From assembly GCA_963820625.1 (NCBI GenBank), contig CAWGAV010000005.1, positions 64,083 to 128,082 of the forward strand: DNA of 64,000 bases, written 5' to 3'. The translations under genes were made by a program, and so were the position numbers. The notes beneath the pieces were generated by a model that had not been told where the DNA came from, did no database searches, and saw only the letters and a program-made list of their open reading frames with translations. The DNA comes from an uncultured delta proteobacterium (lineage in GTDB: Bacteria > Desulfobacterota > BSN033 > UBA1163). Below, one piece after another: positions 1 to 64,000 of this stretch. Positions within the stretch are counted from its first letter, which is position 1. Each line of letters begins with the position of its first letter.

Positions 1-1
1 C

Positions 2-73
2 GTGAAATATCAGGAGAGATTTTTAAAGGAATACAGGGAGGCAAGGGAGACTCATCGGGGTTTGTGGAAATAG
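2..73 (+). CDS. 3' end of an upstream gene cut by the window edge (possibly SNase/thermonuclease-like C-terminus)
   Basis: Frame open from the window edge to TAG at 71-73. Translates to ...KYQERFLKEYREARETHRGLWK, which resembles SNase-family C-termini ending ...RGLW. Too short to be sure. Confidence 0.3.
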   Translation: MKYQERFLKEYREARETHRGLWK

Positions 74-105
74 ACGGCAAGTCATTTCTTTGAGGAGGTG
101 ATGAG

Positions 106-309
106 ATGATAGTATACAAAGTATTTTGTAAAGATGATGAACTCAAAAACGACAATCTCATCGGTGTGTTAGCAGAAAGAAGGAAGGACTTGAGGGGAAA
201 GACCCAGTTTGAATCTGGATTGAAATGGGCAAGGTTCTTTTTTACCGGCCTGGTAAGGGATAGGCAAACGATCTTCGTGGTCCCTAATGAGTTTGAAGTA
301 AGGGAATGA
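106..309 (+). CDS. small hypothetical protein (67 aa)
   Basis: ATG preceded by a strong RBS (tgaGGAGGtgatgagATG). No family recognised. Confidence 0.5.
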   Translation: MIVYKVFCKDDELKNDNLIGVLAERRKDLRGKTQFESGLKWARFFFTGLVRDRQTIFVVPNEFEVRE

Positions 310-426
310 TTGAATAAGACATTATAATTTTTAAACTGATAAAAAGGAAATGACGGTTTATCCCAAAAGGCAGGGAAGATTATGCCAGAGGGTGAGTTTT
401 TCGTTGCGATGAGTGATGGGATAGGG

Positions 427-1905
427 TCATGAATATTTCTTCAAAATCTGTTGGGCCGCCATGAATCCACTGAAGATCTCTCCTTCCAGGCCCAAATAAG
501 GGAAATTTTCCTTTCCAACGAAGTAAAGATTTCTTGATATTCTCATAGGGACGACCCCCTCCTTCCAATGAAAATCAGAAGGGGCTTCATAAAGAAAGTG
601 GGAATAAGACCACTTGGGAACATGTTCGCTGGCCCACTGGAAATCAACCCATTCGATGTAATTCTCAAGAAAAGGAAAGAGATGATATAGATGCTTCATG
701 ACTCCTTTCTGATAATCGACCAGAAGGGTCTGTTCCCATTTTCCTACATTCATCAGGCTTTCAACGGTGAGGGCCCTCCTCCCTTCCGGTGCTTTGGTCT
801 CATCTCCTTTTGGACTAAGGGAAAGGAATAACACATTTCCATCATCATAGGGCTTTTCAAGATCTAAAATGGAGATAAGAAGATCCTTCATCCCAACCGG
901 GATAACTTTTTCGCGGATCCCTAAAAATAAAGGGATCATCACATATAAAGGTTTGATCTTCTTCCCCCACTTCAATAATTCCTTCCCTTTTTTACCCAGG
1001 AGGGATGAAACGCGATGAAGAGGAGAATTAAAAATGAGAAATTGAGACTGAAATTCTTTCCGCTCCCCTTCCAACGAGAGGGTAAATCCATTTCTCCATC
1101 TCATTTCCACTTTCTTCACCCCTTCGACCTCTTCAATTCTTCCTCCAGACCGTAAAAATTGATTTAAAATCTCTTTTTCGAGTTTTTCTAAATCAAAATC
1201 TGGATTCAATTCATTCGTCTCATCGAGTAACATGTGTGCGGCCAAAGAGATAGGAAATCGATCTGAATAAAAATTCCCCCATGAGATCAGTTGAAGCTGA
1301 ACGAATTCTCGAAACTCTCTCGAAAATGGAGAGAGCCTCTGGTCCATTCCTTCTTTCAGAAAGGGGGCGAATGAAAATATTTTTTTGATGAAAGAACGTT
1401 GTCGAAGGGGGAAAAATGGCGGAGAATTTTTCTTTTCATTCACCTTCTGTAAAAAATGCTGGATTTGATCCAGCTCATTATAAAATGCTTCAATCTGAAC
1501 TACCTCTTTTGGAAATTCCCTCTTCCATTCCTTCTGGGATAAGGAACGCTGAGGGAAAATGTCAATCCTTGATCTGGGAAGGACCACTTGAAAGGCGGCT
1601 CTTTGCTTTGATTTGTCTGAAATGATCTTGGCCTGCTTGCTCTCTTCTTGGGTTCCTATGAAACGGGAAAGGTTCAAAGCCTGAGAGATTTTTTTAAAAA
1701 GGCTAGGCTTTAAACATTTTTCTGAAAAGTTTGAAAAGGGTACAAAATGGTACCCTTTTATAGCATAGAAAGGTTGGTATCCTTTTTCTCTCAGGTACAA
1801 GACCGGGCGTTTATTTTTTGACAACAAGGCCCCAGCCACCAGACCACCCAAGCCAGAACCTAATACGATCACCTCTTGCTCATTCCCTGGCCGTTTCATC
1901 GCCAT
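427..1905 (-). CDS. NAD(P)/FAD-dependent oxidoreductase (phytoene-desaturase/amine-oxidase-like)
   Basis: 492-aa ORF with an N-terminal Rossmann dinucleotide motif VIVLGSGLGGLVAGALLSK. Confidence 0.8.
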   Translation of the reverse strand: MAMKRPGNEQEVIVLGSGLGGLVAGALLSKNKRPVLYLREKGYQPFYAIKGYHFVPFSNFSEKCLKPSLFKKISQALNLSRFIGTQEESKQAKIISDKSKQRAAFQVVLPRSRIDIFPQRSLSQKEWKREFPKEVVQIEAFYNELDQIQHFLQKVNEKKNSPPFFPLRQRSFIKKIFSFAPFLKEGMDQRLSPFSREFREFVQLQLISWGNFYSDRFPISLAAHMLLDETNELNPDFDLEKLEKEILNQFLRSGGRIEEVEGVKKVEMRWRNGFTLSLEGERKEFQSQFLIFNSPLHRVSSLLGKKGKELLKWGKKIKPLYVMIPLFLGIREKVIPVGMKDLLISILDLEKPYDDGNVLFLSLSPKGDETKAPEGRRALTVESLMNVGKWEQTLLVDYQKGVMKHLYHLFPFLENYIEWVDFQWASEHVPKWSYSHFLYEAPSDFHWKEGVVPMRISRNLYFVGKENFPYLGLEGEIFSGFMAAQQILKKYS

Positions 1906-2032
1906 CTCAACCCCTTTCTTTTCGACATTGGCCAGCGCGATCTGATGGATGGTCTTGGCAATTGTTTACAGAACATGATAATACTGGATATGTTAATATT
2001 AGGGAGACGATACGATGTTGGAAAATGAAGGG

Positions 2033-3073
2033 TCAGACAAATTCGATTGTCTCTTTTTCCCTCTCTGTTTTTCCCACCTCGCCGATGGTAAAGGCCTTCT
2101 CGCCTAAAGAATGAAGCCTGGCTAAGATATCCTCAACATCTTTAGGCCTGGCGGTGAGAATCATTCCAATTCCGTTATTGAAAATGCGGAGCATCTCCTC
2201 CTCAGAAATCTTCCCTTTTTCTTTCAAAAAGGGGAAGATGGAAGGGATATCCCAGGATCCTCTGTGAACAACCGCTTTACAGCCCTTTGGAATCACCCTC
2301 GGAAGGTTTCCCGTAATGCCCCCACCCGTGATGTGAGCAATTCCACCAATATGGAAATCTCGCGCGAGGTTGAGGATTGTCTTGACATAAATGCGAGTCG
2401 GTCGGAGGAGCTCTTCACCCAATACTTCTCCGATCTCTTCAACCCGCTTTTCCAAGTCCATTTTATGTTGATCGAGAAGCAATTTTCTTACCAAAGAGTA
2501 TCCATTGCTGTGGAGACCACTGGAGGCGATCCCAATCAATTTGTCCCCGACCGTGACACTCGATCCATCAATCAATTGAGAATCCTCTACAATGCCTACT
2601 GCGAAACCAGCCAGATCATATTCCCCTTCTTTATAAAATCCTGGCATTTCAGCTGTCTCTCCGCCAATGAGAGAACATTCAGCTTCAATACACCCTTTGG
2701 CAATACCCGAAACCACCTTCATCGATTTTTCGGTGTCCAGTTTAGAAGTGGCAAAATAATCCAAGAGGAAAAGAGGTTTTGCCCCACTGACTACGATATC
2801 ATTGACACACATCGCTACCAGATCAATCCCGACAGTATCATGACGATCCATCAAGAAGGCGATTTTTAGCTTTGTCCCTACCCCATCCGTAGAGGAGACG
2901 AGAATCGGCTTCTTATAACGTTCCAGATTGAGAGAGACACACCCTGCAAAACCACCAATTTTCGTCAATACCTCAGGTCGGAATGTAGATTCCACCATTG
3001 GTTTGATCGCTTGAACAAAGGCATCCCCCTTTTCAATATCAACCCCTGAATCTTTGTAAGAGAATTTCTTCAC
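2033..3073 (-). CDS. purM: phosphoribosylformylglycinamidine cyclo-ligase (AIR synthetase)
   Basis: 346 aa. Typical PurM N-terminus (YKDSGVDIEKGDAFV...) and length, colinear throughout. Confidence 0.95.
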   Translation of the reverse strand: MKKFSYKDSGVDIEKGDAFVQAIKPMVESTFRPEVLTKIGGFAGCVSLNLERYKKPILVSSTDGVGTKLKIAFLMDRHDTVGIDLVAMCVNDIVVSGAKPLFLLDYFATSKLDTEKSMKVVSGIAKGCIEAECSLIGGETAEMPGFYKEGEYDLAGFAVGIVEDSQLIDGSSVTVGDKLIGIASSGLHSNGYSLVRKLLLDQHKMDLEKRVEEIGEVLGEELLRPTRIYVKTILNLARDFHIGGIAHITGGGITGNLPRVIPKGCKAVVHRGSWDIPSIFPFLKEKGKISEEEMLRIFNNGIGMILTARPKDVEDILARLHSLGEKAFTIGEVGKTEREKETIEFV

Positions 3074-3133
3074 TCTCTTCCCTTTTAAAAAGCAAAATAT
3101 GTTTTAGATTAATCGATCCCCCCTGAAATGTCA

Positions 3134-3241
3134 ACCCTGTGGAGTAGATGGTGAAGTAGATTGGCATGGGACATAAATTGAATAAACTCATTTGCATTCA
3201 TTATCTGAAGTATTCCATCGAAGGTTATTACTCCACAGGGT
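3134..3241. repeat. 13-bp perfect inverted repeat (ACCCTGTGGAGTA / TACTCCACAGGGT) with an 82-nt spacer in the purM-queA divergent intergenic region
   Basis: Arms at 3134-3146 and 3229-3241, read directly from the sequence. Confidence 0.6.
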
Positions 3242-3316
3242 CAAATATTTTGCTTGCAGATTTAGATAGACTTTGTTAATTTTATCAGGTTTTAATTGTA
3301 TTTCAGGTGACTGAAT

Positions 3317-4345
3317 ATGAAAATTGAAGAGTTCGACTACCACCTTCCCACATCCTTGATCGCTCAATACCCATCTCCCCAAAGGGGGGAGACTTCTTTA
3401 ATGATCCTTCACCGTCAGACGGGCGCAATCGAGCACCGAGCCTTCCGTAATATTACCCAATACCTCAACCCCGGGGATCTCCTTGTCATGAACAACACTC
3501 GTGTTCTTCCGGTTCGGCTTATTGGGAAAAAAGAGACTGGAGGAAGGATCGAGATGCTCCTCATCCCTTCCTGGAATGGAACAAAAGGGGAATGGAAAGC
3601 CTTGATAAAAGATTCAAAGAAGGTAAAACGAGGGGCTCGAATCCGATTCGAGGAGGAACTTGAGGGAGAAATAGAAGAGGTGAAGGATGGAAAAGGAAAG
3701 ATCAGCTTCTCCTGTCAAGGTGGGGTGATGGATATCCTTCAGAAGATCGGCCACATCCCTCTTCCCCCTTACATCAAGCGAGGGGATGAACCATCGGACA
3801 GGGAGCGTTATCAGACTGTTTTTGCAGAGAGAGATGGATCGATTGCCGCACCGACTGCAGGGCTCCATTTCACTCATGCTTTGCTTCAATCGCTTAAAGA
3901 GAACGGGGTACGCACCACAACGATCACTCTCCATATTGGGACTGGAACCTTCGCCCCGGTAAAGGCCCATGACATCGAAGACCATACCATGGAAGCAGAA
4001 TGGATAGAGATATCAGAAGAAACCGCCCAAGAAATTGAGGATACGAAAGCCCGGGGCGGAAAGGTCGTTGCGGTTGGAACGACCACGACGCGTGCCCTTG
4101 AATCCTTTTCCAATGGAGAGGGAGGGGTGAAACCCGGGAAAGGGATGACCTCTCTATTTATCTATCCTCCCTATTGCTTTCGTTTCATCGATGGGTTGGT
4201 TACCAATTTTCATCTGCCTAAATCGACATTAATCATGTTGGTTTCAGCTTTCGCAGGAAAAGAATTATTAATGAAGGCATATCAAGAAGCCATTCGCAGA
4301 AAATACCAATTTTATAGTTACGGCGATGCCATGCTCATCATTTAA
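3317..4345 (+). CDS. queA: S-adenosylmethionine:tRNA ribosyltransferase-isomerase
   Basis: 342 aa. Begins MKIEEFDYHLPTSLIAQYP and contains ...GLHFT...VGTTTTRALES, as QueA does. Confidence 0.95.
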   Translation: MKIEEFDYHLPTSLIAQYPSPQRGETSLMILHRQTGAIEHRAFRNITQYLNPGDLLVMNNTRVLPVRLIGKKETGGRIEMLLIPSWNGTKGEWKALIKDSKKVKRGARIRFEEELEGEIEEVKDGKGKISFSCQGGVMDILQKIGHIPLPPYIKRGDEPSDRERYQTVFAERDGSIAAPTAGLHFTHALLQSLKENGVRTTTITLHIGTGTFAPVKAHDIEDHTMEAEWIEISEETAQEIEDTKARGGKVVAVGTTTTRALESFSNGEGGVKPGKGMTSLFIYPPYCFRFIDGLVTNFHLPKSTLIMLVSAFAGKELLMKAYQEAIRRKYQFYSYGDAMLII

Positions 4346-4451
4346 AACCGGAATAATGGAATACTGGAAGAATGGAATAATGTGCTTCGAAAAAACGACC
4401 CATCATTCCACCATTCCATCGTTCCATTCGTGAGTGAAGCGAACTAATTTT

Positions 4452-5595
<1,144 letters not shown>

Positions 5596-5625
5596 GGACG
5601 GGGTAAAATTCAAAAGGAGGATTTT

Positions 5626-5957
5626 ATGGGAATAGAGCTGGCTTATGCGATGGGATCACTGCCGGGAGGGGGGGAAGCCAAGGGTCTCAAATTTGGAGTT
5701 TTCTGCCCATTATTTTCATCTTCGTTATCTTTTATTTCCTGCTCATTCGACCTCAACAAAAGCAGAAAAAAGAACATCAGAATCTATTGTCAAACCTCAG
5801 GGTGGGAGATAATGTCTTAACCTCTGGAGGAATCTACGGTCGAGTGACTGGCCTCAAAGATGACAAAGTCACCGTTGAAATCTCGGACAAGGTGAGGGTG
5901 AAGGTCAATAGAGGTCATATTGCAGGAGTAGTCAAGCAGGATGTATTAAAGGATTGA
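5626..5957 (+). pseudogene. yajC: preprotein translocase subunit YajC, frameshifted in a G7 run (5668-5674)
   Basis: ATG with RBS aaaaGGAGG gives MGIELAYAMGSLPGGG. The YajC core ...IIFIFVIFYFLLIRPQQKQKKEHQNLLSNLRVGDNVLTSGGIYGRVTGL... is in another frame and ends at TGA 5955-5957. Confidence 0.8.
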
Positions 5958-6030
5958 ATTTAGAGTGAAGAGTGAAGAGTTCAGAATTAATTCATAATTC
6001 TTCACTAATAATTCTAACTTCTAAACCTTC

Positions 6031-6060
6031 TTGCTCTAAACCTTGTTTTAGGGCTATAAT
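6031..6060 (+). promoter_or_regulatory. possible sigma70-type promoter of the rpsF operon
   Basis: TTGCTC (6031-6036), an 18-nt spacer, then TATAAT (6055-6060), 18 nt upstream of the rpsF ATG. The leader would be very short. Confidence 0.3.
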
Positions 6061-6077
6061 CCACGAGGAGGTGAAAC

Positions 6078-6437
6078 ATGAGGAAATATGAAACCATTTT
6101 CATTTTGGACCCTGATCTCGAAGAAGAACAGGCCCTATCGGTAATCGAAAAAGTCAAGGGAATTATCACCCAAACCAATGGAGAAATCTTAAAGGTTGAA
6201 GATTGGGGAAAACGAAAACTCGCCTACGAAGTCAAAAAGAAACCCAAAGGCCATTATATCCTGATCCACTTCTTGGGATCACCCGCTTTGCTCTCTGAAT
6301 TGGAGAGAAATTTTCGAGTCATGGATGCCGTTATCAAGTACCAATCCGTTCGATTGGGAGAACGACAAACGTCCTCAGAAGGGCCACTCCTGGAGGAATC
6401 CCCAGAGGAGGAATCCGAAGCCATGGAGAGAACATGA
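6078..6437 (+). CDS. rpsF: 30S ribosomal protein S6
   Basis: MRKYETIFILDPDLEEEQ... with an acidic C-terminal tail. RBS GAGGAGG. Confidence 0.95.
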   Translation: MRKYETIFILDPDLEEEQALSVIEKVKGIITQTNGEILKVEDWGKRKLAYEVKKKPKGHYILIHFLGSPALLSELERNFRVMDAVIKYQSVRLGERQTSSEGPLLEESPEEESEAMERT

Positions 6438-6820
6438 CCTTTTTGAACCGTGTGGTCCTCACAGGAAAGGTGGTCACCCCTCCTCGACGTCATTATCGTC
6501 CAGATGGATCACCCGTGATCCAGTTCCCTCTGGAATTAAACGACTCAGAGGACTTAATGGGTGAGGTCCTGCACCGTGACGGTACAGGGCAGGCCGTGAA
6601 CCGTGCTGGTTCACGGCAGGGAGGTCGAAATCGGATCGACATCGTGGCCATTGGGAAATTGGCTGAGTTTAAACTTGAACTCCTCCAAAGTGGCCAGCAC
6701 CTCATGGTCATTGGTAAACTCAATCAACGGCGCTGGCAAACGCCGGAAGGAAAAAATCGAACCCGCACAGAGGTGATCGCCACAGACCTCCGAACGATCG
6801 AAGACAAGAACCAAACCTAA
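6434..6820 (+). CDS. SSB/PriB-like OB-fold single-stranded DNA-binding protein lacking the acidic C-terminal tip
   Basis: Occupies the rpsF-X-rpsR position. N-terminus is [14 protein letters not shown] and the C-terminal region is ...[30 protein letters not shown] (SSB-like). 128 aa, ending ...EDKNQT with no DDDIPF-type tail. Confidence 0.7.
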
Positions 6821-6845
6821 AAGTCAAAGAAGTAAGGAGAATAGA

Positions 6846-7109
6846 ATGAAGAAACCGATGGAAAGATCAGGGCCCGACAGGAAGAAAAAACCTTTCATGA
6901 GGCGAAAGGTTTGCCGTTTCTGTACAGATAAAAAATTGGATATTGATTATAAAAATCAAAAGATCCTTCGATATTTTATTACGGAACGAGGAAAGATTAT
7001 TCCCCGAAGAATCTCAGGAAACTGTGCAAAGCATCAAAGACAAGTGACGATTGCCCTTAAAAGGGCGCGTAATATTGCCATTCTCCCCTTTACGACAGCG
7101 GTTCGATGA
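6846..7109 (+). CDS. rpsR: 30S ribosomal protein S18
   Basis: ...[19 protein letters not shown]...[42 protein letters not shown]. Confidence 0.95.
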
Positions 7110-7215
7110 AATGCGTCAGGGCGTCCTTGGGTCTTGGTGTCTTAGCGTCATTTAATCTAAAGACTCAACGACACAACGACTCAAAGATCATATGACTCAA
7201 CGATGGAGGTGATCC

Positions 7216-7659
7216 ATGCAGGTTATTTTGTTAGAGAGCGTCCCTTCTTTAGGAAATGCCGGAGACCTGGTGAAGGTCTCTGACGGATACGGGAGAAATT
7301 ATCTCATCCCTAAGAAGAAGGCCATTCTCGCCACAGAAAAAAGCCTTAAGGTGATAGAGCATCAAAAGCGCCAAGTTCAACAAAGTATGGAAAAGGCGAA
7401 AAAGGATGCGGAAAAGTTGGGCCACCGGATCGAAAATCTATCCTGCACCTTTGTAAAACCGGTTGGAGAAAGTGGAAAACTTTTTGGTTCCGTGACTTCC
7501 ATGGATATTGAGAATTATTTGAAGGAAAATGGAATTGAGGTGGATCGTAAAAAGATCTCCCTGGAAGAACCCATTAAAAATTTGGGGGTGTTTACCGTAC
7601 CGATCAAACTCCATCCCGAGGTGACCACCCATCTTAAGGTTTGGGTGGTGCAGGAGTAA
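7216..7659 (+). CDS. rplI: 50S ribosomal protein L9
   Basis: MQVILLESVPSLGNAGDLVKVSDGYGRNYLIPKKKA..., 147 aa. Confidence 0.95.
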   Translation: MQVILLESVPSLGNAGDLVKVSDGYGRNYLIPKKKAILATEKSLKVIEHQKRQVQQSMEKAKKDAEKLGHRIENLSCTFVKPVGESGKLFGSVTSMDIENYLKENGIEVDRKKISLEEPIKNLGVFTVPIKLHPEVTTHLKVWVVQE

Positions 7660-7665
7660 CGTTTC

Positions 7666-9030
7666 ATGAACGATGCGGACCTCTCCTCCCACAAACTTCC
7701 TCCTCAGAATATCGAGGCGGAGGAATCCATACTGGGAGGTATTCTCATTGAAAATGAAGCGATCAATCGGGTGACAGAAATCCTTGACCCCGATGACTTT
7801 TATCGAGATGCCCATCGCAAAATCTTTAATGCCTTGATCAACCTCTCGGAACGTGACGAACCCGCTGATCTGATCACCCTGACCAATGAACTTCGAAAAA
7901 TTGACCAGCTCGATTCCATCGGAGGCGCTTCCTACCTCACTTCTCTCATTGATTCGGTTCCTACAGCTGCCAACATTGAATATTACGCCAAGATTGTCAA
8001 GGAAAAGGCCATCCTTCGAAAGTTGATTCAGACCTCCACGGAGATCATCACTCAAAGCTATGAAGACCGAGGAGATGTGGAAATGTTTCTGGATGAGGCG
8101 GAGCGGGCCATCTTTGAGATTTCGGAAAAAAGGGTGAGACCCTCTTTTTACTCCATCCGAGAAATCGTTAAAGATAGCTTTACAACCATCGAAAGGCTCT
8201 TCCAAAAGAAGGAACTCGTCACCGGCGTTCCCTCGGGGTTTAAAGAACTGGATCGAATGACGGCGGGTTTCCAGCCCTCTGACCTGATCATCATTGCAGG
8301 AAGGCCCAGCATGGGTAAAACAGCCCTTTGCCTCAATATCGCTGAATATGCAGCCATTGAGAATAAAATTGCTGTGGCCATTTTTTCGCTGGAGATGTCA
8401 AAGGAACAACTGGTCATCCGTATGCTCTGTTCCCAAGCCCATGTGGAAGGGACCCGACTCAGGACAGGCTATCTCAACGAGAGCGATTGGCCAAAGCTGA
8501 CCATTGCAGCAGGGAATCTATCTGAAGCCCCTATCTATATTGACGATACGGCAGCCCTCTCGGCCCTGGAATTAAGAGCCAAGGCTCGTCGTCTTAAATC
8601 CGAGCATGGCTTAGGGATGGTCATCATTGACTACCTTCAACTGATGAAAGGGAGGGCAAGAGTCGAAAACCGACAGCAGGAGATCTCAGAAATCTCCCGC
8701 TCCTTAAAAGCTCTTTCCAAGGAACTCAGTATCCCTGTGATCGCTGTCTCTCAGCTCAGCCGGAAGACTGAGGAACGAACGGGGAACAGGCCTCAACTGT
8801 CAGACCTCCGGGAATCCGGTGCGATTGAGCAAGATGCCGACTTGATCATTTTCATTTATCGAGATGAAGTCTATAACAGGGCGGAAGACAACCCGAATCG
8901 TGGCAAAGCAGAGGTCATCATTGGAAAACAAAGGAACGGCCCCATTGGTAAGATCGACCTCGCTTTTTTAGATAAATTCACGACCTTTAAAGATCTTTAC
9001 AAAGGAGAAATCGGAAATACTTACGAATAA
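7666..9030 (+). CDS. dnaB: replicative DNA helicase
   Basis: 454 aa. Contains PPQNIEAEESILGGIL, Walker A GRPSMGKTA, and ...QLSDLRESGAIEQDADLI... Confidence 0.95.
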   Translation: MNDADLSSHKLPPQNIEAEESILGGILIENEAINRVTEILDPDDFYRDAHRKIFNALINLSERDEPADLITLTNELRKIDQLDSIGGASYLTSLIDSVPTAANIEYYAKIVKEKAILRKLIQTSTEIITQSYEDRGDVEMFLDEAERAIFEISEKRVRPSFYSIREIVKDSFTTIERLFQKKELVTGVPSGFKELDRMTAGFQPSDLIIIAGRPSMGKTALCLNIAEYAAIENKIAVAIFSLEMSKEQLVIRMLCSQAHVEGTRLRTGYLNESDWPKLTIAAGNLSEAPIYIDDTAALSALELRAKARRLKSEHGLGMVIIDYLQLMKGRARVENRQQEISEISRSLKALSKELSIPVIAVSQLSRKTEERTGNRPQLSDLRESGAIEQDADLIIFIYRDEVYNRAEDNPNRGKAEVIIGKQRNGPIGKIDLAFLDKFTTFKDLYKGEIGNTYE

Positions 9031-9039
9031 CCATGCCCT

Positions 9040-9098
9040 ATTGCGGAATTCAGCATGCGGAATTCGGAATTAAAATTCCGAAATCTGAAATCCGCAAT
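9040..9098. repeat. nested imperfect palindrome downstream of dnaB (possible terminator or REP-like element)
   Basis: ATTGCGGAATTCAG (9040-9053) pairs with CTGAAATCCGCAAT (9085-9098). An inner pair is GCGGAATTCGGAATT / AATTCCGAAATC. Confidence 0.5.
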
Positions 9099-9119
9099 CT
9101 GAAATGTGAATAGTTTCCA

Positions 9120-10971
<1,852 letters not shown>

Positions 10972-11263
10972 AGTTCAAAACCAACTCCCTCCCTCCAACC
11001 AAACTCTCTTCGTCAATGGAGGATGACTCTCTCCATGGACTCTCTTTTGAAAAAATCTAAGAACTTGACAAATTCTTAGGTTTTGTTAAGTTATGCACGG
11101 GTGGGAGAAAAATGGAAGTTATTTCTTCTCTGCTTAATTCCTTTCCGATTCCTTAATCCCTTTCATTCTTTTAAACAAGGAGGTGGTGTGCCGTTGTCAT
11201 GACAGTGCAATATTTAAAGTTGGCCAAATGATTTGTTTTGGAAAAGATTGTTGAGAGTCAAAT

Positions 11264-11617
11264 ATGATAAAGGATTTTAGAATTTTAGTTATTTGTATCT
11301 CCCTATTTAACTCTTTTTATTCTCCTTTCTCTTTTGTTGAGGCTGCCCCATCATTCTTGGCAGATAAACACAAAGTAGCTGGCATCTCCTGTGGGGCTTG
11401 TCACAAAGAGAACCCACCCAAAGGACAGGTTCCTACAGAGGTATGCCTCAAATGCCATGGAGATCAATCTAAGGTGGCTGAAAAAACCCGCATGATCATA
11501 CCCAACCCTCACGAATCACACTTAGGGAATCTAAAGTGTGAACTTTGTCATCACAGCCACAAGCCATCCGAAAATTATTGTAGTACTTGCCATGAATTTG
11601 ATTACAAGGTACCTTGA
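11264..11617 (+). CDS. periplasmic tetraheme cytochrome c (small subunit of a split flavocytochrome c)
   Basis: N-terminal signal peptide and four CxxCH motifs (CGACH, CLKCH, CELCH, CSTCH) in 117 aa. Confidence 0.85.
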   Translation: MIKDFRILVICISLFNSFYSPFSFVEAAPSFLADKHKVAGISCGACHKENPPKGQVPTEVCLKCHGDQSKVAEKTRMIIPNPHESHLGNLKCELCHHSHKPSENYCSTCHEFDYKVP

Positions 11618-11654
11618 CTTTGAAAAAACAACATTCAAGGAAGGAGGGATTGAT

Positions 11655-13148
11655 ATGAAGAAGATTACGAGAAGACAATTCTTAAAGAGAACGGGTATTG
11701 GCATTGGCATTGGAGCCATAGCTTTAGGCCAGAGTAGCCGTGCTGAATCTGCTCAATTGCCAAAAGGTATTTGCAAAGAAAAGCATGATGTTGTGGTTAT
11801 AGGTGCAGGGCTTGCTGCCCTATCTGCGGCTCTCGAAGCAAGGAATAATGGTGCAGACGTCATCATTTTGGAGAAGACAAACATGAATAATTCAGGGGGC
11901 AGCTCAAAGCTTGCTGCAGGAATGATAGCCATTCCCAGCGATAACACGAAACAGGCTAAGGATGATTATTATGAAGACTTTATGAAGAAAAGCATGGGAA
12001 AGGCAGACCCAGAGCTAACAAGGGTTTTAGCAGATCAGGTCCTTGATGGAGCGGATTGGCTGAAGGCCCAGGGAATCGAATTTCTGCCTCCAATACCAGC
12101 AGCGGGTTTTCGGGTTAAAGGGATTGTAGGCGCCCCTGGACTTTATAAAGGGATGCCTAAAGCACTTGAAAGGTTGCGGGAGGTTTTGGAAAAACAGGGT
12201 ACAAAGATAGCCTATGAGACAAAGGCAAAAGAATTGATCATGGATTCGAGGGGAAGGGTAACAGGAGTTAAGGCCTTAGATAAAGCGGGAGTGAAGGATT
12301 ATATATCCCAAGCCGTCATCATCGCTAGCGGAGGATTTTCTGCCAACAAAGAAATGCTACAACTCTGGGTAGATCCTGATGCGGATGCGATGATGGTAAG
12401 AGGAGTGCCCTGGTCAACCGGAGACGGGATAAAGATGGCTCACAAGGCGGGAGCATTATTGGTAAATATGGGAGGCATGACAACCTTACATGTAGCAGCA
12501 GTAAGCCCAAAAAACACCGCTGCTGGAAATCCCTTCATATTTTTACCATTTTGTGTCGGCATCAATAGAGAGGGCAAACGTTTCGTGGATGAATCCAAAG
12601 GATACGTAGCCCTTGGTAAAACCACTATGAAACAACCAGGACAAAAAGTGGCGTTAATTTTCGATGAAGAGCTAAAGAAAACTCCTGTAGGGAGCGCCAC
12701 TGTAAAGCTCTTCCAGGGCTTAGGAATAGAAGTGATTGAGGCTGAGACAATCGAGGAGCTTGCTTCGAAGATAGGCACTCCTCCTGCTACGTTGAAGCTT
12801 ACAATAGATGAATTCAACAATGCGGTAAAAGATGGAAAGGCTTTAGAGATAAAACCTCCAAAGGAAGCACTTGCATATAAAATAATAACACCTAAATTTT
12901 ATGCCTTCTATCCCTTGGTTCCAGGAATAACTTTGACATTTGGTGGGGTTAAGGTAAACACTAATGCTCAAGTCCTTGAACCTGATGGAAGGATTATCCC
13001 AGGACTTTATGCTGTAGGGGAATGTGCTGGAGGTTTCTTTTACGATGATTATATCGGTGGAGGCTCATTGGCAAGATGTGTTGTGCTGGGTCGGATAGCA
13101 GGAAAGAATGCGGCTTCTGAGAAAGTGATGAAGAAAAAAACATCTTAA
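11655..13148 (+). CDS. Tat-exported FAD-binding flavoprotein of the fumarate/urocanate/methacrylate reductase (flavocytochrome c) family
   Basis: MKKITRRQFLKRTG matches the twin-arginine motif. FAD motif VVVIGAGLAALSAALEA, with C-terminal ...GLYAVGECAGG. RBS GGAGGG precedes the ATG at 11655. Confidence 0.85.
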   Translation: MKKITRRQFLKRTGIGIGIGAIALGQSSRAESAQLPKGICKEKHDVVVIGAGLAALSAALEARNNGADVIILEKTNMNNSGGSSKLAAGMIAIPSDNTKQAKDDYYEDFMKKSMGKADPELTRVLADQVLDGADWLKAQGIEFLPPIPAAGFRVKGIVGAPGLYKGMPKALERLREVLEKQGTKIAYETKAKELIMDSRGRVTGVKALDKAGVKDYISQAVIIASGGFSANKEMLQLWVDPDADAMMVRGVPWSTGDGIKMAHKAGALLVNMGGMTTLHVAAVSPKNTAAGNPFIFLPFCVGINREGKRFVDESKGYVALGKTTMKQPGQKVALIFDEELKKTPVGSATVKLFQGLGIEVIEAETIEELASKIGTPPATLKLTIDEFNNAVKDGKALEIKPPKEALAYKIITPKFYAFYPLVPGITLTFGGVKVNTNAQVLEPDGRIIPGLYAVGECAGGFFYDDYIGGGSLARCVVLGRIAGKNAASEKVMKKKTS

Positions 13149-13340
13149 AGGACACCATTTCTAATGCTCTATAAAGAGAGCTCTGAAAAACTACTACAAG
13201 CTCTCTTGATTACTCAGATTTCAAAGGTGATTACACAGATTTTTATGATTTCTTAATGTTTTCCATCTGTACTACTAACGTTGAATTTCTTGAAATTTTG
13301 TTAAGCATATTATCTTGTCAGTCTTCCGTCGGACTGTCCT

Positions 13341-13535
13341 TGTCATTCCTGCGAAAGCAGGAATCCAGTATTTTCATAGGCGTTCTGGACTCCCGCTTTC
13401 GCGGGAGTGACAGATAGTGGTTATTGAGCACGTAATAGGGTTCGCAAAATCAGCATGGTTTTATATTTGGTTGCGGCTATGCTGCGCTGTGTAATCGGGC
13501 CCTAATTCCTGCCTGCCGGTAGGCGGGAGTGTAAT
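13341..13535. repeat. REPIN-like hairpin doublet plus a further hairpin
   Basis: GTCATTCCTGCGAAAGCAGGAATCCAG, 16 nt, then CTGGACTCCCGCTTTCGCGGGAGTGAC (13342-13411). A CTGCCTGCCGGTAGGCGGG hairpin lies near 13510. Confidence 0.8.
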
Positions 13536-13669
13536 CAGAGATTTCCAGGGTTTTTCAGAAATCTCATAAAATAGTATTGACAGGGAGAAGACGATTGGGG
13601 TAAAAGGAAGGAGCCTAAGGGAAATCATAAGAATATAAAGGGGTTAAATTCATAAGGAGGTGGAGAACT

Positions 13670-14953
13670 ATGGTTAAAAAAATTGGTAGAAGAAAGTTTT
13701 TGAAAGATGCGGTCATTGGTGGCGTGGCCCTGGGAACGGGATTAGGAGGTTACCGGGTGACCTATGGCCAGGCCAAGAAGGCAACAGGCCCAATCAAAAT
13801 TGGTGGACAGGGTGCTATCTCAGGGGCCCATGCCGATTATGGTTGGCAGATGATGGCTGGAGCAACTCTGGCCATTGAGCAGATCAATGCGAAAGGTGGT
13901 ATCTTAGGTCGGAAACTTGAACTGAAATTCATGGACGAAGAGTTAAAGCCAGCCACCGCTGTCAAGAATGCAAGATATCTGGTTACGGATTGGGGAGCTG
14001 ACTTTCTTTTCGGGATAGACTCCAGCGGGAGTGCGATGGCAGTGGGTCCGGTATTGCCCGAACTGAATCGACTCTGTTTCGTCACTCATGGGGCCACCCA
14101 TCGATTGACAGAGGAGTTAGTCTATCAAAAGGGGATTAAACAGATTTTCAGGATGGTTGCACCAGTTTATCAGGACGCCCTGGCTGCCTGGGTCTTCAAA
14201 GACAATCCAGAAATTAAACGTTGGGCGGGCATCAACTGCGATTATGAATACGGATATGTGGCTTGGAATTTGTTTAAAGAAAATATCAGAAAATTCCGTC
14301 CGGATGTGGAATTTGTTGCGGCAGCCTGGGCACCCTTCTGGACCATGGACTTTTCATCCCATATCTCAGCAGTCATGGCTGAAAAACCTGATGCCATTTT
14401 TGCCACTCCATGGGCTGGTGAAGGGGTCATGCTCCTGAGACAAGCTCTGATGCTTGGAGTCTTTGATAAGATCCAGGTCTGGTGGCAGGGGATGGGGGGC
14501 TCGGTTGACCTTCTCGAAGGAATCTCCAGAGAAGTGGCAGGAGATAAATTCAAAGGGAAGCTTTGGGCAACTGCTCGCTACATTCACAACTACCCAGTTA
14601 CACCAGACAACAAAGCCTTTGTCGAAGCCTTTAGAAAGAGATGGGGTAAATTCCCCAACTACTCTGCAGAGGGAAGTTATGCCGCGATCTATGCGATCAA
14701 GGCAGGAGCTGAGAAGGCCAAGTCTCTGGAAACTGCAAAGGTTGGGGCAGCCTTGGAGGGAATGGAATTGAAAACCCCAGGAGGGATTCGTCTGATCAGA
14801 AAAGAGGACCATCAAGCTATCTATACAGTTCCGGCTGGCAGGGTCATTCAGAGTCCGGATTATCCATTACCTATTCTCGGAGATCTGAGGGTCATTCCGG
14901 CAAAAGATTATTTCCGTCATCCACCCTTTACACCTGTGGCTGCGACAAAATAG
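13670..14953 (+). CDS. ABC transporter substrate-binding protein, LivK/type-I periplasmic binding family
   Basis: 427 aa. N-terminal RRKFLKD signal. Lies immediately upstream of the LivH/M/G/F-type genes. Confidence 0.85.
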   Translation: MVKKIGRRKFLKDAVIGGVALGTGLGGYRVTYGQAKKATGPIKIGGQGAISGAHADYGWQMMAGATLAIEQINAKGGILGRKLELKFMDEELKPATAVKNARYLVTDWGADFLFGIDSSGSAMAVGPVLPELNRLCFVTHGATHRLTEELVYQKGIKQIFRMVAPVYQDALAAWVFKDNPEIKRWAGINCDYEYGYVAWNLFKENIRKFRPDVEFVAAAWAPFWTMDFSSHISAVMAEKPDAIFATPWAGEGVMLLRQALMLGVFDKIQVWWQGMGGSVDLLEGISREVAGDKFKGKLWATARYIHNYPVTPDNKAFVEAFRKRWGKFPNYSAEGSYAAIYAIKAGAEKAKSLETAKVGAALEGMELKTPGGIRLIRKEDHQAIYTVPAGRVIQSPDYPLPILGDLRVIPAKDYFRHPPFTPVAATK

Positions 14954-14995
14954 AACCTTCGGTTGCTAGAGGTTGGAGGCTCAAATAATTTTTAC

Positions 14996-15234
14996 TTTAT
15001 TAAGAACGCATCTGAAAACCCCGTCCTGTACCTGCCTGCCGGTAGGCAGGGCCGGGGATGAAAGATGTGTCTGCCAAAGGCAGAAAAGCCTTAATCAGAT
15101 GCTGAAACAAGTTCAGCATGACAACAGGGTTTTCCTCTTGTGTTTTGTCATCCCGAACTTGATTCGGGATCTGGTTTTCTGGTTTAGAGAATTTGGGTTT
15201 TAAAGCCCCGCCCTGTGGGCGGGGTTCTTTACTT
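14996..15234 (+). repeat. composite hairpin repeat, copy A (about 240 bp)
   Basis: Shares ordered modules with the copies at 19097, 21986 and 35355: CCCCGTCC..GGCAGG..GGACGGGG, TCTGCCAAAGGCAGA, GCTGAAACAAGTTCAGC, GTCATCCCGAA..., GCCCCGCCCTGTGGGCGGGG. Confidence 0.85.
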
Positions 15235-15268
15235 AGGCATCTATCCTCTTTCCTCTAACTGTATAAGG

Positions 15269-16129
15269 ATGTTTGAAAAATTAGTTTTTCAAAGCCTGAT
15301 CGGCTTAAGTTTTTCAATGTACCTCTGGCTCCTCGCCTCTGGGTTAACCCTTGTCTTTGGGGTCTTGGGGGTATTGAATTTCGCCCACGGCAGTCTCTTC
15401 ATGCTGGGTGCTTATGCTGCATTTACCTTCTATGGGAAACTCGGCCTCAATTTCTGGCTCTCCATTGCACTCAGCCTCATCAGTGTAGGGATCATTGGAG
15501 CAATCCTTGAGCGTCTTTTTATTCGTCGTATCTATGATATCGATCTTGCCTATCAATTGATCTTAACCTTCGGCTTCATTTTGATTTTCGATGATTTGGT
15601 CAAAATGGTCTGGGGTGGCGTGGCCATGATCCCTCCGATGCCTCGCTTTTTCGAAGGCAATCTTTCTGTCTTTGGAAGAGCTTTTCCTATCTACAATCTT
15701 TTCATCATCTTTGCCGGGTTGGCTTTGGCTTTAGTCCTCTGGCTCATTCTGGAGAAAACCTGGTGGGGAAGGATGATCCGGGCCTCTGCATCAGACCGGG
15801 AGATGGCGAGTGCTATTGGAATCAATATTCCTACCCTTTTCACCACGGTATTTGTTTTCTCAGCCATGCTCGCTGCATTTGGAGGAGCCCTGGGAACTCC
15901 TGTCCGTGTGGTAGCACCTGGAATCGGGACAGCCATGATCATTCAAGCATTTGTGATCACCGTAATCGGTGGGCTGGGAAATCTGAAAGGTGCCTTTGTA
16001 GGGGCTTTAATCGTTGGCATCTTAACTTCCTTCGGAATTTTACTCTTCCCCGTCTTTGAGCTCTTCATCATCTTTGTTGTGATGGCGATTGTATTGATGG
16101 TCAAACCGGAAGGACTTTTTGGGAAATAA
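15269..16129 (+). CDS. branched-chain amino acid-type ABC permease (LivH-like)
   Basis: Polytopic membrane protein with ...LNFAHGSLFMLGAY... The start is moved to the ATG at 15269 because the upstream ORF-track codons lie inside repeat copy A. Confidence 0.85.
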   Translation: MFEKLVFQSLIGLSFSMYLWLLASGLTLVFGVLGVLNFAHGSLFMLGAYAAFTFYGKLGLNFWLSIALSLISVGIIGAILERLFIRRIYDIDLAYQLILTFGFILIFDDLVKMVWGGVAMIPPMPRFFEGNLSVFGRAFPIYNLFIIFAGLALALVLWLILEKTWWGRMIRASASDREMASAIGINIPTLFTTVFVFSAMLAAFGGALGTPVRVVAPGIGTAMIIQAFVITVIGGLGNLKGAFVGALIVGILTSFGILLFPVFELFIIFVVMAIVLMVKPEGLFGK

Positions 16130-16170
16130 TCAATTAGCAATTAGACACTTATTTACAATGATCTAACAGT

Positions 16171-16265
16171 TGTCTTTCCCGCAAAAGCGGGAATCCAGAT
16201 TGAAGAGACTGGATTCCGGATCAAGTCCGGAATGACAAAACGTGTGAAGTCATTCCTGAGACAGT
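16171..16265. repeat. REPIN-like hairpin doublet
   Basis: GTCTTTCCCGCAAAAGCGGGAATCCAG, 10 nt, then CTGGATTCCGGATCAAGTCCGGAATGAC. Confidence 0.8.
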
Positions 16266-16286
16266 ACACTATTTTTTAATTTTACA

Positions 16287-17240
16287 ATGAAGAAATTCAA
16301 AACTCTACTCCTTGCAGCATTAATCTTATTTCTCCTTTTTCTTCCCACTTTTGCGGGGAAATATGGTCTTTACATGACCATCCATATTCTTATTCTCTCT
16401 GTGTTTGCTCTGGGCTTCAACCTTCTCTTAGGTTATACCGGTTTGCTCTCTTTTGGCCAGGCTGGATTCTTTGCGATGGGGGCCTATGCCTCGGCAAAAA
16501 TCCTTCTCGTCATCCCATCGCTCTTGTTAGGTGCGATCGCAGGGATGGTGGCTGGAGGTATCGCTGCCCTGATTCTCGGCTATCTCTGCGTCCGACACAC
16601 TCGAATCTACTTTTCTATGTTGACCCTCTCCTTTGGAATGATGATTTATTCTTTAGCCTGGAAATGGCGAGACGTCACGGGTGGGGATGACGGACTGGTT
16701 GGGATTCCAAGGGCCCCCTTTACGATTCCAGGGATTCTCAGCATCAATATGACCCCGATGGAAAATTATTACTATTTCGTGCTGGTGATCTCATTAATCG
16801 CAATGTTCATTCTTTACAGAATTGTAAACTCTCCATTTGGCCTCACTTTAAAAGGAATCCGCGATAGTGAAAACCGGGTTGCTTTTGCAGGAATTTCTAT
16901 CAGGAATTACCGCCTCCTCTCCTTCACGATTGCAGGGTTGTATGCAGGGCTTGCTGGGTCGTTCTTGCCGCCTCTTGAAAACACGGTCACTCCACCTCTT
17001 GCTCACTGGACACACTCGGCAGAACCCGTCATGGTTACGCTGCTCGGAGGCATCCATACTTTTTCTGGGCCTATTGTGGGATCGATTCTCTTCTATCTCA
17101 TCAAGGACATCATTGTCAGGTTTACTCAATATTGGTTGATCTGGTTTGGCTCCATCGTCGTCTTTTTAGTTTTGGTCTTTCGTGGAGGGGTCGTGATTTT
17201 CTTTACGGAAAAAATCTGGCCTCTGCTGAAACGAACATAG
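16287..17240 (+). CDS. branched-chain amino acid-type ABC permease (LivM-like)
   Basis: 317-aa polytopic protein with ...LLGYTGLLSFGQAGFFAMGAY... Confidence 0.85.
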   Translation: MKKFKTLLLAALILFLLFLPTFAGKYGLYMTIHILILSVFALGFNLLLGYTGLLSFGQAGFFAMGAYASAKILLVIPSLLLGAIAGMVAGGIAALILGYLCVRHTRIYFSMLTLSFGMMIYSLAWKWRDVTGGDDGLVGIPRAPFTIPGILSINMTPMENYYYFVLVISLIAMFILYRIVNSPFGLTLKGIRDSENRVAFAGISIRNYRLLSFTIAGLYAGLAGSFLPPLENTVTPPLAHWTHSAEPVMVTLLGGIHTFSGPIVGSILFYLIKDIIVRFTQYWLIWFGSIVVFLVLVFRGGVVIFFTEKIWPLLKRT

Positions 17241-17255
17241 GTAAGGGACTGTTGA

Positions 17256-18023
17256 ATGGGTGAACTCCTCAGGACAGAAAAACTCAGAAAATATTTTGGC
17301 GTGGTCAGTGCAGCAGATGATCTTGACCTCCAGATCGAAGAAGGAGTGCTCACCTCTATCATCGGACCCAATGGGGCGGGGAAGACTACGCTGATCAACC
17401 TCCTCACCGGAAATATCTTGGCCGATTCAGGAAAGGTCTTTTTCTGTGACGAAGATATTACACACCTTCCCATCCATAAGAGGGTGAAGAAGGGGATTTG
17501 CCGTTCTTTCCAGATTATGAACATCTTCCCCAAACTCACCGTCCTCGAAAACCTCCAGATCCCAATCCTCTCTCTTATGAATCGGAGTCTGAGTTTCCTC
17601 AAATCTGTTGATCGTCATACCGATGTGATTGAGCGGGTGGAAAAGTTGCTGAACGAGATTGGTTTGACGGATAAGAAAGGCCTCCCAGCCGGAACATTAT
17701 CCCATGGGGATCAGCGACTGCTTGAAATCGGCCTTGCCATGGCCCCTAACCCGAAACTCCTCTTTCTCGACGAACCTACGGCGGGGATGAACCCTGTAGA
17801 ACGAATAAAGATCTTAGAAAATATTCGGAGACTCTCTCGAGAACGACAATCCACCTTTGTGATCGTGGAACACGATATGGATATCGTCTTCTCCCTTTCA
17901 GATCGAATCGTTGTCTTGCATCGAGGCCAGATCCTTGCCGATGGTAGACCAGAAGAGATCAAGCAGAATGAGGATGTAAGAAAGGTCTACTTGGGTGAGG
18001 AACTTTTGTGGGAAAAGATATGA
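17256..18023 (+). CDS. ABC transporter ATP-binding protein (LivG-like)
   Basis: Walker A GPNGAGKTT, signature LSHGDQRLLEI, Walker B LLFLDEP. Confidence 0.9.
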   Translation: MGELLRTEKLRKYFGVVSAADDLDLQIEEGVLTSIIGPNGAGKTTLINLLTGNILADSGKVFFCDEDITHLPIHKRVKKGICRSFQIMNIFPKLTVLENLQIPILSLMNRSLSFLKSVDRHTDVIERVEKLLNEIGLTDKKGLPAGTLSHGDQRLLEIGLAMAPNPKLLFLDEPTAGMNPVERIKILENIRRLSRERQSTFVIVEHDMDIVFSLSDRIVVLHRGQILADGRPEEIKQNEDVRKVYLGEELLWEKI

Positions 18024-18745
18024 GCTCTGAATCTCCGGATTTTATTCTCAACATCGATCAGATCAACACCTTCTATGGCCAGAGCCATGTCCTGCAAGGG
18101 GTTTCCCTATCTATTCATAGAGGGGAGGTCGTTTGTCTTTTGGGGCGGAATGGGGTTGGCAAGACCACCACACTCCGCTCGATTATAGGACTCACACCTC
18201 CAAGATCAGGTCGGATCCTTCTCAAAGGCGTTGACGTCGCAGGGAAGCAGCCTTTTCAGATAGCTCAGATGGGCATTGGTTATGTACCGGATGACCGAAG
18301 GATCTTCGCCGACCTCACCCTATTTGAAAATCTGGAGTTGGCCCGTCGCTTAGCCAGCAAAGGCAAAACCCAATGGACCTTTGAAAAGATTTACGATCTC
18401 TTCCCCGTCTTTATCGATTTGAAGGAACGGAAAGGAAACCAGCTGAGCGGCGGCGAGCAGAAGATGCTGGCGATTGGCCGAGCCTTGATGAAAAATCCGG
18501 ATCTTATCCTCCTCGATGAACCTTCTGAAGGCCTGGCGCCCCTTATCGTTCAAAATCTGGTTGAGGTCATTACCCGGATTCGAAGTGAAGGAGTGACCAT
18601 CCTTCTTGCCGACCAGAATCTCAAATTCTGCCGGAAGACTTCTGATCGGGGCTATATCTTAGAAAAAGGAATGATTCAGTATCAAGGAGTCATGGAAGAG
18701 ATCTGGCAGAATGAGGAAATTGTCAGGAAATACCTCGTCGTCTAA
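18020..18745 (+). CDS. ABC transporter ATP-binding protein (LivF-like)
   Basis: Walker A GRNGVGKTT, signature LSGGEQKMLAI, Walker B LILLDEP. Overlaps the upstream stop codon. Confidence 0.9.
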   Translation: MSSESPDFILNIDQINTFYGQSHVLQGVSLSIHRGEVVCLLGRNGVGKTTTLRSIIGLTPPRSGRILLKGVDVAGKQPFQIAQMGIGYVPDDRRIFADLTLFENLELARRLASKGKTQWTFEKIYDLFPVFIDLKERKGNQLSGGEQKMLAIGRALMKNPDLILLDEPSEGLAPLIVQNLVEVITRIRSEGVTILLADQNLKFCRKTSDRGYILEKGMIQYQGVMEEIWQNEEIVRKYLVV

Positions 18746-18818
18746 ATGGCCATTTGCATCCTTTTGCTACCAGCCTAAATCCAAAACAATACCGAAGAAT
18801 CCTTAAATCAAAAATGTT

Positions 18819-19015
18819 TGTCACCCTGGACTCGTTTCAGGGTCTCCTTTTTTGAGATTCTGAAACAAGTTCAGAATGACGGCATTTGTGGTCGCTACAT
18901 TTCCCATATCTTCCCCCTTCTCATTCCTGCCCCGGTTTTCACCGGGCTAAACTCCAGCAGGAATCCAGATTTCTTATAAAACCTATATCTGGATTCCCGT
19001 TTGCACGGGAATGAT
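18819..19015. repeat. cluster of REP-like hairpins including a nested REPIN-like doublet
   Basis: Hairpins CACCCTGGACTCGTTTCAGGGT and CTGAAACAAGTTCAG. Then TCATTCCTGC[CCCGGTTTTCACCGGG...]AGCAGGAATCCAG, 20 nt, then CTGGATTCCCGTTTGCACGGGAATGA. Confidence 0.8.
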
Positions 19016-19096
19016 AATCTTAAAGTACTGTTATAAATTAAATTTTCATCATTCGTGCCTGCAGACTTGCGTGGGTGATCAACTAATCATTTAAAA

Positions 19097-19378
19097 TTTA
19101 TTAAGAACGCGTCTGAAAACCCCGTCCTGTGCCTGCCTGCCGGTAGGCAGGGACGGGGATGAAATATGTGTCTGCCAAAGGCAGAAAAGCCTTAATCAGA
19201 TGCTAAAACAAGCCTGATCTCCATCAGGCCAAGGTTAAGCATGACAACAGGGTTTTCCTCTTGTGTCTTGTCATCCCGAACCAGGTCCTGAACTTGTTTC
19301 AGGATCTAACGATTTCGGGATCTTGGTTTAGAGAATTTGGGTTTTAAAGCCCCGCCCTGTGGGCGGGGTTCTTTACTT
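19097..19378 (+). repeat. composite hairpin repeat, copy B (about 280 bp)
   Basis: Colinear with copy A apart from module indels. It is the reverse complement of the copies at 21986 and 35355. Confidence 0.85.
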
Positions 19379-19452
19379 GTCAGTGGGTGCTTATTACCCC
19401 TATCCCGGTGCCCTCTTTACAAAGGATAGATATATTGATAATGAATTAAGAA

Positions 19453-21780
19453 ATGAAAACCCAATTCCTAAAAGTCTCTTTATTCATCATGGGGCTGAGC
19501 AGTATCACGGCTCAGATTGTCCTCCTCAGAGAACTGCTCGTTTCCTTCCTCGGCAACGAACTCACTCTCGGTGTCATCCTTGCCAACTGGCTGGTCCTGG
19601 TGGCCATCGGCTCTTTCCTTATCGGCAAATCTGTCGAACATGTTGATAGAAAAATAGAAATTTTTGTGGTATTCCAACTGGCCTTTTCCGTAGCCTTCCC
19701 TTTTGCCATCTTTCTCTGCCGGATATTTAAAAATATTCTTCTCACTACCCCAGGAGAAGCTCTCGGCTTTGCCCCCATATGGTACTCATCGTTTATAATC
19801 CTTCTCCCTGTAACCCTTCCCTACGGAGCCCTTTTCACTTATGGATGTAAACTCTATTCCCAGTATGCCAGGGACGGGGCTTCTTCTGTCGGGAAGGTCT
19901 ACCTTTTAGAAACTCTCGGATCCATCATCGGGGGCTTGCTACTGACCTTCCTTCTCATTCAATATCTCAATTCTTTTGAGATCGCCTTTCTCATCTCTCT
20001 GATGAATCCCCTCATTGCAGCCTTCCTTCTCCCACCCATCCCTAAGGCTCGATATTTTTCGTTTCGAAATATTCTTTTTTCCGTTTCCATATTCATTGTA
20101 CTCTTTTTTGTTTATTTGCTTTTGACTCCCTCGGCAAAAAAAATCGATTCTTTTTCTATCAATTCTCAGTGGAGAAATTTAAATGTCATTCATAATGAAA
20201 ACTCCATCTATGGGAATATTACGGTTACGCAAAGAGGAGAGCAGTTCACCTTTTATAACGACGGGGTACCATCCATTACCACTCCCATACCGGATATTGC
20301 ATTCATTGAGGACTTTGTCCACTTCCCAATGCTTTTCCATGAAAAACCTGGTTCGGTTCTCATTCTCAGCGGAGGAGCTGGGGGAATGATCCACGAAATC
20401 TTAAAATATCCTGTGGCACGTGTGGATTATGTTGAATTGGATCCCCTGCTCTTGAAACTGGTTCAGAAATTCTCAACTCCCCTCACCCAATCCGAACTCG
20501 CGGATAAAAGAGTAAGGATTCATTATACCGATGGCCGACTTTTCATCCAGAGAACACAGGATCGATTTGACCTTATCTTTATCGGACTTTCTGCCCCTCA
20601 GGCCCTGCAGACCAATCGACTCTTCTCTTCCGAATTTTTCTCTGCAGCCAAGATGAAGATGAATGCCCACGGAATCCTGGCGTTAACCCTTCCTGGCTCA
20701 ATGACCTATATCAGCCCGGAACTAAGAGATCTGAACGGGTGCATTTTGGACACCTTAAAGAATGTCTATCGTCACGTGAGAGTCATCCCGGGGGATGTGA
20801 ATCTATACCTCGCTTCGGATTTCGACTTTCTTGAAAAGATATCTCCCAATGAAATTTCCAAACGGTTCGAAGAGAGAAAGATACGAGCAAGTCTCATTAC
20901 AAGAAACTACATTGAATACCGGCTTAACGAAAGATGGCTCAAATGGTTCTGGCAATCCATGGAAGGAAGAAAGATTCGCATCAATTCCGATTTTCATCCC
21001 CTGGGTGTGTTCTTCAATCTTTCTTACTGGAATAGTCTATTTTCTCCTTATCTCACAGGAGTCTTCAAATGGTATGAGAAACTTAGTCTGACCCTATCCA
21101 TTGCCAAAATACTTCTCGTCACCATCATTCTTGCAATCATTTTTATAAAAATGCCTCAATACTCCAACCATTCCGTTACCTATTCCATCTTTACTACCGG
21201 GTTGACAGGGATGATATTCAGTTTAGCCATTATCTTTGCCTTTCAAACCCTTTACGGCTATCTCTATCACCAAATTGGCCTTCTCATAGCGATCTTGATG
21301 CTCGGGATTGCCTCAGGTAGTTTCTTTATCACGAAACGTTTCGATCGGATTACAAATGATTCTCTCCTTTTTCTAAAAACAGAAATAGCGATCATCCTCT
21401 TCTCCATCCTGTTCCCCTTTGTATTCCTCGCTCCATCTCATCATCTTGAAAATAGGGTCGTCTATTTCATTCTCTATGGAGCCGTTTTGATCATGTCTTT
21501 TCTTTCTGGAATGTTCATCGGATTCCAATTTCCTTTAGCCAACAAAATTTATTTAAGGTCCCGTCCTGATAAAAGAGGACTCGCCCAAACAGCAGGTTTA
21601 CTCTATGGGGCGGACCTATTCGGAGGTTTCTTCGGAGGGTTGTCTGGAGGTATTCTTTTGTTGCCAGTGGTTGGTTTAAAGGAAACCTGTTTTATCATGG
21701 CGATGCTCAAAATCAGCAGCGGGTTGCTTTTTTTGCTTTTTATGAGGAGTAAAAAAGATCTCGGCGTAGGGCAGGCATAG
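19453..21780 (+). CDS. fused polytopic membrane / spermidine-synthase-like (aminopropyltransferase fold) protein
   Basis: 775 aa. N- and C-terminal multi-TM regions flank a central SAM-MTase/spermidine synthase-like core (...VLILSGGAGGMIHEILKYP...VDYVELDP...). Confidence 0.75.
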   Translation: MKTQFLKVSLFIMGLSSITAQIVLLRELLVSFLGNELTLGVILANWLVLVAIGSFLIGKSVEHVDRKIEIFVVFQLAFSVAFPFAIFLCRIFKNILLTTPGEALGFAPIWYSSFIILLPVTLPYGALFTYGCKLYSQYARDGASSVGKVYLLETLGSIIGGLLLTFLLIQYLNSFEIAFLISLMNPLIAAFLLPPIPKARYFSFRNILFSVSIFIVLFFVYLLLTPSAKKIDSFSINSQWRNLNVIHNENSIYGNITVTQRGEQFTFYNDGVPSITTPIPDIAFIEDFVHFPMLFHEKPGSVLILSGGAGGMIHEILKYPVARVDYVELDPLLLKLVQKFSTPLTQSELADKRVRIHYTDGRLFIQRTQDRFDLIFIGLSAPQALQTNRLFSSEFFSAAKMKMNAHGILALTLPGSMTYISPELRDLNGCILDTLKNVYRHVRVIPGDVNLYLASDFDFLEKISPNEISKRFEERKIRASLITRNYIEYRLNERWLKWFWQSMEGRKIRINSDFHPLGVFFNLSYWNSLFSPYLTGVFKWYEKLSLTLSIAKILLVTIILAIIFIKMPQYSNHSVTYSIFTTGLTGMIFSLAIIFAFQTLYGYLYHQIGLLIAILMLGIASGSFFITKRFDRITNDSLLFLKTEIAIILFSILFPFVFLAPSHHLENRVVYFILYGAVLIMSFLSGMFIGFQFPLANKIYLRSRPDKRGLAQTAGLLYGADLFGGFFGGLSGGILLLPVVGLKETCFIMAMLKISSGLLFLLFMRSKKDLGVGQA

Positions 21781-21865
21781 CGTTTAAGATAATTATCCCT
21801 ATGCGCTTTGTTCTCTGCGAGTTATAGGGGGCAAGGGTTCTGGGGTTCAAGGGGGCTAAAGTAAA

Positions 21866-21960
21866 CCCCGTTAGAAATTCCAGCGGGGCATTAGACCCCG
21901 CCGGAATTATTCTAAAATGTAACCCCGCCGCAGAGCAGCGGGGCATTATTTCTAACGGGG
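21866..21960. repeat. nested hairpin cluster (13-bp outer stem enclosing two GC-rich hairpins)
   Basis: CCCCGTTAGAAAT (21866-21878) pairs with ATTTCTAACGGGG (21948-21960). Inner hairpins are CAGCGGGGC..GACCCCGCCGG and CCCCGCcgcagagcaGCGGGG. Confidence 0.6.
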
Positions 21961-21985
21961 TAAATGGGGTCTCCAATTATTACTT

Positions 21986-22277
21986 AGTAAATTACCCCGC
22001 CCACAGGGCGGGGCTTTAAAACCTAAATTCTCTAAACCCAAAACCGAGATCCCGAAATCCTTAGATCCTGAATTAAGTTCAGGACCTGGTTCGGGATGAC
22101 AAAAGAAGAAGGCCAATCCCCTGTTGTCATGCTTAACCTTGTGCTGAACTTGATTCAGTATCGTTTCAGCATCTGATCAGGTTTTTTCTGCCTTTAGCAG
22201 ACACACCTTTCATCCCCGTCCCTGCCTACCGGCAGGCAGGCACAGGACGGGGTTTTCAGGTGCGATTTCTAATAAAA
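21986..22277 (-). repeat. composite hairpin repeat, copy C (292 bp), at the left boundary of the accessory island
   Basis: Same length as copy D (35355-35646) and differs from it at only 6 positions by eye. Same orientation as D. Confidence 0.9.
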
Positions 22278-22381
22278 TTGCCAATAACCAATGGCGCAAT
22301 AATCTGATATTTCAAGACTTAATCCTTAATTACTCTTTCTTTAGCTGGGACAGTGCGATAACGCTGATGCCCGTTCAGGGA

Positions 22382-23197
22382 TTAACCGTTGAGATCCCCT
22401 TTCAGAAACGCCACAATGCGCTCGAATGCTCGAGGGTCCTGAATGAAAAACAAATGGCCCCCTTCAAACAGCTCCAGGCGTGCTCCCGGAATCTGTTTCT
22501 GCATTGCTTCGAGATTGGCGGACGTGGCAATGCCGTCATACCGACCCCCGCAAATGTAGGCCGGCATCCGGAGGTTAGGGAGCCGCTCGTACGTATCGTG
22601 GCGTGCGCGGGCTTCCAACTGCCGCCTGGCACCGATTTGGCGCCCCGGTTCGTCTGCTCCCACTCGCAGCTTCCCCAGGGTCTGTTCAAACAAAAGCTGG
22701 AATTGGGCAGGGTTGGCGGCCTGCCATACGGCGTCCAGGCGCGTGTCACTGAGGAAGAGCATTCGGCGAGCATAGTCCTCCACCGAAAGCAGGGCGAGCT
22801 CATGTAATGGATATGAGGCCCCGCCCGCACCACCACTACTTGTGCAGGCTAAGACCAAGCGTTCCACCCGGTTCGGATAGCGCAGGGTGAACTCTTGTGC
22901 CACCATCCCTCCGAACGAAATGCCCATGACCAAACAACGATCCCACCCCACTGCGTCGAGCAACGCATTGGCATCTTCGGCATAGTCGACCATGGTATAG
23001 GGGATATCCGGCCGCGAGGTTTGGCCGAGACCGCGTTGATCATAGGCGAGAATCTTAAAGTGTTGGGCAATGGCCATCTCGAAAATACTGGGTGAGCGGC
23101 GTAAATCACCCCCTGTACCACTGATGACGAGCAAGCGTGGGCCTGTGCCCCGGATCTCGTAATACATCTTGAGGTCACGAACGTTAATGAATGGCAT
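22382..23197 (-). CDS. alpha/beta-fold hydrolase (3-oxoadipate enol-lactonase-like)
   Basis: 271 aa. Nucleophile elbow GISFGGMVAQ, with an N-terminus typical of this family (YYEIRGTGPRLLVISGTGGD). Confidence 0.85.
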   Translation of the reverse strand: MPFINVRDLKMYYEIRGTGPRLLVISGTGGDLRRSPSIFEMAIAQHFKILAYDQRGLGQTSRPDIPYTMVDYAEDANALLDAVGWDRCLVMGISFGGMVAQEFTLRYPNRVERLVLACTSSGGAGGASYPLHELALLSVEDYARRMLFLSDTRLDAVWQAANPAQFQLLFEQTLGKLRVGADEPGRQIGARRQLEARARHDTYERLPNLRMPAYICGGRYDGIATSANLEAMQKQIPGARLELFEGGHLFFIQDPRAFERIVAFLKGDLNG

Positions 23198-23356
23198 GGC
23201 TCACTTTTTTCTATGGGGATTTATCATCTACCGAGTCTGTACAAAAAGCCCTATTGGGGCCATTTCCCGACTGATAAGTATTTGATTTTATTGATACCAA
23301 ATTTATGAAAATGACTTTTCCTACAGACTCAACACCAGACATTACCGGCGGGAAAC

Positions 23357-23417
23357 GCCAAACATAAATCATCACTCTACCGGACTGTTGTGAGTCCGGT
23401 GCATACGGATGTTGGGC
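23357..23417 (-). other. attC-like site 1 (follows mazF)
   Basis: On the minus strand: R'' GCCCAAC, then the stem ACCGGACT/AGTCCGGT, then R' GTTTGGC. Starts 2 nt after the mazF stop codon. Confidence 0.55.
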
Positions 23418-23419
23418 TT

Positions 23420-23755
23420 TCAATAGATGCACGCATCAAGTATGGACAGAACTTCTTCAAGCACGCTATCTGAAGCCCTGCCGATCCGCTTGGCCTTACG
23501 TGCACGGAAATCAATCGATTTGACTTGCTCAACCAGGACGAATCCGGTGACCTTTGGGTCGTTCACAACGGCCACATGGAAGGGGAAACCCCGCTCTGTG
23601 TTGGTGAGGGGGCAGACGATAGCGAGACCTGTATGTCTGTTGAAAAGGGTGTTGCTCACAACCAGGGCAGGCCGGCGGCCTCTCTGCTCATGGCCGGACT
23701 GCGGGTCGAAAGTGACGGCAACGAAATCGCCTTTTTGGGGAACATAGGTTGTCAT
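23420..23755 (-). CDS. mazF: type II toxin, MazF/PemK family endoribonuclease
   Basis: 111 aa. YVPQKGDFVAVTFDPQSGHEQRGRRPALVVS...CPLT... is typical of PemK/MazF. Abuts the antitoxin gene. Confidence 0.9.
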   Translation of the reverse strand: MTTYVPQKGDFVAVTFDPQSGHEQRGRRPALVVSNTLFNRHTGLAIVCPLTNTERGFPFHVAVVNDPKVTGFVLVEQVKSIDFRARKAKRIGRASDSVLEEVLSILDACIY

Positions 23756-24010
23756 TTACCAGTCCTCTCTGCCAACAGGTTCTCCCCATTCAACTTCCCT
23801 GGTCTTGTAATTCTTTGGAATACGGGACACTAATTCTTGCAGGCTCTGTTTGCCCCGTACGCGCCTCACGGGAGCAATGACAATCACACCGTCTCGTGTG
23901 GACACATCGACGGGATCACCAACCGAAATGCGAGCTTCCTCAAGAACCTGCTTAGCAAGACGGAGTCCCTGACTGTTACCCCATTTCTGAACTTTAGTAA
24001 CCATGTTCAT
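23756..24010 (-). CDS. mazE: type II antitoxin, MazE/AbrB (SpoVT-AbrB) family
   Basis: MNMVTKVQKWGNSQGLRLAKQVLEEA... The start is the ATG at 24010 or 24004, after GGAGG. The ORF-track start at 24064 lies upstream of the promoter. Confidence 0.85.
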   Translation of the reverse strand: MNMVTKVQKWGNSQGLRLAKQVLEEARISVGDPVDVSTRDGVIVIAPVRRVRGKQSLQELVSRIPKNYKTREVEWGEPVGREDW

Positions 24011-24029
24011 ACCTCCATGAGTTATACCA

Positions 24030-24058
24030 AGTATAGCCCCAGGCCTATGTCCTGTCAA
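24030..24058 (-). promoter_or_regulatory. sigma70-type promoter internal to the mazEF cassette
   Basis: On the minus strand: TTGACA (24058-24053), a 17-nt spacer, then TATACT (24035-24030), about 20 nt upstream of the mazE start. Confidence 0.55.
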
Positions 24059-24069
24059 GTCCATCCGAG

Positions 24070-24124
24070 GCCCAACGTTAAAAGCTCAGCGGTGGCTGTA
24101 AGCCATCCGCTGGATTTGTTAGGT
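24070..24124 (-). other. attC-like site 2
   Basis: On the minus strand: R'' ACCTAAC and R' GTTGGGC, both fitting RYYYAAC/GTTRRRY. Core is CAGCGG-TGGCTgtaAGCCA-T-CCGCTGGA. Confidence 0.65.
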
Positions 24125-24178
24125 TTCCTTGTACATCAATAGTCAAGTCTGCGCCTCTTTATCAGTCACCCTTTGGTT

Positions 24179-24760
24179 TCATTTCCCTTTTGGATAAATA
24201 CATAGGACATAAAAAGGTTCGTAGCTACTGGAACGATGAAAATCTTTGAATACATCATAAGGAATTTCCATCCTCATACCCGGACCAGGATCATTAATGA
24301 TAAAGATTTTCTTCAAATCATCATATCCCGAAACAACAACATAATGACCCTCTCCAGCATACCTTCCACTACTGTACCAATTTGAAGGAATCACTCCCAA
24401 TACAATTAAAGGATACCCTTGAGCGAGCAAAAATTTCACCTCTTCCTTTTTCGAATCATAGAAAGAATAGACTTCAAAACCTTGCATCCTTACATAGGAT
24501 TCCATACCGGAGATAGGGGTTACTCTGCCGCTTCTTGCCCTTCCTACTTCTTCTTGGGATAAATTTTTTCCATAAAAATTCAATACCATCCGTAGGGAAG
24601 TAGGACCACAATCCATATAGGGTTGGCGATATATTGGAACATTCTCAATGAGATGTTGCTGGGGTAGATTCGATTTTGTAATTTGGGGGTTTTTGACCGG
24701 CGGCCCCCCTGCACATCCTAAAACCAAAACGATAACCGAAAATAAAATGAACTTTTTCAT
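24179..24760 (-). CDS. lipoprotein with a C39-like (papain-fold) peptidase domain
   Basis: Lipobox MKKFILFSVIVLVLGC. Candidate catalytic residues in ...YMDCGPTSLRMVL... and ...GHYVVVSGYDD... The start is set at the ATG at 24760, after GGGGGGA. Confidence 0.7.
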   Translation of the reverse strand: MKKFILFSVIVLVLGCAGGPPVKNPQITKSNLPQQHLIENVPIYRQPYMDCGPTSLRMVLNFYGKNLSQEEVGRARSGRVTPISGMESYVRMQGFEVYSFYDSKKEEVKFLLAQGYPLIVLGVIPSNWYSSGRYAGEGHYVVVSGYDDLKKIFIINDPGPGMRMEIPYDVFKDFHRSSSYEPFYVLCIYPKGK

Positions 24761-24793
24761 AACCATCCCCCCTATATCCGTAAATTTAGAATG

Positions 24794-24849
24794 GCCTAAC
24801 GTGGCGCTCACCGGCCGGCGGAAGCGAGGCCGGAGCCGGTCCGTTGTGC
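24794..24849 (-). other. attC-like site 3
   Basis: On the minus strand: R'' GCACAAC and R' GTTAGGC. Stem ACCGGCCGGC / GCCGGAGCCGGT with bulges. The upstream ORF reads into it. Confidence 0.5.
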
Positions 24850-25425
24850 AGCGCATGGTTCGGGCTCCGGCCCCGACTCCATTGGCAACGATTCGATCAG
24901 TACATGCCTTACCTTCTGAGCAGCTTTTTCGGCTCCCAAACCAGCAATGGCCACGGCCACGTTGGCGCGCCGATAAGAGGGTCGGAAATAGCTGATGTCC
25001 GCTTTGATCTCCCTCAGGTACAGTTGCTTCTCCCTTTCAGATAGCTTCTTCTCTATGGGCCTAGAATCGATGTCGTAGAAAGTGATCCTGTTCAGAATGT
25101 TTTCCGGAGAATCTTCGAGCGCCACCGTGGTGGCATTCGCCTTTTTCACTATGCGCCAGTAGGCGTCCAAGAGGCCGCTGGGCGGCAAGGCGATAACGCA
25201 GTTCCGACTGTCCTCTCGCGACAAGACTTGCTTCAATGCTTTGGAAGCCTCTTTGCGATATGAGTACGAGGTCAGGAAGCGCTTCTGGAGCCGCTCAATG
25301 GACGTTCCAAAATAGCTCTCTATTTCCGCGTCCAAATCAAAGAACGGACAGCCAAGCAGAGCCACCAGTTTCTCTCCGACCTTCGTTTTACCGACACAAC
25401 AGACCCTTGTTATGAAGACCCTCAT
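24808..25425 (-). CDS. shikimate-kinase-like P-loop NTPase with a degenerate Walker A
   Basis: MRVFITRVCCVGKTKVGEKLVALLGCPFFDLDAEIE... aligns by eye with AroK N-termini (GxxGxGKS/T-VG...FxDxDxxIE). RBS GAGGAG. Confidence 0.6.
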   Translation of the reverse strand: MRVFITRVCCVGKTKVGEKLVALLGCPFFDLDAEIESYFGTSIERLQKRFLTSYSYRKEASKALKQVLSREDSRNCVIALPPSGLLDAYWRIVKKANATTVALEDSPENILNRITFYDIDSRPIEKKLSEREKQLYLREIKADISYFRPSYRRANVAVAIAGLGAEKAAQKVRHVLIESLPMESGPEPEPCAAQRTGSGLASAGR

Positions 25426-25455
25426 TGGATGCACTCCTCTCGGATTTGTTCCTGG

Positions 25456-25513
25456 CCCGAACGGTCAAAATCAGCGGGGCGTGTAACGCATCCGCTGGAT
25501 TGTTTTGTTATAT
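25456..25513 (-). other. attC-like site 4
   Basis: On the minus strand: R'' ATATAAC, containing the TAA stop of the upstream ORF, and R' GTTCGGG. Core is AAATCAGCGG..CCGCTG[G]ATT with a bulged G. Confidence 0.55.
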
Positions 25514-26245
25514 GCATATTCCGGATGTTATATCAGGCTTCTTTTTCAGCACTTTTAACCCATATGGACAGACTGCTGAGCAAATTCCGCAGTTGTGCCC
25601 CTTGTGGTACTGAAAGTAATGTTCTTTTTTCCACTGATCGCATGCCTGTACATCCAGAATTTCTTCACGGGGTGTTCCTGGATACCATGAGTTGCCTTTC
25701 AATGCCTTTGCAGGACAAGCATCGATGCACCGCGTACAACGACCGCAAAAATTACGCTCTATTGGTGGCCCACAGGGAAGTTCCCTGTCGGTAAAAACGG
25801 TTCCCAAACGAACCCACGACCCAAACTTCCGGGTAATAAGCTGGCAGTGGCGGCCTATCCAACCTAAACCTGCTCGGGTAGCCGCAGTTTTGTGAGGAAA
25901 GTCACCTTTGATATTAACTGTATCGGTACGCTCAGAAGCCGCGAGCGGTTTAGCGCGATATCCTCTGCTTCTGATTTCGGCTGCTAACGCTCCTGATAAT
26001 TCATTGATGAGGGCATTCACCCTAGCGTACTCATCGGCATACGCTTGGTTAGGGCCGTTCTGGATGCTGACCATAATGTGAGGATTCATGGGAATAGCCC
26101 ATGAAAGGGCGAAAGGAAAACTATGTCCTGTTTCATCCTGGGGCGTGGAAAAATCCCGAAGGTCTGCCGCACCCCAGAGAACAATCTTTTGTGCTTCTAT
26201 CCAACCAGTCAACCAGCAAGGGAAAGTGGTTGAGGGAACAGGCAA
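25508..26245 (-). CDS. 4Fe-4S double-cluster protein, short epoxyqueuosine-reductase (QueG)-like
   Basis: CGRCTRCIDACP and CGICSAVCPYG ferredoxin-type motifs. 245 aa. TTG start 6-7 nt after GGAGG. Confidence 0.65.
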   Translation of the reverse strand: MPVPSTTFPCWLTGWIEAQKIVLWGAADLRDFSTPQDETGHSFPFALSWAIPMNPHIMVSIQNGPNQAYADEYARVNALINELSGALAAEIRSRGYRAKPLAASERTDTVNIKGDFPHKTAATRAGLGWIGRHCQLITRKFGSWVRLGTVFTDRELPCGPPIERNFCGRCTRCIDACPAKALKGNSWYPGTPREEILDVQACDQWKKEHYFQYHKGHNCGICSAVCPYGLKVLKKKPDITSGICI

Positions 26246-26263
26246 TTCATACCTCCATATCTC

Positions 26264-26323
26264 ATATAACGGCCAGGGTCAGCCGCGCGGCTTGTCCGCG
26301 TCGCCTGCACCCTCTGGTTCGAC
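26264..26323 (-). other. attC-like site 5
   Basis: On the minus strand: R'' GTCGAAC and R' GTTATAT. Stems CCAGGGT/ACCCTCTGG and GCGCGG/CCGCG. Confidence 0.5.
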
Positions 26324-26330
26324 GATCCTT

Positions 26331-27002
26331 TCAGTCCATTGGAATGATGTCAGCGTAAGCAAACCCATTCCGATTCACAATATCGCCGACTCTGGCCAGG
26401 ATGGTTTTCCGAAACATCGGCCCCCCCACGACGACCGTGTGGATTTCCCCGTTCTCTCCACACGGGTCGCAATCCTTGGGGAACTCCGCAATCAAGTCCC
26501 TTGACCATTTTCGCCCAGCAAAACGCGAAGGCAGTTTCTTGAGATCTACACTGCTGACATAGGCTTCGAGTCCTGCTGACAGCATTTGCTCCGCCAGCTC
26601 GCCCGTGGGAATTTCCCACAACGGAAAAAGAGGATCAATTCCGGTTCCTTTCAATTGATTCTCCCGATACTTTCGGATGTCCTCAAGGAACAGATCTCCG
26701 AATGCCAGGCACTCAATCCTCTTGCTGGCAGACTCGGTGACAAAGTGTCGCATGATGGCATCGTATTGCTCGTTTGTGCATGGGTCGGGTAGACTGATCG
26801 TTTCGATCGGCAGGCCTACTGCCTCGGCTTGACGTTGAAGCATCTCCAACCGGGTGCCGTGCATCGACACACGACTGTATTTCTGATTCATTGCGGTAAA
26901 CAGGCCGAGAAGCTCAACCCTCGGGTCTTGTTGGAGCAGGTGAACCGCCCATGCGCTGTCCTTACCGCTACTCCAGCTCAATAGGGTCTTTTTCTGCATC
27001 AT
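26331..27002 (-). CDS. PP-loop ATP pyrophosphatase of the Dph6/MJ0570 (diphthine-ammonia-ligase-like) family
   Basis: MMQKKTLLSWSSGKDSAWAV (PP-loop SxGKDS) and ...CGENGEIHT... The start at the ATG at 27002 lies 12 nt after the preceding R'. Confidence 0.75.
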   Translation of the reverse strand: MMQKKTLLSWSSGKDSAWAVHLLQQDPRVELLGLFTAMNQKYSRVSMHGTRLEMLQRQAEAVGLPIETISLPDPCTNEQYDAIMRHFVTESASKRIECLAFGDLFLEDIRKYRENQLKGTGIDPLFPLWEIPTGELAEQMLSAGLEAYVSSVDLKKLPSRFAGRKWSRDLIAEFPKDCDPCGENGEIHTVVVGGPMFRKTILARVGDIVNRNGFAYADIIPMD

Positions 27003-27009
27003 ACCTTCT

Positions 27010-27067
27010 CTCGAACGAATTAAATCAGCGGTGGCTGTAAGCCATCCGCTGGAGTGATTTGTTGTGC
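27010..27067 (-). other. attC-like site 6
   Basis: On the minus strand: R'' GCACAAC and R' GTTCGAG. The core CAGCGGTGGCTGTAAGCCATCCGCTGGA is identical to that of site 2. Confidence 0.6.
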
Positions 27068-27072
27068 GCGCT

Positions 27073-27435
27073 CTATATTTCTTCAAATTCCTTTAATGTC
27101 TTTTCAGTTATTACATCACCTGTATGTTTTATTTTCGATGATTCCAAAACCATCATCCACGTTTCCTCATCAGCGAATGGCCTATGCTTTTTGCCTTTTG
27201 GAATGACCACTAATTCTCCTGGATTTATTTCAATGATTCCTTCTTCTAATTCAATTCTGAATTTACCTTTTATTATATAAAACAATTCATCTTCATCTTT
27301 ATGGTCATGCCAAACCAATTCACCCTTTACTTTAACAATTTTCACATCATAGTTATCCACCCGACTAATTACTTTCGGGCTCCATAATTCATCAAACTTT
27401 CCAAACTTATCCTCGAGGTTTAATACTTTTATCAT
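27073..27435 (-). CDS. cupin domain protein
   Basis: 120 aa. Contains ...WHDHKDEDELFYIIKGKF..., ...GELVVIPKGKKHRP..., a two-motif cupin pattern. Confidence 0.8.
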   Translation of the reverse strand: MIKVLNLEDKFGKFDELWSPKVISRVDNYDVKIVKVKGELVWHDHKDEDELFYIIKGKFRIELEEGIIEINPGELVVIPKGKKHRPFADEETWMMVLESSKIKHTGDVITEKTLKEFEEI

Positions 27436-27457
27436 ATTTTTCCTTTCATCTTATCGC

Positions 27458-27529
27458 GTACAACGATTGTGTTCACCAGCGGCCAAAACGCACAGTGTTT
27501 TGGCCGTTTGGTGGAGCGCCTTGTTAGGC
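27458..27529 (-). other. attC-like site 7 (long, 72 bp)
   Basis: On the minus strand: R'' GCCTAAC, embedding the TAA stop of the upstream ORF, and R' GTTGTAC. Stem CACCAGCGGCCAAAAC / GTTTTGGCCGTTTGGTG. Confidence 0.6.
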
Positions 27530-28069
27530 TCTCATATTCTTCATATATTTCAATTTCCGCCAACTGATTTGTTGTTGAGTAAGAGGCATTTCTCTGTGCA
27601 CTCGGAAAAAAAGCTTTTGTAATGACATGTCTTTCCGAATGTCACCAATATATTTCTTGAAGGCCGTATGAACGTCTGCGAAGAGAACGAATGGATTAAC
27701 GATAATTAGATTAGTTTTAGGATCCTTTTTAAGATGGACGTTTCTCGCCCAAAGTTCATTTTTACAAAGTATAGCATAGTGACTCTCCATATTGAACCCG
27801 TGCACGAGACCACACCGAATGAATCCGTAAAATTCATTAGGTGAATATGAAGCTGGGAAATAGTTGCGGAGAAAGCTTATATATTTCTGTTTGTTCATTT
27901 TGCCATCAGGCATCCCGGAGCAGTATTTCGCGAGGAGATCGATTGCACAGCAAAGGAGGATTGTAGCCGGGACCCCTTGGTAATCGGTTAGGAGTAGACG
28001 AACACTACGATAGAGATAGAACTGAAATCGGAATGAAAATCTATCGATAGCATTTCCCATTTTATTCAA
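27524..28069 (-). CDS. hypothetical protein (cassette ORF, about 180 aa)
   Basis: Uninterrupted ORF filling the interval between two attC-like sites. The start is the TTG at 28069 or the ATG at 28060. No family recognised. Confidence 0.5.
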   Translation of the reverse strand: MNKMGNAIDRFSFRFQFYLYRSVRLLLTDYQGVPATILLCCAIDLLAKYCSGMPDGKMNKQKYISFLRNYFPASYSPNEFYGFIRCGLVHGFNMESHYAILCKNELWARNVHLKKDPKTNLIIVNPFVLFADVHTAFKKYIGDIRKDMSLQKLFFRVHREMPLTQQQISWRKLKYMKNMRA

Positions 28070-28070
28070 A

Positions 28071-28140
28071 GCTTAACATCATGCATCAGCATCATGGAAC
28101 CTGCCGCGGATTCCGAGTAGGCTGAATCCGATAGTTCGGA
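28071..28140 (-). other. attC-like site 8
   Basis: On the minus strand: R'' TCCGAAC and R' GTTAAGC. Stem CGGATTC/GAATCCG. Confidence 0.5.
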
Positions 28141-28145
28141 TTATC

Positions 28146-28664
28146 CTATCTTGGACATTGTCTCCAAAGCTCTCGTTTGAGCTCTTCATACACGTTGAAG
28201 ACGATTGGGCAGACGGAGCAATTCGAGAAGGCTTGATTCACCCTGAAGACAAAATCCCTCTTGTGCAAATGCGGATAAGAACGGCAGTCGCCAGGCCGAT
28301 CATCGTAGACCGTGCAGAAATTATTCTGCAAAAAAGGACATGGCTGGTTTCTGAAGACGGACCCTTCCCCTTCGGGAGCATCTGCAAGAAATTGGGAATG
28401 GAACTCATCAACACTCAACCCAAGATGATTGGTAAGCCGCCTGATATCCGTCGGCTTCAGAACAGGATTAACTTTCTTACAGCAATTGGCGCATTTGGTA
28501 CAGTCGATTTCCATAGATACTTCGCGATAGAAATTATGGACTGTAGAGTCAATGCTCCGACTGGAGAGATTAGATCTCTTGAGATAACAGCGGAATGCCC
28601 AATTGGCCTCCTCGCGTTGTTTCGCGAGTTGTTCAATTCTCTTAATATCCGTTTCGAATCTCAT
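28146..28664 (-). CDS. YkgJ-family (CxxCxxCC) zinc/iron-chelating cysteine-cluster protein
   Basis: CTKCANCCKK... and ...CPFLQNNFCTVYDDRPGDCRSYP match the UPF0153/YkgJ pattern. 172 aa. Confidence 0.7.
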   Translation of the reverse strand: MRFETDIKRIEQLAKQREEANWAFRCYLKRSNLSSRSIDSTVHNFYREVSMEIDCTKCANCCKKVNPVLKPTDIRRLTNHLGLSVDEFHSQFLADAPEGEGSVFRNQPCPFLQNNFCTVYDDRPGDCRSYPHLHKRDFVFRVNQAFSNCSVCPIVFNVYEELKRELWRQCPR

Positions 28665-28674
28665 ATACCTTAGA

Positions 28675-28732
28675 GTCTAACATCAGAAATCAGCGGCGGC
28701 TATCAGCCATCCGCTGGAGTGTCTTGTTCGGT
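28675..28732 (-). other. attC-like site 9
   Basis: On the minus strand: R'' ACCGAAC and R' GTTAGAC. Core is CAGCGGCGGCTATCAGCCATCCGCTGGA. Confidence 0.6.
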
Positions 28733-28735
28733 GAC

Positions 28736-29668
28736 TTATCTATTCCAAAGTTGCTCAATCAACAGCACTTCTCTGGGCCTCAGTTCCCGAATGGTGCTTT
28801 TTGAAATGCTGGTGATACCCAGCCTCTTTGCTTCTTTTCTGAATTTGGCCCAAGTGTGGTATTTACAGTCATCCGGCTCCGCAACGTAGAACCTTGTCCA
28901 ATGATGCACGTCTTGCCGGAGGACAATAGGACATGGTTCAAAGACTGAGACCCGCTTTCCAGAAAGAGATTCCCATATCTGGATTATAATATCTCCCTCA
29001 CGAGCATGACTTCGAAACTTTGACTTGCCCGTCCATCGAATCCACGACACGTCGGTTGACTTATCTGAGACGATTTGTCTGGCCTTATTCTCCGCCTTTT
29101 GGACAAAAGGCTGTTCCTTAGGGTACTTGTTTTCTTCCAGTTGCTTGACTGAGACAATCCAAACTTTGTTGACGAATTTGGTTGTCGGTGGAGGTTTGCG
29201 TCGCCTGCGTCTTGGTCGAGCATTTACTTTTATCTTCGATATCCGGGTTAAGAAGCCCCGGTCGATCCGTCGAGAGATCTCGCGCAGCCCATAAAGAAAA
29301 GCTGTGGCTTGCGCAACCAGTTGCTTTCTGTCCGTGAGAATGGCCAATTCGGTTAGTTCTTCTGCGGATGAAATAGATAGGTTGCATGATCCGACAAGTG
29401 CCGTCTTGCCGAAAAGCACGACCTTTGCGTGAAGGTCAGACATCGAGTATAAATCCACACCTTTCCGCATCAGAGATCGCAATACTTTGGCGGAGGTTTC
29501 TGCCAATTTGATCGCCCGATCCGAGGCGTCGCATATGAGGACATCACCTTTTCGGAAATTGAGGCGTGCCGTGCTCGATACGTACGCCACGGCTGCGAAA
29601 CGTCGAGGAGCTTTGTTGACATTAGAGGCAATCTGCTTCCAGATGTTCCCTGTAAGGATTGTATCCAT
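28736..29668 (-). CDS. PLD-family (single HKD) nuclease-like protein with an uncharacterised C-terminal domain
   Basis: ...DLHAKVVLFGKTALVGSCNLS... carries the HxK...GSxN signature. A basic linker ARPRRRRRKPPP follows, then about 170 aa of unknown domain. The start is the ATG at 29668. Confidence 0.65.
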   Translation of the reverse strand: MDTILTGNIWKQIASNVNKAPRRFAAVAYVSSTARLNFRKGDVLICDASDRAIKLAETSAKVLRSLMRKGVDLYSMSDLHAKVVLFGKTALVGSCNLSISSAEELTELAILTDRKQLVAQATAFLYGLREISRRIDRGFLTRISKIKVNARPRRRRRKPPPTTKFVNKVWIVSVKQLEENKYPKEQPFVQKAENKARQIVSDKSTDVSWIRWTGKSKFRSHAREGDIIIQIWESLSGKRVSVFEPCPIVLRQDVHHWTRFYVAEPDDCKYHTWAKFRKEAKRLGITSISKSTIRELRPREVLLIEQLWNR

Positions 29669-29677
29669 TCTTTTCTC

Positions 29678-29729
29678 ACCGAACTGTCCGAAATCAGCGG
29701 CGACGTTTATGCTGCTCGCTGGAGAATCT
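29678..29729 (-). other. attC-like site 10, apparently truncated on its R'' side by the RAYT unit
   Basis: On the minus strand: ...CCAGCGAGCAGCataaacGTCGCCGCTG... then R' GTTCGGT. No ..AAC box. The 27-bp inverted repeat starts at 29730. Confidence 0.4.
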
Positions 29730-29756
29730 GGGGTCAAATCTTTATTCTTGACTTTG
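29730..29756. repeat. left arm of the 27-bp inverted repeat (contains the hairpin GTCAA-N10-TTGAC)
   Basis: Read directly from the sequence. Overlaps the last codons and stop of the transposase gene. Confidence 0.9.
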
Positions 29757-30743
29757 CTGCAATTGTTTCTTCATCCTCTCAATTCTTGCCGCCAGTTTCT
29801 GGTCTTTGTCCAGCAGTGCCCAAAGCCTCTTCCTCATTACACTCACCGCGCTATAATCAATACCCATCAATTCTCCAATCTCCCTCTGGTTCATTCCCCC
29901 ATAACGATACAGCATCTCCATCAAAACTCCTCGTGCAACACCTTTGTATCCCTTTTTCAACAACTCCCCCCTTTTCACCCCAAACACATCTCCAATTAAC
30001 CGTATGATCCGCTGCGGTTCCACCTGGGCCAGAATCTTCTTAACCGCCGGAAGTTCTCTCAACTCAACAGCAGACCGGATATATTGTCCTCTAATCTTTT
30101 CTATAAATTCATTTGCCCCCACAATCCCATGCCCTGTCCCTCTCTCCAGAGGATTCTCTATCTTCCCCGACAACCCTTCCATCACAAAATCCTCATACTT
30201 CTTTCTCCCCTTTGCCGTATCCCCTCCAAAATAAGCCAAAACCTCCTTCACTTGAAGAAAGCCCCTCTTCCCAAGCTGCAAAATATACCCACCATAACTG
30301 CTCCAACGATAATTCCTCAGATACTTCCTTTTCTCATCCAGCGTCATTCCGGACCTAATCCTCACTCTCATGGGATTCAGGTGAATATACCTGGAAATCT
30401 CCCGCAGATAATTATCCGCATCCACCAGGAACGACTTGTAACGTCCCTGGTAAAGATGCCCTGTCCGATCGTGCTTCCAATTATGATACGAGGTATAGGA
30501 AATGTTGAAATGCCGCATAAATTCCTGCAAGTTCGCCAATGGTGTTTTGACCAGTAGATGAAAGTGATTTGACATCAACACATAAGCCAGAATCTCTGTC
30601 TGATAGATGTCACCGGATCGCTCCAGAAGATCAACAAAAGCTGACCGATCGGAATCATTTAAAAAGATTTCTTGGCGTGCATTACCTCGGCAGGTTACGT
30701 GATAGTAGGCATTTTCAAATTGGATTCGGAGTGGCCGTGCCAT
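29742..30743 (-). CDS. IS200/IS605-like Y1 (HUH) transposase, REP-associated tyrosine transposase (RAYT)-like, with a C-terminal DnaA-C-like HTH
   Basis: MARPLRIQFENAYYHVTCRGN..., HUH motif SNHFHLLV, then GHLYQGRYKSFLV...RYIHLNPMR with the catalytic Tyr region. C-terminal ...MNQREIGELMGIDYSAVS... The start is the ATG at 30743. Confidence 0.85.
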   Translation of the reverse strand: MARPLRIQFENAYYHVTCRGNARQEIFLNDSDRSAFVDLLERSGDIYQTEILAYVLMSNHFHLLVKTPLANLQEFMRHFNISYTSYHNWKHDRTGHLYQGRYKSFLVDADNYLREISRYIHLNPMRVRIRSGMTLDEKRKYLRNYRWSSYGGYILQLGKRGFLQVKEVLAYFGGDTAKGRKKYEDFVMEGLSGKIENPLERGTGHGIVGANEFIEKIRGQYIRSAVELRELPAVKKILAQVEPQRIIRLIGDVFGVKRGELLKKGYKGVARGVLMEMLYRYGGMNQREIGELMGIDYSAVSVMRKRLWALLDKDQKLAARIERMKKQLQQSQE

Positions 30744-30771
30744 TAACAGGATTTCTACCAAATTCCAAAGC

Positions 30772-30798
30772 CAAAGTCAAGAATAAAGATTTGACCCC
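30772..30798. repeat. right arm of the 27-bp inverted repeat
   Basis: CAAAGTCAAGAATAAAGATTTGACCCC, 29 nt upstream of the transposase ATG. Confidence 0.9.
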
Positions 30799-30827
30799 AA
30801 ATCGTCATTACAAGGTTTGATATAGAT

Positions 30828-31136
30828 TTGCCCCTTGAGTATCAGGTCACAAATTCTCCGTATGTCCGAGGAGCACTGGTTGTCAATGCCAGTGAATCAG
30901 GCCTTCTTGTCCATTCCATCAAAGACATGCCTATCGGTACGAAATTAAATATTGCGGTGATGTTCCCTGCAGGATTCGAGTTGGCCAATTTTGAAGTATT
31001 TGCCGAGATTGTTTGGAAAGATATCCATTGGGGGGAAAATCGGGAAGGGTACCAATTTGGATTAAAATTCGTCCGCATATTGGAGGAAGACCATCGGAAA
31101 CTGAAGCAACTTCTCGATGAACAGCATGAAACATAA
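30828..31136 (+). pseudogene. PilZ-domain protein, probably 5'-truncated
   Basis: Carries the (D/N)xSxxG motif NASESG and the C-terminal PilZ barrel. The RxxxR motif is absent, there is no ATG (TTG only), and the frame opens inside the inverted-repeat arm at 30795. Confidence 0.55.
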
Positions 31137-31199
31137 AGGCATTTAGAGAGTCTTGCAATTTTCCAAAGGTTAAAATTGTACTGGCCAGTAATTAATTGG

Positions 31200-33060
31200 A
31201 CAGACAGTGTCAGATTAACTCTTGACTAATGAGTAAACCTACTACTGTTTATTCTAACTTTTCTTCTACAGTTGCGTTGGAGTAGTGTTTTGTAAGTTCC
31301 TGTAAACACTGATATTGTTCTTTGAAGAAATGGAAAATGGATGAAAATGTGGTGCCACAGAATATACTGAATACGCTTGACATATGCCTTCATATTGAAT
31401 ATTATTGGGGTGTCCTTAAATGGAGGCCCCATGTTTGCAAGAATCAAGAAATCGGGTCAACATCAGTACCTTCAAATCGTGGAGAATCACCGAGAGGGTC
31501 CAAAGACTATCCAGCGTGTGATCGCAACGATTGGCCGAATGGATCATCTGGAGGCCAAAGGGGATATTGAAAATATCATTCGATCTCTCTCACGGTTTTC
31601 AGAAAAGGTACTTTTGATTTTGTCCGGTAAGAGTGAGGTCCATGCGGCTGCGAAAAAGATTGGTCCCTCGTTGATCTTCGAGAGACTCTGGAAAGAGCTG
31701 GGGATCGGGAAGATCATCCAAGGGCTTCTGGGTGGCAGGAGATTTGAGTTTGATGTGGAGAGAGCTATTTTTCTGACCGTTCTTCATCGGCTCTTTGCAT
31801 CGGGTTCGGACCGTTCCTGTGACAAGTGGCACCAGGATTATCAGATTGATGGAGTGGAGCCTTTGTCCTTGCATCACCTTTATCGGGCCATGGCCTTTCT
31901 GGGAGAGGAGATCGAAGACCAGAGGGAGAGGACTCCCTTTGCTCCCCGATGTACGAAAGATGTGATGGAAGAGGCGATGTTTCATGAACGGCGGGATCTG
32001 TTTACGGGTCTTGACTTGGTCTTCTTCGATACCACCTCGATCTACTTCGAGGGAGAAGGGGGAGCGAGCTTAGGTGAAAAAGGGCACAGCAAGGATCATC
32101 GTTCGGATTTAAACCAGATGGTGGTGGGTGCGGTTTTGGATGAGGATGGCAAGCCCATCTGCTGTGAGATGTGGCCGGGCAACACGGCAGACGTCAAGAC
32201 CTTGATTCCGGTGATTGATCGGATCAGGAATCGTTTCCATATAGGCCGGTTCTGCGTGGTGGCGGATCGTGGGATGATCAGTGATGAAACGATGAAGGAA
32301 CTGGATCAGAGGAAGATTTCCTATATCCTGGGTGCACGGATGAGGAGGGTCAAGGAGATCCGGGAAGAGGTTCTGTCTCGGGCGGGACGATATACGGAAG
32401 TCCATCCGGAGGGGCCCTCTTCGAAAGATCCGGCCCCACTCAAGGTCAAGGAAGTCTGGGTGGATGAGCATCGCTATATCGTATGTTTGAATGTGAAGCA
32501 GGCGCGCAAGGAGGTGTTGGATCGGCAGGTCATTGTCGAAGCCTTGCAGGAGCAGCTTAAAAAGAACCCCAAGGCTCTGATTGGTAACAAGGGCTATCGG
32601 AAGTATCTGAAGCTGGATCGAGATCATCTTCGTCTCGATCAAGAGAAGATCGATGGGGAGGAGAGGTTCGATGGGAAATGGGTTTTAAAGACCAATACCT
32701 CTTTGTCTCCGGAAGAGACGGCCCTCAAATACAAGGAACTCTGGCAAGTGGAGCAGGTTTTCAGAGAGGTCAAGTCCGTTCTGGAAACACGTCCCATCTT
32801 CCATAAGTGTGACGAGACCATCCGAGGTCATGTATTCTGCAGCTTTCTTGCCCTTGTATTGAGGAAAGAACTGGATCGACGTCTTGATCAGGCGGGCCAC
32901 TGTTTTGAATGGGCAGACATCAAACAAGATTTGAAATCGCTTCAGAAAATCGTCATAGAAGAACAGGGCAAGTCATTGGCTGTCCGTAGTGAATGTAAAG
33001 GGATCTGCGGTAAGGTCTTTCAATCTGATACTATTTAAGGCCTCCCCCTAAAGATGGTAA
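31200..33060 (+). mobile_element. IS1634-family (IS4 superfamily) insertion sequence; ends not resolved
   Basis: Defined by its transposase gene. No convincing terminal inverted repeats could be identified by eye, so the boundaries are approximate. Confidence 0.45.
31431..33038 (+). CDS. IS1634-family DDE transposase
   Basis: MFARIKKSGQHQYLQIVENHREGPKTIQRVIATIGR... is a typical IS1634 N-terminus. DDE region ...VFFDTTSIYFEGE..., ...VVADRGMIS... RBS GGAGG before the ATG at 31431. Confidence 0.9.
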   Translation: MFARIKKSGQHQYLQIVENHREGPKTIQRVIATIGRMDHLEAKGDIENIIRSLSRFSEKVLLILSGKSEVHAAAKKIGPSLIFERLWKELGIGKIIQGLLGGRRFEFDVERAIFLTVLHRLFASGSDRSCDKWHQDYQIDGVEPLSLHHLYRAMAFLGEEIEDQRERTPFAPRCTKDVMEEAMFHERRDLFTGLDLVFFDTTSIYFEGEGGASLGEKGHSKDHRSDLNQMVVGAVLDEDGKPICCEMWPGNTADVKTLIPVIDRIRNRFHIGRFCVVADRGMISDETMKELDQRKISYILGARMRRVKEIREEVLSRAGRYTEVHPEGPSSKDPAPLKVKEVWVDEHRYIVCLNVKQARKEVLDRQVIVEALQEQLKKNPKALIGNKGYRKYLKLDRDHLRLDQEKIDGEERFDGKWVLKTNTSLSPEETALKYKELWQVEQVFREVKSVLETRPIFHKCDETIRGHVFCSFLALVLRKELDRRLDQAGHCFEWADIKQDLKSLQKIVIEEQGKSLAVRSECKGICGKVFQSDTI

Positions 33061-33106
33061 TGTAGGTTTGCAACAAAACCATATCCCATCAAAAGGAGGA
33101 AGCCAT

Positions 33107-34150
33107 ATGAAATTTTACACCCAGCAACACAAATTTTATTGTGGAATCGACCTTCATACCAAAAAAATGTTCGTCTGCATCCTGGATGCCGGGGGCAACA
33201 TCCGGATTCACCAAAACATCAATACGGACCCGGAGACCTTTCTGAACATCATCACTCCGTTCCGGGAGGACATCGTGGTTGCCGTGGAGTGCATGTTCAC
33301 CTGGTACTGGATCGCTGATCTGTGCGTTGAACACCATATCCCGTTCGTCCTAGGTCATGCCCTCTACATGAAAGCTATTCACGGAGGAAAGGCCAAAAAC
33401 GACAAGATCGACTCCCATAAGATCGCCACTTTGCTCCGGGGAGGAATGCTCCCTCAAGCCTATGTCTATCCGGCCAGGATGCGCGCAACCCGAGATCTCC
33501 TCAGACGGAGAAATCACTTAATGAGAAAACGGGCTGAGCTCTTTGCTCATATCCAGAATACCCGAAGCCAGTATAACCTTCCCGATCCCCTGGGATGCAT
33601 TGCCAAACCCAAAAACCGTGAAGGCATCGCCCAACGCTTCGATGACCCTTCCGTCCAAAAGAGCATGGCTGTGGACTTGGAGATGATTGAAGCCTATGAC
33701 CATATCTTGACCCAGCTCGAACGTGATATCATTGCCTGTGCTAAAGAACACGATCTGCGATCCTATGCCCTGCTTCAAACCATTCCTGGGGTAGGCAGAA
33801 TCCTCGCCCTGGTCCTCCTCTACGAAATCGAATCCATCGAGCGCTTCCCCCAGGTCCAGGATTTCGTCTCCTACTGCCGTCTGATAAAGAGCATCAAAGA
33901 ATCAAACGGCAAAAAGTACGGATCAAGCGGTAAAAAGATCGGTAACGCTCATCTCAAGTGGGCCTTCTCCGAGGCAGCGGTCCTTTTCCTCAAGGGCAAC
34001 GAGCCTGGAAAAAAGTACCTCCAAAGGCTTGCCCATAAGCACGGCAAAGCCAAGGCCCTCTCTATCCTTGCCCACAAGCTGGGACGGGCCGTCTATTTCA
34101 TGCTCAAAAACAAGGAGGCTTTTAACCAAAAAAAGTTCCTCGGTCTCTAA
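33107..34150 (+). CDS. IS110-family (DEDD) transposase/recombinase
   Basis: MKFYTQQHKFYCGIDLHTKKMFVCILD...VAVECMFTWYW...KNDKIDSHKIA... with C-terminal ...IPGVGRILALVLLYEI... RBS AAGGAGG. Confidence 0.9.
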   Translation: MKFYTQQHKFYCGIDLHTKKMFVCILDAGGNIRIHQNINTDPETFLNIITPFREDIVVAVECMFTWYWIADLCVEHHIPFVLGHALYMKAIHGGKAKNDKIDSHKIATLLRGGMLPQAYVYPARMRATRDLLRRRNHLMRKRAELFAHIQNTRSQYNLPDPLGCIAKPKNREGIAQRFDDPSVQKSMAVDLEMIEAYDHILTQLERDIIACAKEHDLRSYALLQTIPGVGRILALVLLYEIESIERFPQVQDFVSYCRLIKSIKESNGKKYGSSGKKIGNAHLKWAFSEAAVLFLKGNEPGKKYLQRLAHKHGKAKALSILAHKLGRAVYFMLKNKEAFNQKKFLGL

Positions 34151-34420
34151 ACTCCGGAGGGGATGGATCAGCCTGCCGCCTAACTGGAACCTCTCAGGGC
34201 AGGAGCATGCACCTGCATCCATCAGGGTCAAGAAAACCCATGCATCTCAGAATGCCAAATCGATGGTATGCCAATATTGCCCGGTAGCCCATGATTTGAT
34301 TGGCGGTCCATCCCGCTCCTCATACTTTTATCAGCGTGCCATGTTGTCAGGTTCTGCCCCTCACCCGAACCTGAAACTAACTGGGGAGCATTTTCTGCAT
34401 ACCCTGACGTGTTGAATAGG
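34151..34420 (+). ncRNA. candidate IS110/IS1111-type guide (bridge/seek) RNA region in the 3' non-coding end of the IS
   Basis: 270 nt with no plausible ORF. Long-range complementarity GGAGGGGATGGA (about 34156) with TCCATCCCGCTCC (about 34310). The call rests on position only. Confidence 0.25.
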
Positions 34421-34423
34421 ACG

Positions 34424-35218
34424 CTACGAGGGCACAGTATAGTTTCTAGGTCGCAGAGGGAATCTCTTCTCTCTGCAGTTCCGTCTCAGACGGGATTGAA
34501 CCTCAATAAGTGTTTGGTGCAGGACCTGCTCTTGCACCCGTGCTGAAATCAAGCTGGAACGACTGCCAACAGGTTCCCACGGCACGAAGCCCCTGTCGTG
34601 CGGATTGGGGTGTATGTACTGTGCGTCTGCCAGGTCCGCAAGCAAAGTAGGTTCAACTGGGACATGAGCAAACGGATTGTGATAGCAATCGAGCCCCATC
34701 GCATCAGCCCGCACCCGCTTCAATACGCCAACGACGCTCAGGGAGCGAAACGTATCTTTTGTGACCTTCCTTTGACCAAGGTACCCTTGCCCAACTACGG
34801 CGATCGTCTGATCGGGCTGCAGTCCGAGTACGATGCCGAATGACCCGAACATCGCTTTTGCGACGGTAAATGTATCTATCCAATTCCAGTGCCCGGAATT
34901 GTTGTACACAACGATCATCGTAGGCCACATGCCTTCAGATGAACGCTTGACTTGTGGGTAAGCTTCTTCAAGTAGCCCTTGTACGCGATCAGATGGCGCT
35001 ACTGCACCCGGAGATTGCGCGGTACCCCAGACTTTGGCCAGTTTCTTGTCCTCGTCGTTCGGATCTAGTTGTTTGACTTCTGTGATCAAACTGAGCGAGC
35101 CCAAAGACACCCGGTAGTCAGCAGTCTTCTCGGTACTCTCTGGTATCCGAGCGCATTCAATGCCTCGTGCCGAGCAGAGTTTCTCGAAGAGTTTTTCTGA
35201 GATGGTGCGGGTGCTCAC
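34424..35218 (-). CDS. hypothetical protein (264 aa)
   Basis: GTG start with AGAGG 8 nt upstream. No family recognised. The C-terminal 40 codons run through hairpin-rich sequence and may not be genuine. Confidence 0.45.
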   Translation of the reverse strand: MSTRTISEKLFEKLCSARGIECARIPESTEKTADYRVSLGSLSLITEVKQLDPNDEDKKLAKVWGTAQSPGAVAPSDRVQGLLEEAYPQVKRSSEGMWPTMIVVYNNSGHWNWIDTFTVAKAMFGSFGIVLGLQPDQTIAVVGQGYLGQRKVTKDTFRSLSVVGVLKRVRADAMGLDCYHNPFAHVPVEPTLLADLADAQYIHPNPHDRGFVPWEPVGSRSSLISARVQEQVLHQTLIEVQSRLRRNCREKRFPLRPRNYTVPS

Positions 35219-35354
35219 CGTATGCCTCTTGAAACATAACGATTAATCTATCAAATTACCGCTTGTGGTAAAAAATAGCAGAACTGTTTAAAAAAAACAA
35301 TGAAAATTTCTTGAAAATAATAAATTTAGTTGACTTGGTTTCGCTTTTATGAAA

Positions 35355-35646
35355 AGTAAATTACCCCGCCCACAGGGCGGGGCTTTAAAACCTAAATTCT
35401 CTAAACCCAAAACCGAGATCCCGAAATCCTTAGATCCTGAACTTAATTCAGGACCTGGTTCGGGATGACAAAAGAAGAAGGCCAATCCCCTGTTGTCATG
35501 CTGAACCTTGTGCTGAACTTGATTCAGTATCATTTCAGCATCTGATCAGGTTTTCTCTGCCTTTAGCAGACACACCTTTCATCCCCGTCCCTGCCTACCG
35601 GCAGGCAGGCACAGGACGGGGTTTTCAGGTGCGATTTCTAATAAAA
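35355..35646 (-). repeat. composite hairpin repeat, copy D (292 bp), at the right boundary of the accessory island
   Basis: 6 mismatches against copy C over 292 nt by eye. Same orientation as C. Confidence 0.9.
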
Positions 35647-35705
35647 GAGTTGGCGAAAAGCGTTGGCTTGCGGTAAAAATAGCCCTGTATTACTCTGAAG
35701 CTAAT

Positions 35706-36713
35706 ATGTACGAAGCCATGTTCTATAAAAAGTTAGATGGACAGGATGTCCAATGTCTTCTCTGTCCGAGGGAATGTTTCATCGACGAAGGGAAAAGGGG
35801 TTTCTGCAGAAACAGAGAAAATCAGAAAGGGAACCTCTATTCCATCGTCTACGGGAAGCCCTCCGTAGTCGATATTGGGCCAATTGAAAAGGCGCCTCTT
35901 TATCATTTCATCCCTGGCCATTTTCGATTGTGTGTTACCTGTGCGAGTTGCAATCTGAGATGCAAACATTGTCAGAACTGGCATTTATCCCAGAAAACAT
36001 TTGAAGAGTTGAACCACTATTCTTACTCGTCTTCAGAGATTGTCCAGCAGGCAAAAAATCAAAACCTTTTCTCCATCTCCTTCACTTATACAGAGCCTAC
36101 TGTCTACTACGAATATCTCTACGATATCTCCTCCCTCGCCAAAGAGGCAGGGATGAAGACTTCAATCGTTTCAAACGGGTATATCAATCGAGAACCTCTT
36201 CTGAAACTTTTAACGGTTCTGGATGCAGTAAAGATCGATCTCAAAGGATTTAGTGAAGAATTTTATGAAGAGGTCTGTTCAGCAACCCTGAGGCCTGTCC
36301 TGGAATCCCTCCTCACAATCAAGAAAGAGAAAGTATGGCTGGAGATCGTTAATCTGGTGATACCCACTTTAAATGATGATCCCAAAATGATTGATGAGAT
36401 GTGTCGATGGATCAAAGAGAATTTAGGTCAGGATACCCCGCTTCACTTCACCAGGTTTTCCCCGAATTATAAACTGTCCCATCTCTCCCCTACTCCGGTC
36501 TCCACTTTAGACTCTGCCTATGAGATTGCAAAGAAGAATGGTTTGAGATATGTTTATATTGGGAATGTTCCGGGACATATTCATAACTCAACATTTTGTC
36601 CTTTTTGCAATCGGAAGGTCATCCATCGAACACATTTTGATGTCTTAGAAATGAGTGTGGTGAATGGGAAATGCAAATTTTGCAATGCTTCTATTCAGGG
36701 GAAATGGACATAA
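35706..36713 (+). CDS. AmmeMemoRadiSam-system radical SAM enzyme (PflA-like activase fold)
   Basis: MYEAMFYKKLDGQDVQCLLCPRECFIDEGKRGFCRNR...LYSIVYGKP... with the radical-SAM cluster motif CNLRCKHCQNW. Confidence 0.8.
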   Translation: MYEAMFYKKLDGQDVQCLLCPRECFIDEGKRGFCRNRENQKGNLYSIVYGKPSVVDIGPIEKAPLYHFIPGHFRLCVTCASCNLRCKHCQNWHLSQKTFEELNHYSYSSSEIVQQAKNQNLFSISFTYTEPTVYYEYLYDISSLAKEAGMKTSIVSNGYINREPLLKLLTVLDAVKIDLKGFSEEFYEEVCSATLRPVLESLLTIKKEKVWLEIVNLVIPTLNDDPKMIDEMCRWIKENLGQDTPLHFTRFSPNYKLSHLSPTPVSTLDSAYEIAKKNGLRYVYIGNVPGHIHNSTFCPFCNRKVIHRTHFDVLEMSVVNGKCKFCNASIQGKWT

Positions 36714-36808
36714 ATGAATTTCAGATTGGAGATTTAAGATTTCATATTTCAGATTGGAGATTATTTAAAATCGAAGATCTTAGCATGATACGGGAAAATA
36801 ACTTTTTA

Positions 36809-36880
36809 CTGTCACTCCCGTGAAAGCGGGAGTCCAGAAGGGTTTGGAAAGACTGGATTCCTGCTTCTGCAGGAATGACA
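36809..36880. repeat. REPIN-like hairpin doublet
   Basis: GTCACTCCCGTGAAAGCGGGAGTCCAG, 15 nt, then CTGGATTCCTGCTTCTGCAGGAATGAC. Confidence 0.8.
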
Positions 36881-36959
36881 TTCTAAGTTTAAAAAGGGCT
36901 TTTCAGCAGCCTGTTAGTATTTCAATCTGAAATCTGCAATGACATAAGGGGGGTTAAAA

Positions 36960-37718
36960 ATGGACCTTTTCGATTTAACGGGTAAGGTTGCACTGGTTAC
37001 TGGAAGCACGAAGGGGTTAGGTGAAACTGCAGCCAAAGCCCTGGCTAAGGCAGGTGCGGACGTCGCAGTTTGCGGCAGAAATCCTGCTGACCTCAAACGG
37101 GTGTCAGCCGAAATCCAAGCAACGGGTCGAAATTCAGCAGGATTCGAGCTGGATGTCCTCTCCAAGGAGAAAGTTACAAAAGGTATTGAGAAGGTACTGA
37201 GCCACTTCGGTCGCATCGATATACTCGTTAATAATGCCGGTACCAACTATCGGGTTCCAGTCCTTGAATATCCTGAAGAGATGTGGGACCTGATCATCAA
37301 CACCAACCTGAAAGGATATTTCCTTGTAGCCCAGGCTGTCGTTCCTCAGATGATCGAACGGGGATACGGCAAGGTGATCAACATGAGTTCAATTTTTGGG
37401 AAGACTCCCCTCCCTCACCAATTAGCCTATGCCTCTTCGAAAGGCGGTGTTGACCAGATGACTAAAGTGATGGCTCTTGAATGGGCTAAGCAGGGCGTCC
37501 GAGTCAATGCCATCGGTCCGACCTACTTCGAAACAGAAATGGTGAAGCAGATTCGGAATGATCCGGCGAGATTCAATTTTATCGTTGAGCGAACTCCTAT
37601 GGGTAGATGGGGTTATCTCCCCGAGTTGGAGGGAACGGTGATCTTCCTGGCCTCGAAGGCTTCTGATTTCATCACCGGCCAGACCATCTATGTTGATGGA
37701 GGCTGGACGATCTGGTAA
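36960..37718 (+). CDS. SDR-family oxidoreductase (FabG/gluconate-5-dehydrogenase-like)
   Basis: TGSTKGLG cofactor motif, NNAG, and the catalytic residues S...YASSK. 252 aa. Confidence 0.9.
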   Translation: MDLFDLTGKVALVTGSTKGLGETAAKALAKAGADVAVCGRNPADLKRVSAEIQATGRNSAGFELDVLSKEKVTKGIEKVLSHFGRIDILVNNAGTNYRVPVLEYPEEMWDLIINTNLKGYFLVAQAVVPQMIERGYGKVINMSSIFGKTPLPHQLAYASSKGGVDQMTKVMALEWAKQGVRVNAIGPTYFETEMVKQIRNDPARFNFIVERTPMGRWGYLPELEGTVIFLASKASDFITGQTIYVDGGWTIW

Positions 37719-37809
37719 ATCCTTTAACCACATAACGTAGCGTTCCGGTATTAACCGGAACGAAATGGATTTTTCAGTTCGCCCCCATGAAATGAGGGCG
37801 CTGCCATAA

Positions 37810-38103
37810 ATGGAAATTAAAAAGAAGGTCGGAATTAAATATTGCGGAGGGTGTAACCCAGCTTATGAAAGAGTGGAGATGATTCAGCGGGTTCAATCTC
37901 AATTAAAGGATCGATTCCTTTTTCTCCGCCATGACGAACCAGATATAGAGGTAATGGTTCTCATAAGTGGATGTCACAGGGCCTGCGCAAGTAAATATTT
38001 GAATCCAACGAAAATTCCCCATTGTTCAGTCACAGGAGAAAATGATTTTGAAAAATTGATCGATTGGTTGACCCTTCAGCTGCGCCCAGTCCCTGCTCTT
38101 TAG
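37810..38103 (+). CDS. small Cys-containing hypothetical protein (CGGC ... CHRAC), with its 3' end altered by a 139-bp insertion
   Basis: 97-aa ORF. Removing 38071-38209 gives an alternative C-terminus ending in an ATGA overlap with the next gene. Confidence 0.5.
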   Translation: MEIKKKVGIKYCGGCNPAYERVEMIQRVQSQLKDRFLFLRHDEPDIEVMVLISGCHRACASKYLNPTKIPHCSVTGENDFEKLIDWLTLQLRPVPAL

Positions 38104-38209
38104 AGCAGGAACAAAGGCGCGTTCAGGGTCAACCATGAGCCATTCGATAATACTCAAGGCTCAGGCCAAGGACAAGCTCCAGCCTTCAGGCTGGAGAGTC
38201 GATTGGTTG
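38071..38209. repeat. 139-bp structured insertion flanked by an 11-bp direct repeat TCGATTGGTTG
   Basis: Direct repeats at 38060-38070 and 38199-38209. Internal hairpins CCTGCTCTttAGAGCAGG and CTCCAGCCttcaGGCTGGAG, plus TTGACCCT/AGGGTCAA. Confidence 0.5.
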
Positions 38210-38238
38210 GCATCCCTCAATGAGAAAGGAGATTTATT

Positions 38239-39918
38239 ATGAATTCGCCAAATCAATCCAGACGATGGCTCTCTTTATACCCCAAAGACTATTCACCAGA
38301 TTTAACCCCGGAGGCTGAAAATGCTCTTGGTCATCTTCGAAAAACAGTCCAATTGCGTGGCCAGGGACCAGCTATTTACTATTTCGATAAGGTGATCTCT
38401 TACAGGGAATTGGATGAAATGAGCGATGCCTTTGCCTGCGCTCTGAAAGAACTCGGCGTTCAAAAAGGTGACCGCGTCTCCCTTTACCTCCAAAATATCC
38501 CACAATTTATCATCGGCCAATATGGTATTTGGAAGATAGGCGGAGTAGTTGTCCCTTTAAACCCCATGTACAAGGAAAAAGAACTCACCTACTATTTTCG
38601 GGATGCATCGGTTCGGGTACTTGTCTCCATGGAATCCCTTTACGGGGACATGATTCGAAAAGTGGTCAAAGAAACAGGAGTTGAGCATGTGATCACCACC
38701 TCAGGGTTGGATTTTCTCGATCCTAATAGCCCAGTCCCAACCATCCTTAAAGGAGTGGAGAAAGTAAAGGAATTGGAAACCTCAGACTTCATGAAGCTTC
38801 TTGAGAGGTATCGAGGGAAGCGACCCCCAGAGGTCAAGCTTTCTCGAGAGGATGTGGCCTACCTGACCTATACATCCGGGACCACAGGTCCTCCGAAAGG
38901 AGCCATGAATACACACGGGAATGTTGTCTTCAACTCTGAGGTCTATCGCCATTGCTGGAAGTTGACTCCCTCGGATATTATGCTGGGCGTGGCTCCTTTC
39001 TTCCACGTGACAGGGATGGTCGGCCATATTGGAACATCGATTGCTTCCGGAACTCCTCTCGTTCTATTTTACCGTTTTGATCCCAAGACAACATTTCAGA
39101 TGATCGAGAGATGGAAGGCCACCTGCACCATCGGAGCCATCACAGTCTTCATTGCCTTGATGAATGACCCGGAAATTGGAAAATATGATCTTTCCAGCTT
39201 CCGAAAAGTTTATAGTGGAGGAGCTCCCGTGATCCCTGCTGTCGTAGAACGATTTGAAAAAATGACGGGGACTTACATTCACAATGTCTACGGTCTTACC
39301 GAAAGTACTTCACCTGCTACTCTGGTCCCACTGGGATCGAGGGCGCCTGTAGACCCCTCGACTGGAGCCATTGCCATTGGAGTTCCCATTCCAAGCCATG
39401 AGGCTAAGATTATGGACCTCAGTGATCCTGAAAAAGAGCTTCCCCCCGGGGAGGTGGGCGAGCTGGCTGTCAAAGGACCAGGCATCATTCCAGGATACTG
39501 GAACAAACCTGAAGAAACCGCCCATGCCATCCGGCAGGGGTGGCTTTTTACCGGGGATGTGGGTACAATGGATAGTAAGGGATGGTTCTATCTCTTAGAC
39601 AGAAAGAAGGATATGATCATTGCGTCCGGATTTAAAGTCTGGCCAAGAGAGGTAGAAGATGTGATCTATCTTCTTCCCTCTGTTCGAGAAGTCGCAGTAG
39701 TTGGAGTTCCAGATCCATATCGGGGAGAGACCGTCAAGGCCTTCGTGGCTTTGAAGGAAGGATATGAAAGCAAGGTGACTGAGGAAGAGATCATGGCCCA
39801 TTGCAAGGAACGAATGGCTGCTTACAAATATCCCAGACAGGTTGAGTTCGTTAAAGAAATTCCCAAGACGGCCACAGGAAAATTTTTGCGGAGAGCATTT
39901 AGAAATGCTCAAAGCTGA
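38239..39918 (+). CDS. AMP-dependent acyl-CoA synthetase (long/medium-chain fatty-acid-CoA ligase-like)
   Basis: AMP-binding motif YTSGTTGPPKG, with ...GWLFTGDVG...DRKKDMIIASGFKVWPREVE... 559 aa. Confidence 0.9.
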   Translation: MNSPNQSRRWLSLYPKDYSPDLTPEAENALGHLRKTVQLRGQGPAIYYFDKVISYRELDEMSDAFACALKELGVQKGDRVSLYLQNIPQFIIGQYGIWKIGGVVVPLNPMYKEKELTYYFRDASVRVLVSMESLYGDMIRKVVKETGVEHVITTSGLDFLDPNSPVPTILKGVEKVKELETSDFMKLLERYRGKRPPEVKLSREDVAYLTYTSGTTGPPKGAMNTHGNVVFNSEVYRHCWKLTPSDIMLGVAPFFHVTGMVGHIGTSIASGTPLVLFYRFDPKTTFQMIERWKATCTIGAITVFIALMNDPEIGKYDLSSFRKVYSGGAPVIPAVVERFEKMTGTYIHNVYGLTESTSPATLVPLGSRAPVDPSTGAIAIGVPIPSHEAKIMDLSDPEKELPPGEVGELAVKGPGIIPGYWNKPEETAHAIRQGWLFTGDVGTMDSKGWFYLLDRKKDMIIASGFKVWPREVEDVIYLLPSVREVAVVGVPDPYRGETVKAFVALKEGYESKVTEEEIMAHCKERMAAYKYPRQVEFVKEIPKTATGKFLRRAFRNAQS

Positions 39919-39946
39919 AAGCTCGCCTTGCGGGTACGCCCATTTT

Positions 39947-40027
39947 CGTCATTCCTGCCCCGTTTTACAACGGGCTAAACTCCAGCAGGAATCCAGTTGC
40001 TCGATTCCCGTTATCACGGTAATGACA
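39947..40027. repeat. REPIN-like doublet with a nested hairpin (same subfamily as 18921-19015)
   Basis: TCATTCCTGC[CCCGTTTTACAACGGG...]AGCAGGAATCCAG, 5 nt, then CGATTCCCGTTATCACGGTAATGAC. Confidence 0.8.
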
Positions 40028-40050
40028 GAATGAACAAAAAGGAGAAAGAG

Positions 40051-41490
40051 ATGAAACGAATTGTGACCAAAGAAGATTACATCCAGAGCCTCAAAGATCT
40101 TCATCACGTTGTCTACTACAATGGGAAACGGGTTGAGGATATTACAGAGCATCCTGGCCTTCGTCCTCATATCAACTCGGCCGCCCTCACCTATGAACTT
40201 GCCCTTCGCCCCGAATATGAGGATTTGATGACAACCACCTCCCATCTCACCGGCAGGAAGATAAATCGATTCACCCACATCCATCAGAGCGTGGACGATC
40301 TGATCAAAAAAGTTCAGATGCTCCGTCTGATCGGCCACGAGACCGGCTCATGCTTTCAACGATGCGTTGGATTCGATGCTTTGAATGCCACCTACATGAC
40401 GACTTATGATGTCGATCAAAAATATAAGACAGACTACTTCGAGCGATTTAAAAAGTATTTAATCCACGTCCAGGACAGCAATGTGATGTTAGTGGGCGGG
40501 ATGACCGACCCAAAGGGAGACAGATCTCTTCCACCCAGCAAACAGGCAGATCCTGACCTCTTTACACACGTTGTCGAAAGGCGATCCGATGGAATTGTCA
40601 TTCGTGGAGCCAAGGCCCATATGACAGGAGGTGTCAATTCCCATGAGATTCTGATCATGCCTACTCAGGCGATGAGAGAGGAAGATCGAGACTATGCCTT
40701 GACCTGTGCGCTTCCCCTTAATTCACCGGGAGTGATTCTTATATTTGGCCGTCAGACCAATGAAGAACGAAAATTCGAAGAAGGAATCGATGCCGGAAAT
40801 CCCTTCGGATCTGTAGGAGGAGAAGCTCTAATCATCTTTGATAATGTCTTTGTACCCTGGGAAAGGGTCTTTCTCTGCGGCGAATATGACATGGCTGGAA
40901 TACTCGTAGAACGATTTGCCACTTTACATCGCCAGAACTACGGGGGATGTAAAGGAGGGGTCTCTGATATTCTGGTAGGAGCTACAGCATTGGCTGCAGA
41001 GTATCAAGGAACAGCCGGTGCTTCACACATTAAAGAAAAACTGGCCGAGATGATTCATCTGGCAGAGACGATCTATTCTGGATCTGTGGCTTGCTCTGCC
41101 ATGGGATACAAGACTCCTTCCGGAGCTTATTATCCGGATCCACTTTTAGCCAATACCACAAAGCATAATGTCACCCGTCATATCTATGAGATCGCTCGCC
41201 TTGCCCATGATATCGCAGGAGGGATTGTTGCCACCATGCCTTTCCAGGCTGATCTGGAAAGCAGCGAGGTAGGTCGTTATGTGAAGAAATATTTGGCAGG
41301 GGCCAAAGGAATCCCTGTTGAAGCCCGCATAAAAATTCTCAGGCTCATTGAAAATATGAGTGGAGGGACAGCCCTGGTCGAGTCTATGCATGGCGCAGGA
41401 TCTCCTCAGACCCAGAAGGTCATGTATGGAAGACTGGGAAATCTGGAACAGAAAAAACGCTGGGCAAAACGCATAGTAGGAATTGAGTGA
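40051..41490 (+). CDS. 4-hydroxybutyryl-CoA dehydratase / vinylacetyl-CoA isomerase family (4-HPA 3-hydroxylase fold) enzyme
   Basis: MKRIVTKEDYIQSLKDL...YYNGKRVEDITEHPGLRP...GSCFQRCVG... is the AbfD-like pattern. The ATG at 40051 after AGGAGAAAGAG is preferred, because upstream ORF-track codons lie in a repeat. Confidence 0.8.
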   Translation: MKRIVTKEDYIQSLKDLHHVVYYNGKRVEDITEHPGLRPHINSAALTYELALRPEYEDLMTTTSHLTGRKINRFTHIHQSVDDLIKKVQMLRLIGHETGSCFQRCVGFDALNATYMTTYDVDQKYKTDYFERFKKYLIHVQDSNVMLVGGMTDPKGDRSLPPSKQADPDLFTHVVERRSDGIVIRGAKAHMTGGVNSHEILIMPTQAMREEDRDYALTCALPLNSPGVILIFGRQTNEERKFEEGIDAGNPFGSVGGEALIIFDNVFVPWERVFLCGEYDMAGILVERFATLHRQNYGGCKGGVSDILVGATALAAEYQGTAGASHIKEKLAEMIHLAETIYSGSVACSAMGYKTPSGAYYPDPLLANTTKHNVTRHIYEIARLAHDIAGGIVATMPFQADLESSEVGRYVKKYLAGAKGIPVEARIKILRLIENMSGGTALVESMHGAGSPQTQKVMYGRLGNLEQKKRWAKRIVGIE

Positions 41491-41510
41491 AGAGGTTGAA
41501 ATCTTCCTGT

Positions 41511-42449
41511 TCAAAGGTCGGTACCCTTCTCATTCCTCTTGCAACCCTCAGGCATTCCCCGGCGCAGGAAGAAAGGAAGTTCCTCTTCCTTCTTGCCCCA
41601 AAACATGCAATGTTTGATTCTCTTGCCCTTAAATTGGTCTTTCGCGGATAGGAGGACACTGGGTGTGGTTGGAAGGCAACTGACACAGAAAGATTTCTTC
41701 GGCCGAAGGGGAGGCTCTCCTTTTATCGATTCAATCAATCGGATGGCCTTATCTACTTTCTTTTTCTCTCCTTCCGTCACCAAGACCACCGATCCCTCGG
41801 ACCCTCTCACCCCGCCACCTCCAATGTGAATTGCCTCCAAGTCAAATAACACTTGGAATGCCTCGACTTCGGTGATGACTTCGGCATTGACCATAGGAAC
41901 CATTCCGATTCGAATCCCTTGTGAATAATGAAAGGTGCTCTGGCCGCAGAGCTTTGCCGCTTTCGGAACAGAGGGAATCAGTTTCTCAAGCCCCACCGGA
42001 ACGATAAGATGACACCCTCTTGCGCAGAGAATGCCATACGCATAACCGATGGTTCCACCCGAAGGATGGGCAACGAAGACTCCCGCATTTCCTTCTGGAT
42101 CCACCGCATTGGCTCCTTTTATGAATACTGATCCTGCATCAAAGCTCGTTAGCGTCTCTTCCATAGTTAATTTGGGAGGAATTCGTTTTCCTTTCCTGAT
42201 CACGATCATGGGAGGCTTTTCTTCCGCTTGGGTGACGCAAAGAATCCCGTGGATAATCTGCCCCGACAAGAACTTATCTTTTCCAGGACACTCTCCCAGA
42301 ATTTCTTCAGCCACGTAAACATTCGTGGACCCATGCCCGATCACAATCTCCCCTTTGATCTTCGCCCTCTTCACCTCCGGCAACCGAGCGACAGCCTTCG
42401 CAATAAATCGCTTCGATTCGTTAGGTGTGAATACAAAGACAGCACGCAT
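41511..42449 (-). CDS. conserved-looking hypothetical protein (312 aa) with a Cys-containing C-terminal region
   Basis: Long ORF with protein-like composition. No family recognised. Confidence 0.5.
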   Translation of the reverse strand: MRAVFVFTPNESKRFIAKAVARLPEVKRAKIKGEIVIGHGSTNVYVAEEILGECPGKDKFLSGQIIHGILCVTQAEEKPPMIVIRKGKRIPPKLTMEETLTSFDAGSVFIKGANAVDPEGNAGVFVAHPSGGTIGYAYGILCARGCHLIVPVGLEKLIPSVPKAAKLCGQSTFHYSQGIRIGMVPMVNAEVITEVEAFQVLFDLEAIHIGGGGVRGSEGSVVLVTEGEKKKVDKAIRLIESIKGEPPLRPKKSFCVSCLPTTPSVLLSAKDQFKGKRIKHCMFWGKKEEELPFFLRRGMPEGCKRNEKGTDL

Positions 42450-42723
42450 CTCTTATCTCCTTTCAAGGCAATACTATTCGAACGTATTTGAAATTTTCGG
42501 CAATATCAAATCCGAATTTCAAAACTCGAACAAATTTAAAATTCCAATTTTCAAAATCCTAAACTTCTCGTTTGGGTCATTCGTATTTTGGAATTCATGC
42601 TTGTTTCACATTGATCCCTGCGGGATGCTTCGCCCGTGCTTCGAAGTTTGAATTTCCATGCACCAGCTATTTGGAACACGCATGGTAGAAGAAAATTCTA
42701 AAATTCAAAACTGTAACGAAGTG

Positions 42724-43272
42724 TCAGATTTTCCCCTCCTCGTAATCCATGATAACCTCCATGGTCATCCTTGCCGCCGTCCCCACCACATCGGGACAGA
42801 CATGACTGTGTCCACCTGCATCGACCAGGGCCTTAAAGTCCTCAGGCTTTCTAAGATCGAAAGATCGTCCGAAAACTTGCTTCTGAATCCCCTGGCATGA
42901 CGGGGTTCCGTATTTTTCCAGATATTTTTCCAGCAAACGAGCGGCCAATTTATAGGCGATCATTCGCCTCCCTTCTTTGTCTTCAATGGCATCACGCGTT
43001 CTCCCATAGAGTTGGCTGATTAACATGATCCCTCCGGAAAGCCCCCCGCATGCCGAAAGGCAGGAGAGACCGATTCCCCCTCCCAATCCGCTTGCGGCTC
43101 TGAAAATATCGGGATTCTCGATTCCCAATACTTCCTGTAAGGCTCCTACCGTTGCCTGAGCGCAGCCATGATAATCTCGCTCATAACGAAAGGCTGTCTC
43201 GTAGACTCGATCCAGCAGTTTTTGACGATCAAAAACTGCAATCACTTTTCGTACCTTTTCGACATCACTCAT
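42724..43272 (-). CDS. C_GCAxxG_C_C family (putative redox-active) protein
   Basis: ...YHGCAQATVGAL... and ...CLSACGGLSGG... match the C-GCAxxG-C-C motif. 182 aa. Confidence 0.8.
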   Translation of the reverse strand: MSDVEKVRKVIAVFDRQKLLDRVYETAFRYERDYHGCAQATVGALQEVLGIENPDIFRAASGLGGGIGLSCLSACGGLSGGIMLISQLYGRTRDAIEDKEGRRMIAYKLAARLLEKYLEKYGTPSCQGIQKQVFGRSFDLRKPEDFKALVDAGGHSHVCPDVVGTAARMTMEVIMDYEEGKI

Positions 43273-43292
43273 TGACGCATCCTCCTTTCGAA

Positions 43293-44449
43293 CTATTTCA
43301 TCTGGGCTCTTAAAAAAAAGGTTAAAACCATTCCCACAATGGCCAATCCGCTCATAAAGAAAAAGGAAGCTTCAAAAGATCCTTTCAGATCGATAAAATA
43401 CCCGAAGAGGATTGGAAAGAAGAGGCTTCCCATATTGGCGATAAAGTTGACGATCCCAAAACCCGTCGCTGCAAGCTCCGCCCCCGAAACGATGAAGGAG
43501 AGGAAAAAATCGGACCGAAGGTTGCAGAACTCATATAAATTGCCAGCCCAAAGAACAGAAGGCGATACCCAAAATGATTACAGAAGATCAAGAAAAGGTA
43601 TGAAAGAAGCAATATGAGGAAGGAGTACCGGATAATCTGGATGGCTGAAAGTTTCCGCAAGAAGAATCCACCCATGAGCCGGGCCAATCCACTGAGAAAC
43701 ATGACCCCCGCCCCCCACGCTCCCACGATGCGAAGAGAATCCATTTGGCTGGCGTGGATGGCGAATGTCGAAAACCAGGTTCCCAGGGTGATCACACCGC
43801 CCAAAAAAATGGCGTGAAGGATGCCAAGAATCCAAACGGGTTTAGAGGAGAATACCGACCTGAAGTGAGCGAGAGGAATGACCGCTGAAGGTTTAATCTC
43901 CTCCCCCCAGGCGGCCAGAAGAGCCATGGGAACGATGAAGAAGAGAGAGGTAGACAAATAGACCAATTTCCAGTCGATCTCTATCAACGCGGGCATAAGA
44001 AAAAAGGGGAAAATGGCCCCGATACTGAAAGAGGCCCCATAAAACCCCTGTATCATTCCCCTATACCTTTCACGAGTAAATAAGGTTGCATATTTTATTC
44101 CGGAGGTGAAGGCAAACCCGGTCCCTATCCCGCTGATGATCCTCATGACAAGGACAAACTCATACGTGGCATTAAAAACGCAAAGCAGGCTCGAGACAAA
44201 GACAATGGCTAAAGAGATTATCAATGTCTTCTTCACCCCTACCCGATCGGTGAACGGCCCTGAGGGGATCTGAACCACACCGTGGGCCATGATCAGCGAC
44301 GTAACCAGAAAAGCAATCCCGGCATTGGTTACTCCGTAGATCGTCTTCAAACTTGGCAGTATGGGCGGCAAGTTCATGAAGACGACCCCAATGCTCATAG
44401 ACGAAATAAAGGCTGTCAGGACATGGCGATTCAAAGGCAAAGACCTCAA
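43293..44449 (-). pseudogene. MFS transporter, frameshifted in an A6/T6 run (43504-43509)
   Basis: The ORF-track C-terminus (…SSPSSFRGRSLQRRV…) is non-membrane-like. The -1 frame gives LSFIVSGAELAATGFGIVNFIANMGSLFFPILFGYFIDL...GMVLTFF, ending at the stop at 43293-43295. Confidence 0.75.
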
Positions 44450-45654
44450 CTTTCTCGAATCAATCCCTGTGTCCGTTCCTCCATGCGCTCCGTATCAACC
44501 GAAAGGAGCGCAACCGAGGCGGCCAGAAAACAGAGGGCTAAGACCAGCCAGAAGAGATTGTAGTTTCCGTACCGGTCATGAAGGTAGCCCCCTAACCAAC
44601 TCCCCAGGGCTGCCCCTATACTCCCTCCCATTGAGATGAGTCCCCATACCCGGCCAAAGAAATCTCTTCCGCAGAGGGTCCGGGTGATGGAGGGCAGGAT
44701 TGGGACATAAGAGGAATAAGCCGTTCCCACGATGATCGAGCCCAGGGCAAGGACCAAACCCGATCGGGCAATAAAGATAAAGAAGATGCCAACGACGGCC
44801 ATGACTAATATGAGGGCCCCCAATTTTTTCTTGCTCCGGACTTGATCTGAGACCCACCCCAATCCAGGGCTTGCTATAATGCCGATCCCGGAGATAAGCC
44901 CCAACGCCCAAGCCGCCTCCGTCAGGGACATCCCTTGATCGGTCGCATAGGCAGCTTCCTGAGACAAAACTCCATAAATAGCAACACACATCAAAAGGAA
45001 GGACAAGAACAAGAGCGCAAGATTGCGATCTCGAAAGATTGCCCTTTTCAAACTCATCCTCCCTTCTTTCTGAACGAGCGTGCCCTCAGCCCTCTTGTGC
45101 TTTTGAGAAAGAAAGAAGGGAAGTAAGAGAAAGATCAGGAACGACCAACCGATGACTCTCATGGCTGAACGCCAATCGATGGATACGATGAGCGTAGCGA
45201 TTAAAGGTGAGAGGAACAGGCTGCCAATGGCAGGACCACTTCCGACCAAGCCAAGGGCGAGGGTATTTCCTCCGGAGGGAAGCTTGACCAAAAGGCTGAC
45301 GGCGGTGATCTGGCTCAAAAAACATGTGGCGGCCCCAAAAATGATACCAAAGGAGAGAGTAATCTGTAGTAGACTTGTCGCAGCGCTGGAGACCATGAAC
45401 GAGGTGGCCGCCAAAATCCCCCCTGTTAACAACACAACCTTGGGGCCAAACCGGTCAATGAGGTAACCTGTAAAAAAGGCCAGGGCACTGTAAGTGAGCA
45501 TGGTAATCGAGAGAATCGAGGAGATGACCGCCCGGGAGGTTTCAAATTCTACTTCCAGGGGCTTCAGAAAGAGGCCAAAAGAGCCGCGGGTGCCATAATT
45601 TATGGCCAATGTGAAAAAAGCAATGATGATGGTACCGATATTTTTGTTTTGCAA
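44446..45654 (-). CDS. MFS transporter (oxalate/formate-antiporter-like)
   Basis: 402 aa with 12 predicted TM-like segments. ATGA overlap with the downstream MFS gene. Confidence 0.85.
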   Translation of the reverse strand: MQNKNIGTIIIAFFTLAINYGTRGSFGLFLKPLEVEFETSRAVISSILSITMLTYSALAFFTGYLIDRFGPKVVLLTGGILAATSFMVSSAATSLLQITLSFGIIFGAATCFLSQITAVSLLVKLPSGGNTLALGLVGSGPAIGSLFLSPLIATLIVSIDWRSAMRVIGWSFLIFLLLPFFLSQKHKRAEGTLVQKEGRMSLKRAIFRDRNLALLFLSFLLMCVAIYGVLSQEAAYATDQGMSLTEAAWALGLISGIGIIASPGLGWVSDQVRSKKKLGALILVMAVVGIFFIFIARSGLVLALGSIIVGTAYSSYVPILPSITRTLCGRDFFGRVWGLISMGGSIGAALGSWLGGYLHDRYGNYNLFWLVLALCFLAASVALLSVDTERMEERTQGLIRES

Positions 45655-45735
45655 AGGATTTGGTCAGTGGTGTAACCGTCTACCTGTGTCAGCAATCTTC
45701 TGTCTGGTTCTCGATACGTATGAGAGAGATAACTT

Positions 45736-46503
45736 CTATCTGTTTACGAATTCCTTTGTCGATTCTGTAAAGCCGGGGCCATGGCAAGGAAGCAAAACAT
45801 CCGCCATCCTCTTTAACCGGAGCGTGCTATAATAACTTTGATTCAAATCAGTGCCAATGGATGGCACGAAAACCTCCCAGGAAGCGAAGGGATGTCCTTT
45901 TGGAAGAACCTGCTTCGGAGTCTGAAATGTCTGGTGGATTGAGCACATCCCGGCAATAACGCTTACACCGTTCTCAGTATCAATAGCCAAAGACTGCGTA
46001 CCCGGGGTATGGCCCGGAGTGTGTAGGATCCTCAGCCCGGGAAACAGGTCGTAGTCCCCTCGGATCAAACGAACTTTCCATCCTTCAAAAAGTTCCCTGG
46101 GGTAGTATTGGGCCTGTAAGGGATGAGGGGCTTGGGCAAAAGCCCATTCTTCTTCCTGTATGTAGACCTTGGCGTTTTTGCATTTTGAAGTGTTGCCACA
46201 ATGATCGTGGTGAAGATGGGTCTGAATAATCATATCAACATCATTTACAGTCATCCCTTCTTTTCGTAGGGACTCTTCAAAGGTTTGAAGGTCTTCACCC
46301 TTTCCGGGCCAATACTTAGCCATCAAAGCCGCCCACGAGCCCGTATCCACGAGGACTCGGCCACTCTTGTTCGGGGTCCCCTCAATGATAAAGTAGGTGA
46401 CATCCAGTTTGATGAGAACTCCAGGGAAATTCATATAGGTAAAGCCCGATTTATCCCCTTCTATCGTTCCTAAGACAATCGGTTTGACCCTATACTTTCC
46501 CAT
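45736..46503 (-). CDS. metallo-beta-lactamase-fold hydrolase (N-acyl-homoserine-lactonase-like)
   Basis: HxHxDH motif QTHLHHDHCGN. The start is set at the ATG at 46503, after GGAAGGAGG. Confidence 0.85.
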   Translation of the reverse strand: MGKYRVKPIVLGTIEGDKSGFTYMNFPGVLIKLDVTYFIIEGTPNKSGRVLVDTGSWAALMAKYWPGKGEDLQTFEESLRKEGMTVNDVDMIIQTHLHHDHCGNTSKCKNAKVYIQEEEWAFAQAPHPLQAQYYPRELFEGWKVRLIRGDYDLFPGLRILHTPGHTPGTQSLAIDTENGVSVIAGMCSIHQTFQTPKQVLPKGHPFASWEVFVPSIGTDLNQSYYSTLRLKRMADVLLPCHGPGFTESTKEFVNR

Positions 46504-46544
46504 TTGTCCTCCTTCCTGATTTCCTCCCATCCATGAGTCATTCC

Positions 46545-47879
46545 CTACCCTACGTAAGCGGGAAGCCAAGTGCTGAGCTGTGGAAAACCGAATATAATCA
46601 TCAGGGAAACGATCTCCGCAGCCAGGAACGGTAGAATGCCGGCGATAATATCTTCCAGGGAAACATCCGCTTCAGCTACCCCCTTGGCGGCATACAAATT
46701 GAGTCCTACGGGTGGGGTGATCAGCCCGATCTCCACGGATACGATTACAATGGTGGCGTACCAGATGGGATCTATCCCGGCGCCGGCTACGATGGGATTG
46801 AATACGGGGATCGTAATACAGAGCATGGAGATGCTGTCCAGAAAACATCCCAGGATCAGGTAAATAAAAGAAAACAAGCACAGAATTCCATATTTGCCCA
46901 ATCCCCAGGCGGAGACGAAATCAAGGATCTTCGTGGCCACCCCCGTCAATATAAGGAAATTGGAAAAGACGGTAGCCGCCCCCATGACTAAAAAGATCAA
47001 TGCCGATGTGGTGGCTGTATCGGTGAAGAGGCCCTTCATCTCCTTTAATTTTTGCTGCCGTTTCGCCCCCTTATGGCGGATAATGTTGGCCATGATATAG
47101 GCGACAAACAGAACAAAGGACGCAACAGCCGCCGCTTCGTTGGGTGAAAAAATGCCCCCGTACATCCCGTAAAAAATGCAAAACGCGACGATGGCGATGG
47201 GCCACCATAATTTTAAGCTGCTGAACCGTTGCTTCCAGGTCGCGTGTATCGGAGAAAGCGGAATCTCGGCGGGTTTGAATTTGCCGATGAGCATGATGGC
47301 TATGCTGAAAAGGACGGCCCACAGGATGCCGGGCATAACCCCGGCCATTAGAACCTTGCCGATGGATACCCCGCTCAGCATGCCGTAAACGATGGCGATG
47401 AGGCTGGGGGGGATCAGCATGCCGATGGAACCCGCAGAAGCGCAAATCGCATAGGAGACGCTTTTGCCATAACCCTGTCGCCTCATCTCCGGGGCGCAGA
47501 TCTTGGAGAAAACCGCAGTGGTGACCACGGATGAGCCGCAGACCGTTCCAAAAAAAGTACACCCGATGACCGAGGCAATTCCGATGCCGCCGCGGAACCT
47601 TCCCAGCCAGAGACTTAAGCTGTCAAACAAATTCTTGCTGATCCCGCCCCCGCTCGCCAGATACCCCATGAGAATAAACAGAGGCAAAGTAATGAGTCCG
47701 GGGTTGGAGATTTTGTGGTAGAATGCGGATACATTCATGGTCACCGCCTGATGGAATCCCGCCAGATAAGTGATCCCCACGAATCCTGAAATCGCCAAGG
47801 CAATACCGATGTGAACCCCGACGGCCAGAAGTACAAAGAGTAAAATCCCCCCTAAGAGCGCCACCACATATGGATCCAT
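46545..47879 (-). CDS. TRAP transporter large permease (DctM-type)
   Basis: 444-aa polytopic protein adjacent to DctQ/DctP-type genes. Confidence 0.9.
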   Translation of the reverse strand: MDPYVVALLGGILLFVLLAVGVHIGIALAISGFVGITYLAGFHQAVTMNVSAFYHKISNPGLITLPLFILMGYLASGGGISKNLFDSLSLWLGRFRGGIGIASVIGCTFFGTVCGSSVVTTAVFSKICAPEMRRQGYGKSVSYAICASAGSIGMLIPPSLIAIVYGMLSGVSIGKVLMAGVMPGILWAVLFSIAIMLIGKFKPAEIPLSPIHATWKQRFSSLKLWWPIAIVAFCIFYGMYGGIFSPNEAAAVASFVLFVAYIMANIIRHKGAKRQQKLKEMKGLFTDTATTSALIFLVMGAATVFSNFLILTGVATKILDFVSAWGLGKYGILCLFSFIYLILGCFLDSISMLCITIPVFNPIVAGAGIDPIWYATIVIVSVEIGLITPPVGLNLYAAKGVAEADVSLEDIIAGILPFLAAEIVSLMIIFGFPQLSTWLPAYVG

Positions 47880-47903
47880 TGTTGAAAGGCCCCCTTTTTT
47901 AAG

Positions 47904-48461
47904 TTAGGTCGTATAGAATTTCTCGCTTTGATCCGCTTCCTTATCCACCGGGTAAGGTTTCCGGGACAAATCATAAAAGAGCTGCAGCAGGTAACGAAGC
48001 GCAAAAAAACCTATTCCGATGGGCATGGCGAATTTTCCCAACCACCAAGGAATTTTGATCGCGGCCAGAATCTCTTCATTCATCATGAGGGACTCCCAAA
48101 AGCGGACCCAGGCATAATAGGTAATCATAGACAGAAAAGCAAAGGAAATGGTGTTGGTGAGTATGTTAAAGATCCATTTTACAGACGGAGGAACCCGGTC
48201 CTTGATCAGGGACACTTTGACATGCGCATCCAGCATCAACGTAAAGGCAAAAGGAAAAAAAACGATCCAGGGCATGGCCACCTCGCTTATCTCCCAGGTT
48301 GCCGGAAGCGGCATGTTAAAGAGGAATCGTCCCCCAACATCGATCACGATCAATACCGTCATCATCATCGCGACAATCCAGGAGACGGCCGTAAGAATTT
48401 TCTCTATTTTTCTAATGAACAACTCATTGCTTTCCAAACTCATTCTGACCCCCTTCGCCAC
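47904..48461 (-). CDS. TRAP transporter small permease (DctQ-type)
   Basis: About 180 aa with four TM segments, lying between the DctP- and DctM-type genes. Confidence 0.8.
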   Translation of the reverse strand: MAKGVRMSLESNELFIRKIEKILTAVSWIVAMMMTVLIVIDVGGRFLFNMPLPATWEISEVAMPWIVFFPFAFTLMLDAHVKVSLIKDRVPPSVKWIFNILTNTISFAFLSMITYYAWVRFWESLMMNEEILAAIKIPWWLGKFAMPIGIGFFALRYLLQLFYDLSRKPYPVDKEADQSEKFYTT

Positions 48462-48530
48462 TCAATTAAGCAATGGGTACCGGCTTATCGATACCCATTG
48501 CCTATTTTCCATGGAAACCGTAACAGGGCT

Positions 48531-49616
48531 CTATTTTTTTGCCCCCCATTGGCGAGGCCATTTGTATCCCAGTTGCGCTGTAATTTCCTGCCAGCGCGCC
48601 ACAAGTTTGTTCCCGGGATATCCTTTCGCTTCGACTTCTTTGGCGAATTCCGCGGGAATATCTTCCAGATGGCTCGCCCATTTCTGCCTTTCTGATTCAG
48701 AAATCGTGATAAAACCCACTCCTTTCGTCTTCCATTCTTTTTCAACCCTGGCCCACCACCTGGGGATAATCTCCTGCGCCGCCTTCAGCTCCACCATCTT
48801 GCCGGCCTCGATCATTATTTTTTGCACCTCCGGAGAAAACCCTTTAAAGGTATTCAAATTCATAAGAAGGGGCCCCCAGCAGGCCACGGTTAGATTCGCA
48901 TCGATGTAATATTTGGTCACTTCATTAATTTTAAAGGAGTAAAAGAGATCGAACGGAAGCAGGTCAGTATCAACGACCCCCCCTCTTAATAAGTCATATC
49001 GTTCACCTCCCGGGCGCACTACGGCGGTTGCCCCGGGGGGCATCCATCGCCCGAAATAACGCCCAACGAGCGAAATTTTTTCCCCTTTAAAATCATCGAC
49101 CGTTTTTAAGGGTTTCTTGCTCATAAAATTGTAAACGCCTCCCGGGGGATTGGAAATCATTACAACATTCTCCCGCGTTTCATCCGCAACAAATTGCGGG
49201 ATTTCCGCCCGAATTTGTCTCATCGCTTTGGCTACAATGGTATAATCAGTTGGTCCGAACGGGAATATGTACTCAAAGTTCCCGATGGGAAACCGACCCG
49301 GGGTATACCATTCGTGTGTCTGGGCTACCTGAACGATGCCGTTCTTTACCAGGTCAATATGCTCTGCCGGGGCACCCAGGGCAGCTCCCCAAAAATTTTC
49401 AAAAGTGATGGCCCCCTTCGTTTGTTTGGTGACTTCATCCTCCCAGGTTTGCAGCAGTTCACTCATCATCGATACGGTGGGGGGAGGAAAGACGGAGGCA
49501 GCTTTCAGTTTGACTGGCTTAACAGCCGACTGTGCTGAAACGCACTGCAATCCGACCAAACATACAACAAAAAAGATTGTGACCAATACCACTGTGACGA
49601 TCCGCGCTTGTTTCAT
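48531..49616 (-). CDS. TRAP transporter substrate-binding protein (DctP-type)
   Basis: 361 aa. Signal peptide MKQARIVTVVLVTIFFVVCLVG, in the typical TRAP operon position. Confidence 0.9.
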   Translation of the reverse strand: MKQARIVTVVLVTIFFVVCLVGLQCVSAQSAVKPVKLKAASVFPPPTVSMMSELLQTWEDEVTKQTKGAITFENFWGAALGAPAEHIDLVKNGIVQVAQTHEWYTPGRFPIGNFEYIFPFGPTDYTIVAKAMRQIRAEIPQFVADETRENVVMISNPPGGVYNFMSKKPLKTVDDFKGEKISLVGRYFGRWMPPGATAVVRPGGERYDLLRGGVVDTDLLPFDLFYSFKINEVTKYYIDANLTVACWGPLLMNLNTFKGFSPEVQKIMIEAGKMVELKAAQEIIPRWWARVEKEWKTKGVGFITISESERQKWASHLEDIPAEFAKEVEAKGYPGNKLVARWQEITAQLGYKWPRQWGAKK

Positions 49617-49784
49617 TTTGTCCTCCTTTAGGAATAGTTCGGCTTATTCCAAGTTTAACGAAATGTCTTTGTAAAGCAAAACGTGTTGACTAGATCCCAC
49701 CCAAAAAGATTTTCCCTCCTCATGTCCCCATTCGTGCTGAAAGAGCCATGAGGAGGGATTAATTCATTGTCACTTATTCTTAAG

Positions 49785-49997
49785 CTAAAACAATGGAACT
49801 TCCATGATCTCCTGCACAGGCCACTTGCTCAGGATCTCGAAGCCGTTCTCTGTCACGCAGACCATCTCTTCCATTCGGACACCGTAGCTTCCAGGAGTAC
49901 CATGTTGAGTTTCAATAGCAAAGGACATCCCTTTTTCAAGCAGAACGTGGTCATCGAGAGAAACCCCTCGCCAGATGAAGGGATCGGGTCGGTACAT
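49785..49997 (-). pseudogene. C-terminal remnant of an M24-family hydrolase paralog
   Basis: ...WRGVSLDDHVLLEKGMSFAIETQHGTPGSYGVRMEEMVCVTENGFEILSKWP aligns with the last ~65 aa of the adjacent 476-aa gene (...WRGASLDNPLPLEKDMTFAIETQLGTIGVGASRIEEMIHITDTGTEILTKWP). Confidence 0.65.
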
Positions 49998-50068
49998 ATT
50001 GAAGAAAATTGATTAAGTGTCGCAATGCCTTGTCTGAACACGATCCATACTTTTTTGCAATGGGTGTC

Positions 50069-51499
50069 CTATAGGTCAACGATCGTAATCTCCCCGATAG
50101 GCCACTTGGTTAATATCTCGGTCCCAGTATCCGTAATATGAATCATTTCCTCGATTCTTGAGGCACCGACTCCGATGGTCCCTAACTGAGTCTCAATGGC
50201 AAAGGTCATGTCCTTCTCTAAAGGAAGGGGGTTATCCAGTGACGCTCCACGCCATGCTAAAGGAAGTTCATAGAGTGTTAGCCCTATGCCATGCATCCAG
50301 TTGCTTCCTGCCGTCTGGTCCTCATGTTTTATCAAAATATCGCTCCAGACGTCCGGGGAGGAAGGCCATTTCTCACATACTTCCTTCGTAGTTATACCAG
50401 GTTTAATCACATCGATGGCAGCATATAACCAATCCCTTGTCCTGGCATAATCGTCTATCATTAGCTGGGTTGGCTTTCCAAGACAGAATGTCCGATAATA
50501 ACATGTCTTGTAACCCATATAAGCCGTGTTGTAAGTATCTGCATAGAACATATCACCAGGACGGATGATACGGTTTGCACATGTTTCACGAGCGTTGGGC
50601 CAGCTAAACTCACCTGAAGTGCAAAAGATACCAGAATACACCTCTCCCCCAAGGTCATAAGCCACCTTGTGCATCATACCTACTATTTCATTCTCACGTA
50701 CCCCGGGTTTCAGCATGTCCTTAACCGCTTGAAACTCTGCGTCTCCAATTGCAGCCGCTATGCGTAAGCATTCTACTTCATCCCTGTTTTTTATCTTTCT
50801 GGCATGAAACATCAGTTCCTGTCCCGCTAGACTCACTTTAATTCCCGCATTTTTGAAACCCTCCATGATTCCTGGATCTGCGAAATCCAATGCAAGCGGT
50901 TCTTTGTCCATTCCGTATGATTTAAGGTCATCCACTATCTGCTTGACAAACTTATCTCGTTGTACCTTTTGGGCTGCAGAACCTATGATTATACTGCTCC
51001 ATCCAGTTCCGGTAATAGCTACCTTCACCTTGTCAAGCCATGGACACATCTGTCTCGTGTGATAGCCAATTTCAGCATTTTCGTAAATAATCGGACCCTT
51101 GGCATTTCCTACAAAAAGGCAATACCTCAAACCGGACGAAGGAGTCGTCCAGTGAGGAGTCCATGTTCCACTGATATAACGTGTATTCCACTCATTCAGC
51201 GAGAGGATAGCCCCCACCTTATATGCATTTAATTGCTCTCGGGTACGCCCAAGACGATAATTTCTCATCCTCTCGTAGTTTATGTTTTCGTCCCAATCAA
51301 CAGCCTGAGTTTGACATCCCTTGTGGTAAGCATACTTATCCCAATCGAGAACAGGATACTCAAAGGCCATAGGTGTTTCGCCGAGTGAACCCTTATGGAG
51401 TGGCCCCTTATAGATTGGTTGATCCTTTGGGGGAACTCTTTTACTAATGTATCTTTGGTACGCTCCTTTTGCCATTTTTTCATATTCTTCTGCTTTCAT
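50069..51499 (-). CDS. M24-family (creatinase/prolidase 'pita-bread' fold) metallohydrolase, long-N-terminus type
   Basis: The C-terminal half has the M24 pattern (...GDMFYADT..., ...HGIGLTLYE..., ...FAIETQ...IEEMIHIT). 476 aa. Confidence 0.7.
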   Translation of the reverse strand: MKAEEYEKMAKGAYQRYISKRVPPKDQPIYKGPLHKGSLGETPMAFEYPVLDWDKYAYHKGCQTQAVDWDENINYERMRNYRLGRTREQLNAYKVGAILSLNEWNTRYISGTWTPHWTTPSSGLRYCLFVGNAKGPIIYENAEIGYHTRQMCPWLDKVKVAITGTGWSSIIIGSAAQKVQRDKFVKQIVDDLKSYGMDKEPLALDFADPGIMEGFKNAGIKVSLAGQELMFHARKIKNRDEVECLRIAAAIGDAEFQAVKDMLKPGVRENEIVGMMHKVAYDLGGEVYSGIFCTSGEFSWPNARETCANRIIRPGDMFYADTYNTAYMGYKTCYYRTFCLGKPTQLMIDDYARTRDWLYAAIDVIKPGITTKEVCEKWPSSPDVWSDILIKHEDQTAGSNWMHGIGLTLYELPLAWRGASLDNPLPLEKDMTFAIETQLGTIGVGASRIEEMIHITDTGTEILTKWPIGEITIVDL

Positions 51500-51737
51500 G
51501 CTAAGTTACCTCCCTTCAACTAGATTGAATTGCTTCATTGTTTACCATCCTTTGAGAAAATAACCAACTGGATAGGGTAACCTTTGTTCGGCACACTCAT
51601 ATCCAACCTCTTCAAGTTAATTTTTCAAAACCCCATCTCTGTAAACTACTTTTCACCACACCCCCTTTCAAATTCCAGACTCCATTTCTATGAATTGATC
51701 GGTTTCATCACCTCCCCTCTTCTCCCATGAATATGGC

Positions 51738-52427
51738 CTAATCCTCCAAGCTCACCTCGATGATCTTCATTCCGTTTTCCAAATGCTTTTCCAGGACTTT
51801 GTTCCCCAAGTTGCGGTCACCTTTTCGCAGGGCCTGAAGTATCGATGCGTGCTCCAGGTTGGCGCGGGCCACCGCTTTCCTATTGTCTGAAAAGATTCTC
51901 AGGTATGGCCCTGTACTATTCCATAGGCCTTGAAGGATTTGAAAAAGGCGGGGCGACCCGGACATCTCATGAAGTTTCATGTGGAAGGCCCGGTTGAGAT
52001 TGAACCACTCCTTCCCGGCGCCATGAGGCCTTGACATCTTTCGGTGCAATTCTTCCAGCTCTTTCAAGCTTCCACGATTGGCCAAATCGAAACACCTCAT
52101 CAAAGCAATCTTTTCCAATGGAATTCGGATGGCATAAATATCGTTAAGTTCTGTTTTAGAAAGTCGACTGGCCGTGATACGTTTATTGGAATGAAAAGAA
52201 ATCATACCCTCTGCCTCAAGTTCCCGGAGTGCCTCCCGTATGGGCATGGCGCTGACCATGAGCTTTTCTGCCAAGTTACGGATATTTAGCTTTTCCCCAG
52301 GTTTGATTTCCCTTTCCAATATTGCTTGGCGGAGAATATTACGGACCATTTTTTGTAAGGACTGCTTTTCGATGGGTTTTCCTAAGATCATGATACTCAC
52401 CCTGGGTCTACCCAGTTTGTTAATCAA
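51738..52427 (-). CDS. GntR-family (FCD/FadR-type) transcriptional regulator
   Basis: Winged-HTH ...PGEKLNIRNLAEKLMVSAMPIREALRELEAEGMI... with an FCD-like C-terminal domain. Confidence 0.85.
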   Translation of the reverse strand: MINKLGRPRVSIMILGKPIEKQSLQKMVRNILRQAILEREIKPGEKLNIRNLAEKLMVSAMPIREALRELEAEGMISFHSNKRITASRLSKTELNDIYAIRIPLEKIALMRCFDLANRGSLKELEELHRKMSRPHGAGKEWFNLNRAFHMKLHEMSGSPRLFQILQGLWNSTGPYLRIFSDNRKAVARANLEHASILQALRKGDRNLGNKVLEKHLENGMKIIEVSLED

Positions 52428-52593
52428 GAATTAGGTCTTTAGGCAATATATTATATAAAATATCAAATATATCAAATGTGTCAACAAAAAAATGCATTGC
52501 CCTGCCCCATCAAGTTTCCTTCTTCGCATCGACGAGAATCTTCTAAAGAGCAAAATATTTATAAAGTTTCGCTGGACAAATGAACATAAATCT

Positions 52594-53100
52594 TCAAACC
52601 CCATCTTCGCCGGCAGAAGTTTTTTTGAATGGCAAAGGGATGATAAAAACCGGTTTTCGGGTCCGGTGTAGTACCGAGCTCGCAACACTCCCGAGAAAGG
52701 TGTGGACCAAATAACCTTTCCCATGGGTTCCGAGGACGATCATATCACATTTTTCTTCATTGGCTGCGTTCAAGATCTCCTCGGCCGCATGACCCGTGGG
52801 TACGAGGATATTGGATATGAGTTCAAGGCACCGAGTACCTGTCTGAGTTTCTATTTTTGTGCAAAATTCTTGCAAGCGGTTCTTAATCAACTCAGCAGTC
52901 TCCTTCTGGCCTTGTTCTTCCACCTCTCTCCCCACCCCCCCCAAAAAACCTCTTACATAACCAGGAATGGGTTCAATGGCATGAAGGATCACAATCTTTG
53001 CATCACGCCTTTGTGCTAAATCGACAGCATATAAGAAAGCGTACGACGAGTTTTCACTGAGATCTGTAGCATAAAGGATCTTCTTGATTTGTGGAATCAT
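52594..53100 (-). CDS. universal stress protein (UspA family)
   Basis: MIPQIKKILYATDLSENS...IVLGTHGKG...GSVASSVL... 168 aa. Confidence 0.85.
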   Translation of the reverse strand: MIPQIKKILYATDLSENSSYAFLYAVDLAQRRDAKIVILHAIEPIPGYVRGFLGGVGREVEEQGQKETAELIKNRLQEFCTKIETQTGTRCLELISNILVPTGHAAEEILNAANEEKCDMIVLGTHGKGYLVHTFLGSVASSVLHRTRKPVFIIPLPFKKTSAGEDGV

Positions 53101-53334
53101 AACGTGTCTCCTTTTTCTAAATTGATCTACCTTTTTCTATGATCAACCAAACGTGAAGGGCTTAGCTTCTTTCTCTTCTTCTCGCCTCTCCCGAAGTTCT
53201 CTTCTTAAAACGTTAATGAAGAGATTCCGAGGAAGCATATCGACACATTCCACTTTTTTCCTTAAAGGCAATTTATTGGGCTTCGACTATGAAGGTCTGT
53301 GTAAGTCGACATTGGGTCTTTTGGGTTTATCTCC

Positions 53335-55272
53335 TCAGATTTGGCAGCCTGCTTTTGTTCCTTCATATACTGCATTAATTATTTTCCGGGGCTCGGCACA
53401 ATCTCCGATCATGATAAATTCGGCTATTTCACCTTTAAGATCGCTAAGTTTTTGATCCGCCTGTGCTCCTATTGCTAGCACAACTGTGTCTCCAACAATT
53501 TCCTCGGTTTTCCCATCCTCTTCCACTACCACCCCTTTGAGCGTAATTGAGGTGACCTTTTTCTTTGTAAATACCTCAATATCGAGTTTCTTCCACCTTT
53601 CAAGCATGGTTGTTTTTTCATTCAAAAACATATCCGGGGCAATGTCTTCACGCATTTCAACAATTTTTATCTTCTCACCCTTTTCCGCTAACCACTCTGC
53701 CACCCCGCACCCTACCAATCCCCCCCCGACCACAATGACCATACCTCTGCATTTAGACTTTCCCTGAAGCACATCTCGAGCCTCAACCACATTGACATTA
53801 TCTAACCCAGGTATATTCGGCCTGGCTGGGTATGAACCCGTTGCAACAACAAGCACATCCGGTTTCTCCCTGCTTATCGTGTCCTTGGTAACATTTTTCC
53901 CGATCATTACCTTTACACCGTTTTCGATAACCTGTCTCATTTGGTAACGAGAAAATACATTCCAATCATCACGGGTGGGAGGCATAGCAGCCAGTAGCAT
54001 CAGGCCTCCCAATCGATAGTTCTTCTCGTAGAGAGTCACACTATGTCCTCTTTTGGCCGCCACCCAAGCGGCCTGCATCCCAGCCGGTCCCCCACCAACG
54101 ACCATCACCTTTTTCCTTTTTGGAGCAGGCTTCATATCGAGTTCCTTTTCACGGCCGCACCACGGATTCACTGTACACTGAATATCTATTTGAGAGAAAA
54201 GACGCTCCTGGCATCCCTGACAGGTTATACAGTAGTTGATTTCATCCATCTGTCCATTCATTACCTTATTCGGTAGCTCAGGATCAGATAGGAGAGAGCG
54301 ACCCAGAGCAATGAAATCCGCTTGATTTTTGAGTAATACATCTTCCATAAGTTGAGGCCGGTAGATCTTCGCCACCGCAATGACAGGTTTCGAAGTCACC
54401 CGTTTAACTGCCGCTGCGAGTTCCACCAAGGGAGCAGGTGGGATGGACATGGGTGATATCATCTTCCCCTTAGGAAAAGACTCATATATCTCTCCTGTAA
54501 TATGGAAACCATCTATTCCAGCCTTATCCAGCTCCTTTAAAACTCTCAGGGCATATTCAATGCTTATCCCTCCTTCTATAAAATCGTCTCCATTAAGCCG
54601 TATAGTGATGGGATAGTCTATACCAACCTTTGAACGGACTCTATCAAGTACTTCCAAAACAAAGCGCATACGACCAGAAAAGTCGCCACCATACTTATCT
54701 GTTCGTTGATTTGTATAAGGGGACAGGAATTGATTGATGATATATCCATGGGCTCCGTGTAACTCCACAAAATCTAAACCCGCTTCCTTATTCCGGCGAG
54801 CTCCTTCAGCAAAATCCTCAACCAGCTTCCCTACTTCCTCGGTACTCAGTTCCCGAGGGGTATATCCAGGATCGATAAACTTCATTATTCCACATGGTTT
54901 GGGAGATGGAGCTACCGGCTGCCCGCCGCAAAACGCCGGAACAGTCTGTCGTCCTGCGTGAAATACTTGTGCGCCGAGCTTCGCTCCATGTTGATGTACA
55001 ACATCGGCCAGGCTTTTTAATCCCTTGACACACTTGTCATCGTAAATACCCAGTTGGTTTAGGAACCCTCTTCCAATGGGCTGAACGTAGCAGGCTTCAA
55101 GCATTATCATGCCCACACCTCCTGCCGCAATAGCTGCGTAGTTATTTAAGAGACGCTCAGTCACAAGTCCGTCATTGGTAGCCCAATTGCGGACCATAGG
55201 TGCCAAAGCAATTCTGTTTTTTACTTTCATCGTGCCGATTTCTCCCGGCTCGAATATCTTTCTAAATTCCAT
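53335..55272 (-). CDS. OYE-like NADH:flavin oxidoreductase fused to an FAD/NAD(P)-binding domain (2,4-dienoyl-CoA reductase FadH-like)
   Basis: 645 aa. N-terminal TIM-barrel OYE pattern (...NRIALAPM..., HGAHGYIINQFLSP), a Cys cluster CITCQGCQE, and C-terminal VMVVGGGPAGM. Confidence 0.9.
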   Translation of the reverse strand: MEFRKIFEPGEIGTMKVKNRIALAPMVRNWATNDGLVTERLLNNYAAIAAGGVGMIMLEACYVQPIGRGFLNQLGIYDDKCVKGLKSLADVVHQHGAKLGAQVFHAGRQTVPAFCGGQPVAPSPKPCGIMKFIDPGYTPRELSTEEVGKLVEDFAEGARRNKEAGLDFVELHGAHGYIINQFLSPYTNQRTDKYGGDFSGRMRFVLEVLDRVRSKVGIDYPITIRLNGDDFIEGGISIEYALRVLKELDKAGIDGFHITGEIYESFPKGKMISPMSIPPAPLVELAAAVKRVTSKPVIAVAKIYRPQLMEDVLLKNQADFIALGRSLLSDPELPNKVMNGQMDEINYCITCQGCQERLFSQIDIQCTVNPWCGREKELDMKPAPKRKKVMVVGGGPAGMQAAWVAAKRGHSVTLYEKNYRLGGLMLLAAMPPTRDDWNVFSRYQMRQVIENGVKVMIGKNVTKDTISREKPDVLVVATGSYPARPNIPGLDNVNVVEARDVLQGKSKCRGMVIVVGGGLVGCGVAEWLAEKGEKIKIVEMREDIAPDMFLNEKTTMLERWKKLDIEVFTKKKVTSITLKGVVVEEDGKTEEIVGDTVVLAIGAQADQKLSDLKGEIAEFIMIGDCAEPRKIINAVYEGTKAGCQI

Positions 55273-55487
55273 CTCACGACCTCCCTTCTCTCTCTTCCAG
55301 GGGAGCCCCTCTTACACTTCTTGATGATCGACCCTTTCTACATTCTTACTGCTTTGTCCCGCTCCTTCTACGCCTCGCCTGCAAAACCGGGATCAAGGCA
55401 TAGCATAAGAATTCGATCCTTGGGCGTTAAAGGTCCAATGGATAGGGGTTCAAAAAGTTTGTCCATCGAATTACTGTCTTTCCCTTT

Positions 55488-56271
55488 CTATAATCCTAAA
55501 TAAACCCTGATCACTTCTTCATTCTTCTGGATTTCATCGGGCGTACCGGAGGCGATCACCTCTCCGAAATTCAGAACGACGATCCAATCCGAGATGTCCA
55601 TGACCGCTTCCATGTTATGTTCAACAATGAGAAGGGTCTTCCCCTTCTTAATCAAACCATGAATGAGTTCCAGCATCCGGTCGACTGTACCAAGAGGAAG
55701 ACCCGAGGCTGGTTCATCCAGCATGAGCAATTCTGCATCCGTTGCCAAGATTCGTCCAAGGGCTAAGAGCTTCTGCTCACCATAAGAAAGGTTTTCCACC
55801 AGCTCATGGTCTTTATTGTCTAATTCGATAAGCTGAAGGAGGTCTTTGGCTTTTCCGAAATCCTCTTTATCCTCCCTCGTCAAAACCCTGCCACTGAGCA
55901 GGGCATTAAACAAACGCTCACCTTTCCGGTTCTGAAACCCTAAGAGGATATTCTCGATAACTGTCAGTTTATACAAGAGCCTTAAATCCTGGAATGTTCT
56001 GGCAATTCCTAACTGCACAATCTGATGAGGACCCAGCCCCGTTATTTCCTGGCCTTTGAAAAAGATCTGGCCTCTATCAGGCCACAGGTAACCCGAAATT
56101 AGGTTGAAGGTCGTCGTCTTTCCAGCTCCGTTGGGACCAATGAGGCTGGTGATCCTATTTCGCTCGAGGCCGAAAGGTGAGATTGCACACAGCACTGAGG
56201 CCGCCGAAACTCTTGTTCAAATTGACCACGTGAAAGTATTGATTCTCGTCTTTGATATCTAGGTCTTTCAT
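55488..56271 (-). pseudogene. ABC transporter ATP-binding protein (LivG-like), frameshifted near 56183-56196
   Basis: ATG at 56271 gives MKDLDIKDENQYFHVVNLNKSFGGLSAVC..., then a premature stop. The Walker A continuation ...AISPFGLERNRITSLIGPNGAGKTT is in the +1 frame (ORF 55488-56195). Confidence 0.8.
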
Positions 56272-56273
56272 GT

Positions 56274-57149
56274 CTATGATGATTTTCTCCTGTATCCTGG
56301 AAGAATCCCCTGGGGCCGGAAACGCATGAAAATCACGAGCAACGCCCCATAGATCATCTGGCGCAATGGGGCTGCAATAGCTTCCGATACTTGCAAAAAC
56401 TTAAGGATCTCCGGCAAGCTGATGAGGATGAAAGCGCCGACCATCGACCCGAAGATATTCCCAGTTCCTCCAATAATGACCACCGCCAGCATGAAAATAG
56501 AGTCATGAACAGTAAAGCAGAATGGATCGATGAAACGGATGGCTGAAGCGTAAAGGCTTCCAGCAATGGCGGCAATAGAAGAACCCACGACAAAGATGAT
56601 GACCTTGAAACGGTTCACATTCTTTCCCAATGATGAAGCCGCCACCTCATCTTCCCTGATCGATTTGAGAACCAGACCGAATCGGGATCGTGTGACGCGC
56701 CACACAAAGAGGACGCAGATCAGCGTGATGCTGCTGGCCAGGATCAGGTAGGATCCATAAGTGGAGAACCTATAGCCAAATATCTTCGGCCGAGGAATGC
56801 CAGAAAATCCAAAGGGACCATTGGTGAGAGAAACCCAGTTAAGGAGAATGCTATATAAAATGATCTGGAGCCCAAAAGAGGCAATAATGTAATGGTCTCC
56901 TTTCACTCTCAAAAAAGGAAGGGCCAGAAGACCACTGACCACGGCAGCAATCCCAACCCCCAGAGGAATGGTAAGTAGAAAGTTCATTCCAAACTTTAGG
57001 AGAAGGATGGTCGTCGTGTAGGCGCCTATGGCCATGAACCCAGCATGGGCAATGGAGATGAGGCCTGTGAAACCTACCAGGAGATTCAAGGAGATGGCAA
57101 GGATGATGTAGATGTCCACCAAGATGAGGATATAAAAAATATAGTCCAT
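56274..57149 (-). CDS. branched-chain amino acid-type ABC permease (LivM-like)
   Basis: MDYIFYILILVDIYIILAISLNLLVGFTGLISIAHAGFMAIGAY... The start is set at the ATG at 57149. Confidence 0.85.
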   Translation of the reverse strand: MDYIFYILILVDIYIILAISLNLLVGFTGLISIAHAGFMAIGAYTTTILLLKFGMNFLLTIPLGVGIAAVVSGLLALPFLRVKGDHYIIASFGLQIILYSILLNWVSLTNGPFGFSGIPRPKIFGYRFSTYGSYLILASSITLICVLFVWRVTRSRFGLVLKSIREDEVAASSLGKNVNRFKVIIFVVGSSIAAIAGSLYASAIRFIDPFCFTVHDSIFMLAVVIIGGTGNIFGSMVGAFILISLPEILKFLQVSEAIAAPLRQMIYGALLVIFMRFRPQGILPGYRRKSS

Positions 57150-57160
57150 GAATAAAATTC

Positions 57161-58030
57161 CTAAGTCTTTTTGATCATCAGTCCCGTCGGCCTGAACAGG
57201 ATAAAGACCACTAAGATTCCAAAGGCAATAGAGGATTTCCATTCTGACGGGATCTTCCATATCCCTATGTTCTCAACAATGCCCAAGAGCATCCCGGCTA
57301 AAGCGGTACCTGAGTAATTTCCAATCCCCCCCACGATGACGGCAATCACAGCAATGAGCAGAGCCATGATGCCGGAATTAGGATCGATCCCCACATCCAT
57401 TGTCGCTAAAATAGAGGAAACGGCAGCCAGGGCAGAACCCACCCCATAAACCAAAAAACGAATTCGGATAGGGTCGATCCCAACAATCTCTGTCATTTCC
57501 GAGTCACTTTCTACAGCCCGAATAGCCTTTCCTATCTTCGTCTTTTTGATAAACAGGAGGAGTAAGACCCAAAGGATGGCGCCCATTCCGATCATGATGA
57601 GTTGAAGGTAGGTTATGCTGATGCTTCCAATCATCATGCTCCTACGAATTGGATCCGTCACCGGCAAAACCCTCGGATCGCTGTGCCAGAGGATGATGAT
57701 CAGGTTCTGAAGGAGGATGAACAGACCGAGAGAACTCACCAGGATCTCCATTGGCGAAGCACCCAAGTTCCGCAATGGTTTATAGACCAATCCCTCAATG
57801 CCGATCCCCAAAAGGATCGCCGAGAAAATCGAAAGGCCGATGGACGGGATTAAGGGGAGACGCCAAAATACATTGAAATGGTAAGCGAGGTAACCGGCGA
57901 CGCTGTAGATCGCACCGTGGGCAAAGTGAAAGGTTCGAGTATTGGAATAAATGATTCCAAAGCCCAAACCCAGTAGGGCGTAGACGCTACCTGCAATGAT
58001 CCCGTTTGCGAACAGTTGTAAGAGGAGCAC
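57161..58030 (-). CDS. branched-chain amino acid-type ABC permease (LivH-like)
   Basis: MLLLQLFANGIIAGSVYALLGLGFGIIY...FHFAHGAIY... 289 aa. Confidence 0.85.
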   Translation of the reverse strand: MLLLQLFANGIIAGSVYALLGLGFGIIYSNTRTFHFAHGAIYSVAGYLAYHFNVFWRLPLIPSIGLSIFSAILLGIGIEGLVYKPLRNLGASPMEILVSSLGLFILLQNLIIILWHSDPRVLPVTDPIRRSMMIGSISITYLQLIMIGMGAILWVLLLLFIKKTKIGKAIRAVESDSEMTEIVGIDPIRIRFLVYGVGSALAAVSSILATMDVGIDPNSGIMALLIAVIAVIVGGIGNYSGTALAGMLLGIVENIGIWKIPSEWKSSIAFGILVVFILFRPTGLMIKKT

Positions 58031-58095
58031 AGATCAGATCCTTTCACTCAGTCCTGGGATAGACTTGGGATTGCCACAACTCGGACCCAACCCAA

Positions 58096-59211
58096 TCATT
58101 TATAAGATACGAAATTTCCTCCTTTGACGACCAGGAACCTGCACGGGAGATCCACCATCCCATCCTTGTCGATGCTGATTCTTCCGATGATGGTGTCCCA
58201 ATCTTTAACGGTGAAAAGATATTTTGAGATCTCCGGGCCGGTTCGGGCTCCGCTGGCAATCGCCTTGGCGAAAAGCATGGCGGCAATATAGGAGTTGGCT
58301 GAATAGATCGTGGGGATGACCCCGAAGGCATTCTTGAAGCGTTGGCCAAATTCCTTCATCTTAGGAGTCCCACCGACCGGATCATAGGGGAAGGCCACAG
58401 CGTAAAATCCCTCTGCAGCCTCTCCGGCGATCTTCAGAGTTTCAGGAGCACCGGTGGCAATAGTCCCCGTCCAGGGAGTCTTCATACCAAATTCCCGCGC
58501 CTGTTTGATCGCCCGGCCGCACTCATTGGCATGGCCGGCAAAATAGACCACATCGGGGTTTTGGGCCCGGATCTTGGCCAATTGCGTCCGATAATCGGTG
58601 GCGCCGAGGTCATAGATCTCCTTCCCTTCTACTTTTCCGCCAAGGTCAGTGAAGACCTTCTCAAAAATATCCTTTGCCCCATGGCCGTACTCGTTGTTCA
58701 CATACAGAATAGAAGCTTTCTTGGCCTTAAGCTCTGTAAATGAAAACTGTGCCGATCCTTTACTTTCCGTTGCCGTCCCCGGGATAATGCTGAAGACATA
58801 GGGTTTACCCGCTTCCCGAATCTTCGGATGGGTGGCGGCTGTATTCATTAAAACAATCTTATTCTCGGCAGCAACCAAAGCAAGGGCAAGGACTACGCTC
58901 GATCCCACAGTTTCAAAATACTGTACCTTGTCGATATTGATCAATTTTGCGAGGCATGCCAATGCAACCTTAGGGACATTCTGTCCATCCTCTGCGACGA
59001 CCTGGACCTTGCCATCTTTAAGCATCGCGCTCTTATGGATATCCTCCAAGGCCAGCTCAAAACCCCTTAACGTGTATTCACCATGTTGGGGAATGCCTCC
59101 GGTCAGACATGCCACGGTGCCTAACTTGTAAACTTCCGCACCATAGGAAAGATTGAAACAAAAAATGGATAAAAGAATCAAAAAAATCTTAACCACCATT
59201 GTCTTCTTCAT
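58096..59211 (-). CDS. ABC transporter substrate-binding protein (LivK family)
   Basis: Signal peptide MKKTMVVKIFLILLSIFCF and a type-I PBP pattern. The start is set at the ATG at 59211. Confidence 0.85.
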   Translation of the reverse strand: MKKTMVVKIFLILLSIFCFNLSYGAEVYKLGTVACLTGGIPQHGEYTLRGFELALEDIHKSAMLKDGKVQVVAEDGQNVPKVALACLAKLINIDKVQYFETVGSSVVLALALVAAENKIVLMNTAATHPKIREAGKPYVFSIIPGTATESKGSAQFSFTELKAKKASILYVNNEYGHGAKDIFEKVFTDLGGKVEGKEIYDLGATDYRTQLAKIRAQNPDVVYFAGHANECGRAIKQAREFGMKTPWTGTIATGAPETLKIAGEAAEGFYAVAFPYDPVGGTPKMKEFGQRFKNAFGVIPTIYSANSYIAAMLFAKAIASGARTGPEISKYLFTVKDWDTIIGRISIDKDGMVDLPCRFLVVKGGNFVSYK

Positions 59212-59347
59212 TTTTCCCTCCTTTTCCCAGACTCGGGCCGGAGTTTCCGGCTCGACGGTGTCCAAAAAGATATCATCGCTTCATACTCTTCTATCCGTCA
59301 CCTCCTCCTTCTTTAAGTTCGCACCACTCAAAGAAATCCATCGAATG

Positions 59348-60055
59348 TCAACTCAGATAGCTTTTCCTCAATCTCTCATCCTCTAAAAGTGCAACAGGAT
59401 GACGATCTTCCAGGACGATCTTGCCCACCCTTAACACGTAGGCCTTCTGTGCAAAGGAGAAGGCTTCCCGGACATTCTGTTCCACGATGAGAACACTCGT
59501 TTCCATCCTCTGTCTGATTTCTAAAACGGTCTTCATCAGTTCTTTGACTAAAAGCGGGGCCAGACCTGCGGAGGGTTCGTCAAGAAGCAATAGTTTTGGG
59601 ATCAGCATAAGAGCCCTTCCAATGGCTAACATCTGGCGCTCACCTCCACTCAGAGAATTGGCCCTTTGGAACCTTCTCTCCTTCAAGATTGGAAAGAGAT
59701 GGTAAATATATTCAACATGCTTATTCGTGGTCGATGGATCCAAAAGGTACCCTCCAAGTTGGAGATTTTCAAAAACCGAGAGATCAGGAAAAACTCTCCC
59801 GCCTTGGGGGACCAAGGAGACCCCATCCTTCACATTCTCCGAAGCCTTTCTGTGACTGATATCCTTCCCGTCAAAAAATATCTGACCTTTTTGAGGATGG
59901 AGGAGCCCCTGTATGGTATTCAATGTAGTTGTCTTTCCTGCTCCGTTTGGCCCCACGAGGGCAACGATTTCCCCCCGCTCCAAAGAGAGGGAGATACCGA
60001 ATATGACCTGCTTCTTATGATAACTCACTTCCAGATCTATGACCTGAAGAAGCAT
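59348..60055 (-). CDS. ABC transporter ATP-binding protein (LivF-like)
   Basis: MLLQVIDLEVSYHKK..., Walker A GPNGAGKTT, signature LSGGERQMLAI, Walker B LLLLDEP. Confidence 0.85.
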   Translation of the reverse strand: MLLQVIDLEVSYHKKQVIFGISLSLERGEIVALVGPNGAGKTTTLNTIQGLLHPQKGQIFFDGKDISHRKASENVKDGVSLVPQGGRVFPDLSVFENLQLGGYLLDPSTTNKHVEYIYHLFPILKERRFQRANSLSGGERQMLAIGRALMLIPKLLLLDEPSAGLAPLLVKELMKTVLEIRQRMETSVLIVEQNVREAFSFAQKAYVLRVGKIVLEDRHPVALLEDERLRKSYLS

Positions 60056-60360
60056 CTGACTCCCTTTATCTATTCCATCCACCCATAAATATTGAGCTTC
60101 TTTTTTCGAAGAACGAAAGGATCCCTTCGTCCCTTCTATGAAATCCTCATATTAAATTGCATAGGTGCATTAAACCATCCGTAGTGTAGCCTTCACGGGC
60201 TAAAATGAAAACTGAAAGGGTTTTGCTTTAAGTCTTGCGCTTTCAGCCGAATCTGCAATGTAGCCCTTTATGGGCGTAAATGGGAAGGCGCACCTGTGTA
60301 CCGAAGCACTTCTGTGCGCAGGCACAAGACCCCACACAACAAAATGTTTATAACGTTTAA

Positions 60361-61913
60361 TTACGTTTGTATTTTTTGTATTATTACTTTTTCCCCTTGC
60401 CCCGCTCCCGGAGTCCTCTTTAAAACCTTTCCTGAAGGATTTCTGGGTAGAAGGTCAATAAACTCTATTTCCTTAGGGACTTTAAACTCGGCTAACTTCG
60501 TTGAACAGTGAGCGATGATCTCCTCAGCAGAGAGGCTCTCTCCTTTCTTCAGCACCACATAAGCTTTTGGAACTTCCAGCCATTTGGGATGGGGAATGCC
60601 CACCACAGCCGTCTCAAGGACCTGAGGCAATTGGTAGATCACCCGCTCGACTTCCAGGGATGCAATATTCTCGCCTCCGCTGATGATGATGTCCTTCTTC
60701 ACGGTCTCTAAATGTACAGATACCCTTCTTCGTCAAGCCTTCCAATATCTCCGGTATGAAACCAGCTGTCCTTGATTGCTTCAGCTGTTGCTTCCGGGTT
60801 TTTCCAATATCCTTTGAAAACCTTGGGGCCCCGGAGAACGATCTCGCCCAATTCGCCAGGAGGAACGTCTTTCCCTTGTCCGTCAACCGTTCGAACACGA
60901 AGTTGAATAACCGGTTTGCCCACTGACCCGATCTTTTCAACCATTTTATCCCGCGATAGAAAGGTGTCCCCAGAAACTGTCTCTGTCAAGCCGTAAGCGT
61001 CAGCAAACCAAGTGCTTGGAAATTTTTCTTTGATCTTATTGATCAGTGGCAACGGCATCTTCTCCCCACCATCGATAAGAAACCGAGGGGAGCTTACATC
61101 ATATTGGTCAAAGGAGGGCTCTTGAAAAAGAATATTGACCATAGCCGGCGCGAACCATGTATTGGTAATCCTCTCTTTTTGAATCGTCTCCAACACAAGG
61201 ATCGGTTCAAATCTTCCAAGAATGACCAAACTCCCCCCTGCATAGAGTGTTCCCGTCGCGGGCAGATCCAAACCGCCCACGTGGTACAAAGGGCCCGCGA
61301 CCAAAGTCTTGTCCTCGGGCTTTAAATCGAACATCTGGATATGGCCAATATTCTTCCAATAAACGTTACCATAGGTAATCATTACCCCTTTCGGATGGGC
61401 TGTTGTCCCTGAGGTATACATGAGCCTCTGCAAATCTTCCAGATCTACAAAGGCATGGGGGACCGTAGCCCCTTTATTCTCGTTCACAATGGAATCATAA
61501 CTCACCCACCCTTGAGGAACCTCCTTGCCTACGGCGATAAGATTCTTCACCCCAGGAATCTCTTGTTTAATGGCACGAATCATCGAGTCGAACTCCGCCT
61601 CTGAGATCATCATCTTTGCCTCGGAGTGGTTCAGGATATAGGTAATCTCTGGGCCGGCGAGTCGATAATTAAGAGGAAGCCATATCCCTCCTAATTTGTT
61701 GACAGCGAAGGTGACTTCAATAAATTCGGCGCAGTTGTAAAGCAAGATAGCCACCACGTCGCCCCGTTTGATTCCAAGCTTCTGCAGTCCCCTGGCCAAG
61801 GCATCTACTCTTTTCTTCAATTCTTTATAGGTAAATCTCCGTCCTTCAAAGACAATCGCTTCTTTATCTGGAAACTTTTCCACGTTCCTCTCAAGAACAT
61901 AACTCCAATTCAT
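60361..61913 (-). pseudogene. AMP-dependent acyl-CoA synthetase, frameshifted near 60703-60713
   Basis: ORF 60708-61913 ends ...GDIGRLDEEGYLYI*. The conserved continuation (V)KKDIIISGGENIASLEVE... is in another frame (ORF 60361-60702). AMP motif YTSGTTAHPKG. Confidence 0.85.
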
Positions 61914-61941
61914 ATCTCCATCCTCCTTGAACCGATCCTTC

Positions 61942-62733
61942 TCAGCCTTTCCAAAGATTTCGCTTTCGATGTTTCATATCTCGGTAACTCATCCTCTCGC
62001 CGGCCTTGCTATATCCCAGATAGAACTCCCGCACTTCCTCATTATCCCTCAATGACCCCGGTGGTCCGTTTAGAGCTATCCGACCATTCTCCATAATATA
62101 GCCATAATCTGCGACAGAGAGCCCAGCCAAAGCATTCTGTTCCACTAATAGTATCGATGTACCTTCCCCAAGATTGATGCTTTTCACAACTCTGAAAATC
62201 TCTTTGGTCATTAAAGGACTGAGACCCAGTGAGGGTTCATCTAAGAGAAGGACTTTAGGGTGGCCCATTAAGGCACGGCCGATAACCAACATCTGTTGTT
62301 CGCCGCCGGATAAGTAACCGCTCGTTTGACTCCGGAGATCTTTAAGCCGGGGGAAGAAGGAGTAGGTGGCATCGATATCCCTCTTGAGGTTATACCTGCC
62401 CTTCACAGGGGAAGCCCCGACGATCAAATTTTCCTCGACGGTGAGGTGTTCGAACACCCTTCGTCTCTCCATCACTTGTACAATTCCTAACTCAACAATA
62501 TCTTCTGGCCCAAACCTCTCAATTCTCTTCCCGTCAAGCAAGATATGGCCTTTGCTGACTCTGCCCAGCTCTGTATGAAGTAATCCTGAAATAGCTTTGA
62601 GGGTCGTTGACTTGCCTGCTCCATTGGCACCAAGAAGGGCAGTGATGCTCTTGTCCTTGACTTCGAGTGAAACCCCTCTTAAGACAAGGACCACATTACT
62701 GTAGATGACCTCAATGTTGTTGACGCTTAGCAT
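61942..62733 (-). CDS. ABC transporter ATP-binding protein (LivF-like with a basic C-terminal extension)
   Basis: Walker A GANGAGKST, signature LSGGEQQMLVI, Walker B VLLLDEP. 263 aa. Confidence 0.85.
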   Translation of the reverse strand: MLSVNNIEVIYSNVVLVLRGVSLEVKDKSITALLGANGAGKSTTLKAISGLLHTELGRVSKGHILLDGKRIERFGPEDIVELGIVQVMERRRVFEHLTVEENLIVGASPVKGRYNLKRDIDATYSFFPRLKDLRSQTSGYLSGGEQQMLVIGRALMGHPKVLLLDEPSLGLSPLMTKEIFRVVKSINLGEGTSILLVEQNALAGLSVADYGYIMENGRIALNGPPGSLRDNEEVREFYLGYSKAGERMSYRDMKHRKRNLWKG

Positions 62734-62794
62734 CCTCCCCTCTCATGATTACCGCCCAGCGTCAGATTCTTTTGCCACGACCCTGGGCAGATGA

Positions 62795-64000
62795 TCATTT
62801 GTAAGACAACCCCGGACAATGGACGTATTTGATCACCTTCAATTTTCCTTTCTCTGCTACAAGAAGGGCTGCATCATGAAGCATCGTTGCATCTGCAGGA
62901 TTGCTGGTCACGTCAAAGTCCCCTGGAATCAACCCACCCGGAGATTTCCATACTCCCTTTCCGTCCGCACTGAAAAAGGCATCTGCCACCTTCTCCCCGG
63001 TCAGAGGATACCCAAACTTTCTCAAGGCGGTCGCGATCCCAGCCTCCACGCACCTGGCATAGACGATGCCGAGACCGTGTTGATAGAAAATGTTTGTATT
63101 GGGATAGTAACGTTTGATGATCCCGCGCATTTTGTCGTTGAAGGGGTGTGAGTCAAGAATGTGACCCGTAAAACCGATGCCGATGGTTCCTTCCGCATAC
63201 TCGCCGGCCTGCTGGATGAAGACATCGTCAAAACAGGCCTGGTTGAGAAAGAGATGAACCTTACCGTGCAGTTCCAGGCGACCAATGGATTTCGCCAGAT
63301 TTGATGCGAATGGGGCAGTATGATTACAAGCAATCCAGTTTGCCCCTTTATCCACCATCGTTTTCACCTGAGGGGTCATGTCGATATCCCCCACCCCAGC
63401 AAAAAACGTCCCTAAGTATTCCACGCCGTTCTCCTTCATGTAAGCTTCTGTGCTGGGCTCCAGCAGCGCCTTACCAAAGGCTGTATCAGAAGTGATGATC
63501 CCTAACTTCACTTTCTCTCCTGGCGGTAGGTTTTTGGGAGCCCACTCCTTGGCAATCCAGTTGATCCCCGCACCAAAACTGTCGGTATATGCTGCGCTGG
63601 GCGTACCGACCCATTTGTGCTTTGGATACATCAATGCCTTGATATTTCCAACATGGAGCTGGGCGATCTTGTCCCTCTTCGACATTTCGAGACAGGCTAA
63701 CGTGCCACCCACGCTCCCATTAATGAAGAGGACAATGCCTTCGCCCTTCATCCTTGTGTAGTTCGCAACGATCTTGCTGACGACATAACCGTCATCTGCC
63801 CAGATATGGTCTAACTTGGCCTTTTCGGCCTTTCCTGTTTTGGGATTCGTAAATTCGATCCCCTCCCTTTCATTCAGATCTTTAAAATAGGAAATCATTG
63901 CTTCCATATAGGCTGTGTGGGCTACAGAAACAGCTCCCGTCATACCATGAGAATTCCCGATCTTGACCCAGCGCACGTCTTCAGCTGCAGTGGAAGAACC
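62795..64000 (-). CDS. ABC transporter substrate-binding protein (LivK/type-I PBP family), 5' end outside the window
   Basis: The frame stays open to the window edge (...SSTAAEDVRWVKIG...). PBP-like composition, upstream of ABC ATPase genes. Confidence 0.75.
   Translation of the reverse strand, partial: GSSTAAEDVRWVKIGNSHGMTGAVSVAHTAYMEAMISYFKDLNEREGIEFTNPKTGKAEKAKLDHIWADDGYVVSKIVANYTRMKGEGIVLFINGSVGGTLACLEMSKRDKIAQLHVGNIKALMYPKHKWVGTPSAAYTDSFGAGINWIAKEWAPKNLPPGEKVKLGIITSDTAFGKALLEPSTEAYMKENGVEYLGTFFAGVGDIDMTPQVKTMVDKGANWIACNHTAPFASNLAKSIGRLELHGKVHLFLNQACFDDVFIQQAGEYAEGTIGIGFTGHILDSHPFNDKMRGIIKRYYPNTNIFYQHGLGIVYARCVEAGIATALRKFGYPLTGEKVADAFFSADGKGVWKSPGGLIPGDFDVTSNPADATMLHDAALLVAEKGKLKVIKYVHCPGLSYK

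Follow-up and report, generated by a model that had tools for sequence, protein, structure and literature searches.

An integron gene-cassette array at a fixed chromosomal site in an uncultured delta proteobacterium

The 64-kb stretch of DNA that we analysed (hereafter, the window) carries an integron gene-cassette array made up of nine mobile cassettes and attC recombination sites. With high confidence, we regard the region as an integrase-less chromosomal integron cassette array, or CALIN in the terms of IntegronFinder, and as what is left of a sedentary chromosomal integron. Elements of this kind were already known, and this example is well documented. The original prediction, made from the sequence alone, had interpreted the region as an integron cassette array, and our analyses support that interpretation. 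A lack of attC-model matches, a REP-like spread of the palindromes, and an invariant operon among relatives were each looked for, and none was seen.

Results

As predicted, all eleven genes between 22.4 and 29.7 kb lie on the minus strand and have unrelated functions. Their products are an alpha/beta hydrolase, MazF, MazE, a C39-like peptidase, a shikimate-kinase-like protein, a 4Fe-4S protein, a diphthamide-synthase-like protein, a cupin, an orphan, a CxxCxxCC protein, and a PLD-like protein. On the minus strand, each cassette comprises an attC preceded by a single ORF that has no promoter of its own or, in one case, by the mazEF pair with its own promoter. The reported jumps in base composition are real, with cassette GC running from 0.35 to 0.55 versus ~0.46 in the flanks.

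22382..23197, minus strand, alpha/beta-hydrolase gene, conserved chromosomal flank (Pfam Abhydrolase_1, E = 5.5e-25)
23363..24075, minus strand, mazEF toxin-antitoxin cassette (Pfam PemK_toxin and MazE_antitoxin)
24076..24799, minus strand, C39-like peptidase cassette (Pfam Peptidase_C39_2, E = 8.8e-17)
24800..25461, minus strand, shikimate-kinase-like (P-loop) cassette (Pfam SKI, E = 4.9e-15)
25462..26269, minus strand, 4Fe-4S dicluster protein (Fer4) cassette (Pfam Fer4_16)
26270..27015, minus strand, diphthamide-synthase-like (ATP-pyrophosphatase) cassette (Pfam Diphthami_syn_2, E = 7e-27)
27016..27463, minus strand, cupin cassette (Pfam Cupin_2)
27464..28076, minus strand, orphan cassette, 181-aa ORF (no family match)
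28077..28680, minus strand, CxxCxxCC cassette, putative zinc or iron-chelating (Pfam CxxCxxCC, E = 8.7e-12)
28681..29683, minus strand, PLD-like cassette, putative nuclease or phospholipase D fold (Pfam PLDc_2, E = 1.3e-9)

The C39-like peptidase likely starts at ATG 24760, giving a lipoprotein-like N-terminus, and the PLD-like ORF likely starts at the ATG at ~29667. The shikimate-kinase-like ORF runs into its own attC. For the 181-aa orphan, searches returned no significant Pfam match (one at chance level, E = 0.079) and no NCBIfam match. A homologue of the CxxCxxCC protein, 64.5% identical, sits within the attC array of another locus (L077). The promoter that had been proposed for the mazE cassette was confirmed as TTGACA-17-TATACT at 24058-24030; it agrees with 11 of 12 consensus positions, is the only strong sigma-70-like promoter of the coding strand, and is conserved in L035 and L111.

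The ten palindromes on which the original prediction was built all exist where they had been placed, with the outer 7-mers they had been assigned. We scanned all 64 kb with two covariance models: R1, built only from 10 class 1 integron attC bottom strands from plasmids, and R2, for which 67 external attC sites from environmental genomes were used. Neither contains window sequence and both are independent of the window, though R2 and the alignment A2 derive from R1 hits, which makes the two models partly dependent on each other. Significant matches of both were confined to 23.3-28.7 kb and to the plus strand. The seven best R1 matches in the window (13-23.5 bits) all fell in the array on that strand; R1 scores across the window's sites were modest (9-23.5 bits), and the E-values rest on a shortened calibration. 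R2 gave eight matches at E <= 0.01 (20-50 bits), all in the array, and nothing better than E = 0.8 elsewhere in the window. Altogether, there are eight complete attC sites, one 5'-truncated site, and one atypical site.

23357..23417, minus strand, attC of the mazEF cassette, most distal (R1 19.3 bits and R2 20.2 bits for 23327-23417)
24070..24124, minus strand, attC of the C39 cassette, CAGCGG family (R2 34.7 bits, E = 2.5e-6)
24794..24864, minus strand, attC of the shikimate-kinase-like cassette (R1 match 24794-24865; R2 match 24794-24864, 25.6 bits)
25456..25513, minus strand, attC of the Fer4 cassette, CAGCGG family, stop codon in R'' (R2 48.8 bits, E = 7.8e-10)
26264..26323, minus strand, attC of the diphthamide-synthase-like cassette (R1 16.8 bits, R2 36.2 bits)
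27010..27067, minus strand, attC of the cupin cassette, CAGCGG family (R1 22.0 bits, R2 46.4 bits)
27458..27529, minus strand, attC of the orphan cassette, stop codon in R'' (R1 23.5 bits, R2 39.4 bits)
28071..28140, minus strand, atypical or decayed attC of the CxxCxxCC cassette (outer 7-mers TCCGAAC and GTTAAGC)
28675..28732, minus strand, attC of the PLD cassette, CAGCGG family (R1 23.1 bits, R2 49.8 bits, E = 4e-10)
29678..29729, minus strand, 5'-truncated attC with L'', L', and R' present and R'' missing (R2 partial match 29694-29723)

The claim of ten attC-like sites therefore holds for the eight complete sites and the truncated remnant, but not for 28071-28140, which is not a canonical attC. 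Recognised by neither R1 nor R2 and folding weakly into two small hairpins (z = -1.75), it is on these grounds an atypical or decayed site, in which pairing between R' and the next cassette's R'' persists at three of four positions. The site that had been reported to lack R'' (29678-29729) is a genuine remnant of a CAGCGG-family attC and has CTCCAGCG...CGCCGCTGATTT in common with that family; its R', GTTCGGT, complements the next cassette's R'' exactly. For the mazEF attC, the models prefer 23327-23417, but the homologous cassettes of L035 and L111 end matching 23357, in agreement with the 61-nt version originally given. At 24.8 kb, the R'' had been misplaced at GCACAAC (24849): the R'' is CCCGAAC (24864-24858), which complements the upstream R' GTTCGGG exactly, and the site measures 71 nt. 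The stop codons said to be embedded in R'' are there, at 25510-25508 and 27526-27524.

Structural evidence came from the 67 related attC sites, across which standard pairs make up 93.5% of cells and both sides have changed in 102 cells versus 33 in shuffles; slid controls pair at only 25-46%. The best R1 match in the window, the orphan-cassette attC, folds as single-stranded DNA with z = -4.3. The extrahelical G predicted on the plus strand was also recovered: the unpaired G in CCGCTG[G]A lines up with the column that holds the extrahelical G in the class 1 model, and that of the cupin-cassette attC falls on the bulge column of R1. The plus strand is the recombinogenic bottom strand, which in single-stranded form adopts an R-box/L-box hairpin with the extrahelical G on its 3' arm.

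The sites also record recombination. With the original R'' calls, the R'' of a site complements the preceding attC's R' at 26 of 36 variable positions (P = 0.001); with the model-derived R'' at one site, this rises to 29 of 36 (P = 2.8e-5), compared with 11 of 36 for the R' of the same site. An integron integrase would have cut between the G and TT of R', assembling and shuffling circular cassettes. Such cutting leaves the six bases that come after G|TT matched to the following cassette's R'', not to that of their own site, and the pairing that we observed is the trace left by G|TT crossover between circular cassettes. Furthermore, other genomes carry the cupin and mazEF cassettes beside different neighbours, and the homology ends exactly at AAC/GTT triplets. 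For example, the cupin cassette shares 97.2% DNA identity over 458 nt with L168 (12838-13295), delimited by AAC triplets at both ends; in the flanking 775-aa protein, identity drops to 71%. The mazEF cassette is also present in L035 and L111, where neither of its neighbours is related to those in the window. At the C39-cassette attC, the sequences of five genomes part immediately after GCCCAAC (plus strand). Finally, the Fer4 cassette is 91% identical in DNA to L147 4862-5602, where its downstream neighbour differs.

The array lies at a fixed chromosomal site, with the alpha/beta-hydrolase gene on one side and a radical-SAM gene, syntenic in L132, L133, L147, L157, and L167, on the other. The closest genome match of the flanking protein is 63% identical and comes from a "Deltaproteobacteria" MAG. 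At this locus, L132 and L133 have only the hydrolase gene and then the radical-SAM gene, without attC, L157 has mazEF only, L147 and L140 have the mazEF and Fer4 cassettes, and L139 has eight other attC sites. The C39 and shikimate-kinase-like cassettes are missing in L147 and L140, where Fer4 directly adjoins mazEF. The mazEF cassette is the oldest and is distal, as it is in L129, L140, L147, L151, and L157. The hydrolase gene had been counted as the last unit of the array. We rejected it as a cassette: it adjoins the radical-SAM gene in L132 and L133 with no attC between them, and neither R1 nor R2 found an attC after it in the window. It is instead a conserved flank gene.

The following features lie on the opposite, proximal side of the array, apart from the left copy of the dispersed repeat, which lies on the hydrolase side.

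29730..30798, minus strand, RAYT-like Y1 (HUH) transposase gene, C-terminal HTH (Pfam Y1_Tnp, E = 7e-14)
30799..31136, plus strand, 5'-truncated PilZ-domain ORF abutting the RAYT-unit inverted repeat (Pfam PilZ)
31377..33038, plus strand, IS1634-family transposase (NCBIfam transpos_IS1634, 388 bits)
33023..34423, plus strand, IS110-family element, ends approximate (NCBIfam transpos_IS110, 199.7 bits)
34424..35218, minus strand, 264-aa orphan ORF, orf264 (GC 0.53; adjoins the conserved junction segment)
35236..35318, minus strand, conserved junction segment, top strand ...TAATC-GTTATGT (92% identical to L147 6911-6992)
35706..36713, plus strand, radical-SAM gene, conserved flank (Pfam Radical_SAM)
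21986..22277, no strand assigned, 292-nt dispersed repeat, left copy (98% identical to 35355-35646)
35355..35646, no strand assigned, 292-nt dispersed repeat, right copy (98% identical to 21986-22277)

The array breaks off proximally at the RAYT-like unit, which has the truncated attC on one side and the truncated PilZ ORF on the other. The transposase gene is flanked by perfect 23-bp inverted repeats and scores 66.5 bits against NCBIfam REP_Tyr_transpos, below the cut-off of 80. The Pfam PilZ match begins at profile position 7 of 102, exactly at the repeat boundary, and this truncation is evidence of rearrangement. The IS110-family element (transposase ORF, 33068-34150) has both ends in common with a homologue in L062 that interrupts an attC. 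Together, the RAYT-like unit and the IS1634- and IS110-family elements may have broken the proximal end. Pfam and NCBIfam profile searches gave no family match for orf264, which is possibly the first (proximal) cassette, its membership of the array being uncertain. On the cassette side of the junction segment, this genome and L147 have different ORFs; the segment is a candidate for the attI-side end of the array, with L147 as the single comparison that places the junction at 35236-35242. The 292-nt repeat, with diverged copies at 14984-15234 and 19085-19378, is a mobile MITE-like or REP-cluster element outside the integron: its left copy is absent at the matching position in L147 and L129, and its right copy in L147.

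Discussion

Palindromes of this kind could belong to REP-like repeats spread among ordinary intergenic regions, and the genes between them could form a fixed operon. Our results argue against both. Neither the palindromes nor the motif they share occurs in the window's other 55 kb, and the predicted CAGCGG family appears as TCCAGCGGATG-N11-CCGCTGA four times, all within the array, versus 0.04 expected. Among relatives, in turn, the set of cassettes at this site differs, and the sequences break exactly at AAC/GTT triplets.

The original prediction that the window lacks a tyrosine recombinase was upheld. Using tblastn with IntI1 (verified as 100% identical to annotated IntI1), an environmental IntI passing TIGR02249, an IntI N-terminal fragment (L046), and a generic tyrosine recombinase as queries, we obtained no window match with E below 0.59. 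Given the absence of any such trace, the array is a CALIN that descends from a sedentary chromosomal integron, a label that would apply at this locus even if a functional intI lies elsewhere in the genome. The choice had been left between a CALIN and an array separated from intI by insertions; the data favour loss of intI together with rearrangement of the proximal end. In L033, a TIGR02249-passing protein (351.6 bits; cut-off, 265) lies less than 8 kb from the same attC family. In L139, a 92-codon intI N-terminal stub, 44% identical to IntI1 over residues 15-69, is found between the array and the radical-SAM gene and is directed away from the cassettes. The ancestral intI may likewise have occupied the interval separating the array's proximal end from the radical-SAM gene, with its transcription directed away from the cassettes, and would since have been lost in this genome.

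With no integrase-side cassette promoter in view, mazEF alone is probably expressed from within the array. Further movement of the cassettes would need IntI supplied in trans.

Results

Gene content and limits of the array

Every sizeable gene between 22.4 and 29.7 kb lies on the minus strand, and the functions assigned by Pfam are unrelated to one another. They include an alpha/beta hydrolase, MazF, MazE, a C39-like peptidase, a shikimate-kinase-like P-loop protein, and a 4Fe-4S protein, with a diphthamide-synthase-like protein, a cupin, an orphan, a CxxCxxCC protein, and a PLD-like protein making up the remainder. Each attC site is accompanied by one co-oriented ORF, mostly without a promoter. 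Promoter-like sites are depleted (4 versus 11.9 expected), and the sole strong sigma-70-like promoter on the coding strand, TTGACA-17-TATACT, is found before mazE. The GC content of individual cassettes ranges from 0.35 to 0.55. The array and its surroundings contain the following features:

22382-23197, minus strand: alpha/beta-hydrolase gene
23261-23247, minus strand: hairpin resembling a terminator, T-tract included, located between the last attC and the hydrolase start codon
29678-29729: truncated attC site
30799-31136, plus strand: PilZ-domain ORF
33023-34423: IS110-family element
34424-35218: orf264, a 264-aa orphan ORF
35236-35318: 83-nt segment conserved in the window and in L147, a related contig
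35706-36713: radical-SAM gene

The hydrolase gene had been counted as the last cassette, a placement that we rejected because the gene is syntenic in relatives that lack attC. Judging from gene order, it is a core flank gene, since two related contigs (L132 and L133) have the hydrolase followed by the radical-SAM gene and are free of attC. The terminator-like hairpin fits a hydrolase gene that forms a separate transcription unit outside the array.

Identification of attC sites

The ten palindromes of the original prediction are present at the positions it gave, with the same outer 7-mers (R'', ending in AAC, and R', beginning with GTT), and reading of the sequence bore out its placement of two stop codons within R''. 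A core shared by some of the sites was also anticipated: four of them carry TCCAGCGGATG-N11-CCGCTGA, which occurs four times in the window, always in the array, against an expectation of 0.04. A CAGCGG...CCGCTGGA core is common to five of the ten sites.

An Rfam scan of the window at gathering thresholds matched no family to the sites or to anything else, so we built independent attC models. The class 1 model was made from the aligned bottom strands of ten sites in plasmid integrons (aac(6')-29a, blaVIM-2, arr-3, aacA4, aadB, aadA2, dfrA5, estX, a HAD cassette, and cmlA1), included only R-box and L-box pairs, and was run with filters off on both strands of the full 64 kb. This model rests on ten sites. 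Its best seven matches all fell in the array on the plus strand, which is the folding bottom strand, and five of them had exactly the predicted coordinates. The environmental model derives from matches of the class 1 model; its 67 external sites came from co-oriented arrays of other genomes and none from the window. It gave eight matches, in the array only and on the plus strand only, at 20 to 50 bits and E values of 4e-10 to 0.01, which are rough because the models were briefly calibrated. It also partially matched the truncated site at 29678-29729. The model-supported sites are spaced 0.45 to 0.8 kb apart on one strand, in keeping with the rule by which a CALIN, an attC cluster without an integrase, is recognized (a covariance model detects at least two attC sites on the same strand, separated by less than 4 kb). 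Neither model found an extra attC at 34150-34424 or downstream of the hydrolase.

With the exception of 28071-28140, the sites have the architecture of attC: R''(RYYYAAC)/R'(GTTRRRY), an L''/L' stem, and a polarity-defining extrahelical G. The base proposed for this role is the bracketed G in CCGCTG[G]A; alignment to the class 1 model puts it in the bulge column, where class 1 sites have their extrahelical G. When folded as single-stranded DNA, the six best sites had z scores of -3 to -4.7. In the 67-site alignment, which is fitted to the model, 93.5% of cells pair, compared with 25 to 46% in slid controls, and there are 102 two-side changes compared with 33 in shuffles.

Three sites called for closer reading. 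The palindrome at 28071-28140 retains its outer 7-mers, yet it was found by neither model and folds weakly. For the 24.8-kb site, the predicted R'' gives way to CCCGAAC at 24864-24858, where the models place it. For the last site, homologous cassettes support the 61-nt version originally described; the models offer a longer one, at 23327-23417.

Signature of crossover

When crossover takes place at G|TT in R', the six bases after the G belong to the next cassette and should pair with that cassette's R''. With the coordinates of the original prediction, R'' and the upstream R' could pair at 26 of 36 variable positions, compared with 11 of 36 for R'' and the R' of its own site (permutation P = 0.001). 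With the model-derived R'' of the 24.8-kb site, complementarity rose to 29 of 36 (P = 2.8e-5) and that with its own R' stayed at 11 of 36. The array thus carries the signature of G|TT crossover. REP elements or terminators would not give this pairing between R'' and the upstream R'. From these sequence signatures we infer a mechanism in which the single-stranded bottom strand would fold and crossover would occur at G|TT.

Absence of an integrase and traces of one in relatives

The original prediction saw no integrase in the window, and our searches agree. With IntI1 (100% identical to the annotated plasmid IntI1), the IntI of contig L033, an IntI N-terminal fragment from contig L046, and a generic tyrosine recombinase as tblastn queries, the best E value across all 64 kb was 0.59. 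Pfam found no Phage_integrase domain in neighboring ORFs, and no integrase was detected on either side of the array, over 34 kb to its right and 22 kb to its left. The window therefore lacks a complete integron, that is, an intI with the IntI-specific extra domain beside attI and the array.

Integrases do accompany such arrays elsewhere. IntI-like genes or fragments lie within 8 kb in several contigs recovered by our attC motif scan, and the L033 protein, encoded near the same attC family, passes the NCBIfam "integron integrase" model TIGR02249 (351.6 bits; cutoff, 265). In the related contig L139, a 614-aa ORF comes after the array. Beyond it, on the opposite strand, a 92-codon ORF shows 44% identity to IntI1 residues 15 to 69, and the conserved region upstream of the radical-SAM gene comes next. 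Since this intI stub lies between the array and the radical-SAM upstream region, the ancestral order would have been hydrolase, cassettes, attI, intI, and radical-SAM gene, with intI having since decayed.

The 83-nt segment at 35236-35318 has a top strand that ends in ...TAATC-GTTATGT, and on its cassette side the window and L147 have different ORFs. We tentatively consider it a candidate attI-side junction; the proposed junction itself (35236-35242) was compared with L147 only, and IS elements lie between it and the array.

Relatives and cassette turnover

Among 185,579 genomes, our motif scan picked out at least 118 contigs, mostly from MAGs of Nitrospirota, Thermodesulfovibrionia, Syntrophaceae, and "delta proteobacteria," with some archaeal MAGs. 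Labels among the matches include Nitrospirota, Thermodesulfobacteriota, Syntrophaceae, Methanotrichaceae, and others. Some matches, such as those in actinomycete genomes, are probably due to chance. The models confirmed attC in a subset of the motif-bearing MAGs, including two archaeal-labeled contigs.

The motif occurs in eight archaea-binned contigs (L005, L012, L021, L031, L076, L100, L113, and L116), from bins labeled Methanotrichaceae or Methanothrix, Methanocellaceae, Thermoplasmatales, and Halobacteriota. Two of these, L012 and L021, have class 1 model matches; the archaeal host is putative, and binning error is possible. Such contigs fit reports of integron cassettes in Archaea (PMC9668308).

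A metagenome scan with the 775-aa protein encoded upstream of the array yielded 80 relatives at 65 to 98% identity, on contigs that often end inside arrays. Some, such as L167, have neither hydrolase nor array. L157 has mazEF alone; L147, L140, and L141 have mazEF and Fer4 and lack the C39 and SKI cassettes; L139 has eight other attC sites. In L129, where the flanking protein is 98% identical, a different cassette precedes mazEF. In the comparison that the original prediction called for, of cassettes gained and lost precisely at junctions, five genomes are identical up to GCCCAAC (plus strand) and diverge directly after it; arrays with this breakpoint include those of L129, L147, L140, and L151.

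Single cassettes also recur in other contexts, with breakpoints at attC. The mazEF cassette is found among unrelated neighbors in L035 and L111, where homology starts at the upstream attC plus GTT and ends within the cassette's own attC. The cupin cassette is 97.2% identical to that of L168 over 458 nt, with identity ending at AAC triplets on both sides, even though the flanking protein is only 71% identical. The alignments show cassette turnover that is precise to the junction, together with horizontal transfer of cassettes.

In L129 (8806-8890) and L151 (5585-5640), the attC upstream of mazEF reads ...CCGCT|TATCAGGCGC... in place of CCGCTGGA, which suggests the same insertion or rearrangement inside the L'' box.

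Damage at the proximal end

Upstream of the truncated attC at 29678-29729 is a gene for a RAYT-like Y1 transposase, at 29730-30798. The protein carries an HTH at its C terminus, and the gene lies between perfect 23-bp inverted repeats. The far repeat abuts the PilZ ORF, which is without its first profile positions; its N-terminal RRxxxR region is lost exactly at the repeat. This ORF is a pseudogene fragment stranded between mobile elements, and to its right are an IS1634-family transposase, the IS110-family element, and orf264. Simple insertion of the RAYT unit into an attC was rejected. On its other flank the unit meets the truncated PilZ ORF instead of the missing R'' half, so some rearrangement or deletion must have taken place.

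RAYT-like genes with a C-terminal HTH occur inside attC arrays in the window and in six loci of different MAGs (L057, L095, L058, L077, L009, and L029), and all seven are co-oriented with the cassettes. Inverted repeats of their own flank the gene in the window (23 bp) and in five of the six other loci (about 14 to 21 bp); none were seen on reading L029. All but one of the repeats start with GGGG(A/T)C, and an exact k-mer search found no repeats shared among the homologs, those of five homologs being different. A complete attC begins about 40 nt beyond the end of the L057 unit; the window unit abuts a truncated one. These units may be array-targeting elements or cassette-borne genes. Two kinds of element are known to colonize cassette arrays specifically, the IS1111-attC elements and the group IIC-attC introns (PMC11187229, PMC3001079). 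The window unit's position exactly at a broken attC, the seven in-array genes, their shared direction, and their own repeats raise the idea that repeat-flanked RAYT-like Y1 (HUH) units are a third kind, recognizing single-stranded attC hairpins, although we think this quite unlikely.

The IS110-family element has ends (GATACTnnTTAAGGCC... and ...TTGAATAGGACG) in common with a 66% identical homolog in contig L062. That copy sits within an attC belonging to the same family, separating R'' from the spacer on the L'' side. An IS110-family element in a disrupted proximal array recalls the IS1111-attC and group IIC-attC parasites (PMC11187229, PMC3001079), and the L062 insertion resembles IS1111-attC elements. 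In the window copy, the left end reaches the stop codon of the ORF for the IS1634-family transposase and not an attC, with the end of orf264 on the other side; its membership of the IS1111-attC group, which inserts into attC in a specific orientation, would be putative.

A hairpin-rich intergenic element of about 292 nt is present in four window copies (14984-15234, 19085-19378, 21986-22277, and 35355-35646), two of which, 98% identical, bracket the whole block from hydrolase to orf264. It matched no Rfam family. An inverted partial copy replaces most of the hydrolase gene in L129 (7836-8027). The element is mobile. We rejected the idea that its repeats are att-like ends of an island (22.0-35.6 kb), given the four copies in the window, the inverted copy inside the L129 hydrolase gene, and L147, where both flanking copies are missing and an array is still there.

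Discussion

The defining features of an integron cassette array were looked for and found here; an adjacent intI, the mark of a complete integron, was looked for and not found. The element belongs to the CALINs as Cury et al. (2016; PMC4889954) use the term, a class whose definition comes from IntegronFinder (see also Neron et al. 2022, PMC9024848). As in other CALINs, its attC sites number at least two, share a strand, lie less than 4 kb from one another, and have no intI nearby; its cassettes are mostly of unknown or nonresistance function; IS elements are present; and its origin is plausibly intI loss or rearrangement (mechanisms iii and iv of PMC4889954). It does not differ in kind. In the 2016 survey, 95% of CALINs were without a recognizable intI pseudogene nearby (PMC4889954); here the origin can be traced through the L139 stub, attC-free sites, and shorter arrays.

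The locus also resembles sedentary chromosomal integrons, such as the Vibrio superintegron and those of Xanthomonas (PMC12444791), in its fixed chromosomal location within a lineage, its partly homogeneous attC family, its self-promoted toxin-antitoxin cassette, and its diverse, mostly unknown cassette functions. Integrase decay, reported for Xanthomonas integrons (PMC12444791), is a further likeness. In contrast to those integrons, the array is small (nine cassettes), its attC sites are only partly homogeneous, it has no intI, and its host appears to belong to an uncultured, anaerobe-type lineage. The nearest genome match for the flanking protein is a "Deltaproteobacteria" MAG, at 63%. With the attC sites of class 1 mobile integrons (aadA2, aadB, blaVIM-2, aacA4, arr-3, dfrA5, estX, cmlA1, and others), the window sites share R''/R' with AAC and GTT, an L box with the extrahelical G on the bottom-strand 3' arm, and a variable central stem, and a model from class 1 sites alone finds them. 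Yet the L-box primary sequence differs, and there are no resistance genes, intI1, or Tn402 context.

Most probably, intI was lost from a sedentary chromosomal integron, which was then damaged by IS elements and RAYT. Alternatively, the array could be half of a still-functional integron, in which IS or RAYT rearrangement moved intI and attI outside the window and IntI would go on excising and reinserting the cassettes in trans. The proximal end is visibly rearranged: an attC and the PilZ ORF are truncated there, and two IS elements are present. Half of CALINs are in IntI-encoding replicons (Cury et al. 2016, PMC4889954). Furthermore, cassettes differ between L129 and L147 although the DNA that they share is 95 to 98% identical, which indicates recent integrase activity in the lineage. 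We nevertheless find this alternative somewhat unlikely: the flanks of 34 and 22 kb hold no integrase, the L139 intI decayed in place at this locus instead of moving, and the junction segment of L147 adjoins the radical-SAM gene, leaving no room for intI. It is very unlikely that an integrase inserted the cassettes at a secondary, non-attI chromosomal site and that the array never had its own intI. A preprint documents such insertions (bioRxiv 10.1101/2022.09.11.507474), and no integrase remnant lies beside the junction segment in L147 or the window. However, L139 still has a stub at this locus, in the divergent position that is canonical for intI, and arrays at this site in relatives with a 67 to 98% identical flanking protein point to an old resident integron.

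Two other explanations are already contradicted. The palindromes might have been REP/BIME-type repeats, spread by the RAYT-like Y1 transposase whose gene adjoins the array, and the window does contain other dispersed hairpin-rich repeats. Yet the palindromes are confined to the array in one orientation, with no copy elsewhere in the 64 kb of the window, where the intergenic spread irrespective of gene orientation that the original prediction associated with REP did not appear. They match class 1 attC models, extrahelical G included, and are unrelated to the inverted repeats of the RAYT gene (GGGGTCAAATC...). REP/BIME repeats, which leave the pairing of R'' with the upstream R' and the cassette-exact homology blocks unexplained, retain next to no probability. 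Hardly more can be said for an ordinary co-directional cluster, or a defense or toxin-antitoxin island, with hairpins that act as terminators or attenuators. The presence of mazEF and the PLD-like protein and a hairpin after every gene would suit it, but the hairpins are without T-tracts, none of the 12 terminator-like sites matches a full-length attC, and just two hairpins, both short and partial, lie within such a site, at 28675-28732. Nor would such a cluster account for GC jumps between units over that range (0.35 to 0.55) or for units that move independently between genomes. Relatives do not keep the gene content as a block, and the fixed operon named as a contrary outcome by the original prediction did not materialize.

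Our findings imply no change to how integrons are thought to work. They add a well-resolved case to the many CALINs whose origin is usually obscure. At one site, a natural series runs from no attC through one cassette and two or more cassettes to an array with a decayed intI stub and, at its far end, to the nine cassettes of this array, where intI is absent and IS elements have damaged the proximal end. The series supports the "loss of integrase" route to CALINs. The region deserves annotation as an integron array, and its ORFs should be treated as horizontally acquired accessory genes.

Follow-up and report, generated by a model that had tools for sequence, protein, structure and literature searches.

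In the window, i.e. the whole 64-kb stretch of DNA that was analysed, the segment at 29.7–30.8 kb is annotated as a mobile element, and the region around it as a hot spot of mobile DNA. The gene of this unit runs on the minus strand from the ATG at 30743 to the stop codon at 29742–29744 (29742–30743) and encodes a protein of 333 residues beginning with MARPLRI, as described in the original prediction. This start is preferred to that of a 339-residue open reading frame with an upstream TTG, because the homologues begin at MARP. The gene is enclosed by a perfect 27-bp inverted repeat (27/27), which had likewise been predicted and which repeat comparison confirms. One arm of this terminal inverted repeat (TIR), GGGGTCAAATCTTTATTCTTGACTTTG, lies at the 3′ end of the gene (29730–29756, plus strand), where it takes in the last four codons (QSQE) and the stop codon, an overlap that had been recognized correctly; the same arm is present 3′ of homologous genes. 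The other arm (30772–30798, minus strand) is its exact reverse complement. It lies upstream of the gene, as had been claimed, but ends 28 nt, not 29 nt, before the ATG; in the homologues the upstream arm starts at a fixed distance of about 53–55 nt before the start codon. If one mismatch is allowed the repeat grows to 31 nt (29726–29756 and 30772–30802, 97% identity). At up to three mismatches the two arms are the sole copies of the 27-mer within the window, which contains no solo copy, and none of 100 dinucleotide-preserving shuffles yielded any match.

Both arms continue outwards into short degenerate extensions, GAGAATCT on the gene 3′-end side (29722–29729, plus strand), which fits the consensus RRRGAWWT, and GACGATTT at the upstream end (30799–30806, minus strand), which is shared by L064/L115 at a different locus. 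Among 194 dereplicated TIRs the outer position −1 is T in 86% of the copies, and the outer 5–8 nt of the ends vary along with the subfamily of the element. When the window is compared with one further locus (L153), homology spans positions 29719–30803. The head of the TIR is GGGGTCAA. Seven of its eight positions fit GGGGWSAS, the consensus reported for the TIR heads of some, not all, TIRYTs (PMC3733652), while the eighth base is A instead of C or G; this A is invariant throughout the TIR subfamily. Within the window GGGGWSAS is not enriched, and no Rfam matches are present. A candidate promoter can be read from the sequence at 30752–30780 (minus strand), consisting of a −35 box TTGACT within the upstream TIR (30775–30780), a spacer of 17 nt with TGg at its end, and a −10 box TAGAAA (30752–30757) located 8 nt before the ATG. 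The TG-n-TAnAAA block is preserved across otherwise divergent element subfamilies. Since a consensus promoter scan did not call it, the TIR-borne promoter is treated here as putative.

The encoded protein contains an N-terminal Y1/HUH domain (residues ∼11–125), with the HUH motif H60-F61-H62 and the Y-x3-NP motif Y119…N123-P124, a poorly modelled linker (residues ∼130–235) and a helix-turn-helix (HTH) domain resembling domain IV of DnaA (residues ∼240–330). The sequence motifs quoted in the original prediction are all present, and H60-F61-H62, G95-H96-L97-Y98-Q99-G100-R101-Y102-K103 and R118-Y119-x-H121-L122-N123-P124 are invariant in an alignment with 36 homologues. The protein is related to 1,133 clusters at 50% identity (E≤1e-30). 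It matches the Pfam family Y1_Tnp with an E-value of 6.9e-14, and the top NCBIfam model is REP_Tyr_transpos (NF047646; 66.5 bits, below the cut-off of 80), as compared to 18.6 bits for the IS200 model (NF033573), whose cut-off is 55. A Foldseek search with an AF2 model of mediocre quality (mean pLDDT 63.7, with values below 50 for residues 104–131 and 195–239, including the helix that carries Y119) returns as first match PDB entry 4er8, a complex of the E. coli RAYT with a REP (E 1e-4, TMt 0.57), followed by the TnpA proteins of IS608 and ISDra2. The proposed identity as a RAYT-like HUH/Y1 enzyme is thus upheld. The tyrosine of the GRY sequence, Y102, was the first choice for the catalytic nucleophile, but was rejected; the published RAYT/TIRYT alignment indicates Y119 of the Y-x3-NP motif, which is probably the nucleophile.

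The C-terminal part of the protein matches in fold the DNA-binding domain of DnaA (PDB entry 3pvp; TMt 0.85–0.86, rmsd 1.6–1.7 Å), in agreement with the DnaA-C-like HTH tail that had been proposed. Residues 274–308 give weak matches to the Pfam families HTH_28, HTH_23 and MarR, positions 342–437 of the DnaA model TIGR00362 align with residues 236–329, and PF08299 is precomputed on several of the homologues. A sequence search of the PDB with the single protein returned nothing at E≤1, and a profile search of the PDB returned marginal HTH and DnaA matches only, 8btg and 3pvp among them, so that the structural relationships are visible only by fold search.

Copies of the unit with at least 90% identity, measuring ∼1.07–1.09 kb from TIR to TIR, are present in at least nine unrelated contexts, and no target-site duplication or direct repeat is observed at the junctions of nine complete copies. 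At least two element copies occur in each of four metagenome-assembled genomes (MAGs). Two copies in the long-read MAG MFD02979.bin.2.8 show 87.8% identity over 1,081 bp, with the homology stopping at the TIRs. Many homologues are located on contigs of 1.1–1.7 kb, which is about the length of the element. Nested and truncated copies exist, as well as two internal-deletion derivatives of ∼180 bp (L091) and ∼380 bp (L132), both of which retain the two TIRs. Among the exact 27-mer matches, 42 upstream-end and 14 downstream-end occurrences are mostly bordered by different outside sequences. In GTDB loci selected by protein similarity (52–78% protein identity) about 20 of 25 complete genes are flanked on either side by the arm sequence GGGGTCAAATCTTTAT, whose distances from the gene are fixed. 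All these multi-copy and multi-context data derive from MAGs and metagenomes, not from closed genomes; the metagenome matches were chosen for an exact copy of the 27-mer, and a MAG may combine sequences of more than one genome through binning. Exact-product look-ups of the neighbouring genes (PilZ and a PLD-like gene from M24), made in search of empty sites, gave no match, and an all-against-all comparison of the outer flanks of 153 loci revealed same-locus duplicates only, with no pair of filled and empty, or full and solo, sites. Because no empty site was found, insertion of the unit is deduced from the differences in flanking sequence. The numerous contexts, the several copies per MAG and the deletion derivatives support a behaviour like that of an insertion sequence, in which the segment from TIR to TIR is the mobile unit and the target is left unduplicated. 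The window contains this one copy, which may be active in the present genome.

The 27-mer is not confined to the ends of complete units. At least 120 metagenome contigs contain an exact match, mostly alone and intergenic; 78 of 136 exact occurrences lie away from the gene, and only 4 of 39 solo copies fall inside long open frames, versus 51% of random positions. Outside the window the TIRs are also found as tandem and grouped copies. At least 9 of 193 ends show head-to-tail reiterations of the terminus, composed of 4–12 nt of outer sequence and a variable length of the end, and such reiterations recur in the unbiased GTDB loci. The other hairpin repeat families of the window are unrelated to the 27-mer, as had been noted before, and the enzyme likely mobilises its own 27-mer, dispersed as solo copies between genes, instead of the window's ATTCC..GGAAT hairpins.

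Each arm contains the small GTCAA-N10-TTGAC hairpin that had been pointed out, yet this hairpin is weak, with a folding energy of −2 kcal/mol as single-stranded DNA. Its z-score is −2.4 for the bare 27-mer and −0.56 in sequence context, where 51 of 200 shuffles fold equally well. Among 48 distinct TIRs no compensatory changes are found in the stem pairs, and where the variable C23 is replaced by A its partner stays the same. The TIR core remains nearly letter-perfect while protein identity falls to 52%. Positions 1–16 of the TIR served as the search pattern in one of the arm surveys and for the 48-TIR covariation set, so the invariance of these positions is partly built in, but the arms were also found by another survey that did not use this pattern. 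The nearly unchanged core, together with the lack of compensatory changes, suggests that the TIR is recognized by sequence rather than by structure; neither folding energy nor covariation supports the hairpin hypothesis. A palindromic extension, in which the outer positions −8 to −1 would pair with TIR positions 7–14 around a GGGGTC loop, was considered as well and rejected as too degenerate for a stem. The likeness of the flanks to AAAGATTT amounts to 3.6 of 8 positions, versus 2.05 in the flank control and 2.10 at random positions.

Like the IS200/IS605 elements represented by IS608 and ISDra2, the unit combines an HUH/Y1 catalytic fold with the absence of target-site duplication. IS200/IS605 elements, however, lack terminal inverted repeats and instead carry dissimilar subterminal hairpins on a single strand, and their TnpA proteins of ∼130–155 residues contain no HTH and often have a tnpB partner, whereas the present unit has perfect inverted-repeat ends, a 333-residue protein and no tnpB neighbour. 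RAYT/REPtron systems, reportedly described by Nunvar in 2010, Bertels and Rainey in 2011 and Ton-Hoang in 2012, resemble the unit in that the top structural match of its catalytic domain (4er8) is the E. coli TnpA_REP, and in that a short sequence scattered over intergenic regions also brackets the gene in inverted orientation. In contrast to those single-copy, stable loci, the unit is present in multiple contexts and multiple copies, it has neither a GTAG tag nor a stable palindrome, and its protein is twice as long, with an extra HTH domain. The REPtron-like label given originally is abandoned here, because no GTAG-tagged REP is present and the hairpin is unsupported by energy or covariation; the unit is instead of the TIRYT/TIRtron kind.

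TIRYT proteins and TIRtron units were named by Di Nocera, De Gregorio and Rocco (2013, BMC Genomics 14:522; PMC3733652). The unit shares with TIRtrons an RAYT-like Y1 gene, long terminal inverted repeats in the absence of GTAG REPs, the overlap of one TIR with the 3′ end of the gene, and TIRs that are dispersed elsewhere as single, tandem and grouped copies; a dispersed TIR family, with copies that are single, dimeric or grouped, was reported for some organisms (PMC3733652). BLASTP comparison gives E-values of 2e-31 (sml1152), 1e-28 (sml4509), 3e-27 (aba2776), 5e-27 (gbm2474), 2e-26 (pca3049), 4e-24 (dau2153), 2e-22 (gsu2396) and 2e-19 (rba2408) with named TIRYTs, as against 2e-8 with the classical RAYT ppf5083 of P. 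putida and 0.14 with b0228 of E. coli. Alignment of the Y1/HUH motifs with Additional file 5 of PMC3733652 also fits a TIRYT. The eight compared TIRYTs are proteins of 216–240 residues, most with a basic GRPRK-like tail, while the present protein has 333 residues and a full DnaA-domain-IV-like C-terminal fold; moreover, its subfamily comes from uncultured Desulfobacterota-type MAGs, which are not covered in PMC3733652. The TIRYT/TIRtron kind is subclass 2.1.2 of TnpA_REP (Quentin, Siguier, Chandler and Fichant, 2018; PMC6006769), which the same authors equate with RAYT Group 1 of Bertels et al. (2017) and which is characterized by Bac_DnaA_C, HTH_23 or HTH_28 tails. The protein is provisionally assigned to this subclass by the features described for it, namely a long class 2 protein with Y-x3-NP and a tail of the Bac_DnaA_C/HTH_23/HTH_28 type, no REP-like structured repeats adjoining the gene, and a wide taxonomic spread. 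Class 2 genes were found to be low-copy overall, with no formal evidence for autonomous mobility (PMC6006769), unlike the near-identical units in many contexts and the deletion derivatives observed here.

Together these results indicate that the segment 29722–30806 (∼1,085 bp) is probably a mobile TIRYT/TIRtron-type element that is intact and autonomous. A different reading would be that of a domesticated RAYT-type system, in which a stationary, host-kept nuclease spreads or maintains solo 27-mers, as RAYTs do with REPs and REPINs, and in which the flanking pair is merely the two nearest copies of the repeat. The RAYT fold and top family model agree with this, as do the numerous solo 27-mers, which are intergenic like REPs, the presence, in seven GTDB loci, of additional solo or tandem TIRs at most 3 kb away from the gene, and the reported low copy number of class 2 genes (PMC6006769). 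Yet a stationary gene does not go together with near-identical units in many unrelated contexts, with copies inside one MAG that are homologous only from TIR to TIR, with nested, truncated and internally deleted copies, or with the many homologues on contigs of roughly element length. Furthermore, in homologues of 52–100% identity the TIRs occupy fixed positions relative to the gene, one of them overlapping the stop codon, which fits element ends and not neighbouring repeats. Domestication, with a single-copy RAYT, is considered improbable.

The unit is situated where a cassette-like gene array ends, beside transposase genes of the IS4 and IS110 types; an integron reading of this array was rejected, as no integrase was found in the window. 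This position, together with the −35-like TTGACT in the upstream arm at the correct distance from the TGnTAGAAA box, would agree with 27-mers that are operator or promoter sites of an HTH-containing regulator-nuclease, whose gene is moved passively by IS4 or IS110 elements or as a cassette. Such an explanation is very unlikely, since an operator would have no obvious role at the gene's 3′ end, the site of the second arm, the neighbours of the unit in other contigs are very different and include neither IS4 nor IS110, the homology between copies ends at the arms, and both arms are kept in the deletion derivatives. An ordinary IS200/IS605 TnpA gene with an inverted repeat that arose around it by chance or by local duplication, to which nothing more than the Pfam family name Y1_Tnp points, can practically be dismissed in view of the shuffles without a match, the widespread 27-mer, the same arms flanking homologues in unrelated MAGs down to 52% identity, the low score of the IS200 model, and the absence of a tnpB neighbour and of an IS200-type TnpA.

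For the autonomous TIRYT/TIRtron element, a possible mode of action can be outlined. The N-terminal domain would act as a RAYT-like HUH/Y1 single-strand nuclease-ligase with a metal site at H60/H62, while the HTH domain would read the end as sequence, probably in duplex DNA, with the GTCAA-N10-TTGAC dyad possibly providing half-sites for a dimer. Positioned by the HTH, the HUH domain may nick a few nucleotides outside the GGGG, one strand being cut at one end and the opposite strand at the other, and the element would then move or be copied by HUH phosphotyrosyl strand transfer, the target not being duplicated. Internally deleted copies and single ends could likewise serve as its substrates in trans, which would account for the solo intergenic 27-mers. 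As the upstream end carries the putative −35 box, binding of the enzyme at this end may also auto-repress the gene.

It is possible, although we regard it as rather doubtful at present, that TIRYT elements use a hybrid pathway that HUH transposons are not known to follow. The DnaA-domain-IV-like HTH would recognize the ends as duplex sequence, which would make it unnecessary to wait for single-stranded DNA at the replication fork, and the HUH domain would introduce opposite-strand nicks just outside each end. The free 3′-OH would subsequently be extended and the phosphotyrosyl strand resealed. The head-to-tail reiterations of the termini would then be scars of such nick-extend-reseal cycles, and the single 27-mers minimal substrates spread in trans.

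The TIRYT group (subclass 2.1) ranks among the largest within the RAYT-like genes, with proteins in 14.9% of strains (PMC6006769). The kind of element has been named already, from published data of the comparative type only (PMC3733652, PMC6006769). To these the present analysis adds the units in multiple contexts, the TIR-bounded homology, the deletion derivatives, the solo 27-mers and the conservation of the TIR core. With its perfect-ended unit, near-identical copies, deletion derivatives and solo ends, the subfamily is an unusually clean comparative case and a good model for how DNA is moved by a Y1 HUH enzyme that has a putative duplex-binding domain. Whether transposon ends can give rise to REP-like repeat families might be learned from it as well; if the hybrid pathway were true, the dispersed 27-mers would be a REP-like family derived in this way.

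The unit consists of a single intact gene (minus strand, ATG at 30743 to stop codon at 29742-29744, 333 residues) placed between the two arms of a terminal inverted repeat (TIR). One arm, GGGGTCAAATCTTTATTCTTGACTTTG, lies on the plus strand at the 3′ side of the gene (29730-29756), and the arm upstream of the gene (30772-30798) is its exact reverse complement. The perfect 27-bp repeat enclosing the gene is thus confirmed at the predicted positions; it extends to 31 nt once one mismatch is allowed, and the gene's final four codons and stop codon lie within its left arm. The spacing between the right arm and the ATG, given as 29 nt in the original prediction, measures 28 nt. The small hairpin proposed for each arm is present, but it is weak (−2 kcal/mol), and in-context folding is no better than that of shuffled sequences. 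A third copy of the 27-mer was not found in the 64-kb window with up to three mismatches, and shuffled sequences gave none.

The protein shows a Pfam Y1_Tnp domain at residues 11-122 (E 6.9e-14) and weak HTH models at residues 274-308. Its top NCBIfam model is REP_Tyr_transpos (66.5 bits, short of the cut-off of 80), and the IS200 model reaches 18.6 bits (cut-off 55); residues 236-329 align with domain IV (positions 342-437) of the DnaA equivalog. For the AlphaFold model, made with 36 homologues, the mean pLDDT is 63.7, with values of 70-90 for the cores of both terminal domains and a poor linker. The first PDB match of this model is the E. coli REP-associated tyrosine transposase on its REP hairpin (PDB entry 4er8), followed by the IS608 and ISDra2 TnpA proteins, and its C-terminal 95 residues superimpose on the DNA-binding domain of M. 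tuberculosis DnaA (PDB entry 3pvp) with a TM score of 0.85 and an rmsd of 1.6 Å. The Y1_Tnp domain, the top NCBIfam model and the 4er8 fold bear out a RAYT-like HUH/Y1 product, as the domain IV alignment and the 3pvp superposition do the anticipated DnaA-C-like HTH tail. The homologues do not vary at H60-F61-H62 and Y119-x3-N123-P124; class 2 (RAYT-like) Y1 proteins have Y-x3-NP as their signature (PMC6006769), and its tyrosine is marked as catalytic in the RAYT/TIRYT alignment of Di Nocera et al. 2013 (PMC3733652).

RAYT-like genes bracketed by long terminal inverted repeats, instead of REPs, were described by Di Nocera et al. 2013 (PMC3733652), who coined the names TIRYT for the protein and TIRtron for the unit. 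Many of the flanking repeats start with GGGGWSAS, and for some TIRs a dispersed family of moderate abundance was noted, with copies that are single, dimeric or grouped (PMC3733652). In the classification of Quentin et al. 2018 (PMC6006769) TIRYTs constitute subclass 2.1, onto which RAYT Group 1 of Bertels is mapped; its genes have no adjoining REP-like structures, the C-termini of subgroup 2.1.2 contain Bac_DnaA_C, HTH_23 or HTH_28, and autonomous mobility is remarked to be without formal evidence. In the literature searched, the term TIRYT was met in these two papers only. Among eleven comparison sequences rebuilt from Additional file 5 of Di Nocera et al., the named TIRYTs match the window protein with E values of 2e-31 to 2e-19, whereas classical RAYTs match far less well (2e-8 for P. 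putida, 0.14 for E. coli). The head of the window TIR, GGGGTCAA, departs from GGGGWSAS at one of its eight positions. The unit therefore belongs to a kind already described; the REPtron-like reading is supported, and narrowed to a TIRYT/TIRtron of subclass 2.1.2.

The protein family is very large: a word-indexed search gave 4,414 matches at E ≤ 1e-5, many on contigs of 1.1-1.7 kb, and at E ≤ 1e-30 there are 1,133 matching clusters (50% identity). Scanning GTDB genomes with the protein yielded 32 loci, all in uncultured Desulfobacterota-type MAGs (Syntrophorhabdus, Syntrophales, Desulfobacterales). The same repeat is found around these relatives: of the 25 loci whose gene is complete, about 20 have it bracketed by inverted arms of the form GGGGTCAAATCTTTAT(T/C)CTTGAC. 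One of these arms begins ~53-55 nt ahead of the start codon, and the second overlaps the stop codon. The protein identities are 52-78%, and the end is therefore far better conserved than the protein. Among 48 distinct TIRs, collected with positions 1-16 as search pattern (arms were also recovered separately without it), no compensatory change occurs in the GTCAA/TTGAC stem; its single variable position, C23, changes to A with an unchanged partner, and the "loop" varies no more than the "stem". The absence of covariation and the equal invariance of the loop point to an end that would be read as a specific sequence, not as a structure. The GTCAA-N10-TTGAC dyad would be a suitable duplex target for an HTH protein acting as a dimer.

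The exact 27-mer also occurs elsewhere, in at least 120 metagenome contigs. Complete units with 90-100% protein identity occupy at least nine unrelated sequence contexts, and the complete copies examined across these show no direct repeats at their junctions. Among the matches listed, an identical protein is present on just one other contig, which has only 29719-30803 in common with the window. Four MAGs contain at least two copies; in one long-read MAG the two copies are 87.8% identical over 1,081 bp, with the homology stopping at the TIRs. Two internally deleted copies retain both ends (unit positions 8-79 joined to 971-1079 in L091, and 8-302 joined to 1002-1078 in L132), and truncated and nested copies are observed as well (L085, L108/L135, L134, L150). 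Because of the many contexts, the multi-copy MAGs, the TIR-bounded homology and the deleted and nested copies, the unit behaves as an insertion sequence with non-autonomous derivatives, rather than as a fixed domesticated gene. A domesticated, RAYT-like role is possible for individual genomes, but improbable given the many contexts, the within-MAG copies that are homologous only from TIR to TIR, the nested and deleted copies, and an arm geometry that is fixed relative to the gene. That the arms are purely regulatory, with the unit carried passively by neighbouring elements, is very improbable, as it explains neither the 3′ arm nor the homology borders. A chance origin of the inverted repeat is excluded. 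It is highly probable that the window unit is an autonomous mobile TIRYT/TIRtron element.

Outside the GGGG, 86% of the 194 dereplicated ends have T at position −1, and positions −8 to −5 are purine-rich. The outer 5-8 nt (GATAAAT, GGATCT, GTGATTT or ACGATTT) co-occur at different loci each with their own interior variant and therefore travel with the element. The real termini lie a few nucleotides beyond the 27-mer, giving an element of ~1,085 bp in the window. Just outside the complete end, at least 9 of 193 ends carry head-to-tail reiterations in which 4-12 nt of outer sequence are repeated together with the opening 0-8 nt of the TIR head, e.g. ggctatGGGGTCAAaggctatGGGGTCAAATC...; longer ones comprise the whole end, or the end with 56-155 nt of interior. 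Reiterated ends occur in loci L033, L066, L134, L139, L145, L146, L005, L143, L125 and L085 and in GTDB loci (L015, 2912/2949; L017, 2922/2947; L024, 3936/3978), and one is polymorphic between two samples of one locus (in L139, not in L109). HUH nick-extend-reseal cycles may have left them as scars: a nick at the terminus, short extension of the 3′-OH and resealing of the 5′-phosphotyrosyl strand would yield tandem copies that begin at the nick. The plain alternative is slippage at a stalled fork. The left border of the reiterations varies, so that the nick site cannot be read off.

The element adjoins a series of ~45-nt hairpin repeats, AAATCAGCGG-nGGC-TGTAA-GCCnT-CCGCTGGAGTG.TTTGTT, in five copies (24073-24124, 25458-25509, 27012-27063, 28677-28728 and 29694-29726). 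The inner stem covaries (GGC/GCC versus GCG/CGC), and each copy lies directly 3′ of a minus-strand gene. The array has seven genes with no functional connection between them (C39-like peptidase, shikimate-kinase-like, 4Fe-4S, diphthamide-synthase-like, unknown, CxxCxxCC, PLD-like nuclease). It resembles either an array of gene cassettes, the hairpins being attC-like sites, or a series of REPs or terminators; the window contains no integrase. The fifth hairpin abuts the TIRtron end (..CGCTGGAG|AATCT-GGGG), and the TIRtron of contig L064 occupies the equivalent spot of a similar hairpin. Mechanically, the PLD-like ORF (28736-29737) begins with a TTG inside the TIR at 29737, but its first 23 codons, over the hairpin repeat, are probably non-coding and the gene likely starts at M24 (MDTILTG); the element therefore lies upstream of an uninterrupted gene. 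To the right, a small PilZ gene (30828-31136) separates the unit from an IS4-type DDE transposase gene (31377-33038; DDE_Tnp_1, E 4e-18) and an IS110-type gene (33068-34150; DEDD_Tnp_IS110 and Transposase_20); with three transposon types within 5 kb, the region is a mobile-DNA hot spot. The window also contains a ~290-nt composite intergenic repeat with several GC-rich hairpins (e.g. CCTGCCTGCCGGTAGGCAGG, GCCCCGCCCTGTGGGCGGGGT), in two direct and two inverted copies with 86-98% identity (14984-15236, 19085-19382, 21983-22277, 35350-35646). A further family of hairpins, TGTCATTCC(n)-loop-(n)GGAATCCAG, whose inner stem varies, corresponds to the predicted ATTCCY-N8-RGGAAT REPs (13341-13376, 16170-16240, 18921-19017, 36845-36880, 39949-39996). 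This family has no relation to the 27-mer, and a RAYT gene associated with it was not seen in the window.

Among 136 listed exact 27-mers, 42 lie at the 5′ part of the gene, 14 at its 3′ part and 78 beside neither, most of the latter with unique flanks on both sides. These solo ends avoid coding sequence: 4 of 39 fall in open frames of at least 120 codons, versus 51% of random positions on the same contigs. Seven of the GTDB loci, which form an unbiased set, have additional solo or tandem ends within 3 kb of the gene. The window contains neither a solo 27-mer (up to three mismatches) nor an enrichment of GGGGWSAS. The dispersed solo and tandem ends answer the question of which repeat family is linked to the enzyme: it is probably the element's own end, and not the window's ATTCC..GGAAT hairpins. 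In 16 of 120 dereplicated ends another dispersed motif, TCATCCNTAAAAAAGTTGGCC, follows 11-28 nt further in; its orientation is constant, and with the end it forms a 62-nt unit present at no fewer than eight different sites. It is found on the inner side of solo TIRs (L052, L058, L065, L084, L088, L106, L125, L140, L144 and others), with 51 matches in the fetched loci and none in the window. Other GGGGTCA-headed repeats, e.g. GGGGTCAAAGCTACACTATACACTTT, adjoin solo 27-mers (L040/L152, L131, L126, L054, L069, L128; L050, L056, L098), as if the ends of related elements cluster; runs of a 7-nt tandem repeat (GGTCTnT) occur nearby, also beside solo 27-mers.

The proposed mechanism builds on a two-domain HUH/Y1 and DnaA-IV-like protein, on identical inverted ends conserved in sequence, on the many moves that the unit has made with no target duplication, and on derivatives and single ends that have spread. 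Its single steps carry far lower confidence than the mobility of the element as a whole. The HTH domain would bind the end, probably as duplex, and the HUH domain would make its nick a few nucleotides beyond the GGGG, in one strand at one end and in the opposite strand at the other, with Y119 mediating strand transfer. Mobilisation in trans may extend to deleted copies and to single ends. Within the upstream end lies the −35 box (TTGACT, 30775-30780) of a candidate promoter, with TGgTAGAAA ending 8 nt before the ATG, and auto-repression is proposed because of this position: binding of the transposase may also repress its own gene. For the TIRtrons, these comparisons add evidence for mobility from TIR to TIR, and for their seeding of a REP-like family of solo ends.
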